From NCBI GenBank assembly GCA_950097015.1, contig CATNEN010000008.1, positions 3,844,001 through 3,908,000 on the forward strand: a stretch of DNA of 64,000 nucleotides, in the 5' to 3' direction. A model generated the notes under the pieces. That model was not told where the DNA came from. It ran no database searches and saw nothing but the letters and a program-made list of their open reading frames with translations. Of this stretch, positions 1-64,000 are shown piece after piece. The stretch is from Macrostomum hystrix (Eukaryota > Animalia > Platyhelminthes). The position numbers and the translations under genes are program-made. Every line of letters begins with the position of its first letter. Position 1 is the first letter of the stretch.

Positions 1-1080
1 GAGCTGTTAGGGGATAACTGGTAGCCTAGGGGCTAGATAGTAGAGCTGTTAGGGGATAGCTAGTAGGGGCTAGATAGTAGAGCTGTTAGGGGATAACTGG
101 TAGTGGCTAGCATAGGCCTAGATAATAGAGTTAGGGGATAGCATAGTTGGTAGGGCTAGCTAGTAGGGGCTAGATGGTAGAGCTGTTAGGGGATAACTGG
201 TAGTGGCTAGCATAGGCCTAGATAATAGAGTTAGGGGATAGCATAGTTGGTAGGGCTAGCTAGTAGGGGCAGGCTGGTAGGGGCTAGATGGTAGAGCTGT
301 TAGGGGATAACTGGTAGTGGCTAGCATAGGCCTAGATAATAGAGTTAGGGGATAGCATAGTTGGTAGGGCTAGCTAGTAGGGGCAGGCTGGTAGGGGCTA
401 GATGGTAGAGCTGTTAGGTGATAGCTGGTAGGGCTAGTTAGTAGGGGATAGCTAATAGGGGCTAGCTGGTAGGGGCTAGATAGTAGAGCTGTTAGGGGAT
501 AGCTGGTAGGGCTAGCTAGTAGAGGCTAGATGGTAGAGCTGTTAGGGGCTAGCTGGTAGGGGCTGGAATAAATAAGAGAGTTAGGGGATAGCTGGTTGGG
601 GCTAGGTAGTAGAACTTTTAGGGGATAGCTGGTAGGGCTACTTAGTAGGGGATAGCTGGTAGGGGCTAGATAGTAGAGCTGTTAGGGGATAGCTGGTAGG
701 GGCTAGAAAAAAAATAATAGAGTTTGAGGCTAGCTGGTAGGGGCTAGAAAAGATAATAGAGCTGTTAGGGGATAGCTGGTAAGGCTAGCTAGTAGGGGCT
801 AGCTGATAGGGGCTGGTAGAGGCAAGCTAGTGGGGTTGGTTGGAGCTAGCTTGTAGGGCTGGCAGGGCAGGTTGGGGTTGGGGCTAGCTGGCAGGCTGGT
901 TGGGGCTAGATGGTAGGGCTTGTTGGGGCAGGCTGGTAGGTGCTAGCAGTATGTGCTGGCTAGTAGGGGCAAGCTGGTAGGGCTGGTAGCTCATAAGGGC
1001 TACTGATAAGGTTAGCTGGTAGGGTCTAGCAGGTAGAGCTTGCTGGCAGGGGCTTGCTCTAGCTGTCAGGGGCTAACTGA
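1..1080 (+). repeat. Left inverted terminal array (G-rich, GGGGCTAG/GCTGGTAG/TTAGGGGATA subunits)
   Basis: Complex tandem array of short related units; reverse complement of 12340-14040. Confidence 0.9.
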
Positions 1081-1307
1081 AATATGGCAAGAGATGCTAT
1101 GAACCTAAGTATGAACCTAACTATGAACCTATGAACCTAACCTAAGCTAGTGGGAACATAAATGGGTTTGGCAAGAACACGGGATGTGGCAGATCGCTGG
1201 AGTGAAAATAGTTTTGCGGAAATTTAGCATCTTTGTTTTTTTACGTCTAGATCTATTTGTGTATTTATAAATTCATTCGTTGTACTTTTACGCTTCTTTC
1301 AGCAAAT

Positions 1308-3738
1308 ATGCGCTGGCGAAAGGCATCGGCTTGGAACATTTTTGTTTCCAGGCGCTATAAGCTTATGTCAGGATCATTTGCTGGTTGGTATTTGCTTAAA
1401 TTTGTTTCAACTTTTTATGCAGTTATTTTGTAGACCGTTCTTGTGCACTGGCGCCCAAACTCAATTGCTCATGCTCTGTGTAAAGTATGAAGTCCGCTCG
1501 AGAGTAGTTTAGTGTGGTGCGAAGAATCGTAAGGCCCCAGCTGGCCAAGCTTGCGACTTTTTATTTTAGCAAACCGTGGGGTGGTGCAACTATCGATTGG
1601 CATATCGATGTTCATATCGCGTGCATTGGCCCAACCAATTATCTGCCTGCGATATGTACATCGATATGCCAATCGATAGTTGCACCACCCCACGGTTTGC
1701 TCAAATAAAAAGTCGCAAGCTTGGCCAGCTGGGGCCTTACGATTCTTCGCACCACACTAAACTACTCTCGAGCGGACTTCATACTTTACACTCTGCAAAC
1801 GTGCATCGCTGTTTATATATTAAGTATTGAAATACCAATAGTGTACGCTCGTACAAAATGCCACCCTGTGCCTAGACAAAATTTTAGGTAATCGGCAAAT
1901 GTAAATTTCGAAGCACCTGGAGGCCTTTACATTTCGCTCACATTTAAACACTTCCATTAAAAAAACAATTTTAGTTCGAATTCAAGCGCTCCGAAAGGCT
2001 TTCCGCGCCTTGAGCAAGACACAGCTAGCTGATCTACGTAGGGAAGTTGCTTTAAGGAATCTGCAGTGTACTGCCGAGAAAAGTTCCGCGCGAATTAAAG
2101 CATATGCCGAAAAATTAGTACGCAGCAGGCAAAATTTTGTCGGGTATTAGCTCTATACCTGTCACCTTAATCTCTGCCAAAGAGGTTATTTTTTCGTTTT
2201 TTTGTTGCAGATGCAAACTTGTGAGACTGCTAATGTTTCTGTGGCTATTTGCCTTGGCCTGCCGAGCGGTGACTTTCACGTCTTCGAAACGACGAATGTT
2301 TTTGGAAGCGTAAAAAAATCCGGCCTGCACAATGTAAGCAACAGGGTTAGCTCGGATCTTGATTATATTTTTGTTAAAACTTTATTATCACAAAATTCAA
2401 ATTCACTGCAATTTAATTCTGTCTATTGCACTCGTAGCTAATGTCTGAGGAGAGCAGCCACACTAGAAAACAGTCCGTCGCTGATCTCCGTCGGAAAGTT
2501 GGAAAGTTTTTGGTGCAAAAATTCTGTGAGTATATTTCTGTTAAGTAAACGGACCTTTTGACCAAATTAACGAACTTGTTTAAATATTTGGCAATCTTGT
2601 AGGCTTGCAATTCAATTCAGTAGATCCTTTAAGCGTCGTCTGGCATTCAATTTTTTTATTGCATTCAACGGTTTATTTTAGTTAGTTGCTCATGCTTACC
2701 GCTATTTTCGATTAAAGCGCTAGCTTCTCCAACTCCAAACTGTCCTGAAACAAATAGCCTTACATTAAGGATTAAGGATTAAGGATTATAATAACAATTG
2801 CTTCTGATACCACTGGCGTTTCTCTTCTAATCACCAATTTTTAGTTGCTGCTGGTGGCTCTGGTCGGTTGCAGTATAAGAAGTACTGCAAGAATTGGCTT
2901 CACTGGCCAGCTGGGGTGCCAGCAGACCAACCACCAAAAATGCTTAAGGCGGAACATCTAAACACATTGTGGGCTAATAGAGATACCATTTGCTTCTCTA
3001 TTAGCCCCATTGTCGAGGATTTATCGCGTATCTCAAACGGCCAGGTTGCTGCAGACCAGAGCATCGTCGGTCAGAGCATCGCTGGCCAGAGCATCGCCGG
3101 TCAGAGCATCGCTAGCCAGAGCATCGCTGGTCAGAGCATCGTCGGTCAGAGCATCGCTGGCCAGAGCATCGCTGGCCAGAGCATCGCTGGTCAGAGCATC
3201 GCTGGCCAGAGCATCGCCGGTCAGAGCATCGCTAGCCAGAGCATCGCTGGCCAGAGCATCGCCGGTCAGAGCATCGCTAGCCAGAGCATCGCTGGTCAGA
3301 GCATCGTCGGTCAGAGCATCGCTGGCCAGAGCATCGCTAGCCAGAGCATCGCTGGCCAGAGCATCGCTGGCCAGAGCATCGCTGGTCAGAGCATCGCTGG
3401 CCAGAGCATCGCCGGTCAGAGCATCGCTAGCCAGAGCATCGCTGGTCCAGAGCATCGCCGGTCAGAGCATCGCTAGCCAGAGCATCGCTGGTCAGAGCAT
3501 CGTCGGTCAGAGCATCGCTGGCCAGAGCATCGCCGGTCAGAGCATCGCTGGCCAGAGCATCGCCGGTCAGAGCATCGCTGGCCAGAGCATCGCCGGTCAG
3601 AGCATCGCTGACCAGAGCAGCGGCATTCGAATCATTCGAGTTATCAACGGGCAAGCCACCTGTGCCACCTCTGTGGCGAGTCAAATTGTTCGAGTCGTCG
3701 GAACCAACAATGCAGTCCGTGATCTGTTTCAGTTATGA
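1308..3738 (+). CDS. Putative spliced companion gene of the KDZ element (HMG-box-like N-terminus, GTF2I-repeat-like domain, QSIAG repeat tail)
   Basis: Model exons 1308-1383, 1975-2117, 2211-2333, 2438-2525 and 2845-3738 all join through GT-AG in frame: MRWRKASAWNIFVSRRYKLMSGSFAVRIQALRKAFRALSKTQLADLRREV...LRRKVGKFLVQKFFAAGGSGRLQYKKYCKNWLHWPAGVPADQPPKMLKAEHLNTLWANRDTICFSI. One extra base at ~3446 inside the 15-bp repeat shifts the frame. Confidence 0.6.
1478..1791. mobile_element. Foldback/MITE insertion, 143-bp arms, 28-bp spacer, 3-bp TCT target duplication
   Basis: 1478-1620 is the reverse complement of 1649-1791 with 2 mismatches; TCT lies immediately outside both ends. Confidence 0.85.
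3057..3617 (+). repeat. 15-bp minisatellite CAGAGCATCGCTGGY, ~37 copies (encodes QSIAG in the companion gene frame)
   Basis: Direct tandem repeat visible in the sequence. Confidence 0.97.
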
Positions 3739-6700
3739 CTTATGACTCATCAATTTTGCTCAAACCAAGCGGTAATCAGCCAGCCCGCTAAGACTGAGAG
3801 ATGTCCACCAGGTGATTGTTGAAGCCTCGACGGCCAGTTCCGGCAAACTTAAAACGGAACATTATGTGCAATCTCGAATTAGCTATGATGGAAACTTATC
3901 ACGGATAAAGCATATTGTATTAAATACAATCTCCAGCATACAAGCGCGCGAAAAAAATATTTTTTTCCTGTGTTGTGCATTTAACTGAATTAAAACATTT
4001 ATTTTGCTCAAATTTGCATTTTTCTTTGATGATGCAGATTGCTATGTCTCAATTGCTTAAACGGCTGCTAAAACCAGTGATACCGTTTATTTTACTTTTT
4101 ATCATAAATGAAAGTTTCACAGCTTTTTTAATACAAAGTTACGAGCGTAATTCTGTTCGATTAAATATTTTTTTGCCAAAAATGACTTAAAAAGCAACAA
4201 AGTGCATACGTAGCCTCGCGCCACTTCATTAAATACAATAAGTATTGTACGCATGTTTTGCGATTCTAGCACATTTGAAGGGTCGTAATTTTCAATATTA
4301 CGATCGTATTTATTACTTTGGTGCTTCATTTCGTCTCAAATGGCAAGGTGCATTCGGTCTGAACTTGCGATTGTATCTACCTTGATTGGGATTGCGATTG
4401 AGTTTGCCTCGGAGTCGGGTAAACGACTGCAGAATGAAGCTGGCAATTTCAAGCAATGATGCAATGATGCTCATGGAAAGCCAGAGTTCATGGCAATGGC
4501 CTAATTGAAACTCGCGGCTACTGTGTCTATGGCTGCATGAGTGTTGTGTCGTTGCTGTTGGATGCTGAAACTCATGGTCGCAAAAAAGGCGGCGTATCAA
4601 ACGACTCGGCAACGACGCCTTAGCGTAATCTTCTGAGCTTCTTAAGATTTTAGGCGCGCCATTACAGAGAGCGCCGGATCCAAGATGGCTGACAGGTCAA
4701 TGTCAGCGCCGCTGCCCTCTCTATCTCCTTGGCCCTCGGGAGCGTGCTCAGCGCTGGATTTGACACGAAACAGATGGATTAGTCTGCTGTCTGCTAACGG
4801 GGTGATATTTTTTACCCCTTCCTATGAAAGGTGTTTACGGACCCGGAGGGGTCTAATTGCTAGCTTAATTTACTAAAGCCAAAATATGCAAAACAGGGGA
4901 GGGAAATAGGAGAGGGCGAGTCGAGTGAGAGGTGCGAATCGCAGGTCAGACGGGCGGTAGGCGCAGCCAGGAAAGGAGAGGCGATTCAGCGGGGAATTAT
5001 AGGTGGCTTGACCCTGGGTCAGTTCGGGTCGAAAAAAGTAGACACTGACCCACGCCCAGACCACACGTACGCATCATGACAAAGAATCATTTGCGTACGC
5101 CCGCACGTGTGATGTGCCGGCTGACGAGACAGTGAAATTCAGTATTTAGTACATTCAGTATATATTCTCGAACGACCGTGTCTGACAGGACACGTGCATT
5201 GTACTGAACTGCTCCTAATCGATCTACTCCACCTCTGATGTATGGTACCTGTTGGTGTGCCTGAGTGGCCAAGATCCCAGGGACCAGGGTTGTGAGAGGT
5301 AAGAACTGCTAGGCAGGGCTGCCACCAGCCACCTACAGGACACTACAATTGACTGGCCCTACCGAAACGCGGCTGTCGCTCTGTTCAGAGAAGTACTTTA
5401 GGTAGTATGGCCGAAGATAGTAGGGATTCTCAGGGAATAGATTGGTCAGCAAGAGAGGACTTTTGCATAGGGGATTCTTAGGGATGCAGCACTAGACATG
5501 CAGTGGGCACTACCCAAGGTAGAGTGTGTCCGATGGGAAACAGTCAGCGCACTTCTTATCCATTAATGGTGTGCTTCAATGCATGCGTTCTCGTGCATGT
5601 GCAGTCCCTAACTATTCCTATAATAGTATACGTTAGGATTACATTGGGCGCTTGGATGAAGGGTCTATGACTTTGCTAGCAGGAAAATGCTAGCCGAATT
5701 TTGCTAGCAGGAATATTGGCTAGTGAGGTTTTTGCTAGCCAAACTTTGCTGGCAGAGATTTTGTTCGCGGATTTTTACGTGATGATCACAGAATGCAGGC
5801 ATGCGTAAGCGTATATTTGGCGCGAAACCTCTGAATAAGTCGTACATGCACAGTGAGCATGCAGTGGAACGTTTACATGTACTCCATATCATCTTAACAA
5901 AAACGTGTATTGCCTTGCGTTGTCTTTATGAACGTACACATTTACGTTTATCGTCAAATACGCAAAGAATTCAGACATTTCGGTTTTTTAGAGTTGCAGC
6001 CACTGTTGCCGTGTCACAGTGTACGCGCGATCGCGTGTCCAGTAATGTATCCATAAAGTAGTGTTTCTGCACTTTGCACCCCTAGCTTCTCTCTCTGCGC
6101 ATGTTAGCTTAATTGTCTCGTTACGATTGACTAAGCTAATGGAACTGACACTTTTTATGGTGTTGAACGATCTTAAAATTCGAAATTTCATAATTAATTA
6201 GCCTGCATCCTAGCTCGGAAAATTTATGATTTTCCCACATAAGTTTGAACAGACTTGCAGGTATGGAGATGTCGAAATGACAGACAGAGTAATTAAAAAA
6301 TTAGCACGATCAACTTCACTTGGAGACTAGCATAACGTTAGCTGCAGAGTTGGTATTTGTAATTGTAATTTCTATCAAGTGGACAATACGATTCAGATAG
6401 TAGTGGGAAAAAAAGAAAGTGGGACCCGCGGCTACTTGATGAGACTGTTGCCAAGCGATTAAAACCTTGTTTAAAAAAGAGCAGCTAATTGCTGGAAGCA
6501 TGGCTTACAGGGTGACTGCGCTCTTAACATTTTTTCTTCCTCATTTATAAAAACATCCGATATTTCTTAACTTTCCTCTGATTTTCCAGACCCGAATCTT
6601 TGTACTCGTATATTTCTTGATACATGGATTAGATCATGTATTGCAGATAAAGTTTTACGTTTCACTAGTTTCACTATACACGCAACTTGAGCAAGTGAAT

Positions 6701-7493
6701 ATTATTGTACTGAGTGGTTGATTTTAATCATTCCTAACTTTCATATTTTCTATATTTCATCGCACAAATAAATAAACTCACTATAATCGTATAGTGAGTT
6801 ATATGAGTTATATATATATATACTTGTTATATATTTTGTCCCTTTCTTAAGAACAGAAAATCAGCGACTCTTTTTGAGTGCGCTAATACTGCTGCTAATT
6901 AAAACCGTGTATTGGTATTAGTTGCTTCTTGCAGCAGGACAATTAATACCATGTACTTCGTGACGTTTGTCGTTAACATTTCAGAAACTTGCAGCTTTTA
7001 AATGATTGTCATAGACTGTCTCGAAGATTATACGAGATTATGCTGCTCGTACTGCGCAAATGCAAAATTAAAAAAGCGGTAGCCAGCTCTCCTCACTCGA
7101 CATAGATACATGCATGCGTAGAAAGCACACAAGCGATTAGTTATCCTCTTTTGATAATAGAAGACATAATACGGAAGACATTAAATCTCGGCTTGATGTT
7201 AATTTTAAATATTAATGTAAAACATTAAATAATTTCGCTTTCAGCGTATAAACTAGAATTTTTTCTTGGCAGCTCTGTTCAATAATTTTTATAATAGGTT
7301 AGCTTTTACAGGATGTTGAGTTTATTTAAAAATAAAATGTATTTATAATAACATAATGCCTTCAATCGAGTGGGAAAACAAAAAACTGGGTGTAGCAGAG
7401 TTTTAAAATGTTATACGTTCAAGACCGGGCTAAAGGATCAGAAGCTTAACAAAGTTTTAAAAAATAATATCTGATTTCAGAATATCATGATTC

Positions 7494-10400
7494 TTAATCA
7501 TCCTCGGCATCAGAGGTCTCGGTATCTTCTTCATCATCGGAAGACTCGGTAATCTCAGCTTCTTGGTCGATCAGATCCACCTCATCGGGTGGCACTGCTC
7601 CAGCGTTACCTAAGTGTTAAGAATTCGCTATATATATTCTGTGATCTTAAAAGTAACCTAAATTATAAAACCGAAACTATACCACAAAGCTTACAGGCCG
7701 CTGAGAGAAATCGAGAGAAGATATCTTCCGACGGGAAAATACTGATATGCTGTTTTAAAAGTTGTTCAATTCCATTGGCCCTGAGAACTCTTAAAGTCAG
7801 CAGGGGACGATGAGCATTGATCTCAACTTCTGATCTCGTGCGCAGGAGTGCATCAACAAAAAAGCGAGATGCCCGCCGAACCTCCTCTTGAACCAAAGAA
7901 GATTCCTCTTCGATTCTTCTTTGAAGCTGCAGCAACTTAACTGCTTGACGTTTCCTTGCGATATCCACCATTGAAGTGTCACCATTATCAGTTGCCAGAA
8001 TGCTGTTGAAATTCAAAGTACAGCCTGGCGGACAACTTGCGTTGTACCGTTCAAGAAGTACATTAGCCCTTGCAGATATTTTGCTGAGTCGTTTGTTAAG
8101 GACTCGATTGAGCTTTTGACAACTTTCTCTAGCTGCCCGACAAATTAAAAATTCTCGCTCGCAAGCCAACTCTTGAAGTTCGAGAATCGTCTGGTCTGTG
8201 TGGTCCGTCCTGGCATTCTCCTTAACAGATTGCTCGATAAGTTCATTTTCCCAGACTTTGGCCAACGCTAGGAAGGTTTCAACGTCACCTAAAAATTAAA
8301 TAACAGGGATTAATTTTGTCAGATTAATAACGTATTCTAATTAGTAAAGTGCGGTCAGAAAGCCCGAGGCTTTTAAGTCATATTCCAAGGTTGTGCTTTG
8401 ATTAAATTGCGCCTTTGCTTTAATTATGAACTTCAATTACGCAAATTTATATCTAATTGGTTTTAAAATTTTTTATTATTACATAAAAACGTATACTAAT
8501 AACCCACAGTTCATTTCGGTCAAAACGCAAAACTGTCGAACATCAGAATTGAAACGCTGCCAAGCTCGCTTCTCAACAAGCCGTCGTCCAAACAACCAGG
8601 AGCCTAAGTAATTTTAAAGTAAACATCTTGCTTCGGAAAATATAAAGTTCACTTCCTTGCAATAAAAAACTGTAAGTAAATGACTCACTAATAGTTCGAA
8701 TTTTCTCGAAGTTGACCGAATCCGCCCAGTAGTTCAGGAACTCGCGGCGATTTGGATGAGTCATTTCTTTCAATTGCGGACCAAAGCGTCTAGCAGAAGA
8801 CCATATGCGCTCACAGCTCTCACCGTCAGTCAAACCTGCGCCATTTACGGATCGAATTCCGAATTTCGTATGGCAGCTTTCCTTGTGACCGTATGCATGG
8901 AAAGCCGGAATGGCGAAGGACAGCCTGTCATCATTGAAATGACTGGCCAGCTTGCAGCTGATGTCGTACGACACGACCAATTTCTGATGGCTCGGAATGT
9001 CTGCCAACGCTTTCGATACCATTGCTTGGGAATACGCGAGCCTAAATTGAGGCAGGTTTTCAACTACATTGTAATTAGTTTTTAATGAGTTAAAATTAAC
9101 TAAGTATTATTTTTAAGAAGGGGTTGTAGACTAGTGGTTAGAGCGTCGGACTCACGACTTGAAGGTCGGGGGTTCGATTCCCGACTCCACCGGTACAAGT
9201 TGTTTCCTTTAGCAAGCCATTTAATTCTGCCCTGCTTCAGTTCATCCAGCTGTAAAATCGGTACCAGCATTAGCTGGGGTAATTGAAGGTGGGTGTGGTG
9301 GTCCTTAATTCCGTGGACTAAACAGCCCTACGCAGCCTTCAGATGCGGCTGCGCTGTTAGCTGCACATCTGGCCCAGTTTGTGCAGGCATTATTAACTAT
9401 GTATTCTTATTTTAATTAATACTAACATATTAATTATTATTTTTTCTGAAGAGAAAAAAACGAAAAGAAAGGAAGAAAAAGAAGAAATAAAAGATGAAAT
9501 CAGAAAGGAGGACTGTACAAGATATTCGTGCATACCGGGCAAGATATTCGGATTATTAATTTTGAGTATACAGTCGCCAGGCTACAAGTTTAGACCTTAA
9601 AATTATAGAGTTAGGCAGGGCGCAAAAGCTTAGTAATGATACATAACGAATGAGCTTAAATACGTTCGTAGCTGCAACATGTATAAAAGGTACACAGATT
9701 TCTCTGTGGCAAGGCGCACCTTTCTCCTGGTGTAACGATGTCGGCCAGATATGTTACGCTAGAATGGCGGCAGGAGCCACAGAAAAGGCCAAAAACATCG
9801 AGTTTGTTTTTGTCGGATGCAGTAACGAGCCCTTTGCCCCGACCACCGGCTGTCCAATTAGGGCAGTGATTTCGGTTTTGCCCAGCTGGTCTGCTGAAAT
9901 CGACATCGACGAAAAAACCGGACGCAAGCGGAATCGCCGCTTTTCCAGCACGTTTTCGATGTCTTATGCCGAAGCAGCCGTCCAGCATAAGAAAAGTCGG
10001 TGTCGAGACTTGAGTTTCGGGCATCAGCGTGTTATCATCGGGATTGGGTCCTTGCGAGCTTTCACTTCGAGTGCTCGGAGTGGGATCCTAATCATTAAAG
10101 GAATCAAAATAACTTATTTACGCTTGAAAGCCGATGTACGAACACTTGCTTTGAGCTTAAGATGGCAGAAATAGTTTCACGTCACTGACGAAATGCATTA
10201 CCAACTTACAAAAAAACATGCTGGACACGATGTCTTCTGTCCCCACCGAATGTCTTGCAAAAGTCGCCGAAATGCTCGAAAGCTTCCAGTGGTGTTCAAT
10301 GTACGAAAAAGATTGATCTGCGCAATCGTTACAGCAAAAATGGAATAAAGACGGCTAATTTTTGTACAGAAGGAAGTTTCAGTTTTATTTACGATAGCTA

Positions 10401-12147
10401 GATCTGCTCGAGCCTTCAGTTACCTTCGTTGGCGGAGATAGCCAAGCGGAGCTTCTGCAATTTTTCCATGCAGCACAGAGTGATGATAACGATGCTGTAC
10501 AACTTGATGATACGCAATCGAAGAACAGCAACAAGTTGATGTGGACAGCGATAACCTCCTTGACAGTTTCGGTCAGAGGTTGCGTCGGCCAGAAGCCATG
10601 CGACAGTAGCGTGTTCCGCAATGTTAAGCACGAGCAAGACTCCACTTGCAGGGTCAATTGACCTACAATGTTGGCAAGGGCATCAATATTTAGACAGAAG
10701 TCTTAAGAATAGCGTTAACAAATACTTAAAAATGGCCTAATTGTCTATCTGACATCAACTGTCACTTTACCTTCATCTGTTAATGCAGTCACAACTTGCG
10801 TGCTGATATCATCGCAGACACAAGTGGTTCTTCGAACCAAAAGTATTGGCGTCGAGACCACCATGTAAGTTGTACCCTGAAAAGAACATGAAGAAATCGA
10901 AATAAAGGATGGGTCGCATTATTAAGCTTGAAGTGCAAGTTTGATCTTAATTGCAATCTCGGCTCTGTAAAATGCAATCCTTAAGTTTGACTTAGGGATA
11001 CGCTAGCTTTATATAACGTGCCGAGAAATCAGTAACGTGACATTATGAAAACGCTAAATATAAAAAACAGCAAAACAGCACAGAACTTACATCCCATATC
11101 TTCACAACATGGGGTGGACTGTGTGAGTGAGCGATATTGAGACAGTGCTCACACACTTGTAGTAGGTGACAGCTCTCGCACCTAAACTCTCCAACCAAAG
11201 CTTTACAAAGCGAGCACAGGTTATTTACTTCATTTCGAAAAAACGAGGCAAATCCATCTGCCAGCTCTGTGGCTAGACTTTTCCAGCCGTCCTCCTCAAG
11301 CTCACGCCGAGTGTCATATCGACTTGGCCCACCATCGGCCTCTTCTGCAGGTGGCTCATAGTCATCATGATCCACATTTTCATCGATGTAGTCACTGCCA
11401 ACAGCCGCAACAGTGACGCCAGTAACAGTCAGAAAACTAAAATTGCGTCGAAGAAGCTTAATAAACAAAAAACTTTACACATTGCAAAGGTTCTTGCTGA
11501 GAAAAAATCGCATGCAAAGATTTCAGATCAAGGCTGACAAGTTTCGTTTTTGTTCTGCAAAAGAAACAAGCCTTAAAACGCTATCCGATTTTTGGGCTAT
11601 CTATACAGTACAAGCCTATACTGCATTTGCCAAGTTTACAGCAAATTAGCAAGACTAAAACTAAACTAAGCTATTAAAAATTACCACAAATTCCATATAA
11701 AAAGTGTTTATATGAATATCTGGGGAATCTCAAAAACTTCTAAGAATTCTTCTGGTTCAAAATCGTCGCCTTCCTCGATAGCACTAGGCGTGGGTGCATT
11801 TATTGACTTCATGTCAATATCGCTAAAATTGTGGAGGAATTAAATTACTTTATTCAATTGAATTCTAAACAATACATTATTTTAGTCAAGAGTAGTAAGA
11901 TGAGCACAACAGATAAATTCATTTAAAAATTACTCATTCGACTAAATCCTGTGTTTTGATAAACTAAATATTTGATAACGAAATAAAAGAGTTTACATCT
12001 CTTCGAGATGAAAAATGTAAAAACACGAAATTTCTAAGACTCAAAACAAACCTTTTTAGGATGTTCGATTTTTTCACGAACTTTTCTTCGCTTTGGCGCA
12101 TGAAATATGACTTCCTTACTGGTACTGACTAGATATTTTTTTGACAT
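7494..12147 (-). CDS. KDZ transposase with CxC cysteine clusters, about 11 exons
   Basis: Exons join in frame by GT-AG from ~11410 to the stop at 7494. Motifs: B-box-like CSLC..RCESC..VCEHC..H..PPH..IW; CSC..LLSHGFWPTQP; CPAC; LDGCF; GLFCGSCRH..PGER; YDISC..AIPAFHAYGH..C; GAGLTDGESCERIWS (catalytic D-D-E); acidic C-tail. Candidate first exon 12052-12147 has the NLS-like PKRRKV. The N-terminal junctions (11700-12050) are not resolved. Confidence 0.88.
9118..9395 (+). mobile_element. tRNA-derived SINE (family 1, CORE-like central domain) in a transposase intron
   Basis: Pol III A-box (TAGACTAGTGG) and B-box (GGTTCGATTCC), then CCTTTAGCAAG..TTAA..CTTCAGTTCATCCAGCTGTAAAAT, which resembles the CORE-SINE domain. 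A second copy lies at 37800-38070 (-). Confidence 0.8.
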
Positions 12148-12339
12148 TGCAATTAATCTGAAAAGCAGTGTAAAGTGATGTAAATAAACGTTCAAATAGA
12201 CAATCAATAGACAATCAATATTACTATCGAAATCATTTTATAGTATTTAATAATTAGTAAGTAATAGTAATTGGTAATGTAAGGAACTAAATTACTCCTG
12301 CCTCCACATTCCCGTATCCCATATCCAGCCAGAAACAGC

Positions 12340-14040
12340 TAGCGCCACCAGCTAGCACTACCAGCTAGCCCTACCAGCTATCTCCTAACCGCTCTATTAT
12401 CTAGCCCCGTCCTAGCAACCATCCAGCCCTACAAGCTAGCCCCTACCAGCCCTACAAGCTAGCCCGCACCAGCCCTACAAGCTAGCCCGCACCAGCCCTA
12501 CAAGCTAGCCCGCACCAGCCCTACAAGCTAGCCCGCACCAGCCCTACAAGCTAGCCCGCACCAGCCCTACAAGCTAGCCCGCACCAGCCCTACAAGCTAG
12601 CCCGCACCAGCCCTACAAGCTAGCCCCTACCAGCCCTACAAGCTAGCCCATACCAGCCCTACAAGCTAGCCCGCACCAGCCCAACCAGCTCAACCAGCTA
12701 GCCCCTACTAACTAGCCCTACCAGCTATCACCTAACAGCTCTACTATCTAGCCCCTACCAGCTATCCCATACTAACTAGCCCTACCAGCTATCCCCTACT
12801 AACTAGCCCTACCAGCTATCCCCTACTAACTAGCCCTACCAGCTATCCCCTACTAACTAGCCCCTGCCCCAACAAGCCCTACCATCTAGCCCCAACCAGC
12901 CTGCCAGCTAGCCCCAACCCCAACCTGCCCTGCCAGCCCTACAAGCTAGCTCCAACCAACCCCACTAGCTTGCCTCTACCAGCCCCTATCAGCTAGCCCC
13001 TACTAGCTAGCCTTACCAGCTATCCCCTAACAGCTCTATTATCTTTTCTAGCCCCTACCAGCTAGCCTCAAACTCTATTATTTTTATTCTAGCCACTACC
13101 AGTTATCCCCTAACAGCTCTACTATCTAGCCCCTACTAGCTATCCCCTAACAGCTCTACTATCTAGCCCCTAGGCTACCAGTTATCCCCTAACAGCTCTA
13201 CCATCTAGCCCCTACCAGCCTGCCCCTACTAGCTAGCCCTACCAGCTATCCCCTAACTCTATTATCTAGGCCTATGCTAGCTGCTACCAGCTATCCCCTA
13301 ACAGCTCTACCATCTAGCCCCTACTAGCTATCCCTACCAACTATGCTATTCCCTAACTCTATTATCTAGGCCTATGCTAGCCACTACCAGTTATCCCCTA
13401 ACAGCTCTACCATCTAGCCCCTACCAGCCTGCCCCTACTAGCTAGCCCTACCAACTATGCTATCCCCTAACTCTATTATCTAGGCCTATGCTAGCCACTA
13501 CCAGTTATCCCCTAACAGCTCTACTATCTAGCCCCTACTAGCTATCCCCTAACAGCTCTACTATCTAGCCCCTAGGCTACCAGTTATCCCCTAACAGCTC
13601 TACCATCTAGCCCCTACCAGCCTGCCCCTACTAGCTAGCCCTACCAGCTATCCCCTAACTCTATTATCTAGGCCTATGCTAGCTGCTACCAGCTATCCCC
13701 TAACAGCTCTACCATCTAGCCCCTACTAGCTATCCCTACCAACTATGCTATTCCCTAACTCTATTATCTAGGCCTATGCTAGCCACTACCAGTTATCCCC
13801 TAACAGCTCTACCATCTAGCCCCTACCAGCCTGCCCCTACTAGCTAGCCTTACCAACTATGCTATCCCCTAACTCTATTATCTAGGCCTATGCTAGCCAC
13901 TACCAGTTATCCCCTAACAGCTCTACTATCTAGCCCCTACTAGCTATCCCCTAACAGCTCTACCATCTAGCCCCTACCAGCCTGCCCCTACTAGCTAGCC
14001 CTACCAGCTAGCCTACTACAAGCTCTACTATCTAGCCCCT
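12340..14040 (-). repeat. Right inverted terminal array (C-rich on + strand), including a 20-bp CCAGCCCTACAAGCTAGCCC(G)CA sub-array at ~12425-12680
   Basis: Tandem higher-order repeats; reverse complement of 1-1080. Confidence 0.9.
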
Positions 14041-15512
14041 GCCTATTTATTGCCTTAGACAGGCAGGCTATATTAGCTTATGAAATGGACTGTATATATA
14101 GATTATAGAGCTATGGACATTTGATTTTATATTTAATAAATTATATGTAAAAGCCTTGGTTACTTATGCATATAGACATTGCAATGGCATTGGAATAATT
14201 TATGGTTATTTATTTAAGCCTTTGACTATAGCTATAAGCCTAGTATGTGATAGTAAGCTAGCTGAATTATTCATTTACAAGTCAATACATAGAAGTAATT
14301 ATAAATTTAGGGGATCAGGTACATCAACAATTTAAATTGGGCCTAAATCCAAAAAGAAAGCTAATAGGCCTAGCTAATATTAGGCCTAATATTAATACTT
14401 GCCCATTTAAGACAGCTAGAAATACAATTTTAGTTCAAATAATACTATACAGGCATGCAGCTAAACTAGTTCTAGCCTTTTTATTAACTAACTGACAGTT
14501 TTGTTCAAGCCAATTATCGATTCTATTGTGCACCATTGGACCACTAAATAGATATCATAAAGGATTACAATAATGCAGTAGAGAGATTCTCTTCTATCTT
14601 GAATTGTCAAGAGTCTTTTTGGCATTTAGAATAGATTCTCACATTTAAATACTGTACAAATTAAAATACTACTACTAAAAATACATTTATATATAGCTAA
14701 TTGCTATATAACTACTTGCTATATAACTAATACTAAGCGTCTATTTCTGCAGTGTAGCGTAGATCCTCCCTATTAAATTGGACTATCGAGCCTAATTAAA
14801 CTGAAAGAGCATGCTCTTAGAACACGGAGCATGCGCCGAGTAGCCTATGATGCGCTCCTCGTGCATGCTCCGAAATCGTTTCTTAGGCTGACTACCGTGT
14901 CAACACGGGTGAAATTTTACATTTTGTTTTTCTTTTTGTTCTTTGTGTTCTCAATCACATCCATCAATCACATGCCACCATATATGATTCGGTTGCAAAT
15001 GTTAATAGAGCATCAATAGCTCCTTTTCGTTTATCTACAAGCGATTATTATGCATCAATACGATCCGCAAAAGATTAGCTTTTCTCTATGCATCGTATAT
15101 GCCTCGGCGTCGGAGCAGTTGAGATTATAGTCGATCTAGCTTAGAAACCTGTTCTGCTAAATATACACTCCGATAAAAAAACGCTTTCGCTACTGCTTGA
15201 CCTTTATGTCTCAGTTTTAATGTGGATTAAGTGGAATGACGGGGAAAAGGTACTTCTTCGAATAGACATAAAACGTTTTTTTGTCCTCGCTCATTTTTTA
15301 CATTGAGTCGACACAAAATAGATACTTGAATTTTACTGGAAGGTTGTGTAAGTAAATAGTTTCACTGTAATTTCGTATATTATTATATGCTCGTAGAAAA
15401 AAGCATGTAAAGATTTTAATTTGTATGCACGGGTGCAAAGAAAGTTTAATCGTGTTTTTGATTAAAATAAAGGGCGATTCCAGTGACCACATAAAAGTTC
15501 AGAAATCAATAC

Positions 15513-16267
15513 TGTCGTAGGGCTCCTTACTTAAATCTTACAGCTGCCACTAAGTTGTCGTAGGCTCTCTCCTCTTTGGGTTTAAATATCACCGATACTC
15601 TTTTATTAAATATTAACAATTGCTTATTTCACACCTTGAATTAACCTTTGAAATAACTCTTAATTTCCCTTGTCTATGACTTAGTTATTCTTCATAGGCT
15701 AGCTATGTATCCTCTTATTGCATATGCATATATTGTTTAACTTGGCCAGATAGGCTGCTTTCCTTCCAAAATTGGTAGCGTTCTCACGAGTGTCCGAGCG
15801 GCAAGACACTTCTTCCTCTCCTTACTTACTCACAACTGTCTGGCTCTCTGGTTTGTTCCCAGTCTTTCAAGGCTTCCAATGGACTGAAGTTGCCCAACTT
15901 TGCACACAGTGCTATTCCACCAATCAGGATTTTACCCTCAGCTCTTTAGTTTTACACTCTACTACGGCTTTTTATAACTATCTCCTTCTTTATTCTTTCG
16001 AATGTTCACCAACTTGTGTATTATCACAGACCTGCTTTTCTCCTTCTCTCTAAAATAATTGAATTCAAACACTTTGAGATTTATTCTCCTTTGTTTTCTC
16101 AGAACTGGGCACGGGGCACCGGTTGGGGATTTTGGGCAAAACTGCATCTATATTTATAGCAAAATTGGGGTGGATGATACGGTGTATTATAACAAAATGA
16201 AAATCGGGAAAAAGCATTTGGCGGGAATTCAACTTATAATTCTACGATAAAATTTGGGCCTGCCTCA
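15513..16267 (-). repeat. 3' LTR (755 bp)
   Basis: Direct repeat of 23594-24348 at a constant offset of 8081; TG...CA ends; TATA-like CTATAAATA on the - strand at ~16150. Confidence 0.97.
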
Positions 16268-16282
16268 ACTGGCTTCCCCTAT
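16268..16282 (-). promoter_or_regulatory. Polypurine tract
   Basis: ATAGGGGAAGCCAGT on the - strand immediately before the 3' LTR. Confidence 0.8.
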
Positions 16283-16334
16283 ATAAATTTTGGAATAAGA
16301 AATACAACGCGTGACAAAATTTATAATAATAATA

Positions 16335-16495
16335 GCATACATAAAAACGGGTAGCAAAAATAGCATACACACAAAGTAAAATGGGTAGTAAAAATAGCAT
16401 ACACACAAAGTAAAACGGGTAGCAAAAATAGCATACACACAAAGTAAAACGGGTAGCAAAAATAGCATACACACAAAGTAAAACGGGTGACAAAC
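16335..16495. repeat. 34-bp tandem repeat (~5 copies) in the retrotransposon 3' UTR
   Basis: AAAACGGGTAGCAAAAATAGCATACACACAAAGT repeated. Confidence 0.9.
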
Positions 16496-16523
16496 GTTAT
16501 AGTAACACGGTTAGATTGTCCTT

Positions 16524-17609
16524 TTAAGAAAAGTAGCACTCCTCGGTCAGTCTTTCGTTGCGGGGCCATCCCACTGTGCTGGCCATCCACCTCAACTCAA
16601 TGTTGAGAGGAATGCGATTTACTGGCAGTGGGCTGCGATTGATAACCTTCCGCGCATACTGCACAGCTCTCTTCCAGGCAGTTATACAGTGCGCCCTTGA
16701 GAACTTCTCGCATAGCACTCGCATGACGGAGTAAATTGCAGCTCGCTGTGGGTACCGCCGGTCGTTGTTGAATAGTCCAGCGTCCAGAATGTAGCCTTTC
16801 ATGTGCCGAATCAGCCGTTTGAAATGCTCGTGCTGAGCATGTGGGATCTCCGCCATTGTTCGGGCGAATTCTTGGTTCTCCACGGATTCCATGCTGGCAT
16901 CGTCCTCGTCATCCATCGGCTGTGGCGACTGCTGCGACGGCTGCGGCTGTGGCTGCTGGTACAGAGGCTGCTGCTGTGGCGGCTGTTGCTGCGATGGCTG
17001 GGGCTGTTGCTGCTGCTGCGACGGCTGCGACTGTGGCTGCTGGTACAAAGGCTGCTGTGGCTGCTGTTGCTGCGATGGCTGGGGCTGTTGCTGCGGCTGA
17101 GGAACCGGCTTTGGGGCTATTGGCCGCTGTCCGGCCATACGTCGGCCCGGCTCCTGGCTCGGCGCAGCAATGACTTTGGTGGATCTAGCTCCTTCCATTC
17201 GTCCATCCTGAGCAGCTTCCGCTTCTGCCACCGGCGCAATCGCCTGCTGCCGGAGTAGATTAACTCTCGTGGTAGCATCGAGGAACACTGGCAGTCTCGA
17301 ACTGGGCAGCTTTCTCTTACTGGCGACTCCTTCCTGTACCGATGTGGCAGCTCGCTTCTGGCTGTTTGCCCTCGACTGCTGGCCAACCATAGACGGTTGC
17401 GTCCTCTGCCGCAATGGCGCCTCGAGTTCTTCCGACTCATCGATAATTGCTTGAACAATATCTACTTCGCCATCTCCGGCTTCCTTATTCTTAGTCTGCT
17501 CTGCTCTGTCAGGTTCAACATTCTCGCTGTCCGAAAAATCCACGGTAACAGCTTCTAATAGCTTCTCGAATTCACTTACGCTCATGGCGGCTTCTTTATC
17601 TTGTTCCAT
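16524..17609 (-). CDS. Retrotransposon ORF3, non-env, Gln/Pro-rich linker and helical C-terminal domain, unknown function
   Basis: Open frame 16524-17681 between pol and the PPT; likely ATG at 17609 (GCAATGG). No hydrophobic TM segment or signal peptide is visible. Confidence 0.7.
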   Translation of the reverse strand: MEQDKEAAMSVSEFEKLLEAVTVDFSDSENVEPDRAEQTKNKEAGDGEVDIVQAIIDESEELEAPLRQRTQPSMVGQQSRANSQKRAATSVQEGVASKRKLPSSRLPVFLDATTRVNLLRQQAIAPVAEAEAAQDGRMEGARSTKVIAAPSQEPGRRMAGQRPIAPKPVPQPQQQPQPSQQQQPQQPLYQQPQSQPSQQQQQPQPSQQQPPQQQPLYQQPQPQPSQQSPQPMDDEDDASMESVENQEFARTMAEIPHAQHEHFKRLIRHMKGYILDAGLFNNDRRYPQRAAIYSVMRVLCEKFSRAHCITAWKRAVQYARKVINRSPLPVNRIPLNIELRWMASTVGWPRNERLTEECYFS

Positions 17610-17684
17610 TGCGGACTTGCTTTCTTTGTCAGTATGACTTCTCTCTCTCTCTCTGTATGTTTGTTTGCCTTCCCAGAGCACTGG

Positions 17685-17765
17685 TTTATATAGGCGTGAG
17701 GCTGACGCGCATCATTGTGTCTCAGATTTCATTGGGCTATACTGGCTTATTCTTAATCCTATTGG
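17685..17765 (-). promoter_or_regulatory. Candidate internal promoter for ORF3 (two CCAAT boxes and a TATATAAA)
   Basis: - strand CCAAT at 17761-17765 and 17731-17735, TATATAAA at 17685-17692, about 75 nt upstream of ATG 17609. Confidence 0.45.
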
Positions 17766-17884
17766 ATCCCTACTTGATTTCAATTAACCCCTACCTAATT
17801 GACTGGAAGTGGCTAACCCCTACTCCCTTTCTATCCCTTGCACGTGGTTTCCTTGTGTTACTATTGCGTCACCCCAATCTCTGC

Positions 17885-20800
17885 CTAGATCTGTAAATTC
17901 CCAAGTATACTGAACACAGTGGCAAGCCTCTGCAAATAGCCTTCAAACCTCGCGGGGGGTCTGATTTGTCTGCGCGGACGGCTTGTCACTCCTTCCCTTT
18001 CTTCATTCTGTGCAATGTACATGCCTCCTTCTGAGGTGGCTGTCGCCAGACCCTCAGCTGTCCCTTCGCTTTCGCTCTCCTCTTCACTGCTCGTAGCCTC
18101 AGGCTCGGTGTGTGATTCATCCTCCACTTCTATCTCAGCTCCTAGTTCCAAATCTTCTCCATTAATTTCACTTGGGTTTTCTCTAAAATGACATTGCCAT
18201 TCTAATCTGTCTTCTTCCTCTTCGGATTCATCTTCCTCTGTTAGAACAGGTCTTTCCTTTTCCTTCGGCTGGCTTCCCCTAACTTTGACCTCTGTCTTCT
18301 TAGCTTTCTTCTCTGGTGCGGCCTGGCTTCCCCTAATTAATTCCTCTTGGGTCGAATTAGGCACAATAGTTATGTTGTCTCTATGGACAATCATGACATT
18401 GCCCACTAGTTGTCCTGGCTCCTCCTTTTGCACACGAAACACTACATCTGAGATTTGCTCTATTACTCTGAAGGCTGATCTCTTTTTCCTATGAAATTTG
18501 TGAGATTCCTCACTGTCCAACTGTGGATTATTAATCAACACAAGACTTCCAACTGGGACTGTCTTAGGCAATTTGCTGTTTTTCGCAGACTCTTGTCTGT
18601 TACTGACAACCTTCTCCAATTTTCTTTTGACAATGTCTCTCGCAATCTTCAATCGTTCGGCATGTTCTGTCACATAAGATGGATAACTGGCGAATGACTT
18701 TGGTTGGCTGATTTGACTGTCCATAGGCAATACTGCTTCCCGTCCAAATAACAGGTAGTGGGGAGTAAAGCCTGTGGTTTTGTTCACACTAGTGCGGACA
18801 GCAACTAATGCAGCTGGGATCATAAGGTCCCAATCACTGTGATCTTTCTCAATGAGACAGGTTACTATTGATTTAATTTGCTTGTTAAATCTCTCCACCA
18901 ATCCATTGCTTTGGGCATGGTAGGGTGTTGTAAACGTATGCTTCACGTTATACATTTCGCAAAAAGCTTTGAACTGCTTGCTAGCGAATGCCTTGCCATT
19001 GTCTGTGTGTAACCACTGACATTGCCCATACTCTGCGAAGATTCTTTCCTGTAAGATTTTGATCACAGTATCTGACTTTTGATTTCTAGTTGGGAATGCA
19101 AACGGATATCGAGTGGTGCTATCCACAATAGTTAGGACATACTTGTGCCCTCTTTTGCTCTCCTTGGATAGTGGTCCTATAAAATCGACATGCAGGCGGT
19201 GAAAAGGTTCACTTATAGGGAACGATTGCACTGGCGCCTGAATCGGGTTTCCTCTCTTGCTTTCCAGGCACGGAATACACTCTGCGATATGAGCTTCCAC
19301 TGCTTTGACCAATCCTGGTCTCCAAAATCTCTGCCTGACACGTTGAATTGTTTTATCGCGTCCCAAATGTCCTGCTAGTGGGCTATCATGCAGATCGCTG
19401 AGAACTAGCTTATCCAAGGACTGGGGCAGTACAACTTTCCAACTGTCATCTTCGCTAATGATTAGCATCTCATTCTCTACCTTCATATCCTCAAAGAATT
19501 TCCTCATCTTCTTCAATTCTGGGCTGACAATTTCTGGTAACTGGGGATTGTTCTCTCCTGATTTCTTCCATTCAATTAGCACTTTAATTACTGGGTCATC
19601 TCTTTGTGACGCAATAATTTGCTCTCGTTTCAATGGGCTGGGTAAGAAATCGGTCAATAACTTCTCGCACTTGCTACTTGTTGCTTGCAGCATATCCTCA
19701 CTCTCAATAGGATTAAATTCTTCAGGAACTGGACTCGGAAGCGGAATGCTGGAGTCATGTTCAAGTTCACTGGGAATTCTCACCTCTCCTTGTCCTGAGA
19801 TAGTAGACTGGATCCTGCTATTGGGATCTAACGTCTTTTTCTCTCCTTCACTTAGGGCAGTCTGGGGCTGTGTCAAGCTATATAAGCTATCATTAGCCTT
19901 GACTTCCTGTCCTGACTCTTCCATTACACTGCAGCTTTGCACTATCGGCTCAATAACTTGCTCTGCTTCAGGGACATCAGCTGGGCTTCTTGACAGACTG
20001 TCAGCATTTTGGTTCTTTGCACCGCTTCTGTGTTCTATATCGAACGAGAATTCGTTTAGGCGCTCGACCCACCGACCAAGAATTCCTTGAGCTTCTGTTT
20101 GCCTTAACAGCCAAATTATCGCCTTATGATCCGTTCTTGCCAAAAACTTCTTGCCTAACAGGTAGAAACGGAAATGCCTCATGGCATCCACTAGGGCTAA
20201 GAGTTCCTTTCTAGTGATAGGGTAGCGTTTTTCCGACTCTTTCATAGCTCGGCTGAAATAAGCTATGGGTCTCTCTATGCCATCTGATTGGATCTGGCTA
20301 AGTACAGCGCCAATACGGCTATCACTTGCATCGGTATCCAATACCATCTTTACCTTCTCGTCATCCACAAATTCGGGATACGCTAATACTTCAGTGGACA
20401 TCATCCGGTTCTTTAGCGACTCAAACGCTTCGTCATGCTCTTTGCTCCATCTCTCTTGAAAGTTCTTAATTCCTTTCCTTGTTAACTGGAAAAGGGGATG
20501 GGCAGCTTCTGCATAATTTTTAATGAAGCGGCTATAGTAATTACATAGGCCAAGGAAACTGCGCAACTCTTTTACATCTTTTGGCTTCGGCCAGGTCTTA
20601 ATAGCTTCAATCTTCGTCTCATCCGTACGGATACCTTCTGTACTGATCACATGTCCTAAGTACTTTAACTCTCTATGAAAAAGGTTACATTTCTTTGGCC
20701 TTAGCTTCAATCCTGCGATTATTAATCTCTTGAACACTTCCTTTAGATGGGAAAGGTGGTCATTAAAGTTCTTCGAATAGGTAACTATATCGTCTATATA

Positions 20801-22633
20801 CGACATAGCAAATTGATGTTGAATCCCTAAAAGTACAAGATTCATGAGCCTCTGGAAGGTTCCTGGGGCATTGGACAAACCTTGCGCCATAACCTCATAC
20901 TCAAACTGGCCTCGGGTTAAAGTAGAGAAGGCGGTCATGAACTTGTGTTCTTCCTTTATCGGCACCTGCCAATAACCAGAATTCAAATCGAGACTACTAA
21001 AGTACTGACTACCAGATAAATAGGTGAAAGTCTGATGAATGTTAGGAAGCGGATACGGAACATAGTTCACCTTCGAGTTTAACACTCTAAAATCGCTCAC
21101 AATCCGTATGGATCCGTCCTTTTTCGGCACAATGACTAATGGAGTAGAATAAGTTGAATAACTGGGCCTGATTAAATTTTTAGCCAACATGTCATCCAAC
21201 TGTGTGTCGACTTGCTTTTGGAGATGGGGTGGTATTCTCCTAGTTGGGATCCTCACGGGAGTCTCATCCTTCAGTGAGATCTCATGTGTGATCAGATGGG
21301 TTAAACCCATATCCAACTCATTCTGTGAAAAAGCTTCACGATGCTCTTTCATCAATTCAATCACTGACTTCCTTTGATCATCGGTAAGATCTTGACCAAT
21401 CTTGACCTCATGGATCCACGCATCTTCCACAGTCTGTGTCTGATTGACTCGTCCGGTAGGTTGACTGACTACTTCTTTTTCGGCTTCGAAATATTTCAAT
21501 TCACTTGCCTTCACTGGTTTGGCTAGGCCTACCAATGTTGACTTCGACAGCTTCACCTCAACTGAATTGTTATTCACAATCTCCACAATGGCGGACCCTT
21601 CTCGCATTGTGACTAGAGTGGGAGCCATCTCGACTGTCAATTCTTTGGCTTTTACGCCTTCGCCAATCATACTCACTGTCATAGGTGTTCCAAAATTGCA
21701 CTCGGCATCTCTCGCCAATCTCACTGGGATTCTCAACGCACTATTTGCAGGAATCACTACTTTCTCCTGAGTATACACTCTGCATACTTTTACAGGTAGA
21801 TGAGTGAACTGCATAGGAATGCTTGCTCCTTCATTTAGAATCAACATGCCTTTAGCAAGATGAATGCTATCACAATGTCCTAGGAAAAATTCCATTCCTA
21901 AGATATTGTCGCTCTCATGTCCACACAAAAGGAATTCTATTTCTATCTGGATGTCTCCGAATCTAACTGGAATACAACTCTCGCCTTCCAATTGTACTCT
22001 GGTTCCGTCGAAAGTAGAGACTCGCTTGTCTGTACTTCTTATCTGTTCTGGCTTAAGTAATTTTGACCAAATAGATTTGCTCAAAAAGCTGTTCCTAGCC
22101 CCTGTGTCTAGGATAAAATTAATTTCCTGATTCTTAAATTTTCCTACAATTACAGCTTCAAATCCTTCAGGTTTAATAAGTTCTAGTTTAGAATTAGAAA
22201 CAAATACTTTGCGTTTGTTCTCACGTGTCCTTGAGTATTTTCCAGATGTTGCGGCGTCTGATCTCGGTGCTGATACTTCGGAAGCTGGTTCCTCCAGGAT
22301 TGACATGCAGGGGGCTGACGCAATGGTTGCTGATACAGATGCCGCTGGGGCTAACGCAATGGGTGCTGACGCAGATGGTGCTGACGCAATGGGTGCTGAC
22401 GCAGATGGTGCTAACGCAGATGGTGCTAACGCAAATGGTGCTGACGCAGATGGTGCTGACGCAATAGGTGCTGACGCAGATGGTGCTGACGCAGGGTAAC
22501 TCGATTGCTTTTGTGCATTACGCAAATTCGACGACTGGGCTTGGTATCGCCGATTCTTAGAGGCCTGAGGTTCGAATCGGGGTTTACTAGAGGGGCGCGG
22601 CCTCGACTCTCGTCCCTCGATATTCAGTTTCCC
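17885..22633 (-). CDS. pol: Pol polyprotein (protease, RT, RNase H, integrase), reached by -1 frameshift from gag
   Basis: LDTGA protease; LDLNSGYWQ, QGL.NAP, YIDD RT; DASD..IGAVL RNase H; H-x5-H..C-x2-C zinc finger and DFIGP..DNG..NG.VER integrase core. Frame is open from the slippery site at 22633. An 18-bp repeat (ASAPSA) lies at ~22330-22500. Confidence 0.95.
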   Translation of the reverse strand, partial: GKLNIEGRESRPRPSSKPRFEPQASKNRRYQAQSSNLRNAQKQSSYPASAPSASAPIASAPSASAPFALAPSALAPSASAPIASAPSASAPIALAPAASVSATIASAPCMSILEEPASEVSAPRSDAATSGKYSRTRENKRKVFVSNSKLELIKPEGFEAVIVGKFKNQEINFILDTGARNSFLSKSIWSKLLKPEQIRSTDKRVSTFDGTRVQLEGESCIPVRFGDIQIEIEFLLCGHESDNILGMEFFLGHCDSIHLAKGMLILNEGASIPMQFTHLPVKVCRVYTQEKVVIPANSALRIPVRLARDAECNFGTPMTVSMIGEGVKAKELTVEMAPTLVTMREGSAIVEIVNNNSVEVKLSKSTLVGLAKPVKASELKYFEAEKEVVSQPTGRVNQTQTVEDAWIHEVKIGQDLTDDQRKSVIELMKEHREAFSQNELDMGLTHLITHEISLKDETPVRIPTRRIPPHLQKQVDTQLDDMLAKNLIRPSYSTYSTPLVIVPKKDGSIRIVSDFRVLNSKVNYVPYPLPNIHQTFTYLSGSQYFSSLDLNSGYWQVPIKEEHKFMTAFSTLTRGQFEYEVMAQGLSNAPGTFQRLMNLVLLGIQHQFAMSYIDDIVTYSKNFNDHLSHLKEVFKRLIIAGLKLRPKKCNLFHRELKYLGHVISTEGIRTDETKIEAIKTWPKPKDVKELRSFLGLCNYYSRFIKNYAEAAHPLFQLTRKGIKNFQERWSKEHDEAFESLKNRMMSTEVLAYPEFVDDEKVKMVLDTDASDSRIGAVLSQIQSDGIERPIAYFSRAMKESEKRYPITRKELLALVDAMRHFRFYLLGKKFLARTDHKAIIWLLRQTEAQGILGRWVERLNEFSFDIEHRSGAKNQNADSLSRSPADVPEAEQVIEPIVQSCSVMEESGQEVKANDSLYSLTQPQTALSEGEKKTLDPNSRIQSTISGQGEVRIPSELEHDSSIPLPSPVPEEFNPIESEDMLQATSSKCEKLLTDFLPSPLKREQIIASQRDDPVIKVLIEWKKSGENNPQLPEIVSPELKKMRKFFEDMKVENEMLIISEDDSWKVVLPQSLDKLVLSDLHDSPLAGHLGRDKTIQRVRQRFWRPGLVKAVEAHIAECIPCLESKRGNPIQAPVQSFPISEPFHRLHVDFIGPLSKESKRGHKYVLTIVDSTTRYPFAFPTRNQKSDTVIKILQERIFAEYGQCQWLHTDNGKAFASKQFKAFCEMYNVKHTFTTPYHAQSNGLVERFNKQIKSIVTCLIEKDHSDWDLMIPAALVAVRTSVNKTTGFTPHYLLFGREAVLPMDSQISQPKSFASYPSYVTEHAERLKIARDIVKRKLEKVVSNRQESAKNSKLPKTVPVGSLVLINNPQLDSEESHKFHRKKRSAFRVIEQISDVVFRVQKEEPGQLVGNVMIVHRDNITIVPNSTQEELIRGSQAAPEKKAKKTEVKVRGSQPKEKERPVLTEEDESEEEEDRLEWQCHFRENPSEINGEDLELGAEIEVEDESHTEPEATSSEEESESEGTAEGLATATSEGGMYIAQNEEREGVTSRPRRQIRPPARFEGYLQRLATVFSILGNLQI

Positions 22634-23523
22634 TGATATCGGTACTGCTGCTGCTGCTGTGAGCTCTTGCAGTACTTGGCAATATGCCCAACTTTGTTAC
22701 AGTTAAAACATGTCGGCGGAGGCCTCGACTGTTGCTGCGGCTTCAGATACGTCTTCGGCTGCATGAGCGGCTGAGGTGTTACTTTCTGGCATTCAGCCTT
22801 CCTCCTTTCCTGAATCAGGTCTTCAATTAGCTTCTTCTGCTTATTGATTTCATACTTCTGCCTCTCGATGGTCTCCTCCATCTTCTTATTCCGATCCTCG
22901 TCAACTTGCTCGTCTTTTACGACTCGTACTCCATTCTTGTGCGACATATGCCACGCTGCTTCTATGCGTCTCAGCATTCTCCTAGCCTCTTGCAGGCTGG
23001 CTGGCTGTGCAAATATTAACTTTTCCCTAGTGTCGGAGGGGATTCTCGCTCCTTTGATGAACTGCTCTACTACCTCCTCCTCCCTTTGTTCTGCATTCAT
23101 ATTGGGGAATGCTTGCGCGGACAACTCAATCAAGGCATCTGCGAATGAGTCAACGGGCTCATTCCTCCCTTGCATTCTACCTCTAAATTCCTCCCTAAAC
23201 TCGGCTGAGCTTCCTAGTCTTCCAAACCTTTCTACAAGTCTTTCCTTCAGCTCCTCGTATGTTAGTTCTTCTGGCAAATTCAAACGTTGGACGGCTGCAA
23301 ATGCAGTCGCAAGATCTAAGTTAGCTAATAGCTCATTCTTCCTATGCTCGTCCTGTTCTAATCCTTCATTGTCGCATCTCTGATCGAATGCTGTAAGCCA
23401 AATTCTAATGTCCTGGCTTGGTGTGTACTTTTGGATCTTTACATGTCTCATGGGTCCTAATTCTAGTCTATTTCTTAATTCTTCTGCTAACAAGCCAATA
23501 GCATCATTAATTCCTGCGGCCAT
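22624..23523 (-). CDS. gag: Gag with CCHC zinc knuckle
   Basis: 299-aa ORF downstream of the PBS; CFNCNKVGHIAKYC knuckle; QxxxExVxxF capsid motif. Confidence 0.93.
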   Translation of the reverse strand: MAAGINDAIGLLAEELRNRLELGPMRHVKIQKYTPSQDIRIWLTAFDQRCDNEGLEQDEHRKNELLANLDLATAFAAVQRLNLPEELTYEELKERLVERFGRLGSSAEFREEFRGRMQGRNEPVDSFADALIELSAQAFPNMNAEQREEEVVEQFIKGARIPSDTREKLIFAQPASLQEARRMLRRIEAAWHMSHKNGVRVVKDEQVDEDRNKKMEETIERQKYEINKQKKLIEDLIQERRKAECQKVTPQPLMQPKTYLKPQQQSRPPPTCFNCNKVGHIAKYCKSSQQQQQYRYQGN

Positions 23524-23569
23524 ACCTTTATCTAACTTTCAAACTGACTGTGTGCTTTAGCTGGATTCC

Positions 23570-23590
23570 AATCCTTTACCGCTGACACCA
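23570..23590 (-). promoter_or_regulatory. Primer binding site (tRNA-Leu-like)
   Basis: TGGTGTCAGCGGTAAAGGATT begins 3 nt after the 5' LTR end. It resembles the complement of eukaryotic tRNA-Leu 3' ends (from memory). Confidence 0.75.
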
Positions 23591-23593
23591 AGT

Positions 23594-24348
23594 TGTCGTA
23601 GGGCTCCTTACTTAAATCTTACAGCTGCCACTAAGTTGTCGTAGGCTCTCTCCTCTTTGGGTTTAAATATCACCGATACTCTTTTATTAAATATTAACAA
23701 TTGCTTATTTCACACCTTGAATTAACCTTTGAAATAACTCTTAATTTCCCTTGTCTATGACTTAGTTATTCTTCATAGGCTAGCTATGTATCCTCTTATT
23801 GCATATGCATATATTGTTTAACTTGGCCAGATAGGCTGCTTTCCTTCCAAAATTGGTAGCGTTCTCACGAGTGTCCGAGCGGCAAGACACTTCTTCCTCT
23901 CCTTACTTACTCACAACTGTCTGGCTCTCTGGTTTGTTCCCAGTCTTTCAAGGCTTCCAATGGACTGAAGTTGCCCAACTTTGCACACAGTGCTATTCCA
24001 CCAATCAGGATTTTACCCTCAGCTCTTTAGTTTTACACTCTACTACGGCTTTTTATAACTATCTCCTTCTTTATTCTTTCGAATGTTCACCAACTTGTGT
24101 ATTATCACAGACCTGCTTTTCTCCTTCTCTCTAAAATAATTGAATTCAAACACTTTGAGATTTATTCTCCTTTGTTTTCTCAGAACTGGGCACGGGGCAC
24201 CGGTTGGGGATTTTGGGCAAAACTGCATCTATATTTATAGCAAAATTGGGGTGGATGATACGGTGTATTATAACAAAATGAAAATCGGGAAAAAGCATTT
24301 GGCGGGAATTCAACTTATAATTCTACGATAAAATTTGGGCCTGCCTCA
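23594..24348 (-). repeat. 5' LTR (755 bp)
   Basis: No difference from 15513-16267 noticed on reading. Confidence 0.97.
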
Positions 24349-24599
24349 ATACTTATCATCAATCAGAAATGATAAATCACAGCAATACCCGATTCTTAGT
24401 GATGCTTAGTCACAGCAATAACATATAATGAGAAAATAATATTAGGAACTCATAGAAACGTCTAATTTAATAGAATATACATTAGCAATAAATTTGGTAG
24501 GCTGAACAGTATTTGAACGACGAGTATTATGCAGCAAAATAAGTTGTTTATTTTCCGAATGATTAACTGAATTGAAACTATGGCTGATTACTTCGCAAA

Positions 24600-27500
24600 C
24601 TACCCAACTGAGCGACACTCCAACGGCAGATATTCCGCGAACCAGTTGGCTTCAACATGTCCAACAGCATCGTCGCTTCCACTTTGAGTCTCATGGGACA
24701 TCTTCTGAAGCGTGAACTTCACCAGACGGATTCCACAAAACACGAAACAGAACCGCCAACCATCGCCTTCAGCTAGCCAGCCTTCGGTAACTGACCTGGT
24801 CAAACGCAAGCGGCATCGTCCGTACTGTTGCTTGAATTCCTTTGATCCAGTCTGTTCCGTTTTCGAGCTCGACAAGAGACTCAACGAGCCTTCCGATTCG
24901 CTGTAAACCAACTGAAAGGACAATGTGCAGGTAGCTTGAATACAATTTTCGGCTTGACCAGGCTTTGAATCAAGGGTCTCTCGATAGTGCAATGTCAGCT
25001 GACGTCCCGGATCATCGTCGGGAGAGCCGACGAACTCTGCGATACCGGCGCTGCTTTCGTCACTTTCGGAAGCATGGCGATGACGATTACGACGAAACTT
25101 CCAACGAGTCGAGTGCAACGATCGAGCAACGGCTGCGGCAGCCGAGGTGCCGTTGGCGTCGGCACAGACGCTAGCCAGTTCGGCCACCACGGCCGGGTCG
25201 GGGCCGTCGCGCTTGTACGCATTCGGCAACAGGTAGTCGCTGAAGGCTGGCTGGCTGCCTATGAAGTTTTGAGTAAGTAGTATTTCTTCAAACTCTGCAT
25301 TACTCGCTCGTAAATGTTGACCTTCCTTTGCTCTTGAGATTTTAGATTCTTGCTCAAGGAACAATATTTAAGAGCGTAGATCACAGAATAAAGAATTGTT
25401 GGATAATTTAGCATGAGAGAGAGTTTCACAGCCTCACCGAACAAGTCGTTGCACATGCCGATCAGATCCGGGTGCGGGAACTGCGGCCTGGGTCGCTGCT
25501 CGCGCACCAGCCGCTCCGTCGCCAGCCCGGCGGTCATCTCGGCCTCGGATGGCGCCGCCTCGGAGCCGGAGAAGATCGCCGCAACCCGACGTGCCTGCAG
25601 CTCAATGACGGACCAGAAGGGGCCGCGGTACATGCCGACAAAGGCGAGGCCGGGCAGGCGCGGGTGCAGCATGCACTGGTGCAGCAGCAGAGGACAAAAC
25701 GAATCGATGTTGGTTCGCTTCTGCTGCTGATCTACAAAGGAGTCGATCTCGTAGTTTTTAAGCGCATTTGAGGCCCGATCTGCTAAAAAAGTTATCATTG
25801 GAATTTCACTAGAAAAATGTAACATTTAAGTGGGGATGGGGAATGGGGAATACATGCAAACGGTTATAAAAAATAACTACAGGAGGCTTTGGGTACAGCA
25901 CTTTGATCATTAGGAGGACCAAATGAAGTCAGTTAGAACGTAAATTTTCTAGCCTGTTCCGCGTACCCATGAGGGACGCAGACACGCTATCCAGGCACAT
26001 ACACAAGGTGTGTGATGTTTTGAGTGACTTTTTCATCTTCACTGTGCCCAGATGGTATGCCCAAATGTGGCCTCTCTGCGGATTCGAGCTCAGGGATCTT
26101 GTTGCGAGAGTTGGACGTCCCTGACACCCGTTGGACACCCGACACGGTGTTAGGTGCATTGTGATCGCCTAAATTGTTGGCATTCACTGGAAGTCAAATG
26201 ATCAGCCAATTCTCCAAGTATTTTTTGTTTTGCATCCAAGCCAGCACCGACCGTCGGTCTGCACGAGCTCCTCGAGAATGTCCGGCGCCAGGAAATCGAA
26301 GCGCGGCCGGAAGCCGCTGCACAGGATGACGACATCGTCCGGCCCGATTTCAAGAGCGCGCTGGCCATCATCCGAGCCCGCGGCGAGCAGCAGACGGTCG
26401 GGTTTCAAACCGGCCAATCGATTGAATATTAGGCGGATTCTGCCGGCAGCAAGCAGCTGGTGGTACAAGTCCGAGATGGTAGTCCAGGCGGGCATTGTGG
26501 ACGGTGAGTCACCGCAGCAAAGCTGACGCTGGCCGCCGCAGATTGACTCGAAGAAGGCGCTCACTTTGGCCCAGTCAGCGGGAGTTCGCAGCTTCTGAAG
26601 GATGGAAGAAGATCAAAATCAACAAGATCGATTTATATGCCAAGCAAGGTAAAAAGGGAAATGAAGGAGGGGAGTGCCAGATCGGCACGGCGTTCTACGT
26701 TCATACTTCATACCAAAGGTTTTGTGTGTGTGTGCGTGTTTATGGCTCAACTGATTTGACAGAAATGCCTGCAGCAGGTCGATTGTCACCAAATAATACG
26801 TTCATTCCTTGAGCCCCCGCGAAATTTCATCGCCACTCACCACTTCTCCGGTACTGGGCCTCTTGTTAGCCTTATAGAAGGCCACATCTAGGGGGACAAA
26901 GCTGGGTGCAGGTGACAATTCCGGGCCCGTAGCGATGAGGCGCGGCATCGCCCAGAATCCGTGCGACGCAATGTGCATCGTCTGGCTGGCAGTCAGAGCG
27001 GCGTCTGCGGCGATCTCGGCGGCGCTCAACGAAGCGCCAACGACGATAACCCGACGACTGGCCGTCTGCCAGTTGCCGCGGTACTGGCTGCTGTGCAGCA
27101 CTCCGCCGGCAGCTGCTGTCGTAGATTAAACGACAAGTTCTATATTTTACAAGTCTCAAATAATCTGCGTGTGGGTCATCGTTCAGAAATGTAACTTTAG
27201 GGATGAATTGACTTGTCGCCCTTTCCGAGAAAAAGAAACGTCCTTCTCGAATAACAATATTTGCAGGATGGTTGTGGGCATTGGGACAGTGGACGCGCAG
27301 CCTGCGAGAGGCAATATTGCCCATTCCGCTGACTGTACGAAGGCACACTCACACAAGTGTGCACCTCTGCCCTGACTTTCTCATCGTCAGGCAGTGTACA
27401 TTCTCCATTTTGCCTTGGGGGTGGGTAAAAACTACCCCAAGCCTTTTCTTCGCGGCTGCGCCCCAAATGAATGTGGCCTCACCGCAGAATCGAGCTCAGG

Positions 27501-28227
27501 GACTTTGGTGCGAGAGGCAAGCGCGTTAGCCGCTCTTCCAACTACTTCATATTCAGAAAAAATGAAATTTTCGTGATATTGAAAACAGTGAAAGGCTTTA
27601 CAATTTTTTTAGCCATTTGCGGTCATGCGGCCATCACTATATGATATGATAATTGTCCAAAAACATCCAACATACACATCTGACAAATTTTTTTTTGATT
27701 TTTTCTTAAACGTTCTTACCTGACGTGGAAGGCATCTGTGTGAAATCAGCACCTACAGGAAACGCCGCTTCGGCGAAGAACCCGGAGGCCACGATGATGA
27801 AATCAAATCGCATTGTGGTGGCCTGACGTTCTGCGCCAGCCTCAGCCGCTGTCACCAGCCAGCCCTGGCCGTCCGGCTCTCGATTAACTAGATCGACGCG
27901 CACTCCGAACCGCAAGACGTCCGATGGAATTCGAGTGCGAGCGTACTCACTCAAGTACGCGTGCACCGAGGCCTGACTGGGAAAGAGAGGCGCCTCAGGC
28001 GGCCAAGGAAAATCTGACAGCACCGTGCTGAACTTCGAGACGTTGACGCGCATGGACAGCCAGCAAGGCCTCAGTTCGGAGTTCCACATGCCGCCGAGGC
28101 CGGATGCGGACTCGAACACAGTCGGCGAGAGGCCCTCGCGTAGGGCGCTGTAGGCGGCGGCTAAGCCGGACACGCCAGCGCCGATGATGGCCACCGACTT
28201 TGGCTGCTGCTGAGGCCGCTGGAGCAT
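24600..28227 (-). CDS. Flavin-containing monooxygenase (class B) with extra C-terminal domain, 5 exons
   Basis: Exons ~27720-28227, 26841-27115, ~26251-26594, ~25434-25731 and 24600-~25259 join in frame. Motifs: GAGVSG FAD-binding, GGVLHSSQYR FMO fingerprint, VVGASLSAAEIA NADPH-binding, LCSGFRP, FVGMYRGPFWSVIELQAR. Confidence 0.9.
27290..27545 (-). mobile_element. tRNA-derived SINE (family 2), 3'-truncated
   Basis: Head GAAGAGCGGCTAACGCG..GAGCTCGATTC..GAGGCCACATTCATTTGGGGCGCAGCC is shared with 55960-56297 and 44535-44750. A degenerate head also lies at ~26060-26130. Confidence 0.75.
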
Positions 28228-28575
28228 CGAGTTTACGGGGCCACTTTATATATTCTTTGCCAAACCTGGGGAGTAAAATTTCTCAGCTCTGGGATTCGAA
28301 CTCCCGACCTCAACGGGACAAAACTTGTACATTTAGGATAATAATTAATTTGCTGACTGCATGCTCACATGAAACTTCTCGTCAATTAAAACTAACAAAG
28401 ATTTAATCAGTAACAAATATAGGATTTAGATTATCGTGATAAGCCATCAATAATATTTGAGGCACTCGCGTTTATTAAAACGGACACGATTTGAAATTTT
28501 CAATTCAAAGCAAACCAACAAGTACAGCAGAGAAATGCATATGCCAGTAGTTCTTGAAGCATTCGGATTCGACAG

Positions 28576-28584
28576 CTAACTTTT

Positions 28585-28621
<37 letters not shown>

Positions 28622-31238
28622 GCAGCAGTCGGCTCCTCGGGGGCAGCCATCAGCCGCCTCTTCTTAGCCGTATTCATATATGGCCTAGCAACAAACTCAG
28701 TCTCGGCTGTGTCAACCTCATCTAGCGGTCCCTGCACAATGCGATACAGTTGCAGCTCCATCCTGGGCCCGTGCTCAGTCAGCTCAGGCTGGCCAGCCAC
28801 AGTCTTGTAGCTGTACTGACGGAAGCTTACGTAGTCATGCTGAACAACAGCGAATGCACACACGCGCCGGGAGTCCGGCCTGGGCACCGGGAACAGGTGC
28901 TTGAGAATGCTGGCTAATCTGTGGGCCAGCTTGCTGCCGAAGCCGTGCAGCACCAGCTGCGGCAGCTCCTGCGGCTGGTGGCCAACGCCTGGCATATCGT
29001 GCCGCATCAGCACATTGTGAAGCGAGAAGAATGCGGTTGGGCCTGCGGATGCGGTGTGGGATTTGAGATGGGGAATTAGTTGGCCATTTGGCCTTTTTTA
29101 TGCAGGTAAATAAAACTCTAGGGCATATTCTTAATGGCTGACCTAGGGTAGGGAGGATAATTTCAATGGAAAATGGAAAAGAGGATAATTAGCTAACAAG
29201 CGGAAAATGGGAAAGAAGATTTTGCTAACAAATTGAATGAGGATAATTAGCTAACAAATGGGAAAGGTGATAATTCGAAAACAAATAGGAAAGGGGATAA
29301 TTAGTTGACAAATGGGAAAGAGGATAATTAGCTAACAAATGGAAAAGGAGATAATAAGCTAACAAATGGGAAAGGGGATAATTAGTTAACAAATGGGAAA
29401 GGGGATAATTAGTTAACAAATGGGAAAGGGGATAATTAGTTAACAAATGGGAAAGGGGATAATTAGTTAACAAATGGGAAAGGGGATAATTAGTTAACAA
29501 ATAGGAAAGTGGATAATTAGCTAACAAATGGGAAAGGGGATAATTGGCTAACGAATGGGAAAGGGGATAATTCGCTAAAAATCGAAAATGTGATAATTAG
29601 CTAACAAATGGGAAAGGGGATAATTCGAAAACAAACGGGTAAGGGGATAATTAGTTAACAAATGGGAAAGAGGATAATTAGCTAACAAATGGAAAAGGAG
29701 ATAATAAGCTAACAAATGGGAAAGGGGATAATTAGTTAACAAATGGGAAAGGGGATAATTAGTTAACAAATGGGAAAGGGGATAATTAGTTAACAAATGG
29801 GAAAGGGGATAATTAGTTAACAAATGGGAAAGGGGATAATTAGTTAACAAATGGGAAAGGGGATAATTAGTTAACAAATGGGAAAGGGGATAATTAGTTA
29901 ACAAATGGGAAAGGGGATAATTAGTTAACAAATGGGAAAGGGGATAATTAGTTAACAAATGGGAAAGGGGATAATTAGCTAACAAATGGGAAAGGGGATA
30001 ATTAGCTAACAAATAGGAAAGAGGATAATTAGCTAACAAATGGGAAAGGGGATAATTAGCTAACAAATGGGAAAGGGGATAATTAGCTAACAAATGGGAA
30101 AGGGTATAATTGGCTAACAAATGGGAAAGGGGATAATTAGCTAACAAATGGGAAAGGGGATAATTAGCTAGCAAACGGGAAAGGGGATAATTAGCTAACA
30201 AATGGGAAAGGGGATAATTAGCTAACAAATAGGAAAGAGGATAATTAGCTAACAAATGGGAAAGGGGATAATTAGCTAACAAATGGGAAAGGGGATAGTT
30301 AACTGACGTAAAATCCCACTGAAAAGGGGCACACTGATAAAACAATTGTTGGATAGGAAAGACAATAATCGCTTACCCAATGACCAAATACAATTGACTC
30401 ACCGAACGGCAGATGCGACACGATCAGTCCATCGGGCACACCCCTGGTCTCGCTGACCAGCAGCAGATCAGTGACAGCGTTAGCTTTGCAAGCTTTGACC
30501 AGTTCGGCTGTCTGATAATTGCCCCTATTCACTCTCTGACAGTTGGGGAATAGGAAGCGCAGCTCCTTGGCGAACTGCTTCAGCTTGGAGCTGGGATCTC
30601 GGGATGTGGTTAGCACCAGTTTGGGATCTTCAACCCCAGCCCAGCGGTACTCGTCGTCCTGACTGTTCTGTTCAAGATCCGGGTCCGCGTCTTCGCCGCC
30701 TTCGCCGTCCCAGTCAAGGTGTCTAAATAAAAAGAGTTGCGTTGAGGACACGACAAGTCAAAATCTGGGCCAATTAGAATACCCAGATGAGAAAAGTGAC
30801 CAATCAGAATTTCCTGATAAGGAAACTGACCAATCAGAATACCCAGATGAGGAAAGTGACCAACTATAATTTCCTGATTTAAAAAGTTAACAATTTGAAT
30901 ACTCTGATAACGAAATCGACCAACCAGAATACCCAGATAAGAAAAGTGACCAATAGAATTTCCTGATTAGGAATGTGACCAACCAGAATAATCTGATAAA
31001 GAAAGTGCCTTCATGACACTTAGGGCAATAATAGCCTATCTAACATCATGGCAAGGGCAACAAGCTACCTGTGCATCCGCAGGGCCTCTCGTTTCATGGA
31101 GTCCGGCAGTTGTGAGCTGCCACCAGCGGCCAGGGTCTCGCGCAGAGTTCTCTTTCGCTCAGCAATCTGCTGGTCGCGCTGCTCAATGCTCTTCTTGTAG
31201 ACGAATTCTCGCCTGAGTCGATTCTGTCGCCGCAGCAT
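28576..31238 (-). CDS. IMP4: U3 snoRNP protein IMP4 (Brix domain), 3 exons
   Basis: Exons 31069-31238, 30403-30722, 28576-29042. MLRRQNRLRREFVYKKS; DDEYRWAGVEDPKLVLTTSRDPSSKLKQFAKE; HGVPDG-like RGVPDGLIVSHLPFGPT; ELTEHGPRMELQLY; RPYMNTAKKR; poly-Ala tail. Confidence 0.96.
29170..30300. repeat. 27-bp minisatellite (AAATGGGAAAGGGGATAATTAGTTAAC) in IMP4 intron 2
   Basis: About 40 tandem copies. Confidence 0.96.
30768..31005. repeat. 30-bp degenerate tandem repeat with GACCAATCAGAAT core in IMP4 intron 1
   Basis: About 8 copies at 30-bp period. Confidence 0.85.
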
Positions 31239-33457
31239 AGCAATGCCGGCTGCAAACAAAGTACTGAGTACTTATAGTACTACTGTAATTAGGCATACAA
31301 TAGTAGTTACTACAGTGATAACCACTGGACTCTAATTGTAGTAGGGTATTTTCAAAATTTTGCCTTTTTGCTTCATAACATTTTAAATATTTTTGCATAA
31401 TAAATGTTTCCAAAAATATATTGTTTTAAACAAGCATGTATATCCTCCTGTAGAAAACAAGGAGTCGTTTTAATAAGAAATGAATGTGCCAGTGTGACAA
31501 AAAGCAAATAAACTATAATTGAGTAAGAAGGTAAAAGAGTCCGAAGAAGGTAAAAGAATATAGAAACTTTATGCCTAATCATTTAATAATAGAAATCAAG
31601 TAATATTAATTATTTTATTTTCATTTTAGTTAAGTATAAAAAATGTACTTTTTATTATTATTGCAAGCATACATAGTGCATGTAAATAGTTTATTTAATT
31701 TCTCAGATTGCTACATAGCTTGGCCTACGGATATGCTTCAGTGCTAGGCTCTTTGGTGCCAGGTTTTGCTTTCTGATACCTTTTTTATGCATTTCAGTTC
31801 CTATAAATACATGATTTAAAATTATTATTATTATTATTATTATTAGCAATACAAATACATTATTAGCAGTATGTCTGTCCTGCTACTTTTGTTTTTTGTT
31901 GTAAATGCTTAGGGCCTATAGCTTGCAACCATTGTAACTCCAATTGTACTACTAAGGCAAACAGATTGTTTGTATCACAATTCATTTGTGACACTCAAAC
32001 AATAAGTGAACAAATTAGCAAATGAAGCTAAATTAAAAGCCATTGCATTAAAACATAATAAAAACAAAGTAAAACTGAAAGTGACATACAACTAATAAAT
32101 GTACTGGTAAAACCAAAGATGTAAAGCTTCTAATTGTTTAATAGCAAACAAAGCAGGTGCAGGTGACAAAAAGCCAAGTTGCTGTCATCATACTAGGCCC
32201 TAGGCCCCTATCTGAAAACTGCCACCAAGTGTAATGTATATTTGCCTTCATTGTCTGATAGGCTGCGCACTGTTTGCAGAGCAGAGCCTCTTGGAATACA
32301 AGCTGAGCATCAAATGGGATCATGCCAAATTAGGGCCATATATGTATCATTTCAGTATTGATAAGGCAGTCTTGTTAAGTACTAAGCTAAGTTAGCTGGA
32401 TGCAATAAAGTTAAAGTGAGTCGTCAATATTTAATACATGATGACATGACCATGATGCCCTTGATGGGTCATATAAGAATCAGGCATATGTGATGCACTG
32501 GTAAGTCTGAAGCCCTGGCCCAGATGCCGACGGTCATGGTCCATGGAAATGGATTGAAAGATAACTGGTGAGTAAAATAACAAGGCCTAGAGCTAGTACA
32601 TACTACTTAAAAGGCTCGGCTGGGGAATGGCGACAAGACAAGATCTTACTTTTTTAGACATTGCCATTTGGTCTAGTCCAAAATTGATTGGTCATTACTT
32701 CAACTCAATAATTACGTGCGTATTGTGTACGTATAATTAACGTGGTGGTTACGCCAAAGACGCCTTAAAAAGATTTCGGCTTAACTTGGAGACGCTTTCC
32801 TAAAAAGGTTTATATCTTTGTATAAAAACTATTGCTTTTGTTCATCGTTTAGAAAAATCGTTTTCCTTGTTCAAAATATCATTGCAGAAACTATTGCTAA
32901 TTTACTGCTATTAGATGTTGTTTTATTAATTAAAAATAAATTTTCTGTTTCTTGGTAACTAATAAGTTCACTACCTTTATCTGAAAGACTGTTTCAACAC
33001 AAAGCATTTGCTACACATAGTACACGCTATGTAATTTTTTGTCTAGTGCCTAACTCAAATAATTTTTATTCATCTGGTATAAATTCCTAGCTTTATATTA
33101 TTTTTAAGAAGGGATTGACGAAACAATATAATTTTATTTTTTTCATTCTGACTGTATTTTAATTGTGTTAGTTACTGTTAGTAATTTAACCAATTGCATT
33201 CACGAGTCTGTAAAAACTGAGTTGTGATAAAGCCAAAATGTCACAAGAACTTTTGACCGTACTTCAAAATCCTAATGTTCAAGGTGGACATGATGAAAAA
33301 GTTATTGGAGGTAATTACAACTTTTGTTGCATATTTCAAAATTGTCATGACCTTTTAACTAGCCAGTGAATTTTATCACGAAATAGTTTACAAGATACCT
33401 GCCCTTGTCTTAAGGAGCCAATAAATATGGCAACTAATCAAATGTCCCAATAAAATA

Positions 33458-33963
33458 TGGTAGTTGTTATTTGTCCAGTTAACCAGACAAATAGCCAATT
33501 ATTTGTTATTTGTCCAGTTAACCAGACAAATAGCCATTTGATTATTCGTCCGGTTAACCAAGTTATAACTTATAACTAAGTTATAAGGGGTTGAAAGCGC
33601 TACTACGAGAACCTTTATCATTTGTAAGATAAAATAATTAACAAGCTGCAAAAGGACAGTCATTCAGATTTGAAGTTTGTGTCTCAAATTATTTTCACTT
33701 ATCAGCTAGGCCTAATTAAAAAAATTAAAACCATTTCCAGAAATTCGGTTGTTTCAGGGACTTACTTAGTTCAAGGGTATAGTTTGGTCTTTGTGAGGCC
33801 AAGACTCAAGATGGCTCTCAGCAGGGCAAGAGTGGTCGTTGAGAGGATCGTTGCTCCTGCTTTTTGAAAGGGGAGAAATTAAGTCCTTGGGTGGTTAACC
33901 GGTTAACCGGACAAAAAATCAAATGGCTATTTGTCCAGTTAACCGGAGAAATAACAACTACCA
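33458..33963. mobile_element. MITE with TA target duplication (Tc1/mariner-like)
   Basis: TGGTAGTTGTTATTT...AAATAACAACTACCA termini flanked by TA on both sides; TIR ~65 bp, with one subunit duplicated in the left arm. Confidence 0.75.
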
Positions 33964-35170
33964 TAAAGTATAGTGCAATGTGTAGTAAAATGTATATGTA
34001 AATGTATATCATATAAATCTTAAGCCTATTTTGCAAAATCTAAGACATGCAAATCTCAAATTTTGCAAATCACATTTGCCAGTGCCTAGACTTTTTTCTA
34101 TTCAGTGTAACAGAAACTTATAGTTTTAGACCTTATCATTCAATTGGCATCTTTATTACTTACTGTATTAGGCCTACTACTATTCATATCAAATTTTATT
34201 TGTATTTTCTACCAATCAATCAACACATTTCAATATTGGCAAGAATTTACATTTCACTGATTTTGAATATACATAGCCTTCATATGTTGCATTATGATAT
34301 GTTGCCCTTTTGACTGTTGCCCTTTTGACTGTTGCCCTTTTTATTTGTTGCCATTTTGATCTATAACCCTTTCCCTATAGGACTGCATAAACAAGATACC
34401 TATTTTGAGTTAAATTTTTATGCTGCACAACTTAACTTAAAAGACATTTCTTAGTCTCATTTTATCTCATTTCTTTGACATCTTTCAAGGCAATACTTGT
34501 TGGCATAAAATACTAGATAGATTCAGCATTAGTACAATTTTGTTTGCTACATTATTATTATTATTTAGCTTATCAACTAGCAAACATTTTTCATATATTA
34601 GGAATAATACTAAGCTAAATTTCCTTTGAGTGCAAAAAACTATTATAACATAAAATAATCATTTTGTTTTCTTTACTGTAACAATGAATTTGACAAGTAG
34701 TTTATAGGTTTAATAGCACTAGGTAAGGACTAAGTAGGTAATAAAGACAGATCCAGATCCAGGATGTTGACAAACAATGCTTCTGGGTATCCATATGCTC
34801 TAACATGTATCTGGTTCTGAAAAAGACAATTAAGAAAAAAAATTGCATTAAACATTAAGACAAGTTGGCTTACAAAGCCTTACAAAAAGTCCAGAGGCAG
34901 GGTCCTCAGTAATTTATTATTAAGAGCAAATGTGATATGTAATTATGTTATGGATATAGTTTTATATTATACTACAGAAGCTATATTGCTCAGTTTATAA
35001 TACTTCCCTCTATTCATTCTTTAGTTTATAAACCTTTTTACATTTATTCAAATTTTATAGAAAAGTTTAGAATGGAAAAAGCTGACAATGGTTACTTAGT
35101 ATAACTACAATTGAAGATACAATAATTATCAGAAATGCTTAAATGGTACAGCTAAACTCTCACCTTTATA

Positions 35171-38100
35171 TTCTCTAAACCAGAGCTATTGGAGATATTC
35201 TTCTTTCGCATTGCCTCAGCTGAGACTGATGAAGCATTCGAAGCTGCTCTTGACAATTTCCTGGTGTTCATACTGCAGAATCTGGACACTTCAACTGAGC
35301 GAATAAGAAGAAAGGTGAGAGTCCTGCCAAATGTTGTGTCTGCATTATTGTAAAATTGTAACGGAGCTCATTACTAAAATTTATCTGTTTGAGTGAGAAT
35401 ATTTATGTCATGAAGCCATAGTATTTGTGTTATAATGGCTTTTGCAGAGGCTAAGAAAGAAGGGAATGCTCATAAACTAAAAGCTGAAACTAAGGAGTGA
35501 ATAAGACGCTCATAAAATGAAACATAAGCTCTAAGAATGAATTAGAAGCTCATAGAATGAACCACAAGTTCATAGAATGAGCCAGAGGCTCATAGAATGA
35601 ACCACAAGTTCATAGAATGAGCCAGAGGCTCATAGAATGAATTAGAAGCTCATAAAATCAAACAAAAGCTCATAGAATCAAACAAATGCTCATTGAATCA
35701 AACAAATGCTCATAGAATGAACCAGAAGTTCATAGAAACAACCAGAAGCTCATAGAATGAACCAGAAGCTCATGGAATGAACCGGAAGCTCATAGAATGA
35801 ACCAGAAGCTCATAGAATGAACCAGAAGCTCATAGAATGAACCAGAAGCTCATAGAATGAACCAGAAGCTCATGGAATGAACCGGAAGCTCATAGAATGA
35901 ATTAGAAGCTCATAAAATCTAACAAAAGCTCATAGAATCAAACAAATGCTCATTGAATCAAACAAATGCTCATAGAATGAACCAGAAGTTCATAGAAACA
36001 ACCAGAAGCTCAGAATGAACCAGAAGCTCATAGAATGAACCAGAAGCTCATAGAATGAACCAGAAGCTCATAGAATGAACCAGAAGTTCATAGAAACAAC
36101 CAGAAGCTCAGAATGAACCAGAAGCTCATAGAATGAACCAGAAGCTCATAGAATGACGCCGAAGCTCACAAGTATTGGTCTCACATCAACAGATCCTGGA
36201 ACTGCTGGTACACATCAACAAACGCCTGCGCAGTCGGCCCCAGATCCAAGTGCCAGTTGACAGCCTGGTGAAGCAGTACGCCAATCCTGATAACAGCTTT
36301 TTCATTACGAATTTCTCCATAATCTACATCAAAATGGGCTTTCCCCGTATGCCCAAGCCGAAACAGCTGCAGCTGCTGCCTGAACTGTTGTGCTCCTACA
36401 CTGGCAAGCCTCCGATACAGAAGGACTCGTAAGTGCTTTCATCTACTTTACAGTAGAACTACCTGCGAGGAATCCCTCCTGACAATTATTCTTGTTGCAC
36501 ACGAACGGAGAAAAGAAAGCACACGAAACTCAAGAACAGGGGTCAAATTTTTGTTGCGCATTTTCTGTAACAAGAATCAAGTCGCCAGCATTTCAAACTA
36601 TCGAGATATGCAACTGTTCTGGTCGAAGGTCTGATTTCCCCATTAGAGCTAGTGTATTTCATACCCCTATTCATGAATTCGCACTACGCCTTTGCCAGGC
36701 CCTCAAACTTTACCAGCATGTCAACCGAATGTGCCTGCATCGACTCCTACTTCGGTGGTCACCGACCTATATTTAGACGGAGCTGCTGGACCTTCAACAA
36801 GTAATATTTGAGTTTAGGCCCATATCGAGGCTTCAACAGCGAAAGTAGAAAAATCGCTTTAGTGACTCCATAGACAGCTCGAGGCATCCTGCTGACGGTG
36901 CTGACGGCGTCGGGGTGGTGACTGATTGGTTGACAGACTAAGCGAGGGTCCTTGTGGTTGTACTTCGTCCTATATTGAGGCGAAATAGGAGAAATTTGCA
37001 TCAGGGTATCCATTTTCGGCTTGTGCCACTTGTTGAAGGTCCAGCAGCCCCTTCTAGATAAATGTTGGTGACCACCGAAGTTGGAGATGATGCAGGCACA
37101 TTCGGGTGACGTGCTGATAAAGTTTAAAGGCCTGACAAGGCCGCATTGAGGCGCAGTGCAAAATTGTGTATTGGGGTATGAAATACACTAGCTCTTATGG
37201 GAAAAATCGGACCTTCGGCCAGAACTGTTCAATATATCGACGGTTTGAAATGCTGGTGACTTGATTCTTGTTGCAGACGGCAAAATGGCTTGGTAATCCT
37301 ACTTTCAATTCAAAACATAAAAAAATAATAAAATTATCGTTTTCGAATCATTTCTAATTTCAGCATTCTGCACCTGTCGCTTGGCCTCCTAAAAGACGTT
37401 AAAGTGGATGACAGCAATCGGGCCGCCTATTCTATGACCGACAAGCCAGATGATAGGCGTTATATGCTGCACTTCTTTCAGTGTGTTCTCCTCATTACCT
37501 ACAAGTAAGTCGAGTTTCAGCCACATCAACAATATGATCAGTCCAATATAATTAACATTGATAGCCGACATGGTTACATAATGAAATTTTGTGAGCAGAA
37601 AAGTTATGCCCATATTGGTAGTTCTTTTTCCACCAGACACCCCCGACGAGAATCATTGATTGTCTCGACGTAGTTTCATTGTAGACGGTGTTAAATTCGG
37701 TTCGACTTTGGGTGAGTGTGACTGTTCCGTAGGTCGAGAGCTCGAATCCTAGCCCAACGAAAATTAATATGAATAATAATTGGACACACCTGCCCGATTA
37801 GGCCAGATGTGCAGCCGACAGCACAGCCGCAGCTATTGCGCGGCGCATCTGAAGGCTGCGTACGGCTGATCAGTCCATGGACTGAGCGGACGCCACACTT
37901 ACCTTTAATTACCCCAGCCAATGCTGGTACCCATTTAACAGCTGGGTGAACTAAAGCGATGCAGAGATGAGTGTCTTGCTAAAGGACACAAATTTTTCTA
38001 GTGGAGTCTGAAATCGAATCCCCGACTTTCAAGTCGCGAGTCCGACGCTCTCACCACTAAGTTACAACCCATGCTACAACGAGAAACAATTTTTAGTTCA

Positions 38101-41100
38101 CAAGAAAGACCCTTATTCACTCAACTGTAAGATGGATTCCAGCTTCAGTCCGGTTTGTAATTTGGGTGGGTGTGACGACCTCCACAGTCCGTGGACTGAA
38201 CTGCTGTACATAGCCATTGGATCTGCCGCTGTGCCATTGGCTGCGCAATCCACAGTCCATCCACACATCTTTCATATAAGTCTCCGCCGGTCGCAGCCTT
38301 GCTTATCGATTCGAACAATGCTCACCTCCAGCTTCCAGAAGCCGACAGACTCGCCACAGCCGGCCAGCGCCGATGCGGACGCCAACACGGCAGCCAGCGG
38401 CATCAGCGTTGTCTCCCTAGCGTGCGACGGCGTCTGTGACTTGGACTTTCGTCGCGTTGCCGGCCATTCCGAGTTCCTGCGCAACGCCGAAGAATTGGAA
38501 GCGGCCAAAGTTGGCATTCTCCGTTTCCTAGGCAACAAGATCTACACATCCGAGGAGATTGTGCTGCACTTTCTCATTGGCAATGCGGATACTCGGCACA
38601 GTGTGGTATCCGAGGCCGAGACCTGCTTGAAGTACCTCACTATGACGGCCAACTGGGAGAATGAGACCCTGGCCAATCAGATGTTTGTCCTGTTGCTAGG
38701 CAGCGAGAAGGCCGAGACTGGCAAGCCGAATCTGTTCCGCCTGCCGGCCTCTCTATTGGTTAGGCGCCGCCTGCTGCCTTATCTGCTGCGCTCCCGCCTG
38801 ACTGTGCCCAACGCCATGATTGCCAGCACCGTTGAGATTGTCTTTGACTGTCTAGACGAAGGTGAGCGCAGCAACAAGAAGCTGATGAGCCTTGGCCTGG
38901 ACCTGATCAACCATGTGGCACAGTACTCAACCAGCCTGACTGCCAAGCAGGCTAACGATATTCTCAAGCGTCTCATGATGTTCATCTATCAAAAGTGTCC
39001 GGATGTGAGTCGCTTTTTATTCTGAAATTGTCTAAGTATACATACCCAGGTACATACTCACACGCGCTCTAAAAACTGCTCAACGCAACTTCTATGCAAC
39101 CCGTCCTTATCAGGACCCAACTCTGAAGGCGAAAGCTTTCATCGCATTCGGCAACATGGTGCCAAAATGTCCCGAGTTTGCTGCCAACGGCCTAGCCCTA
39201 CTCCAGGAACTATTCCAATCATTATCTGACGAAACTGGGGAAGTTAAACTGGCTGTGCGCACCTGCCTGAACTCCATGGCGCCAATCTTCGTTGGCACCT
39301 GGCTATCCGGCTCACTGATGGAGGCTCTGCTGTTTGAGAATATTGAAAAGAACGACGCCGCCTGCAGGCAGGTGGTCATCCACTTCGCCGACGTAATCTA
39401 TCCCAAGGATCACATACCGTCCCGGTACATCATTCTGCAAGGATTGGGTGACGAGTGAGTAGCTTATTGTGTGCTTGTTATTTTGTGCTCACTGCTGTCT
39501 CTGAGCAGCAAAGTTTCCTTCGTGTACTGTACAGAAATGTGATTGTACACAAACCTCTAAACATATTCATTTATCCATCTGTACAGACCTCTTAATTCTC
39601 CTTAAGCCCCTAATTAGTGTAAATCATGACTCTCTACTCCAGTACACATCCCTTCAACTCCTCCTGTACACATCCCTTCAACTCCTCCTGTACATATCCC
39701 TTCAACTCCTCCTGTACACATCCCTTCAACTCCTCCTGTACACATCCCTTTAACTCCTCCTGTACACATCCCTTCAACTCCTCCTGTACACATCCCTTCA
39801 ACTCCTCCTGTACACTTCCCTTTAACTCCTCCTGTACACATCCCTTCAACTCCTCCTGTACACATCCCTTCAACTCCTCCTGTACACATCCCTTTAACTC
39901 CTCCTGTACATATCCCTTCAACTCCTCCTGTACACATCCCTTCAACTCCTCCTGTACACATCCCTTCAACTCCTCCTGTACACATCCCTTCAACTCCTCC
40001 TGTACACATCCCTTCAACTCCTCCTGTACACATCCCTTTAACTCCTCCTGTACACATCCCTTCAACTCCTCCTGTACACTTCCCTTCAACTCCTCCTGTA
40101 CACATCCCTTCAACTCCTCCAGTACACATCCCTTCAACTCCTCCTGTACACATCCCTTCAACTCCTCCTGTACATATCCCTTCAACTCCTCCTGTACACA
40201 TCCCTTCAACTCCTCCTGTACATATCCCTTCAACTCCTCCTGTACACATCCCTTCAACTCCTCCTGTACACATCCCTTCAACTCCTCCTGTACACATCCC
40301 TTCAACTCCTCCTGTACACATCCCTTTAACTCCTCCTGTACACATCCCTTTAACTCCTCCTGTACACTTCCCTTCAACTCCTCCTGTACACACCTTCAAC
40401 TCCTCCGGCGCCGCTTTCAGCGACGACACGGTGAAGAGCGAGGCCCAGAAGGCATTCGCCTACTGCACACAGCCCAATGTGATGCGCGACATTGTTGACG
40501 GCCGTGTCAAGATGCCGCCATTTGTGGACTTCGTCAATCACGACACTCACTACGCCAAGAAGAACCCGTTTGTTGACGTGTGCCGCCTCATTCCCGTTGT
40601 TGAATTCATTCGCCTCTGCCTGCTAGCCGGCAATGACGGCCTACCCGAGGGCACCCCGGATCCGTTGCAGTACGAAGAAGAGGCCGAGTTTCACCATAGA
40701 ATCATGCGCAACGTGCGCCACTACATGGCCGACGAGTCTAATACGGCCGGCGGAGGCAGCGGCGGCGCCGTTGTGTCCAGCGGTCGACGTGCCGTCGACA
40801 CCTACTTCCGACTGATCCAGGTGGTCATTCTAACTCAGCCTGTCACGTCTCATTTTACAGCCTACCTACAGGAGGTCCTGCTGGGCCATACCAGGTGATC
40901 TATTGGCATTTTTCTATCATTTATTCCCATATAAAAACTTTAAGAAACTTTCAGTCCCAGGTATCCTAACTGTGATTTCATGTATCCCAGCTGGGTTTTT
41001 AATAATCCCAACACGGATTTTAGTTATCCCAACTGCGATTTTAATTATCTCAATTGGGTTTTTAATAATCGCAACAGGGATTTCAGTTATCCCATCAGGG

Positions 41101-44100
41101 ATTTCAATAATCCCAACAAGGATTTTAGTTATCCTAACTGGGATTTCAATGATTTCAATTGGGTTTTTAATAATCCTAACAGCGATTTTCGTTATCCCAA
41201 ATGGGATTTCAATTATCCCATCAGGGATTTTAGTAATCCCAACTGTGATTACAAAAATCCTAACTGGGATTTCAATTATCCCAAATAAGATTTTTTCCTA
41301 ACTTTATTGATCTCTATAATCTTTATCCCCTCCGCCAGAGACCTGGTGACCAACTGTAAGCAGGTGTTTGAAAAGATTCGAACCAACGTGCTCTACACTG
41401 GCCGTGGCGCCGCCTGCCGGTCTGAGTGCGCCACCATCCTGGCGCTGGTGTCGGCTGAGACTGAGACCAAGGAGCAGCTGCACGCCACCCTAGCCGAGTA
41501 CGCTAGCAAGCTGCGCGCCAAGGAGCCCGACACCAACCAGGGCGCCCTGCTCGGCCTCTGCCACCTGCTGGACCGCCTGGCTTATAAGAAACGAGCCGGC
41601 GCCGCCGGGAAAGCAAAGGCTCGCATGACCCTGGCCGGTCACGTGACCGATCTGCTTAAAGAGGCCGAGAAGCGACTCCAGGCGCCTGGCCGACATCCGG
41701 CCTGCACCGTCCTGTGCAACGGTATCAGCGTCCTTGGCAACGCCGGCCTTTTGGCTCACCTGCCTGCCGGCGGTCAAGCCGAAGACACCTGGCCTAATAA
41801 GCAGGCGCTTGTTAAACGCCTATTGGCTCTGGTTAAATCCACCACCACTGATAGGCTGTGCAGGGAGGCCGCACTGCGGGCTATCACAGGTAACATTTAT
41901 TTAAACTGGGATATCAGTTTTTTTAACTGGGATTTGAACTGGCATTTCAATTTTTCGAACTGGGATTTCAGTTATCCCAACTGGGATTTTAGTTATCCGA
42001 ACTGGGATTTTAGTAATCACTACTGGGATTTCAGTTGTCCCAACTCGGATTTTAGTTATCACAACTGGGATTTCAGTTATCCGAACTGGGATTTTAGTAA
42101 TCACTACTGGGATTTCAGGTATCCCGACTGGGATTTCAGTTGTCCCAACTCGGATTTTAGTTATCACAACTGGGATTTCAGTTATTTGAACTGGGATATT
42201 AGTAATCACTACTGGGATTTCAGGTATCCCGACTGGGATTTCAGTTGTCCCAACTCGGATTTCAGTTATTTGAACTGGGATTTTAGTAATCACAATTTCA
42301 GTTGTCCCAACTCGGATTTAAGTTATCCCAACTGGGATTTCAGTTATCCGAACTGGGATTTTAGTAATCACTACTGGGAATTCAGTACACCAAAGATGTA
42401 TCCCAAACAAAGGTGTATAATTCCAATTAAAGTTGTATTATCCCAAACAATGGTGTATTATCCCAAACAAAGATTTAATGTCCCAAACAAATGTGTATTA
42501 TGCCAAACAAAGGTCTATTATCCAAAACAAAGATTTAATGTCCCAAACAAATGTGTATTATCCTAAACAAAGCTGCATCATCCCAAAAAATGTGTATTAT
42601 CCCAAACAAAGGTGTATTATCCCACCCATCTCTGCAGGCCTGGCGCATGGTGAGCCGCAGATGCCGCACAGTCGTCTGGCAGCCGAGGGCCTGGTTGAAT
42701 TGGCCACCCAGCGCGACCCGGAGCTGCACCTGTGCATCGCGGAGACTCTGTGCGCGCTAAGCCTAGGCTCGGCCAGTCCCTACAGAGGTCAGTGGTTCGA
42801 TCGCGAGTATCCACTGGAGTCGCCGACGAAATCGTCCGAACTGTTGAACTGGGCCTGCGAACAGGTCTGCAAGGCCTGCTCAGATCCGGCTAACCGAGGC
42901 GCCGGACTGGCCTGGTGCTGGGGTCTGCTGAGACGACTGGGTAGGCATCCAGACCTGCCGCTGGTTAGGCTACACGCCGCCGCAGCGCCCTGCTTAACGG
43001 ATCGGGATCCGGTGTCACAGGTTTGTTTGGCTAGCAGATCATTGGATCGCATTCTTAACTAGCTTGAAATTTCCCTAATAATGCGGCCAGATGTCCCGAA
43101 ATTAGAATATCCAAACTTTCAGCTGGCCCCTTTATTTAAGTTGCCCATCTGGGATTTCAATTATCCCAACTGGGATTACAATTGTCCCAACTGCGATTTC
43201 AATTATCCCAACTGGGATTTCAATTATCCCAACTGGGATTTTAATTATCCCAACTGGGATTTCAATTATCCCAACTGGGATTTCAATTATCCCAACTGGG
43301 ATTTTAATTATCCCAACTGGGATTTCAATTATCCCAACTAGGATTTTAATTATCCCAACTGGGATTTCAATTATCCCAACTGGAATTTCAATTATCTCAA
43401 CTGGGATTTCAATTATCCCAGCTGAGATTTTAATTATCCCTACTGTTAATTATCACTAAATTTTGAATATCCCATTATCCCAAAAATTCCCAGGAGCTGG
43501 CATGCCGCTGTCTCTGCCTAGTCAGCGAAATCCTCGGCGAGTCGGCCACCCCGGATTTGCCAGCCGGCCTCCTGTCAGCCGGAAGTGGCGGCGGCGCCGC
43601 TGCGCCCTACGCCGAGCTGGCCACTGCCTGTCGCGCAGCCGGCCTCCGCGCCCTCGCCTATCCGCTGATGAGCCTGGCCTGCGCCTTCTCCGATCTGGCC
43701 GCCTTCGCCGACATTCGCGGCTTGGCTGGCCGGCGCGCACTGCGCCAGCTGCGGCCGCACTTGGACTCGCTGGCGCCCCGACTCTACCGGCTGCAGTTCG
43801 AGTCCCGCCTGCAGCCCCAGGCTGGCGCGGTCTGGCGCGCCATGTCCGGCCTCGAGTCCGGACTGGCCGACCGCCTGCTCGAGCCGCTGCTAGCCGAGCA
43901 GCTCATTGCTGCCGGCAGCGCCGACTGGCGACTCCGCGAGTCCGCCTGCCAGGCCCTCTCAGCCCTGCTGGCCAGGCCGTCAGCTGCCGCCTCCCAGCAG
44001 TTGCCGGCCCTGCTGCCGCGCCTAGCCGCCTGCCTGCTCCGCCTGATGGACGATTCGCGCGATACGGTGCGAGAAGCCGCAGGCCAGGCATTCACGACTT

Positions 44101-47052
44101 GCTCCCGCCTGGCTGGGCGCGAACCTCGGACCTCACTTCCTGGCCTACTGCCTGTACTTCTGGAACTGGGCCTGGCCTCCGGCGCTTCCGAAGCCCGCAC
44201 GGCCGCCATGCGCTGCCTCACCGACCTGGCCAAAAGCGCCGAGACCGCTCTGAGGCCTCATCTAGTCAAACTGGTCACCGACCTGCTGCAGGCGCTTTCG
44301 GGCCTCGAACCTGCGGCCTTCATCACCTTCAGCCAGCGGCTGACTGGCGCGGCGCGCGAACAAGTTGACACGGCGCGAATCAGCGCTATGCAAACAACGC
44401 CAGTATTTGACCTGCTGAAAGTCTGTGTGCGTCAGGTTGATCAACCGGTGAGAATTCTGGGACGTGCACTTTGATTGTCTAAATGCTGCTGGATTGACAT
44501 TCTGCCAGATGTGCATCTCACATCTGTAATATGGGCTGGCACAGCGGTCTAACGCGTTTGTCTGTCGCACCAAAGTCCCTGAGCTGGATTCCGTGGCGAG
44601 GCCACATTCATTTGGGACGCTGCCGCGTATTGAAGGCATCGAAAAAAACAGACACAATTTTATCATTTAATCTTGTCTGCTACCATTGTTTACTATTTTG
44701 GATTGAAGTGTCCAAGTGTCACTAAATGATGTGTCATTGCCCGCAGCTCTGCTGCAATGTGTGTGTGTGTGTGTTTCATAGTCCATGGACTGAACAGCTG
44801 TACGCAGCCTGTCATCTGAAAGCACATTGTCGCTATCCACCAACTGACCCCACCTCCAGACCCTGGACTCGCTGGTGCCCCACCTGACCGAGCTGATACG
44901 CAAAGGTGTCGGCCTGGGCACCAAATGCGGCACAGCCCAGCTGCTAGTCACCATCACTGATCACTGCGGCTCCATCGTGGCGCCCTACACTGGCAAGCTG
45001 CTGGCCGCTCTGCTCTACGGCGTGGCCGACCGCAATCCGGTGGTCCAGCGCTGCATGTCCCTGGCCATCGGACAGCTCATCAGCTACGCCAAGCAGGCCA
45101 GCGTTGAGAAGCTGCTAACTCACGTGCGCGCCTGGTACCTGGAGAAGGAGGACGATTTCATGCGGCGCGCCTGCGGCCAGCTGTTCCACGCCTGCGCCAG
45201 GCACGCTTCGGACATTCTGCGCCGGCATTCCGCCTCCGCCCTGCCTCTCATCTTCCTCGCCGCAGCCGATGTCAACGATCCCGCTGCTGAGCTAGCCGCC
45301 GCCGCCTCCTCCTCCGACTCAGCCGATGTTGAAGCGGCCAACGCGGCAGCTGAAGACGCCGCACTGTGGAAGGAGGCCTGGACTGACTGCGCCGGCTCCG
45401 CCACAGCCCTAGCCGACTGCGTGTCGGACGCCCTGACCCTGTTCGGCCAGGCTGTCCGATCGCCCTACTGGCCCCTGCGAGCTCAGGGAGCCGCCGCTGT
45501 GAAGCAGCTCGCTGCCCAGCTGGATCTGGGCGTTGACCGAACAGTCTGGCTGCTTAACGAACTCCTGGTGCCAGCCCTGCAGGCCAGGCAGCAGCAGCCG
45601 CGTGTCAGGCGGGCCATGTGCGACGCGGCTGCTACCTTGTGCGTCCGCTGTCCCCAGCTGACGGAGGCGTCGCGCGCCACGGCGCTGAATCTGGTGGTGG
45701 CTGCGGCGGAGTCACAGGCGGCCTGCCTGCCTGCCGCGGCACAGTTGGCGAGATTGTGCAACGCCCCGGTGCTGGACCGGCTGTGGGAGCAGGTGAGAGA
45801 TCTGATCCCATCAAATCCCATCAGATCTGATCCCATCAAATCCCATCAGATCTGATCCCATCAAATCCCATCAGATCTGATCCCATCAAATCCCATCAGA
45901 TCTGATCCCATCAAATCCCATCAGATCTGATCCCATCAAATCCCATCAGATCTGATCCCATCAAATCCCATCAGATCTGATCCCATCAAATCCCATCAGA
46001 TCTGATCCCATCAAATCCCATCCGACCTGATCCCATCAAATCCCATCAGATCTGATCCCATCAAATCTTTGGAGATTCTGATCCCATCCAATGTTTAGAG
46101 ATTCTGATCCCATCCAATGTTTAGAGATTCTGATCCCATCTAATGTTTAGAGATTCTGATCCCATCTAATGTTTAGAGATTCTGATCCCATCAAATCTTT
46201 GGAGATTCTGATCCCATCTAATGTTTAGAGATTATGATCCCATCCAATGTTTAGAGATTATGATCCCATCCAATGTTTAGAGATTCTGATCCCATCCAAT
46301 GTTTAGAGATTCTGATCCCATCTAATGTTTAGGATCTTATTTCCCTTAAATGTTTTGGGATTCTGCTCCCGTGACTTGAATCGTAGATTTTGGCAATTTT
46401 AGTATCTCTGTCGCCCTAATTCTTCTGATCCCACATTGTTTCTCAACTCCCCAAACAGGTGAAGTCCAGCCTGCCCGGCTCGCTGCCCACCCTCGGCCAG
46501 CTGTGGATCGCCGATCCAGACCAGCAGCGCCGCTTCCTGGCCCCAGTCTGCGAGCAGCTGGTCGCGCACGACCGCGATCTCCACGGCTGCCTCCGGGCCT
46601 GCCGAGAGCTTGTCGAGCGCGACTGCACCCTGGCTAGCGGCGAGGCGCCGCCGGAGCCCCTGCTGGCCTGCGCCCAGCACCTCCTGACCGCCGTTCGGCA
46701 TCGGCGAACTCACTTCTACCAGGACGCCCTGCACCTGATCACCTGCCTGGTCACCTGCATGAGCCCCTCCGGGGCCAGCAAGCTCAGCGCGGAGTTCCAG
46801 GACATGTGCACCGCGCTGATTGATCTGGCCCAGCAGCAGGCGTCACCTTCGCTGCAGTCGCACTTTGATCCTCTGCTGCAGGATGGCGCTGTGGCTGCCG
46901 CCGCGGCTGCCGCTGCTGCTGCCGCCGCTGCTGCCGCCGCCACGGCGACAACGGCATCTGAGGGCGAGGGCGAGGGCGAGTACTCGGGCGAGGCGTCGCC
47001 TACCGTGCGTCCGCCTTCTCCGCTGCCCGAGGATGATGCATCTGTGCAATAA
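35171..47052 (+). CDS. ECM29: Proteasome adaptor and scaffold ECM29 (HEAT repeats), about 11 exons; first exon/start not located
   Basis: Approximate exons 35171-35316, 36193-36428, 37363-37502, 38327-39005, 39115-39455, 40421-40894, 41338-41889, 42638-43021, 43496-44447, 44860-45792, 46458-47052. ETDE..RRK/ILELLVHINKRLRSRPQIQVP..TNFSIIYIKMGFPR and LIRKGVGLGTK..WYLEK match human ECPAS as remembered. Total is roughly 1800 aa. Confidence 0.93.
35525..36170. repeat. 20-bp minisatellite AGAAGCTCATAGAATGAACC (ECM29 intron)
   Basis: About 32 tandem copies, ending just before the splice acceptor. Confidence 0.95.
36564..37277. mobile_element. Older foldback/MITE (arms ~240 bp, spacer ~225 bp) in ECM29 intron
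   Basis: 36564-36803 is an imperfect reverse complement of 37029-37277. Confidence 0.75.
37800..38070 (-). mobile_element. tRNA-derived SINE family 1 copy
   Basis: Reverse complement aligns over its length to 9118-9395. A degenerate 3' fragment follows at ~38140-38250 (+). Confidence 0.8.
39637..40401. repeat. 24-bp minisatellite TGTACACATCCCTTCAACTCCTCC (ECM29 intron)
   Basis: About 32 tandem copies. Confidence 0.97.
40962..41285. repeat. 21-bp minisatellite AACTGGGATTTCAATTATCCC, array 1
   Basis: Degenerate tandem copies. Confidence 0.9.
41903..42622. repeat. 21-bp minisatellite array 2, grading at ~42390 into a TGTGTATTATCCCAAACAAA-type array
   Basis: Tandem copies visible. Confidence 0.9.
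43148..43445. repeat. 21-bp minisatellite array 3 (most homogeneous)
   Basis: Tandem copies visible. Confidence 0.93.
44535..44750 (+). mobile_element. SINE family 2 copy, internally deleted, in ECM29 intron
   Basis: Head GGCACAGCGGTCTAACGCG..GAGGCCACATTCATTTGGG and 3' end AAATGATGTGTCATTGCCCGCAGC match the other copies. Confidence 0.65.
45798..46370. repeat. 25-bp (GATCTGATCCCATCAAATCCCATCA) then 26-bp (GAGATTCTGATCCCATCCAATGTTTA) minisatellites in ECM29 intron
   Basis: The array starts about 6 nt after the GT donor. Confidence 0.95.
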
Positions 47053-47654
47053 CTGATTGATTGATTTTCGATTTTTTTTCTGAGGATCTGGGATTCAGTG
47101 TTGTTTTGTATTCGTTTTACACAGAGATATACTTTTTTAGGATCTGAGAAGATAAAGCAGTAGAGCAGCTTGTCCTGAGCACACTGCCTTCTCAACTGTC
47201 AGACTATCAAGTCTGAATAGCAGGACCAGACCCTGACCCAATGCCCTCTGTCCGCGGCCTCGCGTCCTTCCGGATTCGAACACCGGACCTTCACGCTATA
47301 GTCAAACGTGAACTGATAGCGTAGTGAATTAATTATCAAACTGATTCTCTGCTTTATTTCAAAGCTTTTTTCTATATATTTTTTCTAAGAAATCGTGCTT
47401 GCTCCAATGGGCCAGTTCAATATTCGCTGCCTATTCTGATTCTTACTGGTATGTCTGTCTGCTTTTTATGTTTAGTTTTTGCTTTTACTTGCTAACTCTG
47501 TGGTTGCCTCTATTTGTTTGTTAAAATACGATTCTCTCCCGGAATAAAAAAGAACATTCAGCAGCGGCCTGCATGCTGTGCACTGACCAGCGGCTCAAGA
47601 TGATTGGAAATTATGTTTAAAATGACGTCTCATGCCTACTCTTTGCTGTTTATT

Positions 47655-47770
47655 TGGGCAGAACTGCATTCTCGCTGGCTGCGGGTCTAGTGTCACCAAA
47701 TGATGTGCCATTGCCCGCAGCCCTCCGCCAATATAAAAATATAATTAATAGCTATTTGTATTATTTTTAT
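47655..47770 (+). mobile_element. 5'-truncated SINE family 2 (3' stem-loop and AT-rich tail)
   Basis: GGCTGCGGGTCTAGTGTCACCAAATGATGTGCCATTGCCCGCAGCC matches the 3' end of 55960-56297. Confidence 0.7.
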
Positions 47771-47971
47771 TATTATACACATTGTGTAATTATCCAATTC
47801 TGTGGCACTAAAGACCAGTTCCTCGCACTGAGGGTCACACAATACTGTCAAAAATCATTAGCAGTGTCCCAGCCTCGCATAGCAACAACAATTTGACGTG
47901 TCTACACCACATGGGGTCTGCTCAGAATCCTGTGGCACAGTCCGGGATTCTGAATATACAACTCAGAAGCC

Positions 47972-50145
47972 ATGCCAGATGAACTCGACGGAGCGGCTTC
48001 CGTGGGCCGGATCCGCCTCACCCTGTGGCAGTTCTGCGACTACACCACCGCCCACGGACTGGGCAGGTTCGGCGCTCAGGGCACCACACTGGGCCGCACC
48101 CTGTGGCTGTGCTTCCTGCTAGGCACCTACTCTGGCTTCACCTACCACATGTACACTCTAGGGGCCTGCAGTTCGTGAGTGTGCCGCTCTCAACCAGCCT
48201 GTCAACCTCGCTGCCGTTCGAGTTTCCCGACGTGTACTTTTGTCCCAGCGAGACGGTGACAATGAGCCGGGCCAGTCCTCACGTGAACATCTTCGATCTG
48301 ACGCGGCTAATCAATTGCGACGCCAGCTGCAGGAAGAGAATGAAGTTCGACATGTACTGGACGGAGGGCTCTGACTCGGCCGGGGTCAAGTACGCACCTC
48401 CTGCCCAGGGTCTGCTGGATGTGATCTCCGCTGTGGAGGAAAACATCACTCACGCGCTGCACTATGAGAACAATGGTGAGTCTGAGCATTCTTATTTGCT
48501 AGAGCAGTGGACTGTGAAGGCATCCGTTACCAACCCGAATATGTACCCCAGCTCATTCGAGTACTTATTTTACAGTTGATAAAACTGAAGCAATGGATTA
48601 TTTAGTGTCTTGTTCCAGGACACTTGGGCTGAGATACGAACTCCCGACCTCTCCCGAACTGAATCCCGAAAAAAACCGGTGAAATATTATAACAATTTTT
48701 TAGTAATTCAGCGAAAAGCCTTGTTGATAGAATGAAATTTTTTTACGAGTCTAAAACAATTCCACTGTAAAAAAATCATAAGCCTTTCAAATGCTTCTCT
48801 GCAGCGTTCTTCTACACCTGCCGCACGACACCAGACGGAGATGAGTACAGGGGCAACTTGTCCACTGCGCCTGTGTTTGACAGCAGTTTCATACTGGCTA
48901 AGTTAGATCCGCTTGATCCTTTCGTGAGCTCGATTTCCTGGGATAAGCTGCCAACCTACGCTTTGATAGGCTGAACAAATTTTCGAAGCCTCCTGAGCAG
49001 GAGCGCCTTCCGCCACCAGATCCCGTCACATACCTGATTCCGTCCTGGCGCACAGGGTGGAGCTTCGCCAGCTCTGGATTGTAAGTTTGAGCAAGTTCTG
49101 CTACTCTTTCTTAGAAATTCGCAACTGTGAGATTGAAATAAAAGCTCAGAATTTCAAGTTGAGTCTTTGTAGGCAAATTTTCATGTTTAAAGCCACAATA
49201 TTTTTCAGGGATTCAGTTAATCCGACGAAACTGCAGTCTACTGTTGACAGGGCGGAGAAGATCGTCGTATTAAAGGACATTCTGACAGTAGTTAACAGCA
49301 GCATGTAAGTATGCCCTAACAGATCTCGTTTGACTGATTACAAGTGGACCAATGAATGAGACACTGACCTTTGAACGAGCAACCCAGCAAGACTGCATCA
49401 ACCTGTACGCTGTTAAGAAGTTCATTCAGCACTGCAACTGCCTGCCCTCATTCCTGCCGGTCCCAAAGGAGTTTTACCCGACCTACCCCTACTGTTTCAA
49501 CAAGACTGACTTGCCTAGCATTGAAGAATCCGAAATGGGTGCTACATGCGCCGCGTGCATGCCATCTCCCGCTACCAGAAGGAGGCCCGTCCGCTGTGCA
49601 TGCAGCTCTGCCGGACCAACTCCTACTCAGTTCGACCGACAACCTACCCATGGCCCGGACTTACACTCGAGAAGTCGGTGCAGTTTATGCATAACAGCTT
49701 GGGCGACTGGTCCTATCCTTCCAACTTCCTGTACTCGAAGGGAACCTCTTCTACATGGATATCAGATCGAGGGAGGTGTACAACCAGCATTTCTGCATCG
49801 GAGCTTCTTGACTTCAACTACGAGCTGGACGTCATTGAGAAAAGTTTGGTCAAGCTGACCGTCGGTGCCATCAGCGACTTTGGACAGGAAATGACAGAGG
49901 AACAGTCCTGCACTATCAAGAACCTGATGGCTTGACTTCAATATCTGACGAACTCAAGCAATCCTTGCCTTCATTTGAACATGCCGAACTAATCAGAAGC
50001 AAATTGTTTGTCTTTAGGCGCCCTCGGACTCTGGTCTGGAATCTCAGTGCTCACCGCCTGCGAGGTAGTGGAACATTTTGTCTACCTGGCGATATCAATG
50101 AAGCAGAAAATCACCCGGAATCTCAAGCCTCCCACGCCCAGCTAA
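47972..50145 (+). pseudogene. DEG/ENaC (amiloride-sensitive Na channel family) paralog A, frameshifted and internally deleted
   Basis: TTAHG pre-TM1 motif, FPDVYFCP, thumb cysteines and ALGLWSGISVLTACE TM2. Defects: +2 nt at ~48161 versus paralog B, further shifts at ~49540 and ~49932, and a jump from kringle start to palm region at ~48958. Confidence 0.8.
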
Positions 50146-51321
50146 AATAGATGAAAGGCCACTTATCAATTGATCGATCACTAATTCACTAATCAAAAAA
50201 CTTCACTACTCGCCCACTCCGCTGACACCTGTACGACCAACGTGCCGTCAGGGATGAATTTTGCCCGGTTGGCCAACCAACAACAACTTCATGGTCTCCC
50301 TGCAGTGGCCCCAAGTAAACAAACACACTTTTTAGACCATGATGTGTTTTACTGAACTCTGTGCTTCTATGCATGTTTTACTTAGAGCTGCAAATGTTTC
50401 TGACTTATAATCTTATTGCTTTAGATAACAGTAAACCGCATATTGCCATAGCAGAGAAAACTGATTGCTTTTGATCGTTCCATCTGCCTGGGAGACTGAG
50501 TGTAGAACACTTGAGACTGTGTAACTGTTTGACTGCTTTCTGAATCTTTCTTTACATTGCACCTTTAATAATTGTATGTACTTACCTCGTTGATTATTCA
50601 GTACTCGTACGTTCGCTTTGTTCATCGGACAATATTTTAAACATCGAAATAAAAAGCGATAATTGTCAATTGTGAAATACGAGTATAATGTGACAATAAG
50701 AAGATTTTTTTCTGCCCGTTTCAATATCAAGCTACATTATTTGCCAATAAAAAATTGTGAACTCATCCACTCGACAGAAAGCCAAGGTTACAGAGAGTAA
50801 AGATCTTGCTAAACGATTCCTACGACTTTATGTTGCTAAAAATAAACTGAGCAGTTGGTAGGCAGCCTCCGGTCTCCTAGCCAATGGCTGGCAGTCGATG
50901 CAGCCTGCCGTACAAACCTCATCAGAGCAGTTTTTACGAGCCCCTTCTTTTTTAAGGGGACTAATTATGATTAGGGATGATTCACAATGCCTCCTGCCTG
51001 CTCAGATGATAAAATAGTTTTTTATGCCTTGACTGAGCTAATCTTTACTGCACAAGCTGACAGGCTCATGCTCACAGGCTCATGCTCACAGGCTCATGGC
51101 TGTAGATTGTAGGCAGTAAAAATCAAATTATTTGGAGGACATTTTTAGATTACATTGAAACAGATCTGAACTTTTGGTTAACAAAAAATCTTGGTAAGTT
51201 TAAGTTACTATTTTTACTACGCTCGTAAGATGGTTACCACCGTACGAGTGTCTGCAACTTCAGTGGACTGGTAACCATGGTAACCACTACCACGCAATAG
51301 CCTTCAAACCACACGCAGGGC

Positions 51322-54300
51322 ATGAAAGACTCCCAGCAGGAAGACAGCGAGGTTCGCAACTCCTTGGCACAGTTCTGCGAATACACCACCGCCCACGGAC
51401 TGGGCAGGTTCGGCGCGCAAGCCACCCCGTTTGGAAGGGCCCTGTGGCTGTGCTTCCTGCTCGGCACCTACGGTGGCTTCACCTACCACATGTACACTCT
51501 GGGCCTGCAGTTCGTGAGTGTGCCGCTCTCAACCAGCCTGTCAACCTCGCTGCCGTTCGAGTTTCCCGACGTGTACTTTTGTCCCACGCATACTGTAACA
51601 ATGAGCCGCCTGGCCAGTCCAATTGATGGCGCCGAGATTTTGAATAACGTCAGCTGCAGCCAGGACTGCATGCTCAGGCGGCTGCTCTTTGAAATCTACT
51701 CGTTTGTCGAGGACAGCGCGCACAGCGCCACCACAGAGGCCCTGATTGACACCTTGGCCACTGTCGAGGAGGCAGTTCTGAACAAGCTCCAGCACGGAAA
51801 TTTGAGTAAAAATATTTATTTCTTTGTTATTTACGCTCGTAAAAAATATTAGAAAATGATATACAAAAACTACACTTTCAGCCACGAGCAACACCTGTCG
51901 AATGACAATCGACGGTGAGGAATACACGGGCAGTCAGTCGGCTGTTCCGGTTTATCACACTCTCTTTCTTGAGACGCAAAGTGCAAGTCTCTTGACAGTA
52001 CCCGACCAGCCCTACGTGACCTTCAGCAGCTGCATCAGCTGGAACGAGGCCGCCAAGGAGCTGAATGCGATGGGTCTGGGCCTGTTTGCTGACAAAATCC
52101 TTAGCGCAGGCTTCGCTGACGACGACAGCAAATGCAGGCAACCGCACGGCCTACCGCTGACCGATTTAGGCAGCTACGCAACGCGTGAGTGTTTTCACTT
52201 GTTTAGAAATTCGATCATCATTGAGCACATGCTTACTTTTATTATGAAACCTCTCTGATCAGATCCGGTCTCCAAGTTCATCGGCTGCATCAGCATGTCA
52301 ACTTGGATTGGCAATTCAACGTGCATAAAAACGAATGCCAGCGTCATGACTGTGGCCATGTGCGAGCAGTGCTGCTACAACAGCCAGCTCCAGTTTGCTG
52401 GCGTACAGGCATACGCATGCCACTGCTCAGATAGGATTCCTGCGGCAGTTGAGAACATTTTCCCGCCTGGTTCTGATAATCCCTGCTTAGAAAAATGTCC
52501 TGGCAATTTCGACCAGGTGTGCGGAGGTGTTGGAAGCCAACACAACGGTCACCCGGATGGCTTCTTATCGATCTATAAAGTGATCGAGCCAGGTGATCTT
52601 TCAGGTAAAATGATTTGATACATTTTTACTTTAGACGTTGGGACTAATGATAATTGACTCTCAGATTTATGACAAGCTTGTCGCGCTTAGTGTTCCAGAC
52701 ATCAAATGCTTATCTTTTCTGACTAGAATTACGGGAAAGTGACAGCAGCTAACTCGCCTCGGTGGTCGGTTGGCGATTGATTTCTCGTGTCAACAGCCTC
52801 ATTGGCACTGCGTTAGACTTAAGACTGTTTTTTTATTTTTTGCCTGATTAATTTTTCATTTAATAGGAAGCGCTCCGGGTTTGGTACTGCCGTTCCGACC
52901 GACCCTAGCTGGTCTCAACACCGGCCCTTACTGCTTCTACAGAGAGCGGGAAGGCAGCCTGACAGCGTCCTATTGCAACATTCCTTACTGCCGTGAGTCC
53001 AATAGATACAAAAATTAAGCTACCGTACAGTTAGTTTAAATTTATTATTAATTACTGATGAGTATCTGGGCTTGAATGAAGTAATTTTTATTTTAACCAC
53101 TGAGTTTTGGCTCTTAGGCCTGGTGGATTGGGGATCGGGATGAGCTGCTGGGTGTAGGTTTTAACTTGGCAGTTAATGCTGCAGTAGCAAAGTCCATATA
53201 AGTCTAGATGAGCATTACTCTCTTACTTCGCGACAGCAAGCACGTGAAATATGAAACGGAAATCATTAGTGCACCAATTCTGTTCAGGTTTCTAGTTCAC
53301 GCAGTAGAAATCCAAAAAGTAAAAAAAGTGTTTGACGCAATCAACTCGAAATTCTTAAGTAAGAAATTTCCCGGGATCATCTCTGCTACAATGAGCTCGC
53401 GTCGAAATTTCTTGAGTCTAGTATTCGAATACACTCAGTCTTCGACATCCGCAGAGATTTCAAATGACTTTGACTGCCTGCGATCTAACGAGGCCGCTCA
53501 GTCTGACGAAGTTCAACTGGCTCGCTACACCGGCCAGCAGAATGTGACGGAGAGCGGAGAGGCCTGCACAGACTGGCGCAGCTTCCGGGCGCTGGTGCTT
53601 AGCGGAGACCTGAAGTACAACTGGGACTTGAGCTACGCCACAGCCGGTGCTCGTAAGCTGTTTCTATTTGCATTGCAATTCCTCAGTGTACTCGTAGAAA
53701 CAACTTTTAGAATCACAAAACATCGGCATCGCCGAGATATTCAAGGAGTCTTGTCAGGGTGTCTGGTGGCGAAAGCCATCGATATACAGATTCAGAGCAA
53801 ATGATTTTGCAAAAAATTCACAATTTTGCAAATTCACAAAATTCACAACATAGAGGTTTGTACCGAGGAGTGGTAGTTGGCCTTGTCACCAGGGACTTCC
53901 ACATGAATCGGACGGCTTTGATTGTTAGTTCATGGGCGGAAAATGATTCAGATGGTGGACTTTCAGGAAAATTGGTCATTCGGTTTGGGAGCTCTCGTGA
54001 AATAGGCATTTGAAATAACCCCTGGTCTTTCCCTCAGGGTGAAAATAGAGTGGTCCTTCTACTGTTAAGGCTCACAACTCTGAGGAAATAGCAAACCCTT
54101 TAGGTAGGACGGACGCTAATAACAATTAATGTTTGGCAACCAAAAACTGTTATGCAAGGCAATTCGAACCGGTCATTAAACCGTTCATTTAACCCTAAAC
54201 CGTTCACATTCATTTGGGGCCGCATCAGGGGAGAGAAGGCTTGGGTGTTTCGCTTGCAAATTACCCCATGAGGGCCGACCCCGGAGTGAGCACATTGTCT

Positions 54301-57300
54301 CCTCGCTTTCTGTGGGTCGCAAAATAATTTGCGCTAGTGCACACATCCCGTTACGACTATTACATTATTAATTGCTCTCATTACAACATTTTTTACTTTG
54401 AGGTTTACTCAGTTCTGGTCTGAAATTTGTAAAACAATATTGCCCATTACTTGCAATCTTTTCACAGCTCGAGTTGCCAGGTTGGATGTTGAAACCTCAG
54501 ACTACACTCTGCGGGACGGCTTGCCGCTGCTCTACAATCACTGCCGCGCTGTCCGCCTGGTCGCCGACCTGATATTCGAACAGACCGACTCCACCTACCT
54601 CTACGTGTGAGTATTCCACGGTTGCAGAGTTGGGAAAAGAAATACGATTTAAATATCTCGAATTAATTTTTTTTAAATCAAGAAAATTCGCTCTCGCACT
54701 CGCTGTCTACACAGTCGCAAGATTCAAGAGTTCCCCACTGCTGCCTGTGCCTACACAAAGTCCGGCGAAGCCTTCATTGGACTCTGTAACGTGAAGTTCT
54801 GTTGTAAGTTTCTATTTTAAAAGCTCAAGGCACTCAACAGTCGGGACTGGGTCACTAAAAAATGAATTTCGGTTACAGACGAAACAATCGGCAGCCAGTA
54901 TTTTGCTACGGTGAGTCGTGTCGGTATCGACCTACTGTTGAGCAGATTTGGCAGCAATCTTGGCATCGGGTTCACGGGCTGCTTAGTGACAAAGAACGCC
55001 TGCCGCATTGACAACTTCACCACAATTGTGCATCCGTCCTATGGCATCTGCCACCGGTTCAGCAGCAGATCGCTTCAATTCGTGAGCACCGATGCCAGCA
55101 GCGCCTCTGAAGTTCGGCTGACATTCGCCTACTTCACCGACGCCACAGATAGTCGCGGTCGTCAGTTTGTCAGCACGAAATTTTTGAAAAATGCACTGTC
55201 GCACTGGACAACGGATCCGGACATTCGCGATGCCATGAGGGTTAGTTTACCAGTACTTATTTGGGGTTACCTGGAAGCCATGGTAGAGCGTTTTAACACG
55301 TCTGCCTCTCGCACCAAGGTCCCTGTGCTCGATTCCGCAGCGAGGCCACTTTAATTTGGGTTGAAGCCTCTGATTAGCTCCCTTTGTTCATCCTTTCTAA
55401 TTGCCCAGGTGATTGTTGTGCCCCCTGGTCAGTACCCCTGGACAGAGAGCGTTGTAACTGTGAATCCCGGGCAGCACATGAACATCATGATTCGCTACGA
55501 CCGAACTATTCGACACTCAAAGCCACCTGAGAGAGCGTGCCTGGCATCAGCCGAACCTATCGAGTACTACATGCCGAATTGGAAGTCTGCAGTCCAATTT
55601 TATAATAAGAGCGAAGAGTGAGCACCGACCCGCAGTGTAGAGTCTGTCTTTATTTTTGCTTCGCTAGAAAAAGCTATAAAATGAACCGAATTCAATGAAT
55701 TTTTAGAGAGTTCGTCAATTTGACAGCTTTTCGATCTGCTTCCAGCTGGGTGGAGAAAACTGACTTGCTCAGGGAGCTGCTCAGTGGACAAAACAACGGC
55801 AGGTTTGTACTTTTGTCTGCCGTACTCGGATTGCTCAAGGATGACATTGCTCAAGTAGTTAGCTACTTTAGTTAATCTACTTTAGTAGGCCCTGTGATTG
55901 CTATGTCTGGTAAGCTGTGTGGGTCGGTACAGTATGAGAATAATAATAATAATAATAATTGCAGGAGGGCTGCGGGCAATGGCACATCATTTAGTGACAC
56001 TAGACCCGCAGCCAGCGAGGAGGCAATTCTGCCCATTTCGCTGACTCCTGAGCACACAGATACTGTACGCAGGCACACGCTCACACAGGTGTGTACATCT
56101 GCCCTGACTTTCTCATCGTCAGGCAGTGTACACTTCAATGTGCCTTGGAGGTTGGCCCTCAAGGGCGTAAATTGCACGACAAGCCACCAAGCCTTCTCTC
56201 CGTGGCTGCGCCCCAAATAAATGTGGCCTCGCCGTGGAATCGAACTTAGGGACCGTGGTGCGAGAGGCAAACGCGATAACCGCTCTGCCACCGACCCCCT
56301 TCGTACAGTGTGATACATGAAACCGTCTCTGCCTTTCATTCGTGTAATCGTTGAACTTACTCATTCAACCACGCTGAAGTATCCACCGACCTTAATTCGC
56401 AGGTCTGCGATCTACGAGACAATGCGTTTCCCGGCTGCCACAGTTGAAGACTGCATAAGCGACTTTCTGGTTCGAAGGTTTTTATCAGTGTGCGGTTGCC
56501 TGCCATTGTTTCTGCCAATTCGGGTTGGTGCATTTCCGTCCGAAATCAATCGCTGCTTCAATGCCACATCGCTGGACAGCATTCGCAGCATGGGACAGTG
56601 CTACCAGCGGCAGATATACCAGCTGGCAGTGCTCTATAGCGAGGCTCGTGCCGCCTGCGTGCCTCTGTGCGAAACTCGCAGCTACTCGGTGAAGCTTGTC
56701 GCTTATCAGTGGCCGGAACTGTCCTCGCTAAATGCCTTCGAACTCCTCAAGAGCCACCTCACGGACTGGAACTATCCGAACAATTTCCTTGGTTCCAGGG
56801 GGCTTGCCAGCTTGTTCGCTCTGTATTCACAAGCGCGACTGGTCAACCAACTGGAGACGTCATTGGATGCGAGTTTAAGAAAAGAAATGGCTGTACAAGA
56901 GCTGTCTGATAACTTGACTTTCGCTGAAAAGAATCTCGTCAGGATTACAGTTCAGGCATCCAGTCTGTTTGGCCAGGAAATCAAGGAGGAGCCGTCATAC
57001 ACGAGCAAGAATCTGTTGGCTGATCTAGGCGGTGAGTAACAGAGAGTGTACGCATTTGTTGTGCGAGTATGTATTGAACCAAGCATAGCCCCATCGTCAA
57101 TGACATAAAGATCGCTTTATTTTTTTCCTGTCTTCTGAGCTGCAGGCAGATGGAAACTGATAGGTGAAGAACATCATTTGATGAATTCCTGGTTTTCTTT
57201 TTGGGAATTTATCACTTCCAGCAACTGCTGGGTGCCCCAATAATTAAGACGAAATTAGTAGAATTTGTAGATCTTACCTTCTTTAGTTTAGTTGTTTCTC

Positions 57301-59252
57301 TTGTCTCTCTTCGGTTGCTGCAGGCTTTGAAGTTCTGTCTGGTGTTTGGCTTCTGGTTGCCCTTCAGCTACCTGGATCGTTCGAATACAAGAGGAGTTAA
57401 CTTTTTCTCTTTGTTTCGGTTGCGGTTACAACGGATCAATAGTAATTAGGGAACCTAGGTTCGGTGTAGTGTCTTCCTGACTCCGATTTGTCGTTGACGT
57501 CGATTAACCAATAGTCACTTGTGGAGTGTGTTCCTTCTTACCAGCTTTGGTAGGTTCTAACACGAGTCTGGCGCTTACCCCTTTTTAGTAAATTCAATGT
57601 AATCACACGTCTGTGATTACGATTTAGTCGTTGGTTTAACGATTACTTGGAGAGGTTTAACTTAGCTCAATAAAAGACGTCTAATTAATCATTAATTAGG
57701 ATAACTCAAAGAACTCTTACCACAAGTCTTGGACCCGGAGTCCGATTCACTTCAGTCTCAGATTCCTTCTCTCCGTTTTCTCTTCTCGGCGAGACTCTGA
57801 ATCTGGGCTCGCTTCGGAGCTCTTGTATTTATAGAGAATCGGACCCTCTCGGTTCGATGAGTGCGTTCAAAGTACAGGTGTCAAACTGGTGTCAAACAGT
57901 TTGGGTCAACGCTTGACAACTTGAGACGTTAGACTTTTTTATAACTAAACTAGTAGAAGCGCAAAAAGATGGATTATCACTTTCTTGACCTTTTGATTGA
58001 TTTTGGGTAACCTAATTGGTGGGATTGTTTGTTGTCTATGACATGAAAATTTATTTGATACTATTAATAGTAGTCACATGACTTTTAATTTATTCGTTTC
58101 TCCTTTTTTGGTGAAATGAATCACATGCTGTACTTGTACGTTTTTTGGTTCGTATTTTCTAAAAATACTACTAAGCGGATGAGTAGAGTAGTTAGCGCAT
58201 GATTGGTTAAAATAAATATTACCGTAATTCTGCACTCTACACATTTTGCCGTTTCAATTTACAAGTTGAATCAAACAAACCACGCGTCATAAGGGGGCGA
58301 GTGGGTCAGCGGCTAACGTCGCTGCCTCGCACTCCAAAGGACGCTAGTTCGATTCACCCTTCAAGTCACGATTAATTTCGGGACTTGTTGGGGGGGTTTG
58401 GACAGTAGCGACCGGCGGAGGTGCACCATATTTCGTGCAATCAAAGCTTGAAATAATAGCTTCGCTCCTACATTCTGTGTGCCTGTTCTGCGTTGTGTGA
58501 GTTGTGTGCGTTGGCGCTGGGGCGTGAGACCTTGCGGGGGGTGGCTGGAGGGCGGGTGTACACCGCCGCGCGCTTTCTGGACTTCCGTCAGCGCGATTGG
58601 ATAAGTGTACACTCATCACCCGGCCCCCCTGAGGACTGATTTCTTATCAGCCTTCCGCCCCGGCTTGGTCTGCTATGTGCATGTGGGGCTGGGGTGGGGG
58701 GCACTGCTGTCTATTCTGGGTGCCTCCTGCCCTCCCCGGCTGGTCTGTGCTGCTGTGTGTGGTGCCTGCTCAGGGGAGGCGGCGCGATGGGCGCTAAGCG
58801 CCTAGTTCGCCGGTCTGGGGGCGTGCCGCTCCGTCGCTTGTGCGACAAGTGCCCCGAGCCCCCCTGCAAATAGATAGAGATAGAACCACGCGTCATGCGG
58901 AAACACCACATGATGTATTGCTGGTCCCACTTCCACCATATATTGCGGAACGTATAAAATCCGATTGGTAAATAGCAACTTTACTGTCTACGAGTACTTG
59001 CTCACAACTTTATTACGGGCTAGCTTTTAGTAAATTCCACTAGTTTTCTATCCGTATCCTAATCGCAACATCGCTCTCATGTCATTCATAGGCGCCCTCG
59101 GTCTCTGGTCTGGTGTTTCCGTCCTGACTGCCTGCGAATTGATCGAGCTGCTTGCCTACTTGGCAATCGCTTTAAGGCGCAAGGTCAATCGAAGAGATCC
59201 ACTGCAGAGAAAACTGAGCATTGCGACTCAGAAAGCACTGCAACGAGTTTAA
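51322..59252 (+). CDS. DEG/ENaC paralog B with kringle and WSC domains inserted in the extracellular finger region
   Basis: Approximate exons 51322-51809, 51882-52185, 52264-52605, 52867-52993, 53455-53650, 54469-54608, 54715-54803, 54880-55241, 55409-55620, 56402-57033, 59091-59252. TTAHG, TM1, FPDVYFCP, C..C..F..HPSYGICHRF, CGC..CF..C..CVPLC..Y thumb, LLADLGG/ALGLWSGVSVLTACE TM2. One junction region (52640-52910) is unresolved or frameshifted. Confidence 0.85.
55960..56297 (-). mobile_element. Full-length SINE family 2 with (ATT)n tail
   Basis: GGGGTCGGTGGCAGAGCGG A-box, AGTTCGATTCC B-box, 3' GGCTGCGGG/CCCGCAGCC stem, (AAT)n on the + strand at 55940-55960. A body fragment also lies at ~54205-54330. 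Confidence 0.8.
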
Positions 59253-60586
59253 AAGCAACCGCTTAACAAAAAAGCTTTCCATTTTAAAACACACGCAAAC
59301 TTTGCTTGTTTACCATTGTGACTTTGTTGGTGTGTCCTAATCTTTCAACTCCAACTTTTTAATGCTTGCTTGCTAATAAAATATATCTAGCAAGTGTGTC
59401 CTCCAAACTTAACACATGTGTCCAATGAATCAGTATAAAAGTCAAAACGGCACAGAATGTCATTTAGGAGGCCTTGTTATTTATTGCATTTATAATATTG
59501 TTGCATACTTCTGGTCAGAACCACTTCAGTATATATCCACAACGAAGAAGGCGGCGGTGGTGAGCAGGAGGCGGTGCATCAGCAAGTCCGGTTTGATTAG
59601 ACACGAAAACACATTTTGTTTAATGAAACGCTTGTTTCAGAGAGCTCATCCCTAACTCCACTCAGAGCAGCGCGGTGGCATTGTGCTCTAGAGGTCTTTG
59701 TAAGTAAAATGAAACTTTTAAATGATTGTGAAGCTCTACTCGGGCCTGAAATAGACAGAAAACTGACTTTAAACTGTGCCGCTAGTTGACTTAAGAATAC
59801 ACACTGAGATTAGATAGCAAATAACCCTAGACCCTAGATTTGTTTCTGTGGTGCCTGTTTTTCTCAGGTCGACTGCTCGCCAAGGCCGTTGTGTTTGAGG
59901 CCGGTTTGTTTGGCTCGGCCTTGGCCTCGCCCTTTCTCTCCCTCCTCCCCCGGCCCTGCTCAGGGTGCCCTGTGCCGCCATCTGATTGGCTGGGCGCGGG
60001 CACTGACTGTCAACCCTTACCCCAGCCCTGCGTGGCTTTGCCCTTCCCGCCAATCAGCTTTGCGTAGCTTTGCCCGTCCACCCGGCCAGCGCGTACAAGC
60101 CTACCTCTCCCTGCGCGCTGGGGGCTTGACCCTGTCTGTGCATTGCCTCCCCTGTCTGCCCCCCTTGCTGCCCCATTTGTTTGTCAATATCTGCCCGTGC
60201 CGGGGCAACCGCGCTCGCTCTGGCGAACTTTAAGATTACATCGGTAAAAACGGAGTCTTACTGCGAAGTCTCAAGCTAATGCATACAAATAAACGAAATC
60301 GAAGTCTCCTGTCATCCTGCGTTCCGACCGGTAAGCGCTTCATTCGTGTCTTTCCTTTCGGAGTGCCAGGCCTGTACGGAGTACTGTATCTTACTTAGTA
60401 CTGTACTGCGTGATTATAGTGATTATTCGTATTATACTTAATAGTACTGTAGGCCGGGGATCCTGAACCGACCACAGTCACTACATTTCCTTATAGCGTG
60501 CCTTCAAGACACGCAAGACAATTTCACAAGAAATAGTGTATTTTAGAGTTTTGACGTGTTCTGAGTTAATTAGCCATGCCTGAATT

Positions 60587-63500
60587 TTAGCAAGCCGAGT
60601 TGATTTGGCTATGGCTTTTAGAATCGACACTGTCACCATCAGCTGCTTTCGCTGCCTGGTAATGCTCCGCAGTGGAAGCCATCGGCGTCGCTGACACATT
60701 GCGTAGTCGTTGGCGACGACTTGCTACCACCGCAAAGATGCGGGCAACTAGTTCGATGAGTTCGCACGCGGTCAGCACAGAGACACCCGACCAGAGACCT
60801 AGGGCACCTGTTTAGGATGAATTCGAATTGGCTGACAAAAGTGGGGTTTAGGCTGACTGGAGTGGGGTTGAGGCTGACTGGAGTGGGGTTGAGGCTGACT
60901 GGAGTGAGGTTGAGGCTGACTGGAGTGGGGTTGAGGCTGACTGGAGTGGGGTTGAGGCTGACAGGATTGGGGTTGAGGCTGACTGGAGTGGGGTTGAGTT
61001 TAAGTGGTTTATGGCTAGAAATGGCTGTGTTCCTGATTTAATGTTGACCATTAGTAGACGGATATCGTTCGTTCGTACCCCCTAAGTCGGCCATGAGGTT
61101 CTTGATAGTGTAGGAAGGCTCCTCCGTGACCTCCTGCCCAAATTCGGTGGCCGCCTGCACTGTGACCTTGGCCAGCCGCTTCTCCACCATGCGCAACTCG
61201 GTTTCGAACGCTTGCACATTGAAGGAGGAGGATTGCCAGCCATTGCTCACAGAATATTCGTATGCCTTTAAGTAGGAGTAGAACAGACTTCCTATGCCGC
61301 TAGAGCGTAAGAAGTTACTAGGATACGACCAGCCGCCAAGTTTTCCCATCAGGAAGTTGAAGGCATTCTCAGTTGTAAGGCCGGGCCATGGATAGACGGC
61401 CTGGCGCAGCGAGTATGAGCGAGTCTCGCACAGCGGTGGACAGGCCAGTCGGCGGGCCTCGCGTTCGTGACTGGCCTGCAGGCCGATCTGGGCCTGGGTG
61501 CACTGCTCCAGGCGGTCAAGCTCAGCGCTGGACAGATTCGTCGAGCCGTCAAAGCAGTGGCTGTGCAGCGATGCCATGTCCGATGGAATCGGCAGGAACG
61601 ATGGCAGGCAGCCGCACTGGGACACGAACTGCTGCACTTTGTAGGTGTTGACGCAGTCGTCCTGAGTGGCCCAATCGAAGCGAACTGTGCGACCAGTTGG
61701 ACGACTGCGGAATTGAAGAGGAAGTTGGTGATGAAGGACGCGGAGCATTTGGTGATGAAGGAGCGTTGGGAATGTTGGGATTCTTATTGCACATACGTGC
61801 CGGTCTCCTTGGAAGCGAGAATAGTCCTCAAAATGTTCAGCTTTTCCGACCATTCTATTGTTGAATAAAGCCTGCTCAGATTGGCAGTGTCCCTAAAATT
61901 GACGAAAATTATTTTGTGTTTATGAATCGAGACCTAGGCTAAACTAACTTTGAGATTGACAAAACTACAAATCCATCAAGCGATCACCATGGTAGCGAGG
62001 CCACCCATGCCCAGCTTGTGTTCCAGGTAGGCAGTGCGTAGGTAACAGGCGGCAAGCTCCGAGTGCAGGGCTGACTCGGCGGCTTCGGGAAGCGGACGGT
62101 GCGGTCGTAGCGAAGCTTGAGCTCAGCGTGCTGTCCGGGGCTGACTAGAATCGAGTCGGAGCGGCGCGGGTACTGGCCAGCGGGAACCACAGCTACCTGA
62201 TTATTAGTTTCAGATGATCAAAACTATACGAGCTACTCAATTCATCATGTTCTGTTTGTGTTTAATTATGCTATACCGATACAACTAATTAGCTTTCTGA
62301 TATTTTCTAGTGCAGCTGAAAACCATTGCGACAATGCAGAGTAATGAGTCGATGTTTTGCTATTTGAGCGACCTTCCAAGCCAAAGTGAAACTCAATCCC
62401 GTTAAGTCTCCTTACTCTCAATGCGCTCATGGTGTCGTCTGAATCCAGCAGCCCTGACGTGAGCACAGCTGCCGTCTTGCTCAGGTTGGCGAACTGCCTT
62501 CCAAGCGTGTCCGTGTCATCGGTGAAGTAGCTGAAGGTCAGGCGGGATTCCGTCGCCTTGTTAGTTGTAAACAGCTCTGCGAAGCCGGAGGTGTTGAAGC
62601 GATGGCAGGGTCCCAGCTGCGGATGCAGCACAGTCTGGAAGTTGAGCAGGGAGCAGGGGTGACCTGCAAAGCTGCAGTCGGTCAATCCGATGCCCAGGCT
62701 ACTGCCGAAACGCGTAGCAAGCTGATCGGCACCGACCCTTTCGCGTATCACGCTTGTAACTGCACGAATTTTTGTGTCTGCAAGATGCAAAAGTTTCATC
62801 CTTTGAAATTTCGAAACTGAAGGCAGAAATGGACGAAACAATATAAGACGGTTCGAGACGAGGCGAGGCGAGACGAGACGAAATAAGACTGACAAGACGA
62901 GACGAAACGAGACGAGACGAAACGAGACGAGATGAGATGAGAGGAGACGAGACGAGATGAGACGAAATAAGATGATACGAAACGAGACGAGATGAGATGA
63001 GATGAGACGAGACGAAACGAGACGAGATGAGATGAGATGAGACGAGACGAGACGAGATGAAACGAAATAAGATGAGACGAGACGAGACGAAATAAGACTG
63101 ACAAGACGAAACGAAACGAGAAGAGACGAACCGAGATGAGAGGAGACGAGACGAGATGAGATGAGAGGAGACGAGACGAGATGAGATGAGAGGAGACGAG
63201 ACGAGATGAGATGAGAGGAGACGAGACGAGATGAGATGAGAGGAGACGAGACGAAATAAGATGAGAGGAGACGAGACGAAACGAGACGAGACGAAACGAG
63301 ACGAGATGAGATGAGACGAGACGAGATGAAATAAGACGAGACGAAACGAGACGAGACGAGATGAGACGAGACGAAACGAAACGAGACGAGATGAGATGAG
63401 ATGAGATGAGACGAGACGATGTAAGATGAGACGAGATGAGCAGAGACATGACAAACGTAAAGATTTTTAGCGCTTTTATACTTAATAGTTTAAGAAATTA

Positions 63501-64000
63501 ATAAAAAAATTAATACTTTTATAATCCAGATAAGTCATAGCCCAGGCAAGTCGAATGTGGGTTGAAAAACTTGAACTCACGGCAGGTGTCCATATTGCAG
63601 GTGTTGAAGTCGACAATGTCACCAATACGATAGGCGCACACAGGCCACACAGAGTCGATCATTGTTATGCGCCTAAAATGTTAGAAATCGATTGAGTTTC
63701 GGATGTAACTAGCTGTCAATCGCAGGCATGTATCAGGTAGCACAGCTGGCTGTTGCAGTTACCGGGCCACGAGACTGTTATCAGGCAATAAATACACGTA
63801 GTTGAGCACGACTCTGGCTGGTCTGCAGTAGGAATGGTTCAGCTCCATGTCTGATGTTTCGATGCTGACGTTCATAATTCTGCCTACAATTTAGGTTGCG
63901 GTATACATGGGTGCAATATTGATGCACAATGGCTGGCCTTTTCTATCAGCTACTCACTCATCAGCGCATCCGGATGGACTGGGTATTCCATGCTTCCGGA
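60587..64000 (-). CDS. DEG/ENaC paralog C (3' part; 5' end beyond window), also kringle-containing
   Basis: Approximate exons 60587-60808 (ALGLWSGVSVLTACE), 61083-61795 (thumb, LMADLGG), 61990-62192, 62400-62790 (C..C..F..HPQLGPCHRF), 63567-63668 (WPVCAY..TCNMDTC) and 63790-63885 (NHSYCRP). Confidence 0.85.
60835..61000. repeat. 21-bp minisatellite GGGGTTGAGGCTGACTGGAGT in last intron of paralog C
   Basis: About 8 tandem copies. Confidence 0.92.
62848..63445. repeat. Compound pentanucleotide microsatellite (GAGAC/GAGAT/GAAAC)n in paralog C intron
   Basis: About 600 bp of pure 5-mer variants. Confidence 0.96.

What the first reader, a model, noticed from the sequence alone, without database searches (positions are those of the whole stretch)
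51882..54803. DEG/ENaC channel with kringle and WSC modules inserted in the extracellular finger domain
Seen: between the conserved FPDVYFCP strand and the finger/palm motif (C..C..F..YG.C..F), the exons encode four modules. (i) A partial kringle (CRMTIDGEEYTGSQS..SCISW..CRQPHG). (ii) A WSC domain (FIGC..MTVAMCEQCC..FAGVQ..CHC..CLEKCPGN..VCGG..SIY). (iii) A kringle C-half (YCRS..GPYCF..SYCNIPYC). (iv) A six-cysteine kringle spread over three exons (DCL..YTGQQNVTESGEACTDW / NHCR / PTAACAY..LCNVKFC). Known: this region is hypervariable in the family (ENaC GRIP domain, nematode degenerin extensions), and kringle+WSC is the ectodomain pairing of Kremen receptors. I do not know of a DEG/ENaC with this architecture. 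Inference: a channel subunit with built-in protein/glycan-binding modules, possibly gated by ligand, protease or matrix tethering. The pore motifs (HG, small Ala at the deg site, GVS filter) look intact.
Basis: partly seen in the sequence, partly recalled or inferred. Interest (0 to 1): 0.85.

Follow-up and report, generated by a model that had tools for sequence, protein, structure and literature searches.

The report
Sodium channel with kringle-WSC-kringle arm
A flatworm gene for a DEG/ENaC sodium channel carries six extra exons that build a roughly 400-residue kringle/WSC/kringle arm on the channel's outer "finger", a design I found in no paper or full-length database protein, though its inclusion in mRNA and its function are untested for this copy.

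Summary
On the + strand, 11 exons (51322-59252) have canonical splice sites and matching phases. They give one open 1013-codon frame for a DEG/ENaC subunit. Pfam ASC matches run in order across five exons.

- **WSC:** proven. Pfam scores 36 bits against a cut-off of 27.8, and the fold model matches Kremen1 and yeast Wsc1.
- **Kringle B:** spread over three exons, supported by weak hits that are nearly all kringles.
- **Kringle A:** split, with Cys1-3 before the WSC exon and Cys4-6 after it. The WSC therefore seems nested inside a kringle. There are three modules, not four.

A Macrostomum lignano protein fragment (A0A1I8HZ70) reads WSC, kringle A end and kringle B start contiguously, as my exon joins predict. 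A diverged minus-strand paralog keeps the same exon phases.

No RNA run was listed. No full-length ASC+WSC protein and no paper turned up.

The scan has noted this family before on other DNA of this genome. The proposed role as a docking or tether arm is inference.

The parts
51322..51805 (+). Exon 1: start codon, HG motif, TM1, FPDVYFCP strand and the first finger helices. Ends in phase 1.
   Evidence: Pfam ASC positions 1-84, E 9e-12, 45 bits. Donor TGA|GTAAAA.
51882..52184 (+). Exon 2: kringle A N-part with Cys1-3 (motifs CRMTIDGEEYTG, CISWNE, CRQPHG). Phase 1-1. Bases 51933-51998 (66 nt, GT..AG, in frame) may be an extra small intron.
   Evidence: Motifs read from the sequence. The Mytilus kringle starts CRKSTKGTEYKG. 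There is no Pfam or PDB hit, and the single-sequence model has pLDDT 48. GC3 of the inner 66 nt is 0.43 against 0.67 for the exon.
52263..52604 (+). Exon 3: complete WSC domain on one phase 1-1 exon, with 10 Cys (8 canonical plus 2).
   Evidence: Pfam WSC 36.0 bits, above the 27.8 cut-off, E 8e-9. The eight canonical Cys are invariant or nearly so in alignment A1. The AF2 model has pLDDT 80. Foldseek matches Kremen1 5fws at E 6e-5 and yeast Wsc1 7pz2 at E 9e-5, probability 1.0.
52867..52992 (+). Exon 4: kringle A C-part with Cys4-6 (GPYCF, YCNIPYC). Phase 1-1.
   Evidence: 8 of 8 PDB hits are kringles (neurotrypsin, apo(a), Kremen1), aligned at domain positions 55-79. 72.5% identical to M. lignano P0022 residues 65-104.
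53455..53652 (+). Exon 5: kringle B N-part with Cys1-2 (DCL, YTGQQNVTESGEACTDW). Phase 1-1.
   Evidence: Pfam Kringle positions 8-28, E 0.031. 16 of 18 PDB hits are kringles (prothrombin, HGF, tPA), best E 0.03. 62% identical to P0022 residues 105-167.
54468..54606 (+). Exon 6: kringle B middle with Cys3 (YNHCR). Phase 1-2.
   Evidence: Motif only, with no PDB or Pfam hit. The minus-strand paralog has a homologous exon with ETSD and NHSYCR and the same phases.
54715..54803 (+). Exon 7: kringle B C-part with Cys4-6 (AACAY, LCNVKFC). Phase 2-1, 89 nt.
   Evidence: Cysteine spacing read from the sequence. The paralog exon is also 89 nt with the same phases and the same Cys spacing (VCAY, TCNMDTC).
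54879..55240 (+). Exon 8: ASC finger helix and beta-ball (RVGIDLLLSRFG, C..C..F..YGIC). Phase 1-0.
   Evidence: Pfam ASC positions 155-209. 45% identical to the paralog at 62739-62437.
55409..55617 (+). Exon 9: ASC palm. Phase 0-2.
   Evidence: Pfam ASC positions 229-294, E 1.3e-3. Splice sites.
56403..57031 (+). Exon 10: ASC thumb and palm, including the deg-site Ala (LLADLG). Phase 2-1.
   Evidence: Pfam ASC positions 295-435, E 5.6e-11. The acceptor at 56403 is the only one that fits phase 2.
59092..59252 (+). Exon 11: TM2 with the GVS filter, the C-terminus and the stop codon.
   Evidence: Pfam ASC positions 438-455. The acceptor at 59092 restores the DLGG/ALGLWSG consensus.
47987..50150 (+). 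Upstream tandem copy, decayed. It has frameshifts in exon 1 and exon 10, has lost Cys2 of kringle A, and carries a deletion from mid kringle A to mid exon 9.
   Evidence: tblastn and frame maps.
60710..64000 (-). Diverged paralog that runs off the window end. Visible parts are the krB N-part donor (~63958), krB middle (63883-63796), krB C-part (63672-63584), exon 8-like (from ~62779), exons 9-10-like and TM2.
   Evidence: Exon phases and the 89-nt exon are identical to those of the studied gene.

Best explanation
This is an intact 11-exon gene for a DEG/ENaC (ASC family) channel subunit of about 1013 residues.

Six phase-compatible exons are built into its finger domain and encode a disulfide-rich arm of about 399 residues. 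Kringle A has a complete WSC domain nested in its Cys3-Cys4 loop, and a second, loop-expanded kringle B follows it.

Shown here: the exon structure, the WSC identity and fold, the kringle identity of two pieces, and conservation of the joins in a M. lignano protein fragment and in a paralog.

Inferred: each subunit of the trimer projects this arm from the part of the ectodomain that senses ligands, proteases and force in other family members. The arm docks an extracellular partner, either a glycan or matrix protein through the WSC or a protein through the kringles. That docking anchors the channel or biases its gating, so the arm acts as a built-in tether or co-receptor.

The usual kringle lysine-pocket motif (D-x-D after CRNP) is absent from both kringles. 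They are therefore more likely scaffold or protein-contact modules than lysine binders.
For: - One open frame runs through 11 GT-AG exons, and the cassette exons match the phases of the flanking ASC exons.
- The ASC HMM is covered colinearly. Exons 1 and 10 are each above the Pfam cut-off on their own.
- WSC scores above the Pfam cut-off, and its model matches Kremen1 and Wsc1.
- For krA C-part and krB N-part, the PDB hits are all or nearly all kringles.
- M. lignano A0A1I8HZ70 (P0022) reads WSC, krA C-part and krB N-part contiguously, and is 62-72% identical to my exons 4 and 5.
- P0022 scores Pfam Kringle E 1.3e-4. All 22 of its PDB hits are kringle proteins, best E 7e-4, and the alignment spans a kringle-to-kringle junction of HGF.
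- Cysteine counts per module are 6, 10 and 6.
- The paralog keeps krB exon phases, an identical 89-nt exon and the phase-1 join to exon 8, at only about 45% protein identity.
- The neighbouring decayed copy shows what loss of constraint looks like at this locus.
- In the Kremen1 WSC the first and last strands are adjacent and antiparallel (PMC5014086). The domain's ends therefore lie together, as a nested insertion needs.
Against: - No RNA evidence exists for this copy. None was listed, so inclusion of every cassette exon is unproven.
- Pfam Kringle never reaches its 34.3-bit cut-off on single exons. krA N-part, krB middle and krB C-part have no statistical support.
- The krA N-part alone gives no confident model.
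- The function is pure inference. No ligand, expression site or current is known.
Confidence: 0.7

Rival explanations
1. The cassette is optional. Because exons 2-5 are each phase 1-1, and exons 6 plus 7 together are 1-1, alternative splicing could give both a plain channel (exon 1 joined to exon 8) and armed isoforms, or a form without the WSC. The arm would then be a regulated accessory, not a fixed part.
For: Phase symmetry of the exons. An in-frame 66-nt GT..AG stretch inside exon 2 has lower GC3, which shows that alternative readings are possible.
Against: The M. lignano fragment includes the WSC and both flanking kringle pieces. Skipping the WSC alone would leave a 38-residue Cys3-Cys4 loop. 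No transcript data exist either way.
Confidence: 0.25
2. The module exons belong to a separate gene nested in a long intron of the channel gene, or to a mis-joined model, and are never part of the channel protein.
For: No transcript spanning the exon 1-2 or exon 7-8 joins was seen here. The database searches found only a fragment without ASC sequence.
Against: The six exons hold no start codon context, no signal peptide exon and no stop. Every border is phase-matched to the ASC exons on the same strand. The same interleaving and the same phase-1 join to exon 8 are kept in a paralog at about 45% identity.
Confidence: 0.05
3. The gene is a silent or recently dead copy in a decaying tandem cluster, and only other family members are used.
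For: The neighbour upstream is a pseudogene. No RNA run was listed for this stretch.
Against: The 1013 codons contain no stop or frameshift, all splice sites are intact, all 22 cassette cysteines are kept, and exon GC3 is well above intron GC.
Confidence: 0.1
4. The arm works like the ENaC GRIP domain. It would be an autoinhibitory finger insert that a protease must cut to open the channel, and not a docking arm.
For: It lies in the same subdomain as GRIP, which sits between finger helices alpha1 and alpha2 (PMC6197857). A minimal R-x-x-R (RVAR) lies at the start of exon 6.
Against: RVAR is not kept in the paralog, which reads RIMN. Kringle and WSC are stable disulfide-locked binding folds, not excisable tracts. 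There is no sequence similarity to GRIP.
Confidence: 0.08

Closest known systems
DEG/ENaC channels with enlarged finger regions (ENaC GRIP domain; nematode degenerin extensions)
   Same: Same channel core: HG motif, two TM segments, GxS filter, deg site and colinear ASC HMM. The insert is also in the finger subdomain, the family's variable sensing site (PMC6197857).
   Different: GRIP is a small beta-strand blanket unique to ENaC with protease-excised tracts. Here the insert is about 400 residues of recognisable mobile modules (kringle, WSC) on their own phase 1-1 exons.
C. elegans EGAS channels (EGF plus ASC domain ion channels)
   Same: They are a precedent for a DEG/ENaC subunit fused to extracellular shuffled modules (name and definition in PMC10424705).
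   Different: The modules differ: EGF there, kringle and WSC here. The EGAS layout was not examined here, and EGAS gave no currents in that study.
Kremen1/2 ectodomain (Kringle-WSC-CUB)
   Same: It pairs a kringle with a WSC domain. Kremen1 is the top structural match of the WSC exon model (E 6e-5, 24% identity) and appears among the kringle hits. In Kremen1 the KR and WSC domains form one rigid ligand-binding unit (PMC5014086).
   Different: Here there is no CUB domain and no single-pass receptor. The WSC sits inside the kringle, not after it, and a second kringle follows.
Yeast Wsc1 mechanosensor domain and spiralian multi-WSC secreted proteins
   Same: Same WSC fold (7pz2, E 9e-5). The nearest sequence relatives of the WSC exon are mollusc and fungal multi-WSC proteins, one of which (Mytilus XP_076108178) also ends in a true kringle.
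   Different: Identity is only about 30%, none of them contains an ASC domain, and the Mytilus protein has its kringle beside the WSC repeats, not around one.
Macrostomum lignano A0A1I8HZ70 / A0A1I8H6P2 ('WSC domain-containing protein', 171 aa fragments)
   Same: They are true homologs of exons 3-5 (46-72% identity) with identical exon joins.
   Different: They are fragments without the ASC part and are annotated only as WSC, so the public record does not show the channel context.

Membership tests
DEG/ENaC (Pfam ASC, PF00858) | Significant, colinear match to the ASC profile over the whole ectodomain and both TM segments | tested here: met
   Exon 1 scores 45.1 bits and exon 10 scores 42.6 bits, each above the 23.6 cut-off. 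Exons 8, 9 and 11 score below the cut-off but match in order. HMM coverage is 1-84, 155-209, 229-294, 295-435 and 438-455.
DEG/ENaC (Pfam ASC, PF00858) | HG motif before TM1, a GxS filter in TM2, and a small residue at the deg site | tested here: met
   Read from the translations: TAHGL, GVS within GLWSGVSVLT, and Ala in LLADLGG.
DEG/ENaC (Pfam ASC, PF00858) | Forms a trimeric, amiloride-sensitive cation channel | not testable with these tools
   Needs expression and electrophysiology.
WSC domain (PF01822) | Profile match above the curated cut-off, with the eight conserved cysteines | tested here: met
   36.0 bits against 27.8. C8, C33, C37, C52, C54, C74, C78 and C86 are invariant or nearly so in A1.
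WSC domain (PF01822) | WSC/PAN-like sheet-plus-helix fold | tested here: met
   AF2 model with pLDDT 80 and pTM 0.75. It matches Kremen1 WSC, yeast Wsc1 and a glyoxal oxidase entry at probability 1.0.
Kringle domain (PF00051) | Profile match above the curated cut-off (34.3 bits) | tested here: inconclusive
The best single exon scores 15.1 bits, E 0.031. The contiguous natural homolog P0022 scores 22.7 bits, E 1.3e-4, although it holds only two partial kringles.
Kringle domain (PF00051) | Six cysteines in kringle order with the Y-x-G, C-x-x-W, C-R and P-(W/Y)-C motifs | tested here: met
   Kringle B: DCL, YTG, CTDW, NHCR, AACAY, LCNVKFC. Kringle A: CRMT, YTG, CISW, CRQP, GPYCF, YCNIPYC. The Cys4-5 and Cys5-6 spacings are canonical, and the other loops are longer than usual.
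Kringle domain (PF00051) | One contiguous domain of about 80 residues with 1-6, 2-4 and 3-5 disulfides | tested here: not met
   Kringle A is interrupted by about 150 residues (WSC plus linkers) between Cys3 and Cys4. Kringle B has Cys2-Cys3 and Cys3-Cys4 loops about twice the usual length. The disulfide pairing could not be tested.
Kremen (KR-WSC-CUB receptor) | A CUB domain after the WSC, and a single-pass receptor topology | tested here: not met
   No exon gave a CUB hit. The modules lie between the two TM segments of a channel.

The most novel reading that the evidence does not exclude
The arm is a self-contained tether. In this reading the WSC-in-kringle unit is rigid and binds matrix glycan or protein, so this channel family would be gated, or held under tension, by direct attachment of its own finger to the extracellular matrix. 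In nematodes that role needs separate MEC-type matrix proteins. The tether model of DEG/ENaC mechanosensing would then be testable with a single polypeptide. It would also be a rare natural case of one disulfide module nested inside another through insertion of a phase 1-1 exon.
Probability: 0.2. Interest if true: 0.8.

Novelty: new variant of a known kind. Interest (0 to 1): 0.62.

Why it matters
DEG/ENaC channels sense protons, peptides, proteases and force through their finger and thumb regions. How outside partners couple to the gate remains an open question, above all for the tethered mechanosensory degenerins.

A subunit that carries its own kringle/WSC binding arm at that spot offers a compact natural experiment. 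The arm can be removed, swapped or offered ligands. The paired kringle and WSC also recall the ligand-binding face of Kremen1.

The gene is a clear example of exon shuffling into an ion channel, and of a domain nested within a kringle.

It appears to be a multi-copy, Macrostomum-lineage family whose public protein records are fragments labelled only 'WSC domain-containing protein'.

Tried and rejected
- **RNA evidence.** The look-up of sequencing runs listed no run, so read laying could not be used.
- **Full-length homologs.**
  - The WSC exon, searched against 1.84 billion representatives, gave 129 hits. Almost all are multi-WSC proteins at about 30% identity.
  - The only close relative among them is the 171-aa M. 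lignano fragment, and blastp with my ASC exons matched none of the 130 fetched proteins.
  - The search for homologous proteins with the exon 1 ORF, P0022 and the exon 8 ORF found nothing new. That tool's length window excludes full-length kin.
  - The look-up of encoding contigs had no record of P0022.
- **krA N-part.**
  - It has no Pfam, PDB or Atlas hit.
  - The single-sequence AF2 model is poor, with pLDDT 48.
- **krB middle and C-part.** No PDB or Pfam hits, including the paralog's middle exon.
- **Single Mytilus kringle used as a phmmer probe against all six-frame segments of the window.**
  - krA C-part ranked first and krB N-part fifth, but the E-values were about 1, too weak to count.
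  - A hit at 18472-18531 proved to be antisense to a retrotransposon.
- **Rejected readings.**
  - An apparent frameshifted kringle in the paralog at 63838-63740 is rejected. The true krB C-part exon lies at 63672-63584.
  - The upstream copy is not a retrocopy. It keeps an intron and carries frameshifts.
- **Comparison with the pseudogene.** It could not settle whether 51933-51998 is an intron.

Full report
**Setting**

The window is eukaryotic, with short AT-rich introns. The closest public protein I found comes from Macrostomum lignano.

Three DEG/ENaC copies lie side by side:
- a decayed copy at 47987-50150 (+);
- the gene under study at 51322-59252 (+);
- a diverged paralog on the minus strand from about 60710 that runs past the window end.

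**Gene model**

I tracked splice sites and phases exon by exon and never built the joined protein. The 11 exons are:

| Exon | Coordinates | Phase in-out | Content |
|---|---|---|---|
| 1 | 51322-51805 | 0-1 | ASC N-terminus |
| 2 | 51882-52184 | 1-1 | kringle A N-part |
| 3 | 52263-52604 | 1-1 | WSC |
| 4 | 52867-52992 | 1-1 | kringle A C-part |
| 5 | 53455-53652 | 1-1 | kringle B N-part |
| 6 | 54468-54606 | 1-2 | kringle B middle |
| 7 | 54715-54803 | 2-1 | kringle B C-part |
| 8 | 54879-55240 | 1-0 | ASC |
| 9 | 55409-55617 | 0-2 | ASC |
| 10 | 56403-57031 | 2-1 | ASC |
| 11 | 59092-59252 | 1-0 | TM2 and stop |

- All borders are AG/GT and no exon has an internal stop.
- The sum is 3039 coding bases, or 1013 codons.
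- Exons have GC 0.50-0.59 and GC3 0.53-0.77. Introns have GC 0.21-0.49. The cassette exons look like the ASC exons in this respect.

**The channel core**

Pfam ASC matches run in order across the exons:
- exon 1 covers HMM positions 1-84 (45 bits);
- exon 8 covers 155-209;
- exon 9 covers 229-294;
- exon 10 covers 295-435 (43 bits);
- exon 11 covers 438-455.

The HG motif, both hydrophobic segments, Ala at the deg site (LLADLGG) and the GVS filter are all present. The cassette therefore sits between HMM positions 84 and 155. That is the finger, the subdomain that holds the ENaC GRIP domain between helices alpha1 and alpha2 (PMC6197857).

**WSC**

- Exon 3 alone scores 36.0 bits on Pfam WSC, against a cut-off of 27.8 (E 8e-9).
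- I aligned it with 40 WSC segments from the database hits. The eight canonical cysteines are invariant or nearly so.
- An AlphaFold2 model from that alignment has mean pLDDT 80 and pTM 0.75.
- Foldseek places the model on Kremen1 (5fws, E 6e-5), on the yeast Wsc1 sensor domain (7pz2, E 9e-5) and on a fungal glyoxal oxidase entry (9n3u), all at probability 1.0.

This module is settled.

**Kringles**

Taken exon by exon, the evidence is uneven.
- **Exon 5 (krB N-part):** Pfam Kringle positions 8-28 at E 0.031. 16 of its 18 PDB sequence hits are kringles (the other two are phage tailspikes), best E 0.03.
- **Exon 4 (krA C-part):** eight PDB hits, every one a kringle (neurotrypsin, apolipoprotein(a), Kremen1). 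All align at the last 25 positions of the domain.
- **Exons 2, 6 and 7:** no hit in Pfam or the PDB. Exon 2 also has no usable Atlas neighbour, and its single-sequence model is poor.

What these three exons do have is the motifs:
- Exon 2 holds CRMTIDGEEYTG (the true Mytilus kringle starts CRKSTKGTEYKG), CISWNE and CRQPHG.
- Exon 6 holds NHCR.
- Exon 7 holds AACAY and LCNVKFC, with canonical Cys4-5 and Cys5-6 spacing.

Cysteine counts by module are 3+3 for exons 2 and 4, 10 for the WSC exon, and 2+1+3 for exons 5-7.

**A contiguous natural homolog**

The one close relative of the WSC exon among 1.84 billion representative proteins is P0022. This is UniRef A0A1I8HZ70 from M. lignano, 171 residues, labelled only 'WSC domain-containing protein'.
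- It reads the WSC C-half, then the krA C-part, then the krB N-part without interruption. The boundaries are exactly those of my exon 3-4 and 4-5 joins.
- It is 72.5% identical to exon 4 and 62% identical to exon 5.
- On this natural sequence Pfam gives WSC at E 3.8e-5 and Kringle at E 1.3e-4.
- All 22 of its PDB hits are kringle proteins, best E 7e-4. The alignment runs across a kringle-to-kringle junction of HGF.

So exon 4 is the end of one kringle and exon 5 is the start of the next. The reading frame of exon 4 is also fixed by this homolog.

'YCRS' lies in the +1 frame of exon 4, which reads WYCRSDRP and then a stop. The spliced frame reads LPFRPT at that place, and M. lignano has LPFRPN.

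Exon 4 carries only Cys4-6 and exon 2 only Cys1-3. I therefore read them as one kringle whose Cys3-Cys4 loop holds the whole WSC exon. In Kremen1 the WSC sheet order is beta1-beta5-beta3-beta4-beta2, antiparallel (PMC5014086). Its first and last strands are then neighbours, so the two ends of the domain lie together, as a nested insertion requires. My model likewise has long first and last strands.

This nesting is an inference, because I could not fold the joined sequence. The out-of-frame near-canonical motif remains unexplained. It could be chance or the relic of an old compensated frameshift.

A further open point concerns 51933-51998, which is 66 nt long, has GT..AG ends and is in frame. 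If it is spliced out, the Y-x-G to Cys2 spacing of kringle A becomes 11 residues, close to the 10 read in kringle B (exon 5). Its GC3 is 0.43 against 0.67 for the exon. The pseudogene comparison does not decide this.

**Is the cassette part of the channel?**

No transcript was available, since no RNA run was listed. The indirect evidence is strong.
- The cassette has no start, stop or signal-peptide exon of its own.
- It is phase-locked to the ASC exons on both sides.
- The minus-strand paralog is only about 45% identical in the ASC exons. It still keeps a krB middle exon in phase 1-2 (63883-63796, NHSYCR).
- It also keeps a krB C-part exon of exactly 89 nt in phase 2-1 (63672-63584, with the same Cys spacing).
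- It has a phase-1 acceptor into its exon 8, with the same 13 residues before the RVG motif.
- By contrast, the upstream copy has frameshifts, has lost a kringle cysteine and carries a large internal deletion. That is how an unconstrained copy looks at this locus.

Alternative splicing stays possible, because the cassette exons are phase-symmetric.

**Novelty**

- Full-text searches combining ENaC or degenerin terms with kringle and WSC found no description.
- A comparative DEG/ENaC study that used M. lignano genes does not mention such domains (PMC9234716).
- Kringle plus WSC is the Kremen pairing, and it also occurs in a Mytilus protein with five WSC repeats and one kringle.
- The protein searches found no full-length ASC+WSC protein. 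The word-based tool could not see long proteins from my exon-sized queries.
- Earlier notes of this scan report the same family on other pieces of this genome. One copy is said to be transcribed, and another note records the nested WSC. I treat these as leads. My own tests agree with them.

**Mechanism**

Shown here: an intact channel core with a 399-residue, 22-cysteine arm of binding-type modules on the finger.

Inferred: the arm docks an extracellular partner and thereby anchors or modulates the channel. I prefer a docking or tether role to a GRIP-like protease switch, for two reasons:
- the modules are stable disulfide-locked folds;
- the one R-x-x-R site is not kept in the paralog.

Neither kringle keeps the acidic D-x-D pair after the CRNP motif that forms the lysine pocket in plasminogen-type kringles. 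That point rests on my own knowledge of the family, so lysine binding seems unlikely.

**Limits**

- Read laying was not used, because no runs were listed.

Noticed in passing
window 47987-50150 (+): A tandem DEG/ENaC copy that is a pseudogene. It has frame changes in exon 1 (~48163) and in the exon 10-like part, a kringle A start (TCRTTPDGDEYRG) in which Cys2 has become Ser, and a deletion running from mid kringle A straight into mid exon 9. One stretch of 27 residues of exon 1 is identical to the live gene, which hints at gene conversion.
   Followed up: partly
window 52867-52992 (+), +1 frame: The +1 frame of exon 4 reads WYCRSDRP followed by a stop. This is a near-canonical kringle NYCRNPD motif about 14 codons before the in-frame GPYCF. 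The real frame reads LPFRPT, which itself aligns to FCRNPD of prothrombin in the P0022 search. It could be the relic of a compensated frameshift, or chance.
   Followed up: partly
window 15741-24330 (-): An LTR retrotransposon with a 1603-aa pol-like ORF (22696-17888) and a 304-aa gag-like ORF with a zinc knuckle (23538-22627). Direct terminal repeats at about 15741-16250 and 23822-24330 give identical translations. No family search was run on it.
   Followed up: no
window 62854-63419 and 60840-60998: The paralog's intron between krB C-part and exon 8 holds about 113 copies of a 5-nt unit (CGAGA on +, TCTCG on the gene strand). Its last intron holds 7.6 copies of a 21-nt unit.
   Followed up: no
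P0003 (Mytilus galloprovincialis XP_076108178.1): An uncharacterised mussel protein with five WSC repeats and one true kringle (79 bits). It shows that WSC and kringle co-occur in spiralian proteins outside Kremen, and is a possible pool for the shuffled exons.
   Followed up: partly
window 51933-51998 (+): An in-frame 66-nt GT..AG stretch inside exon 2 with lower GC3. If spliced out, kringle A gets near-canonical Y-x-G to Cys2 spacing.
   Followed up: partly
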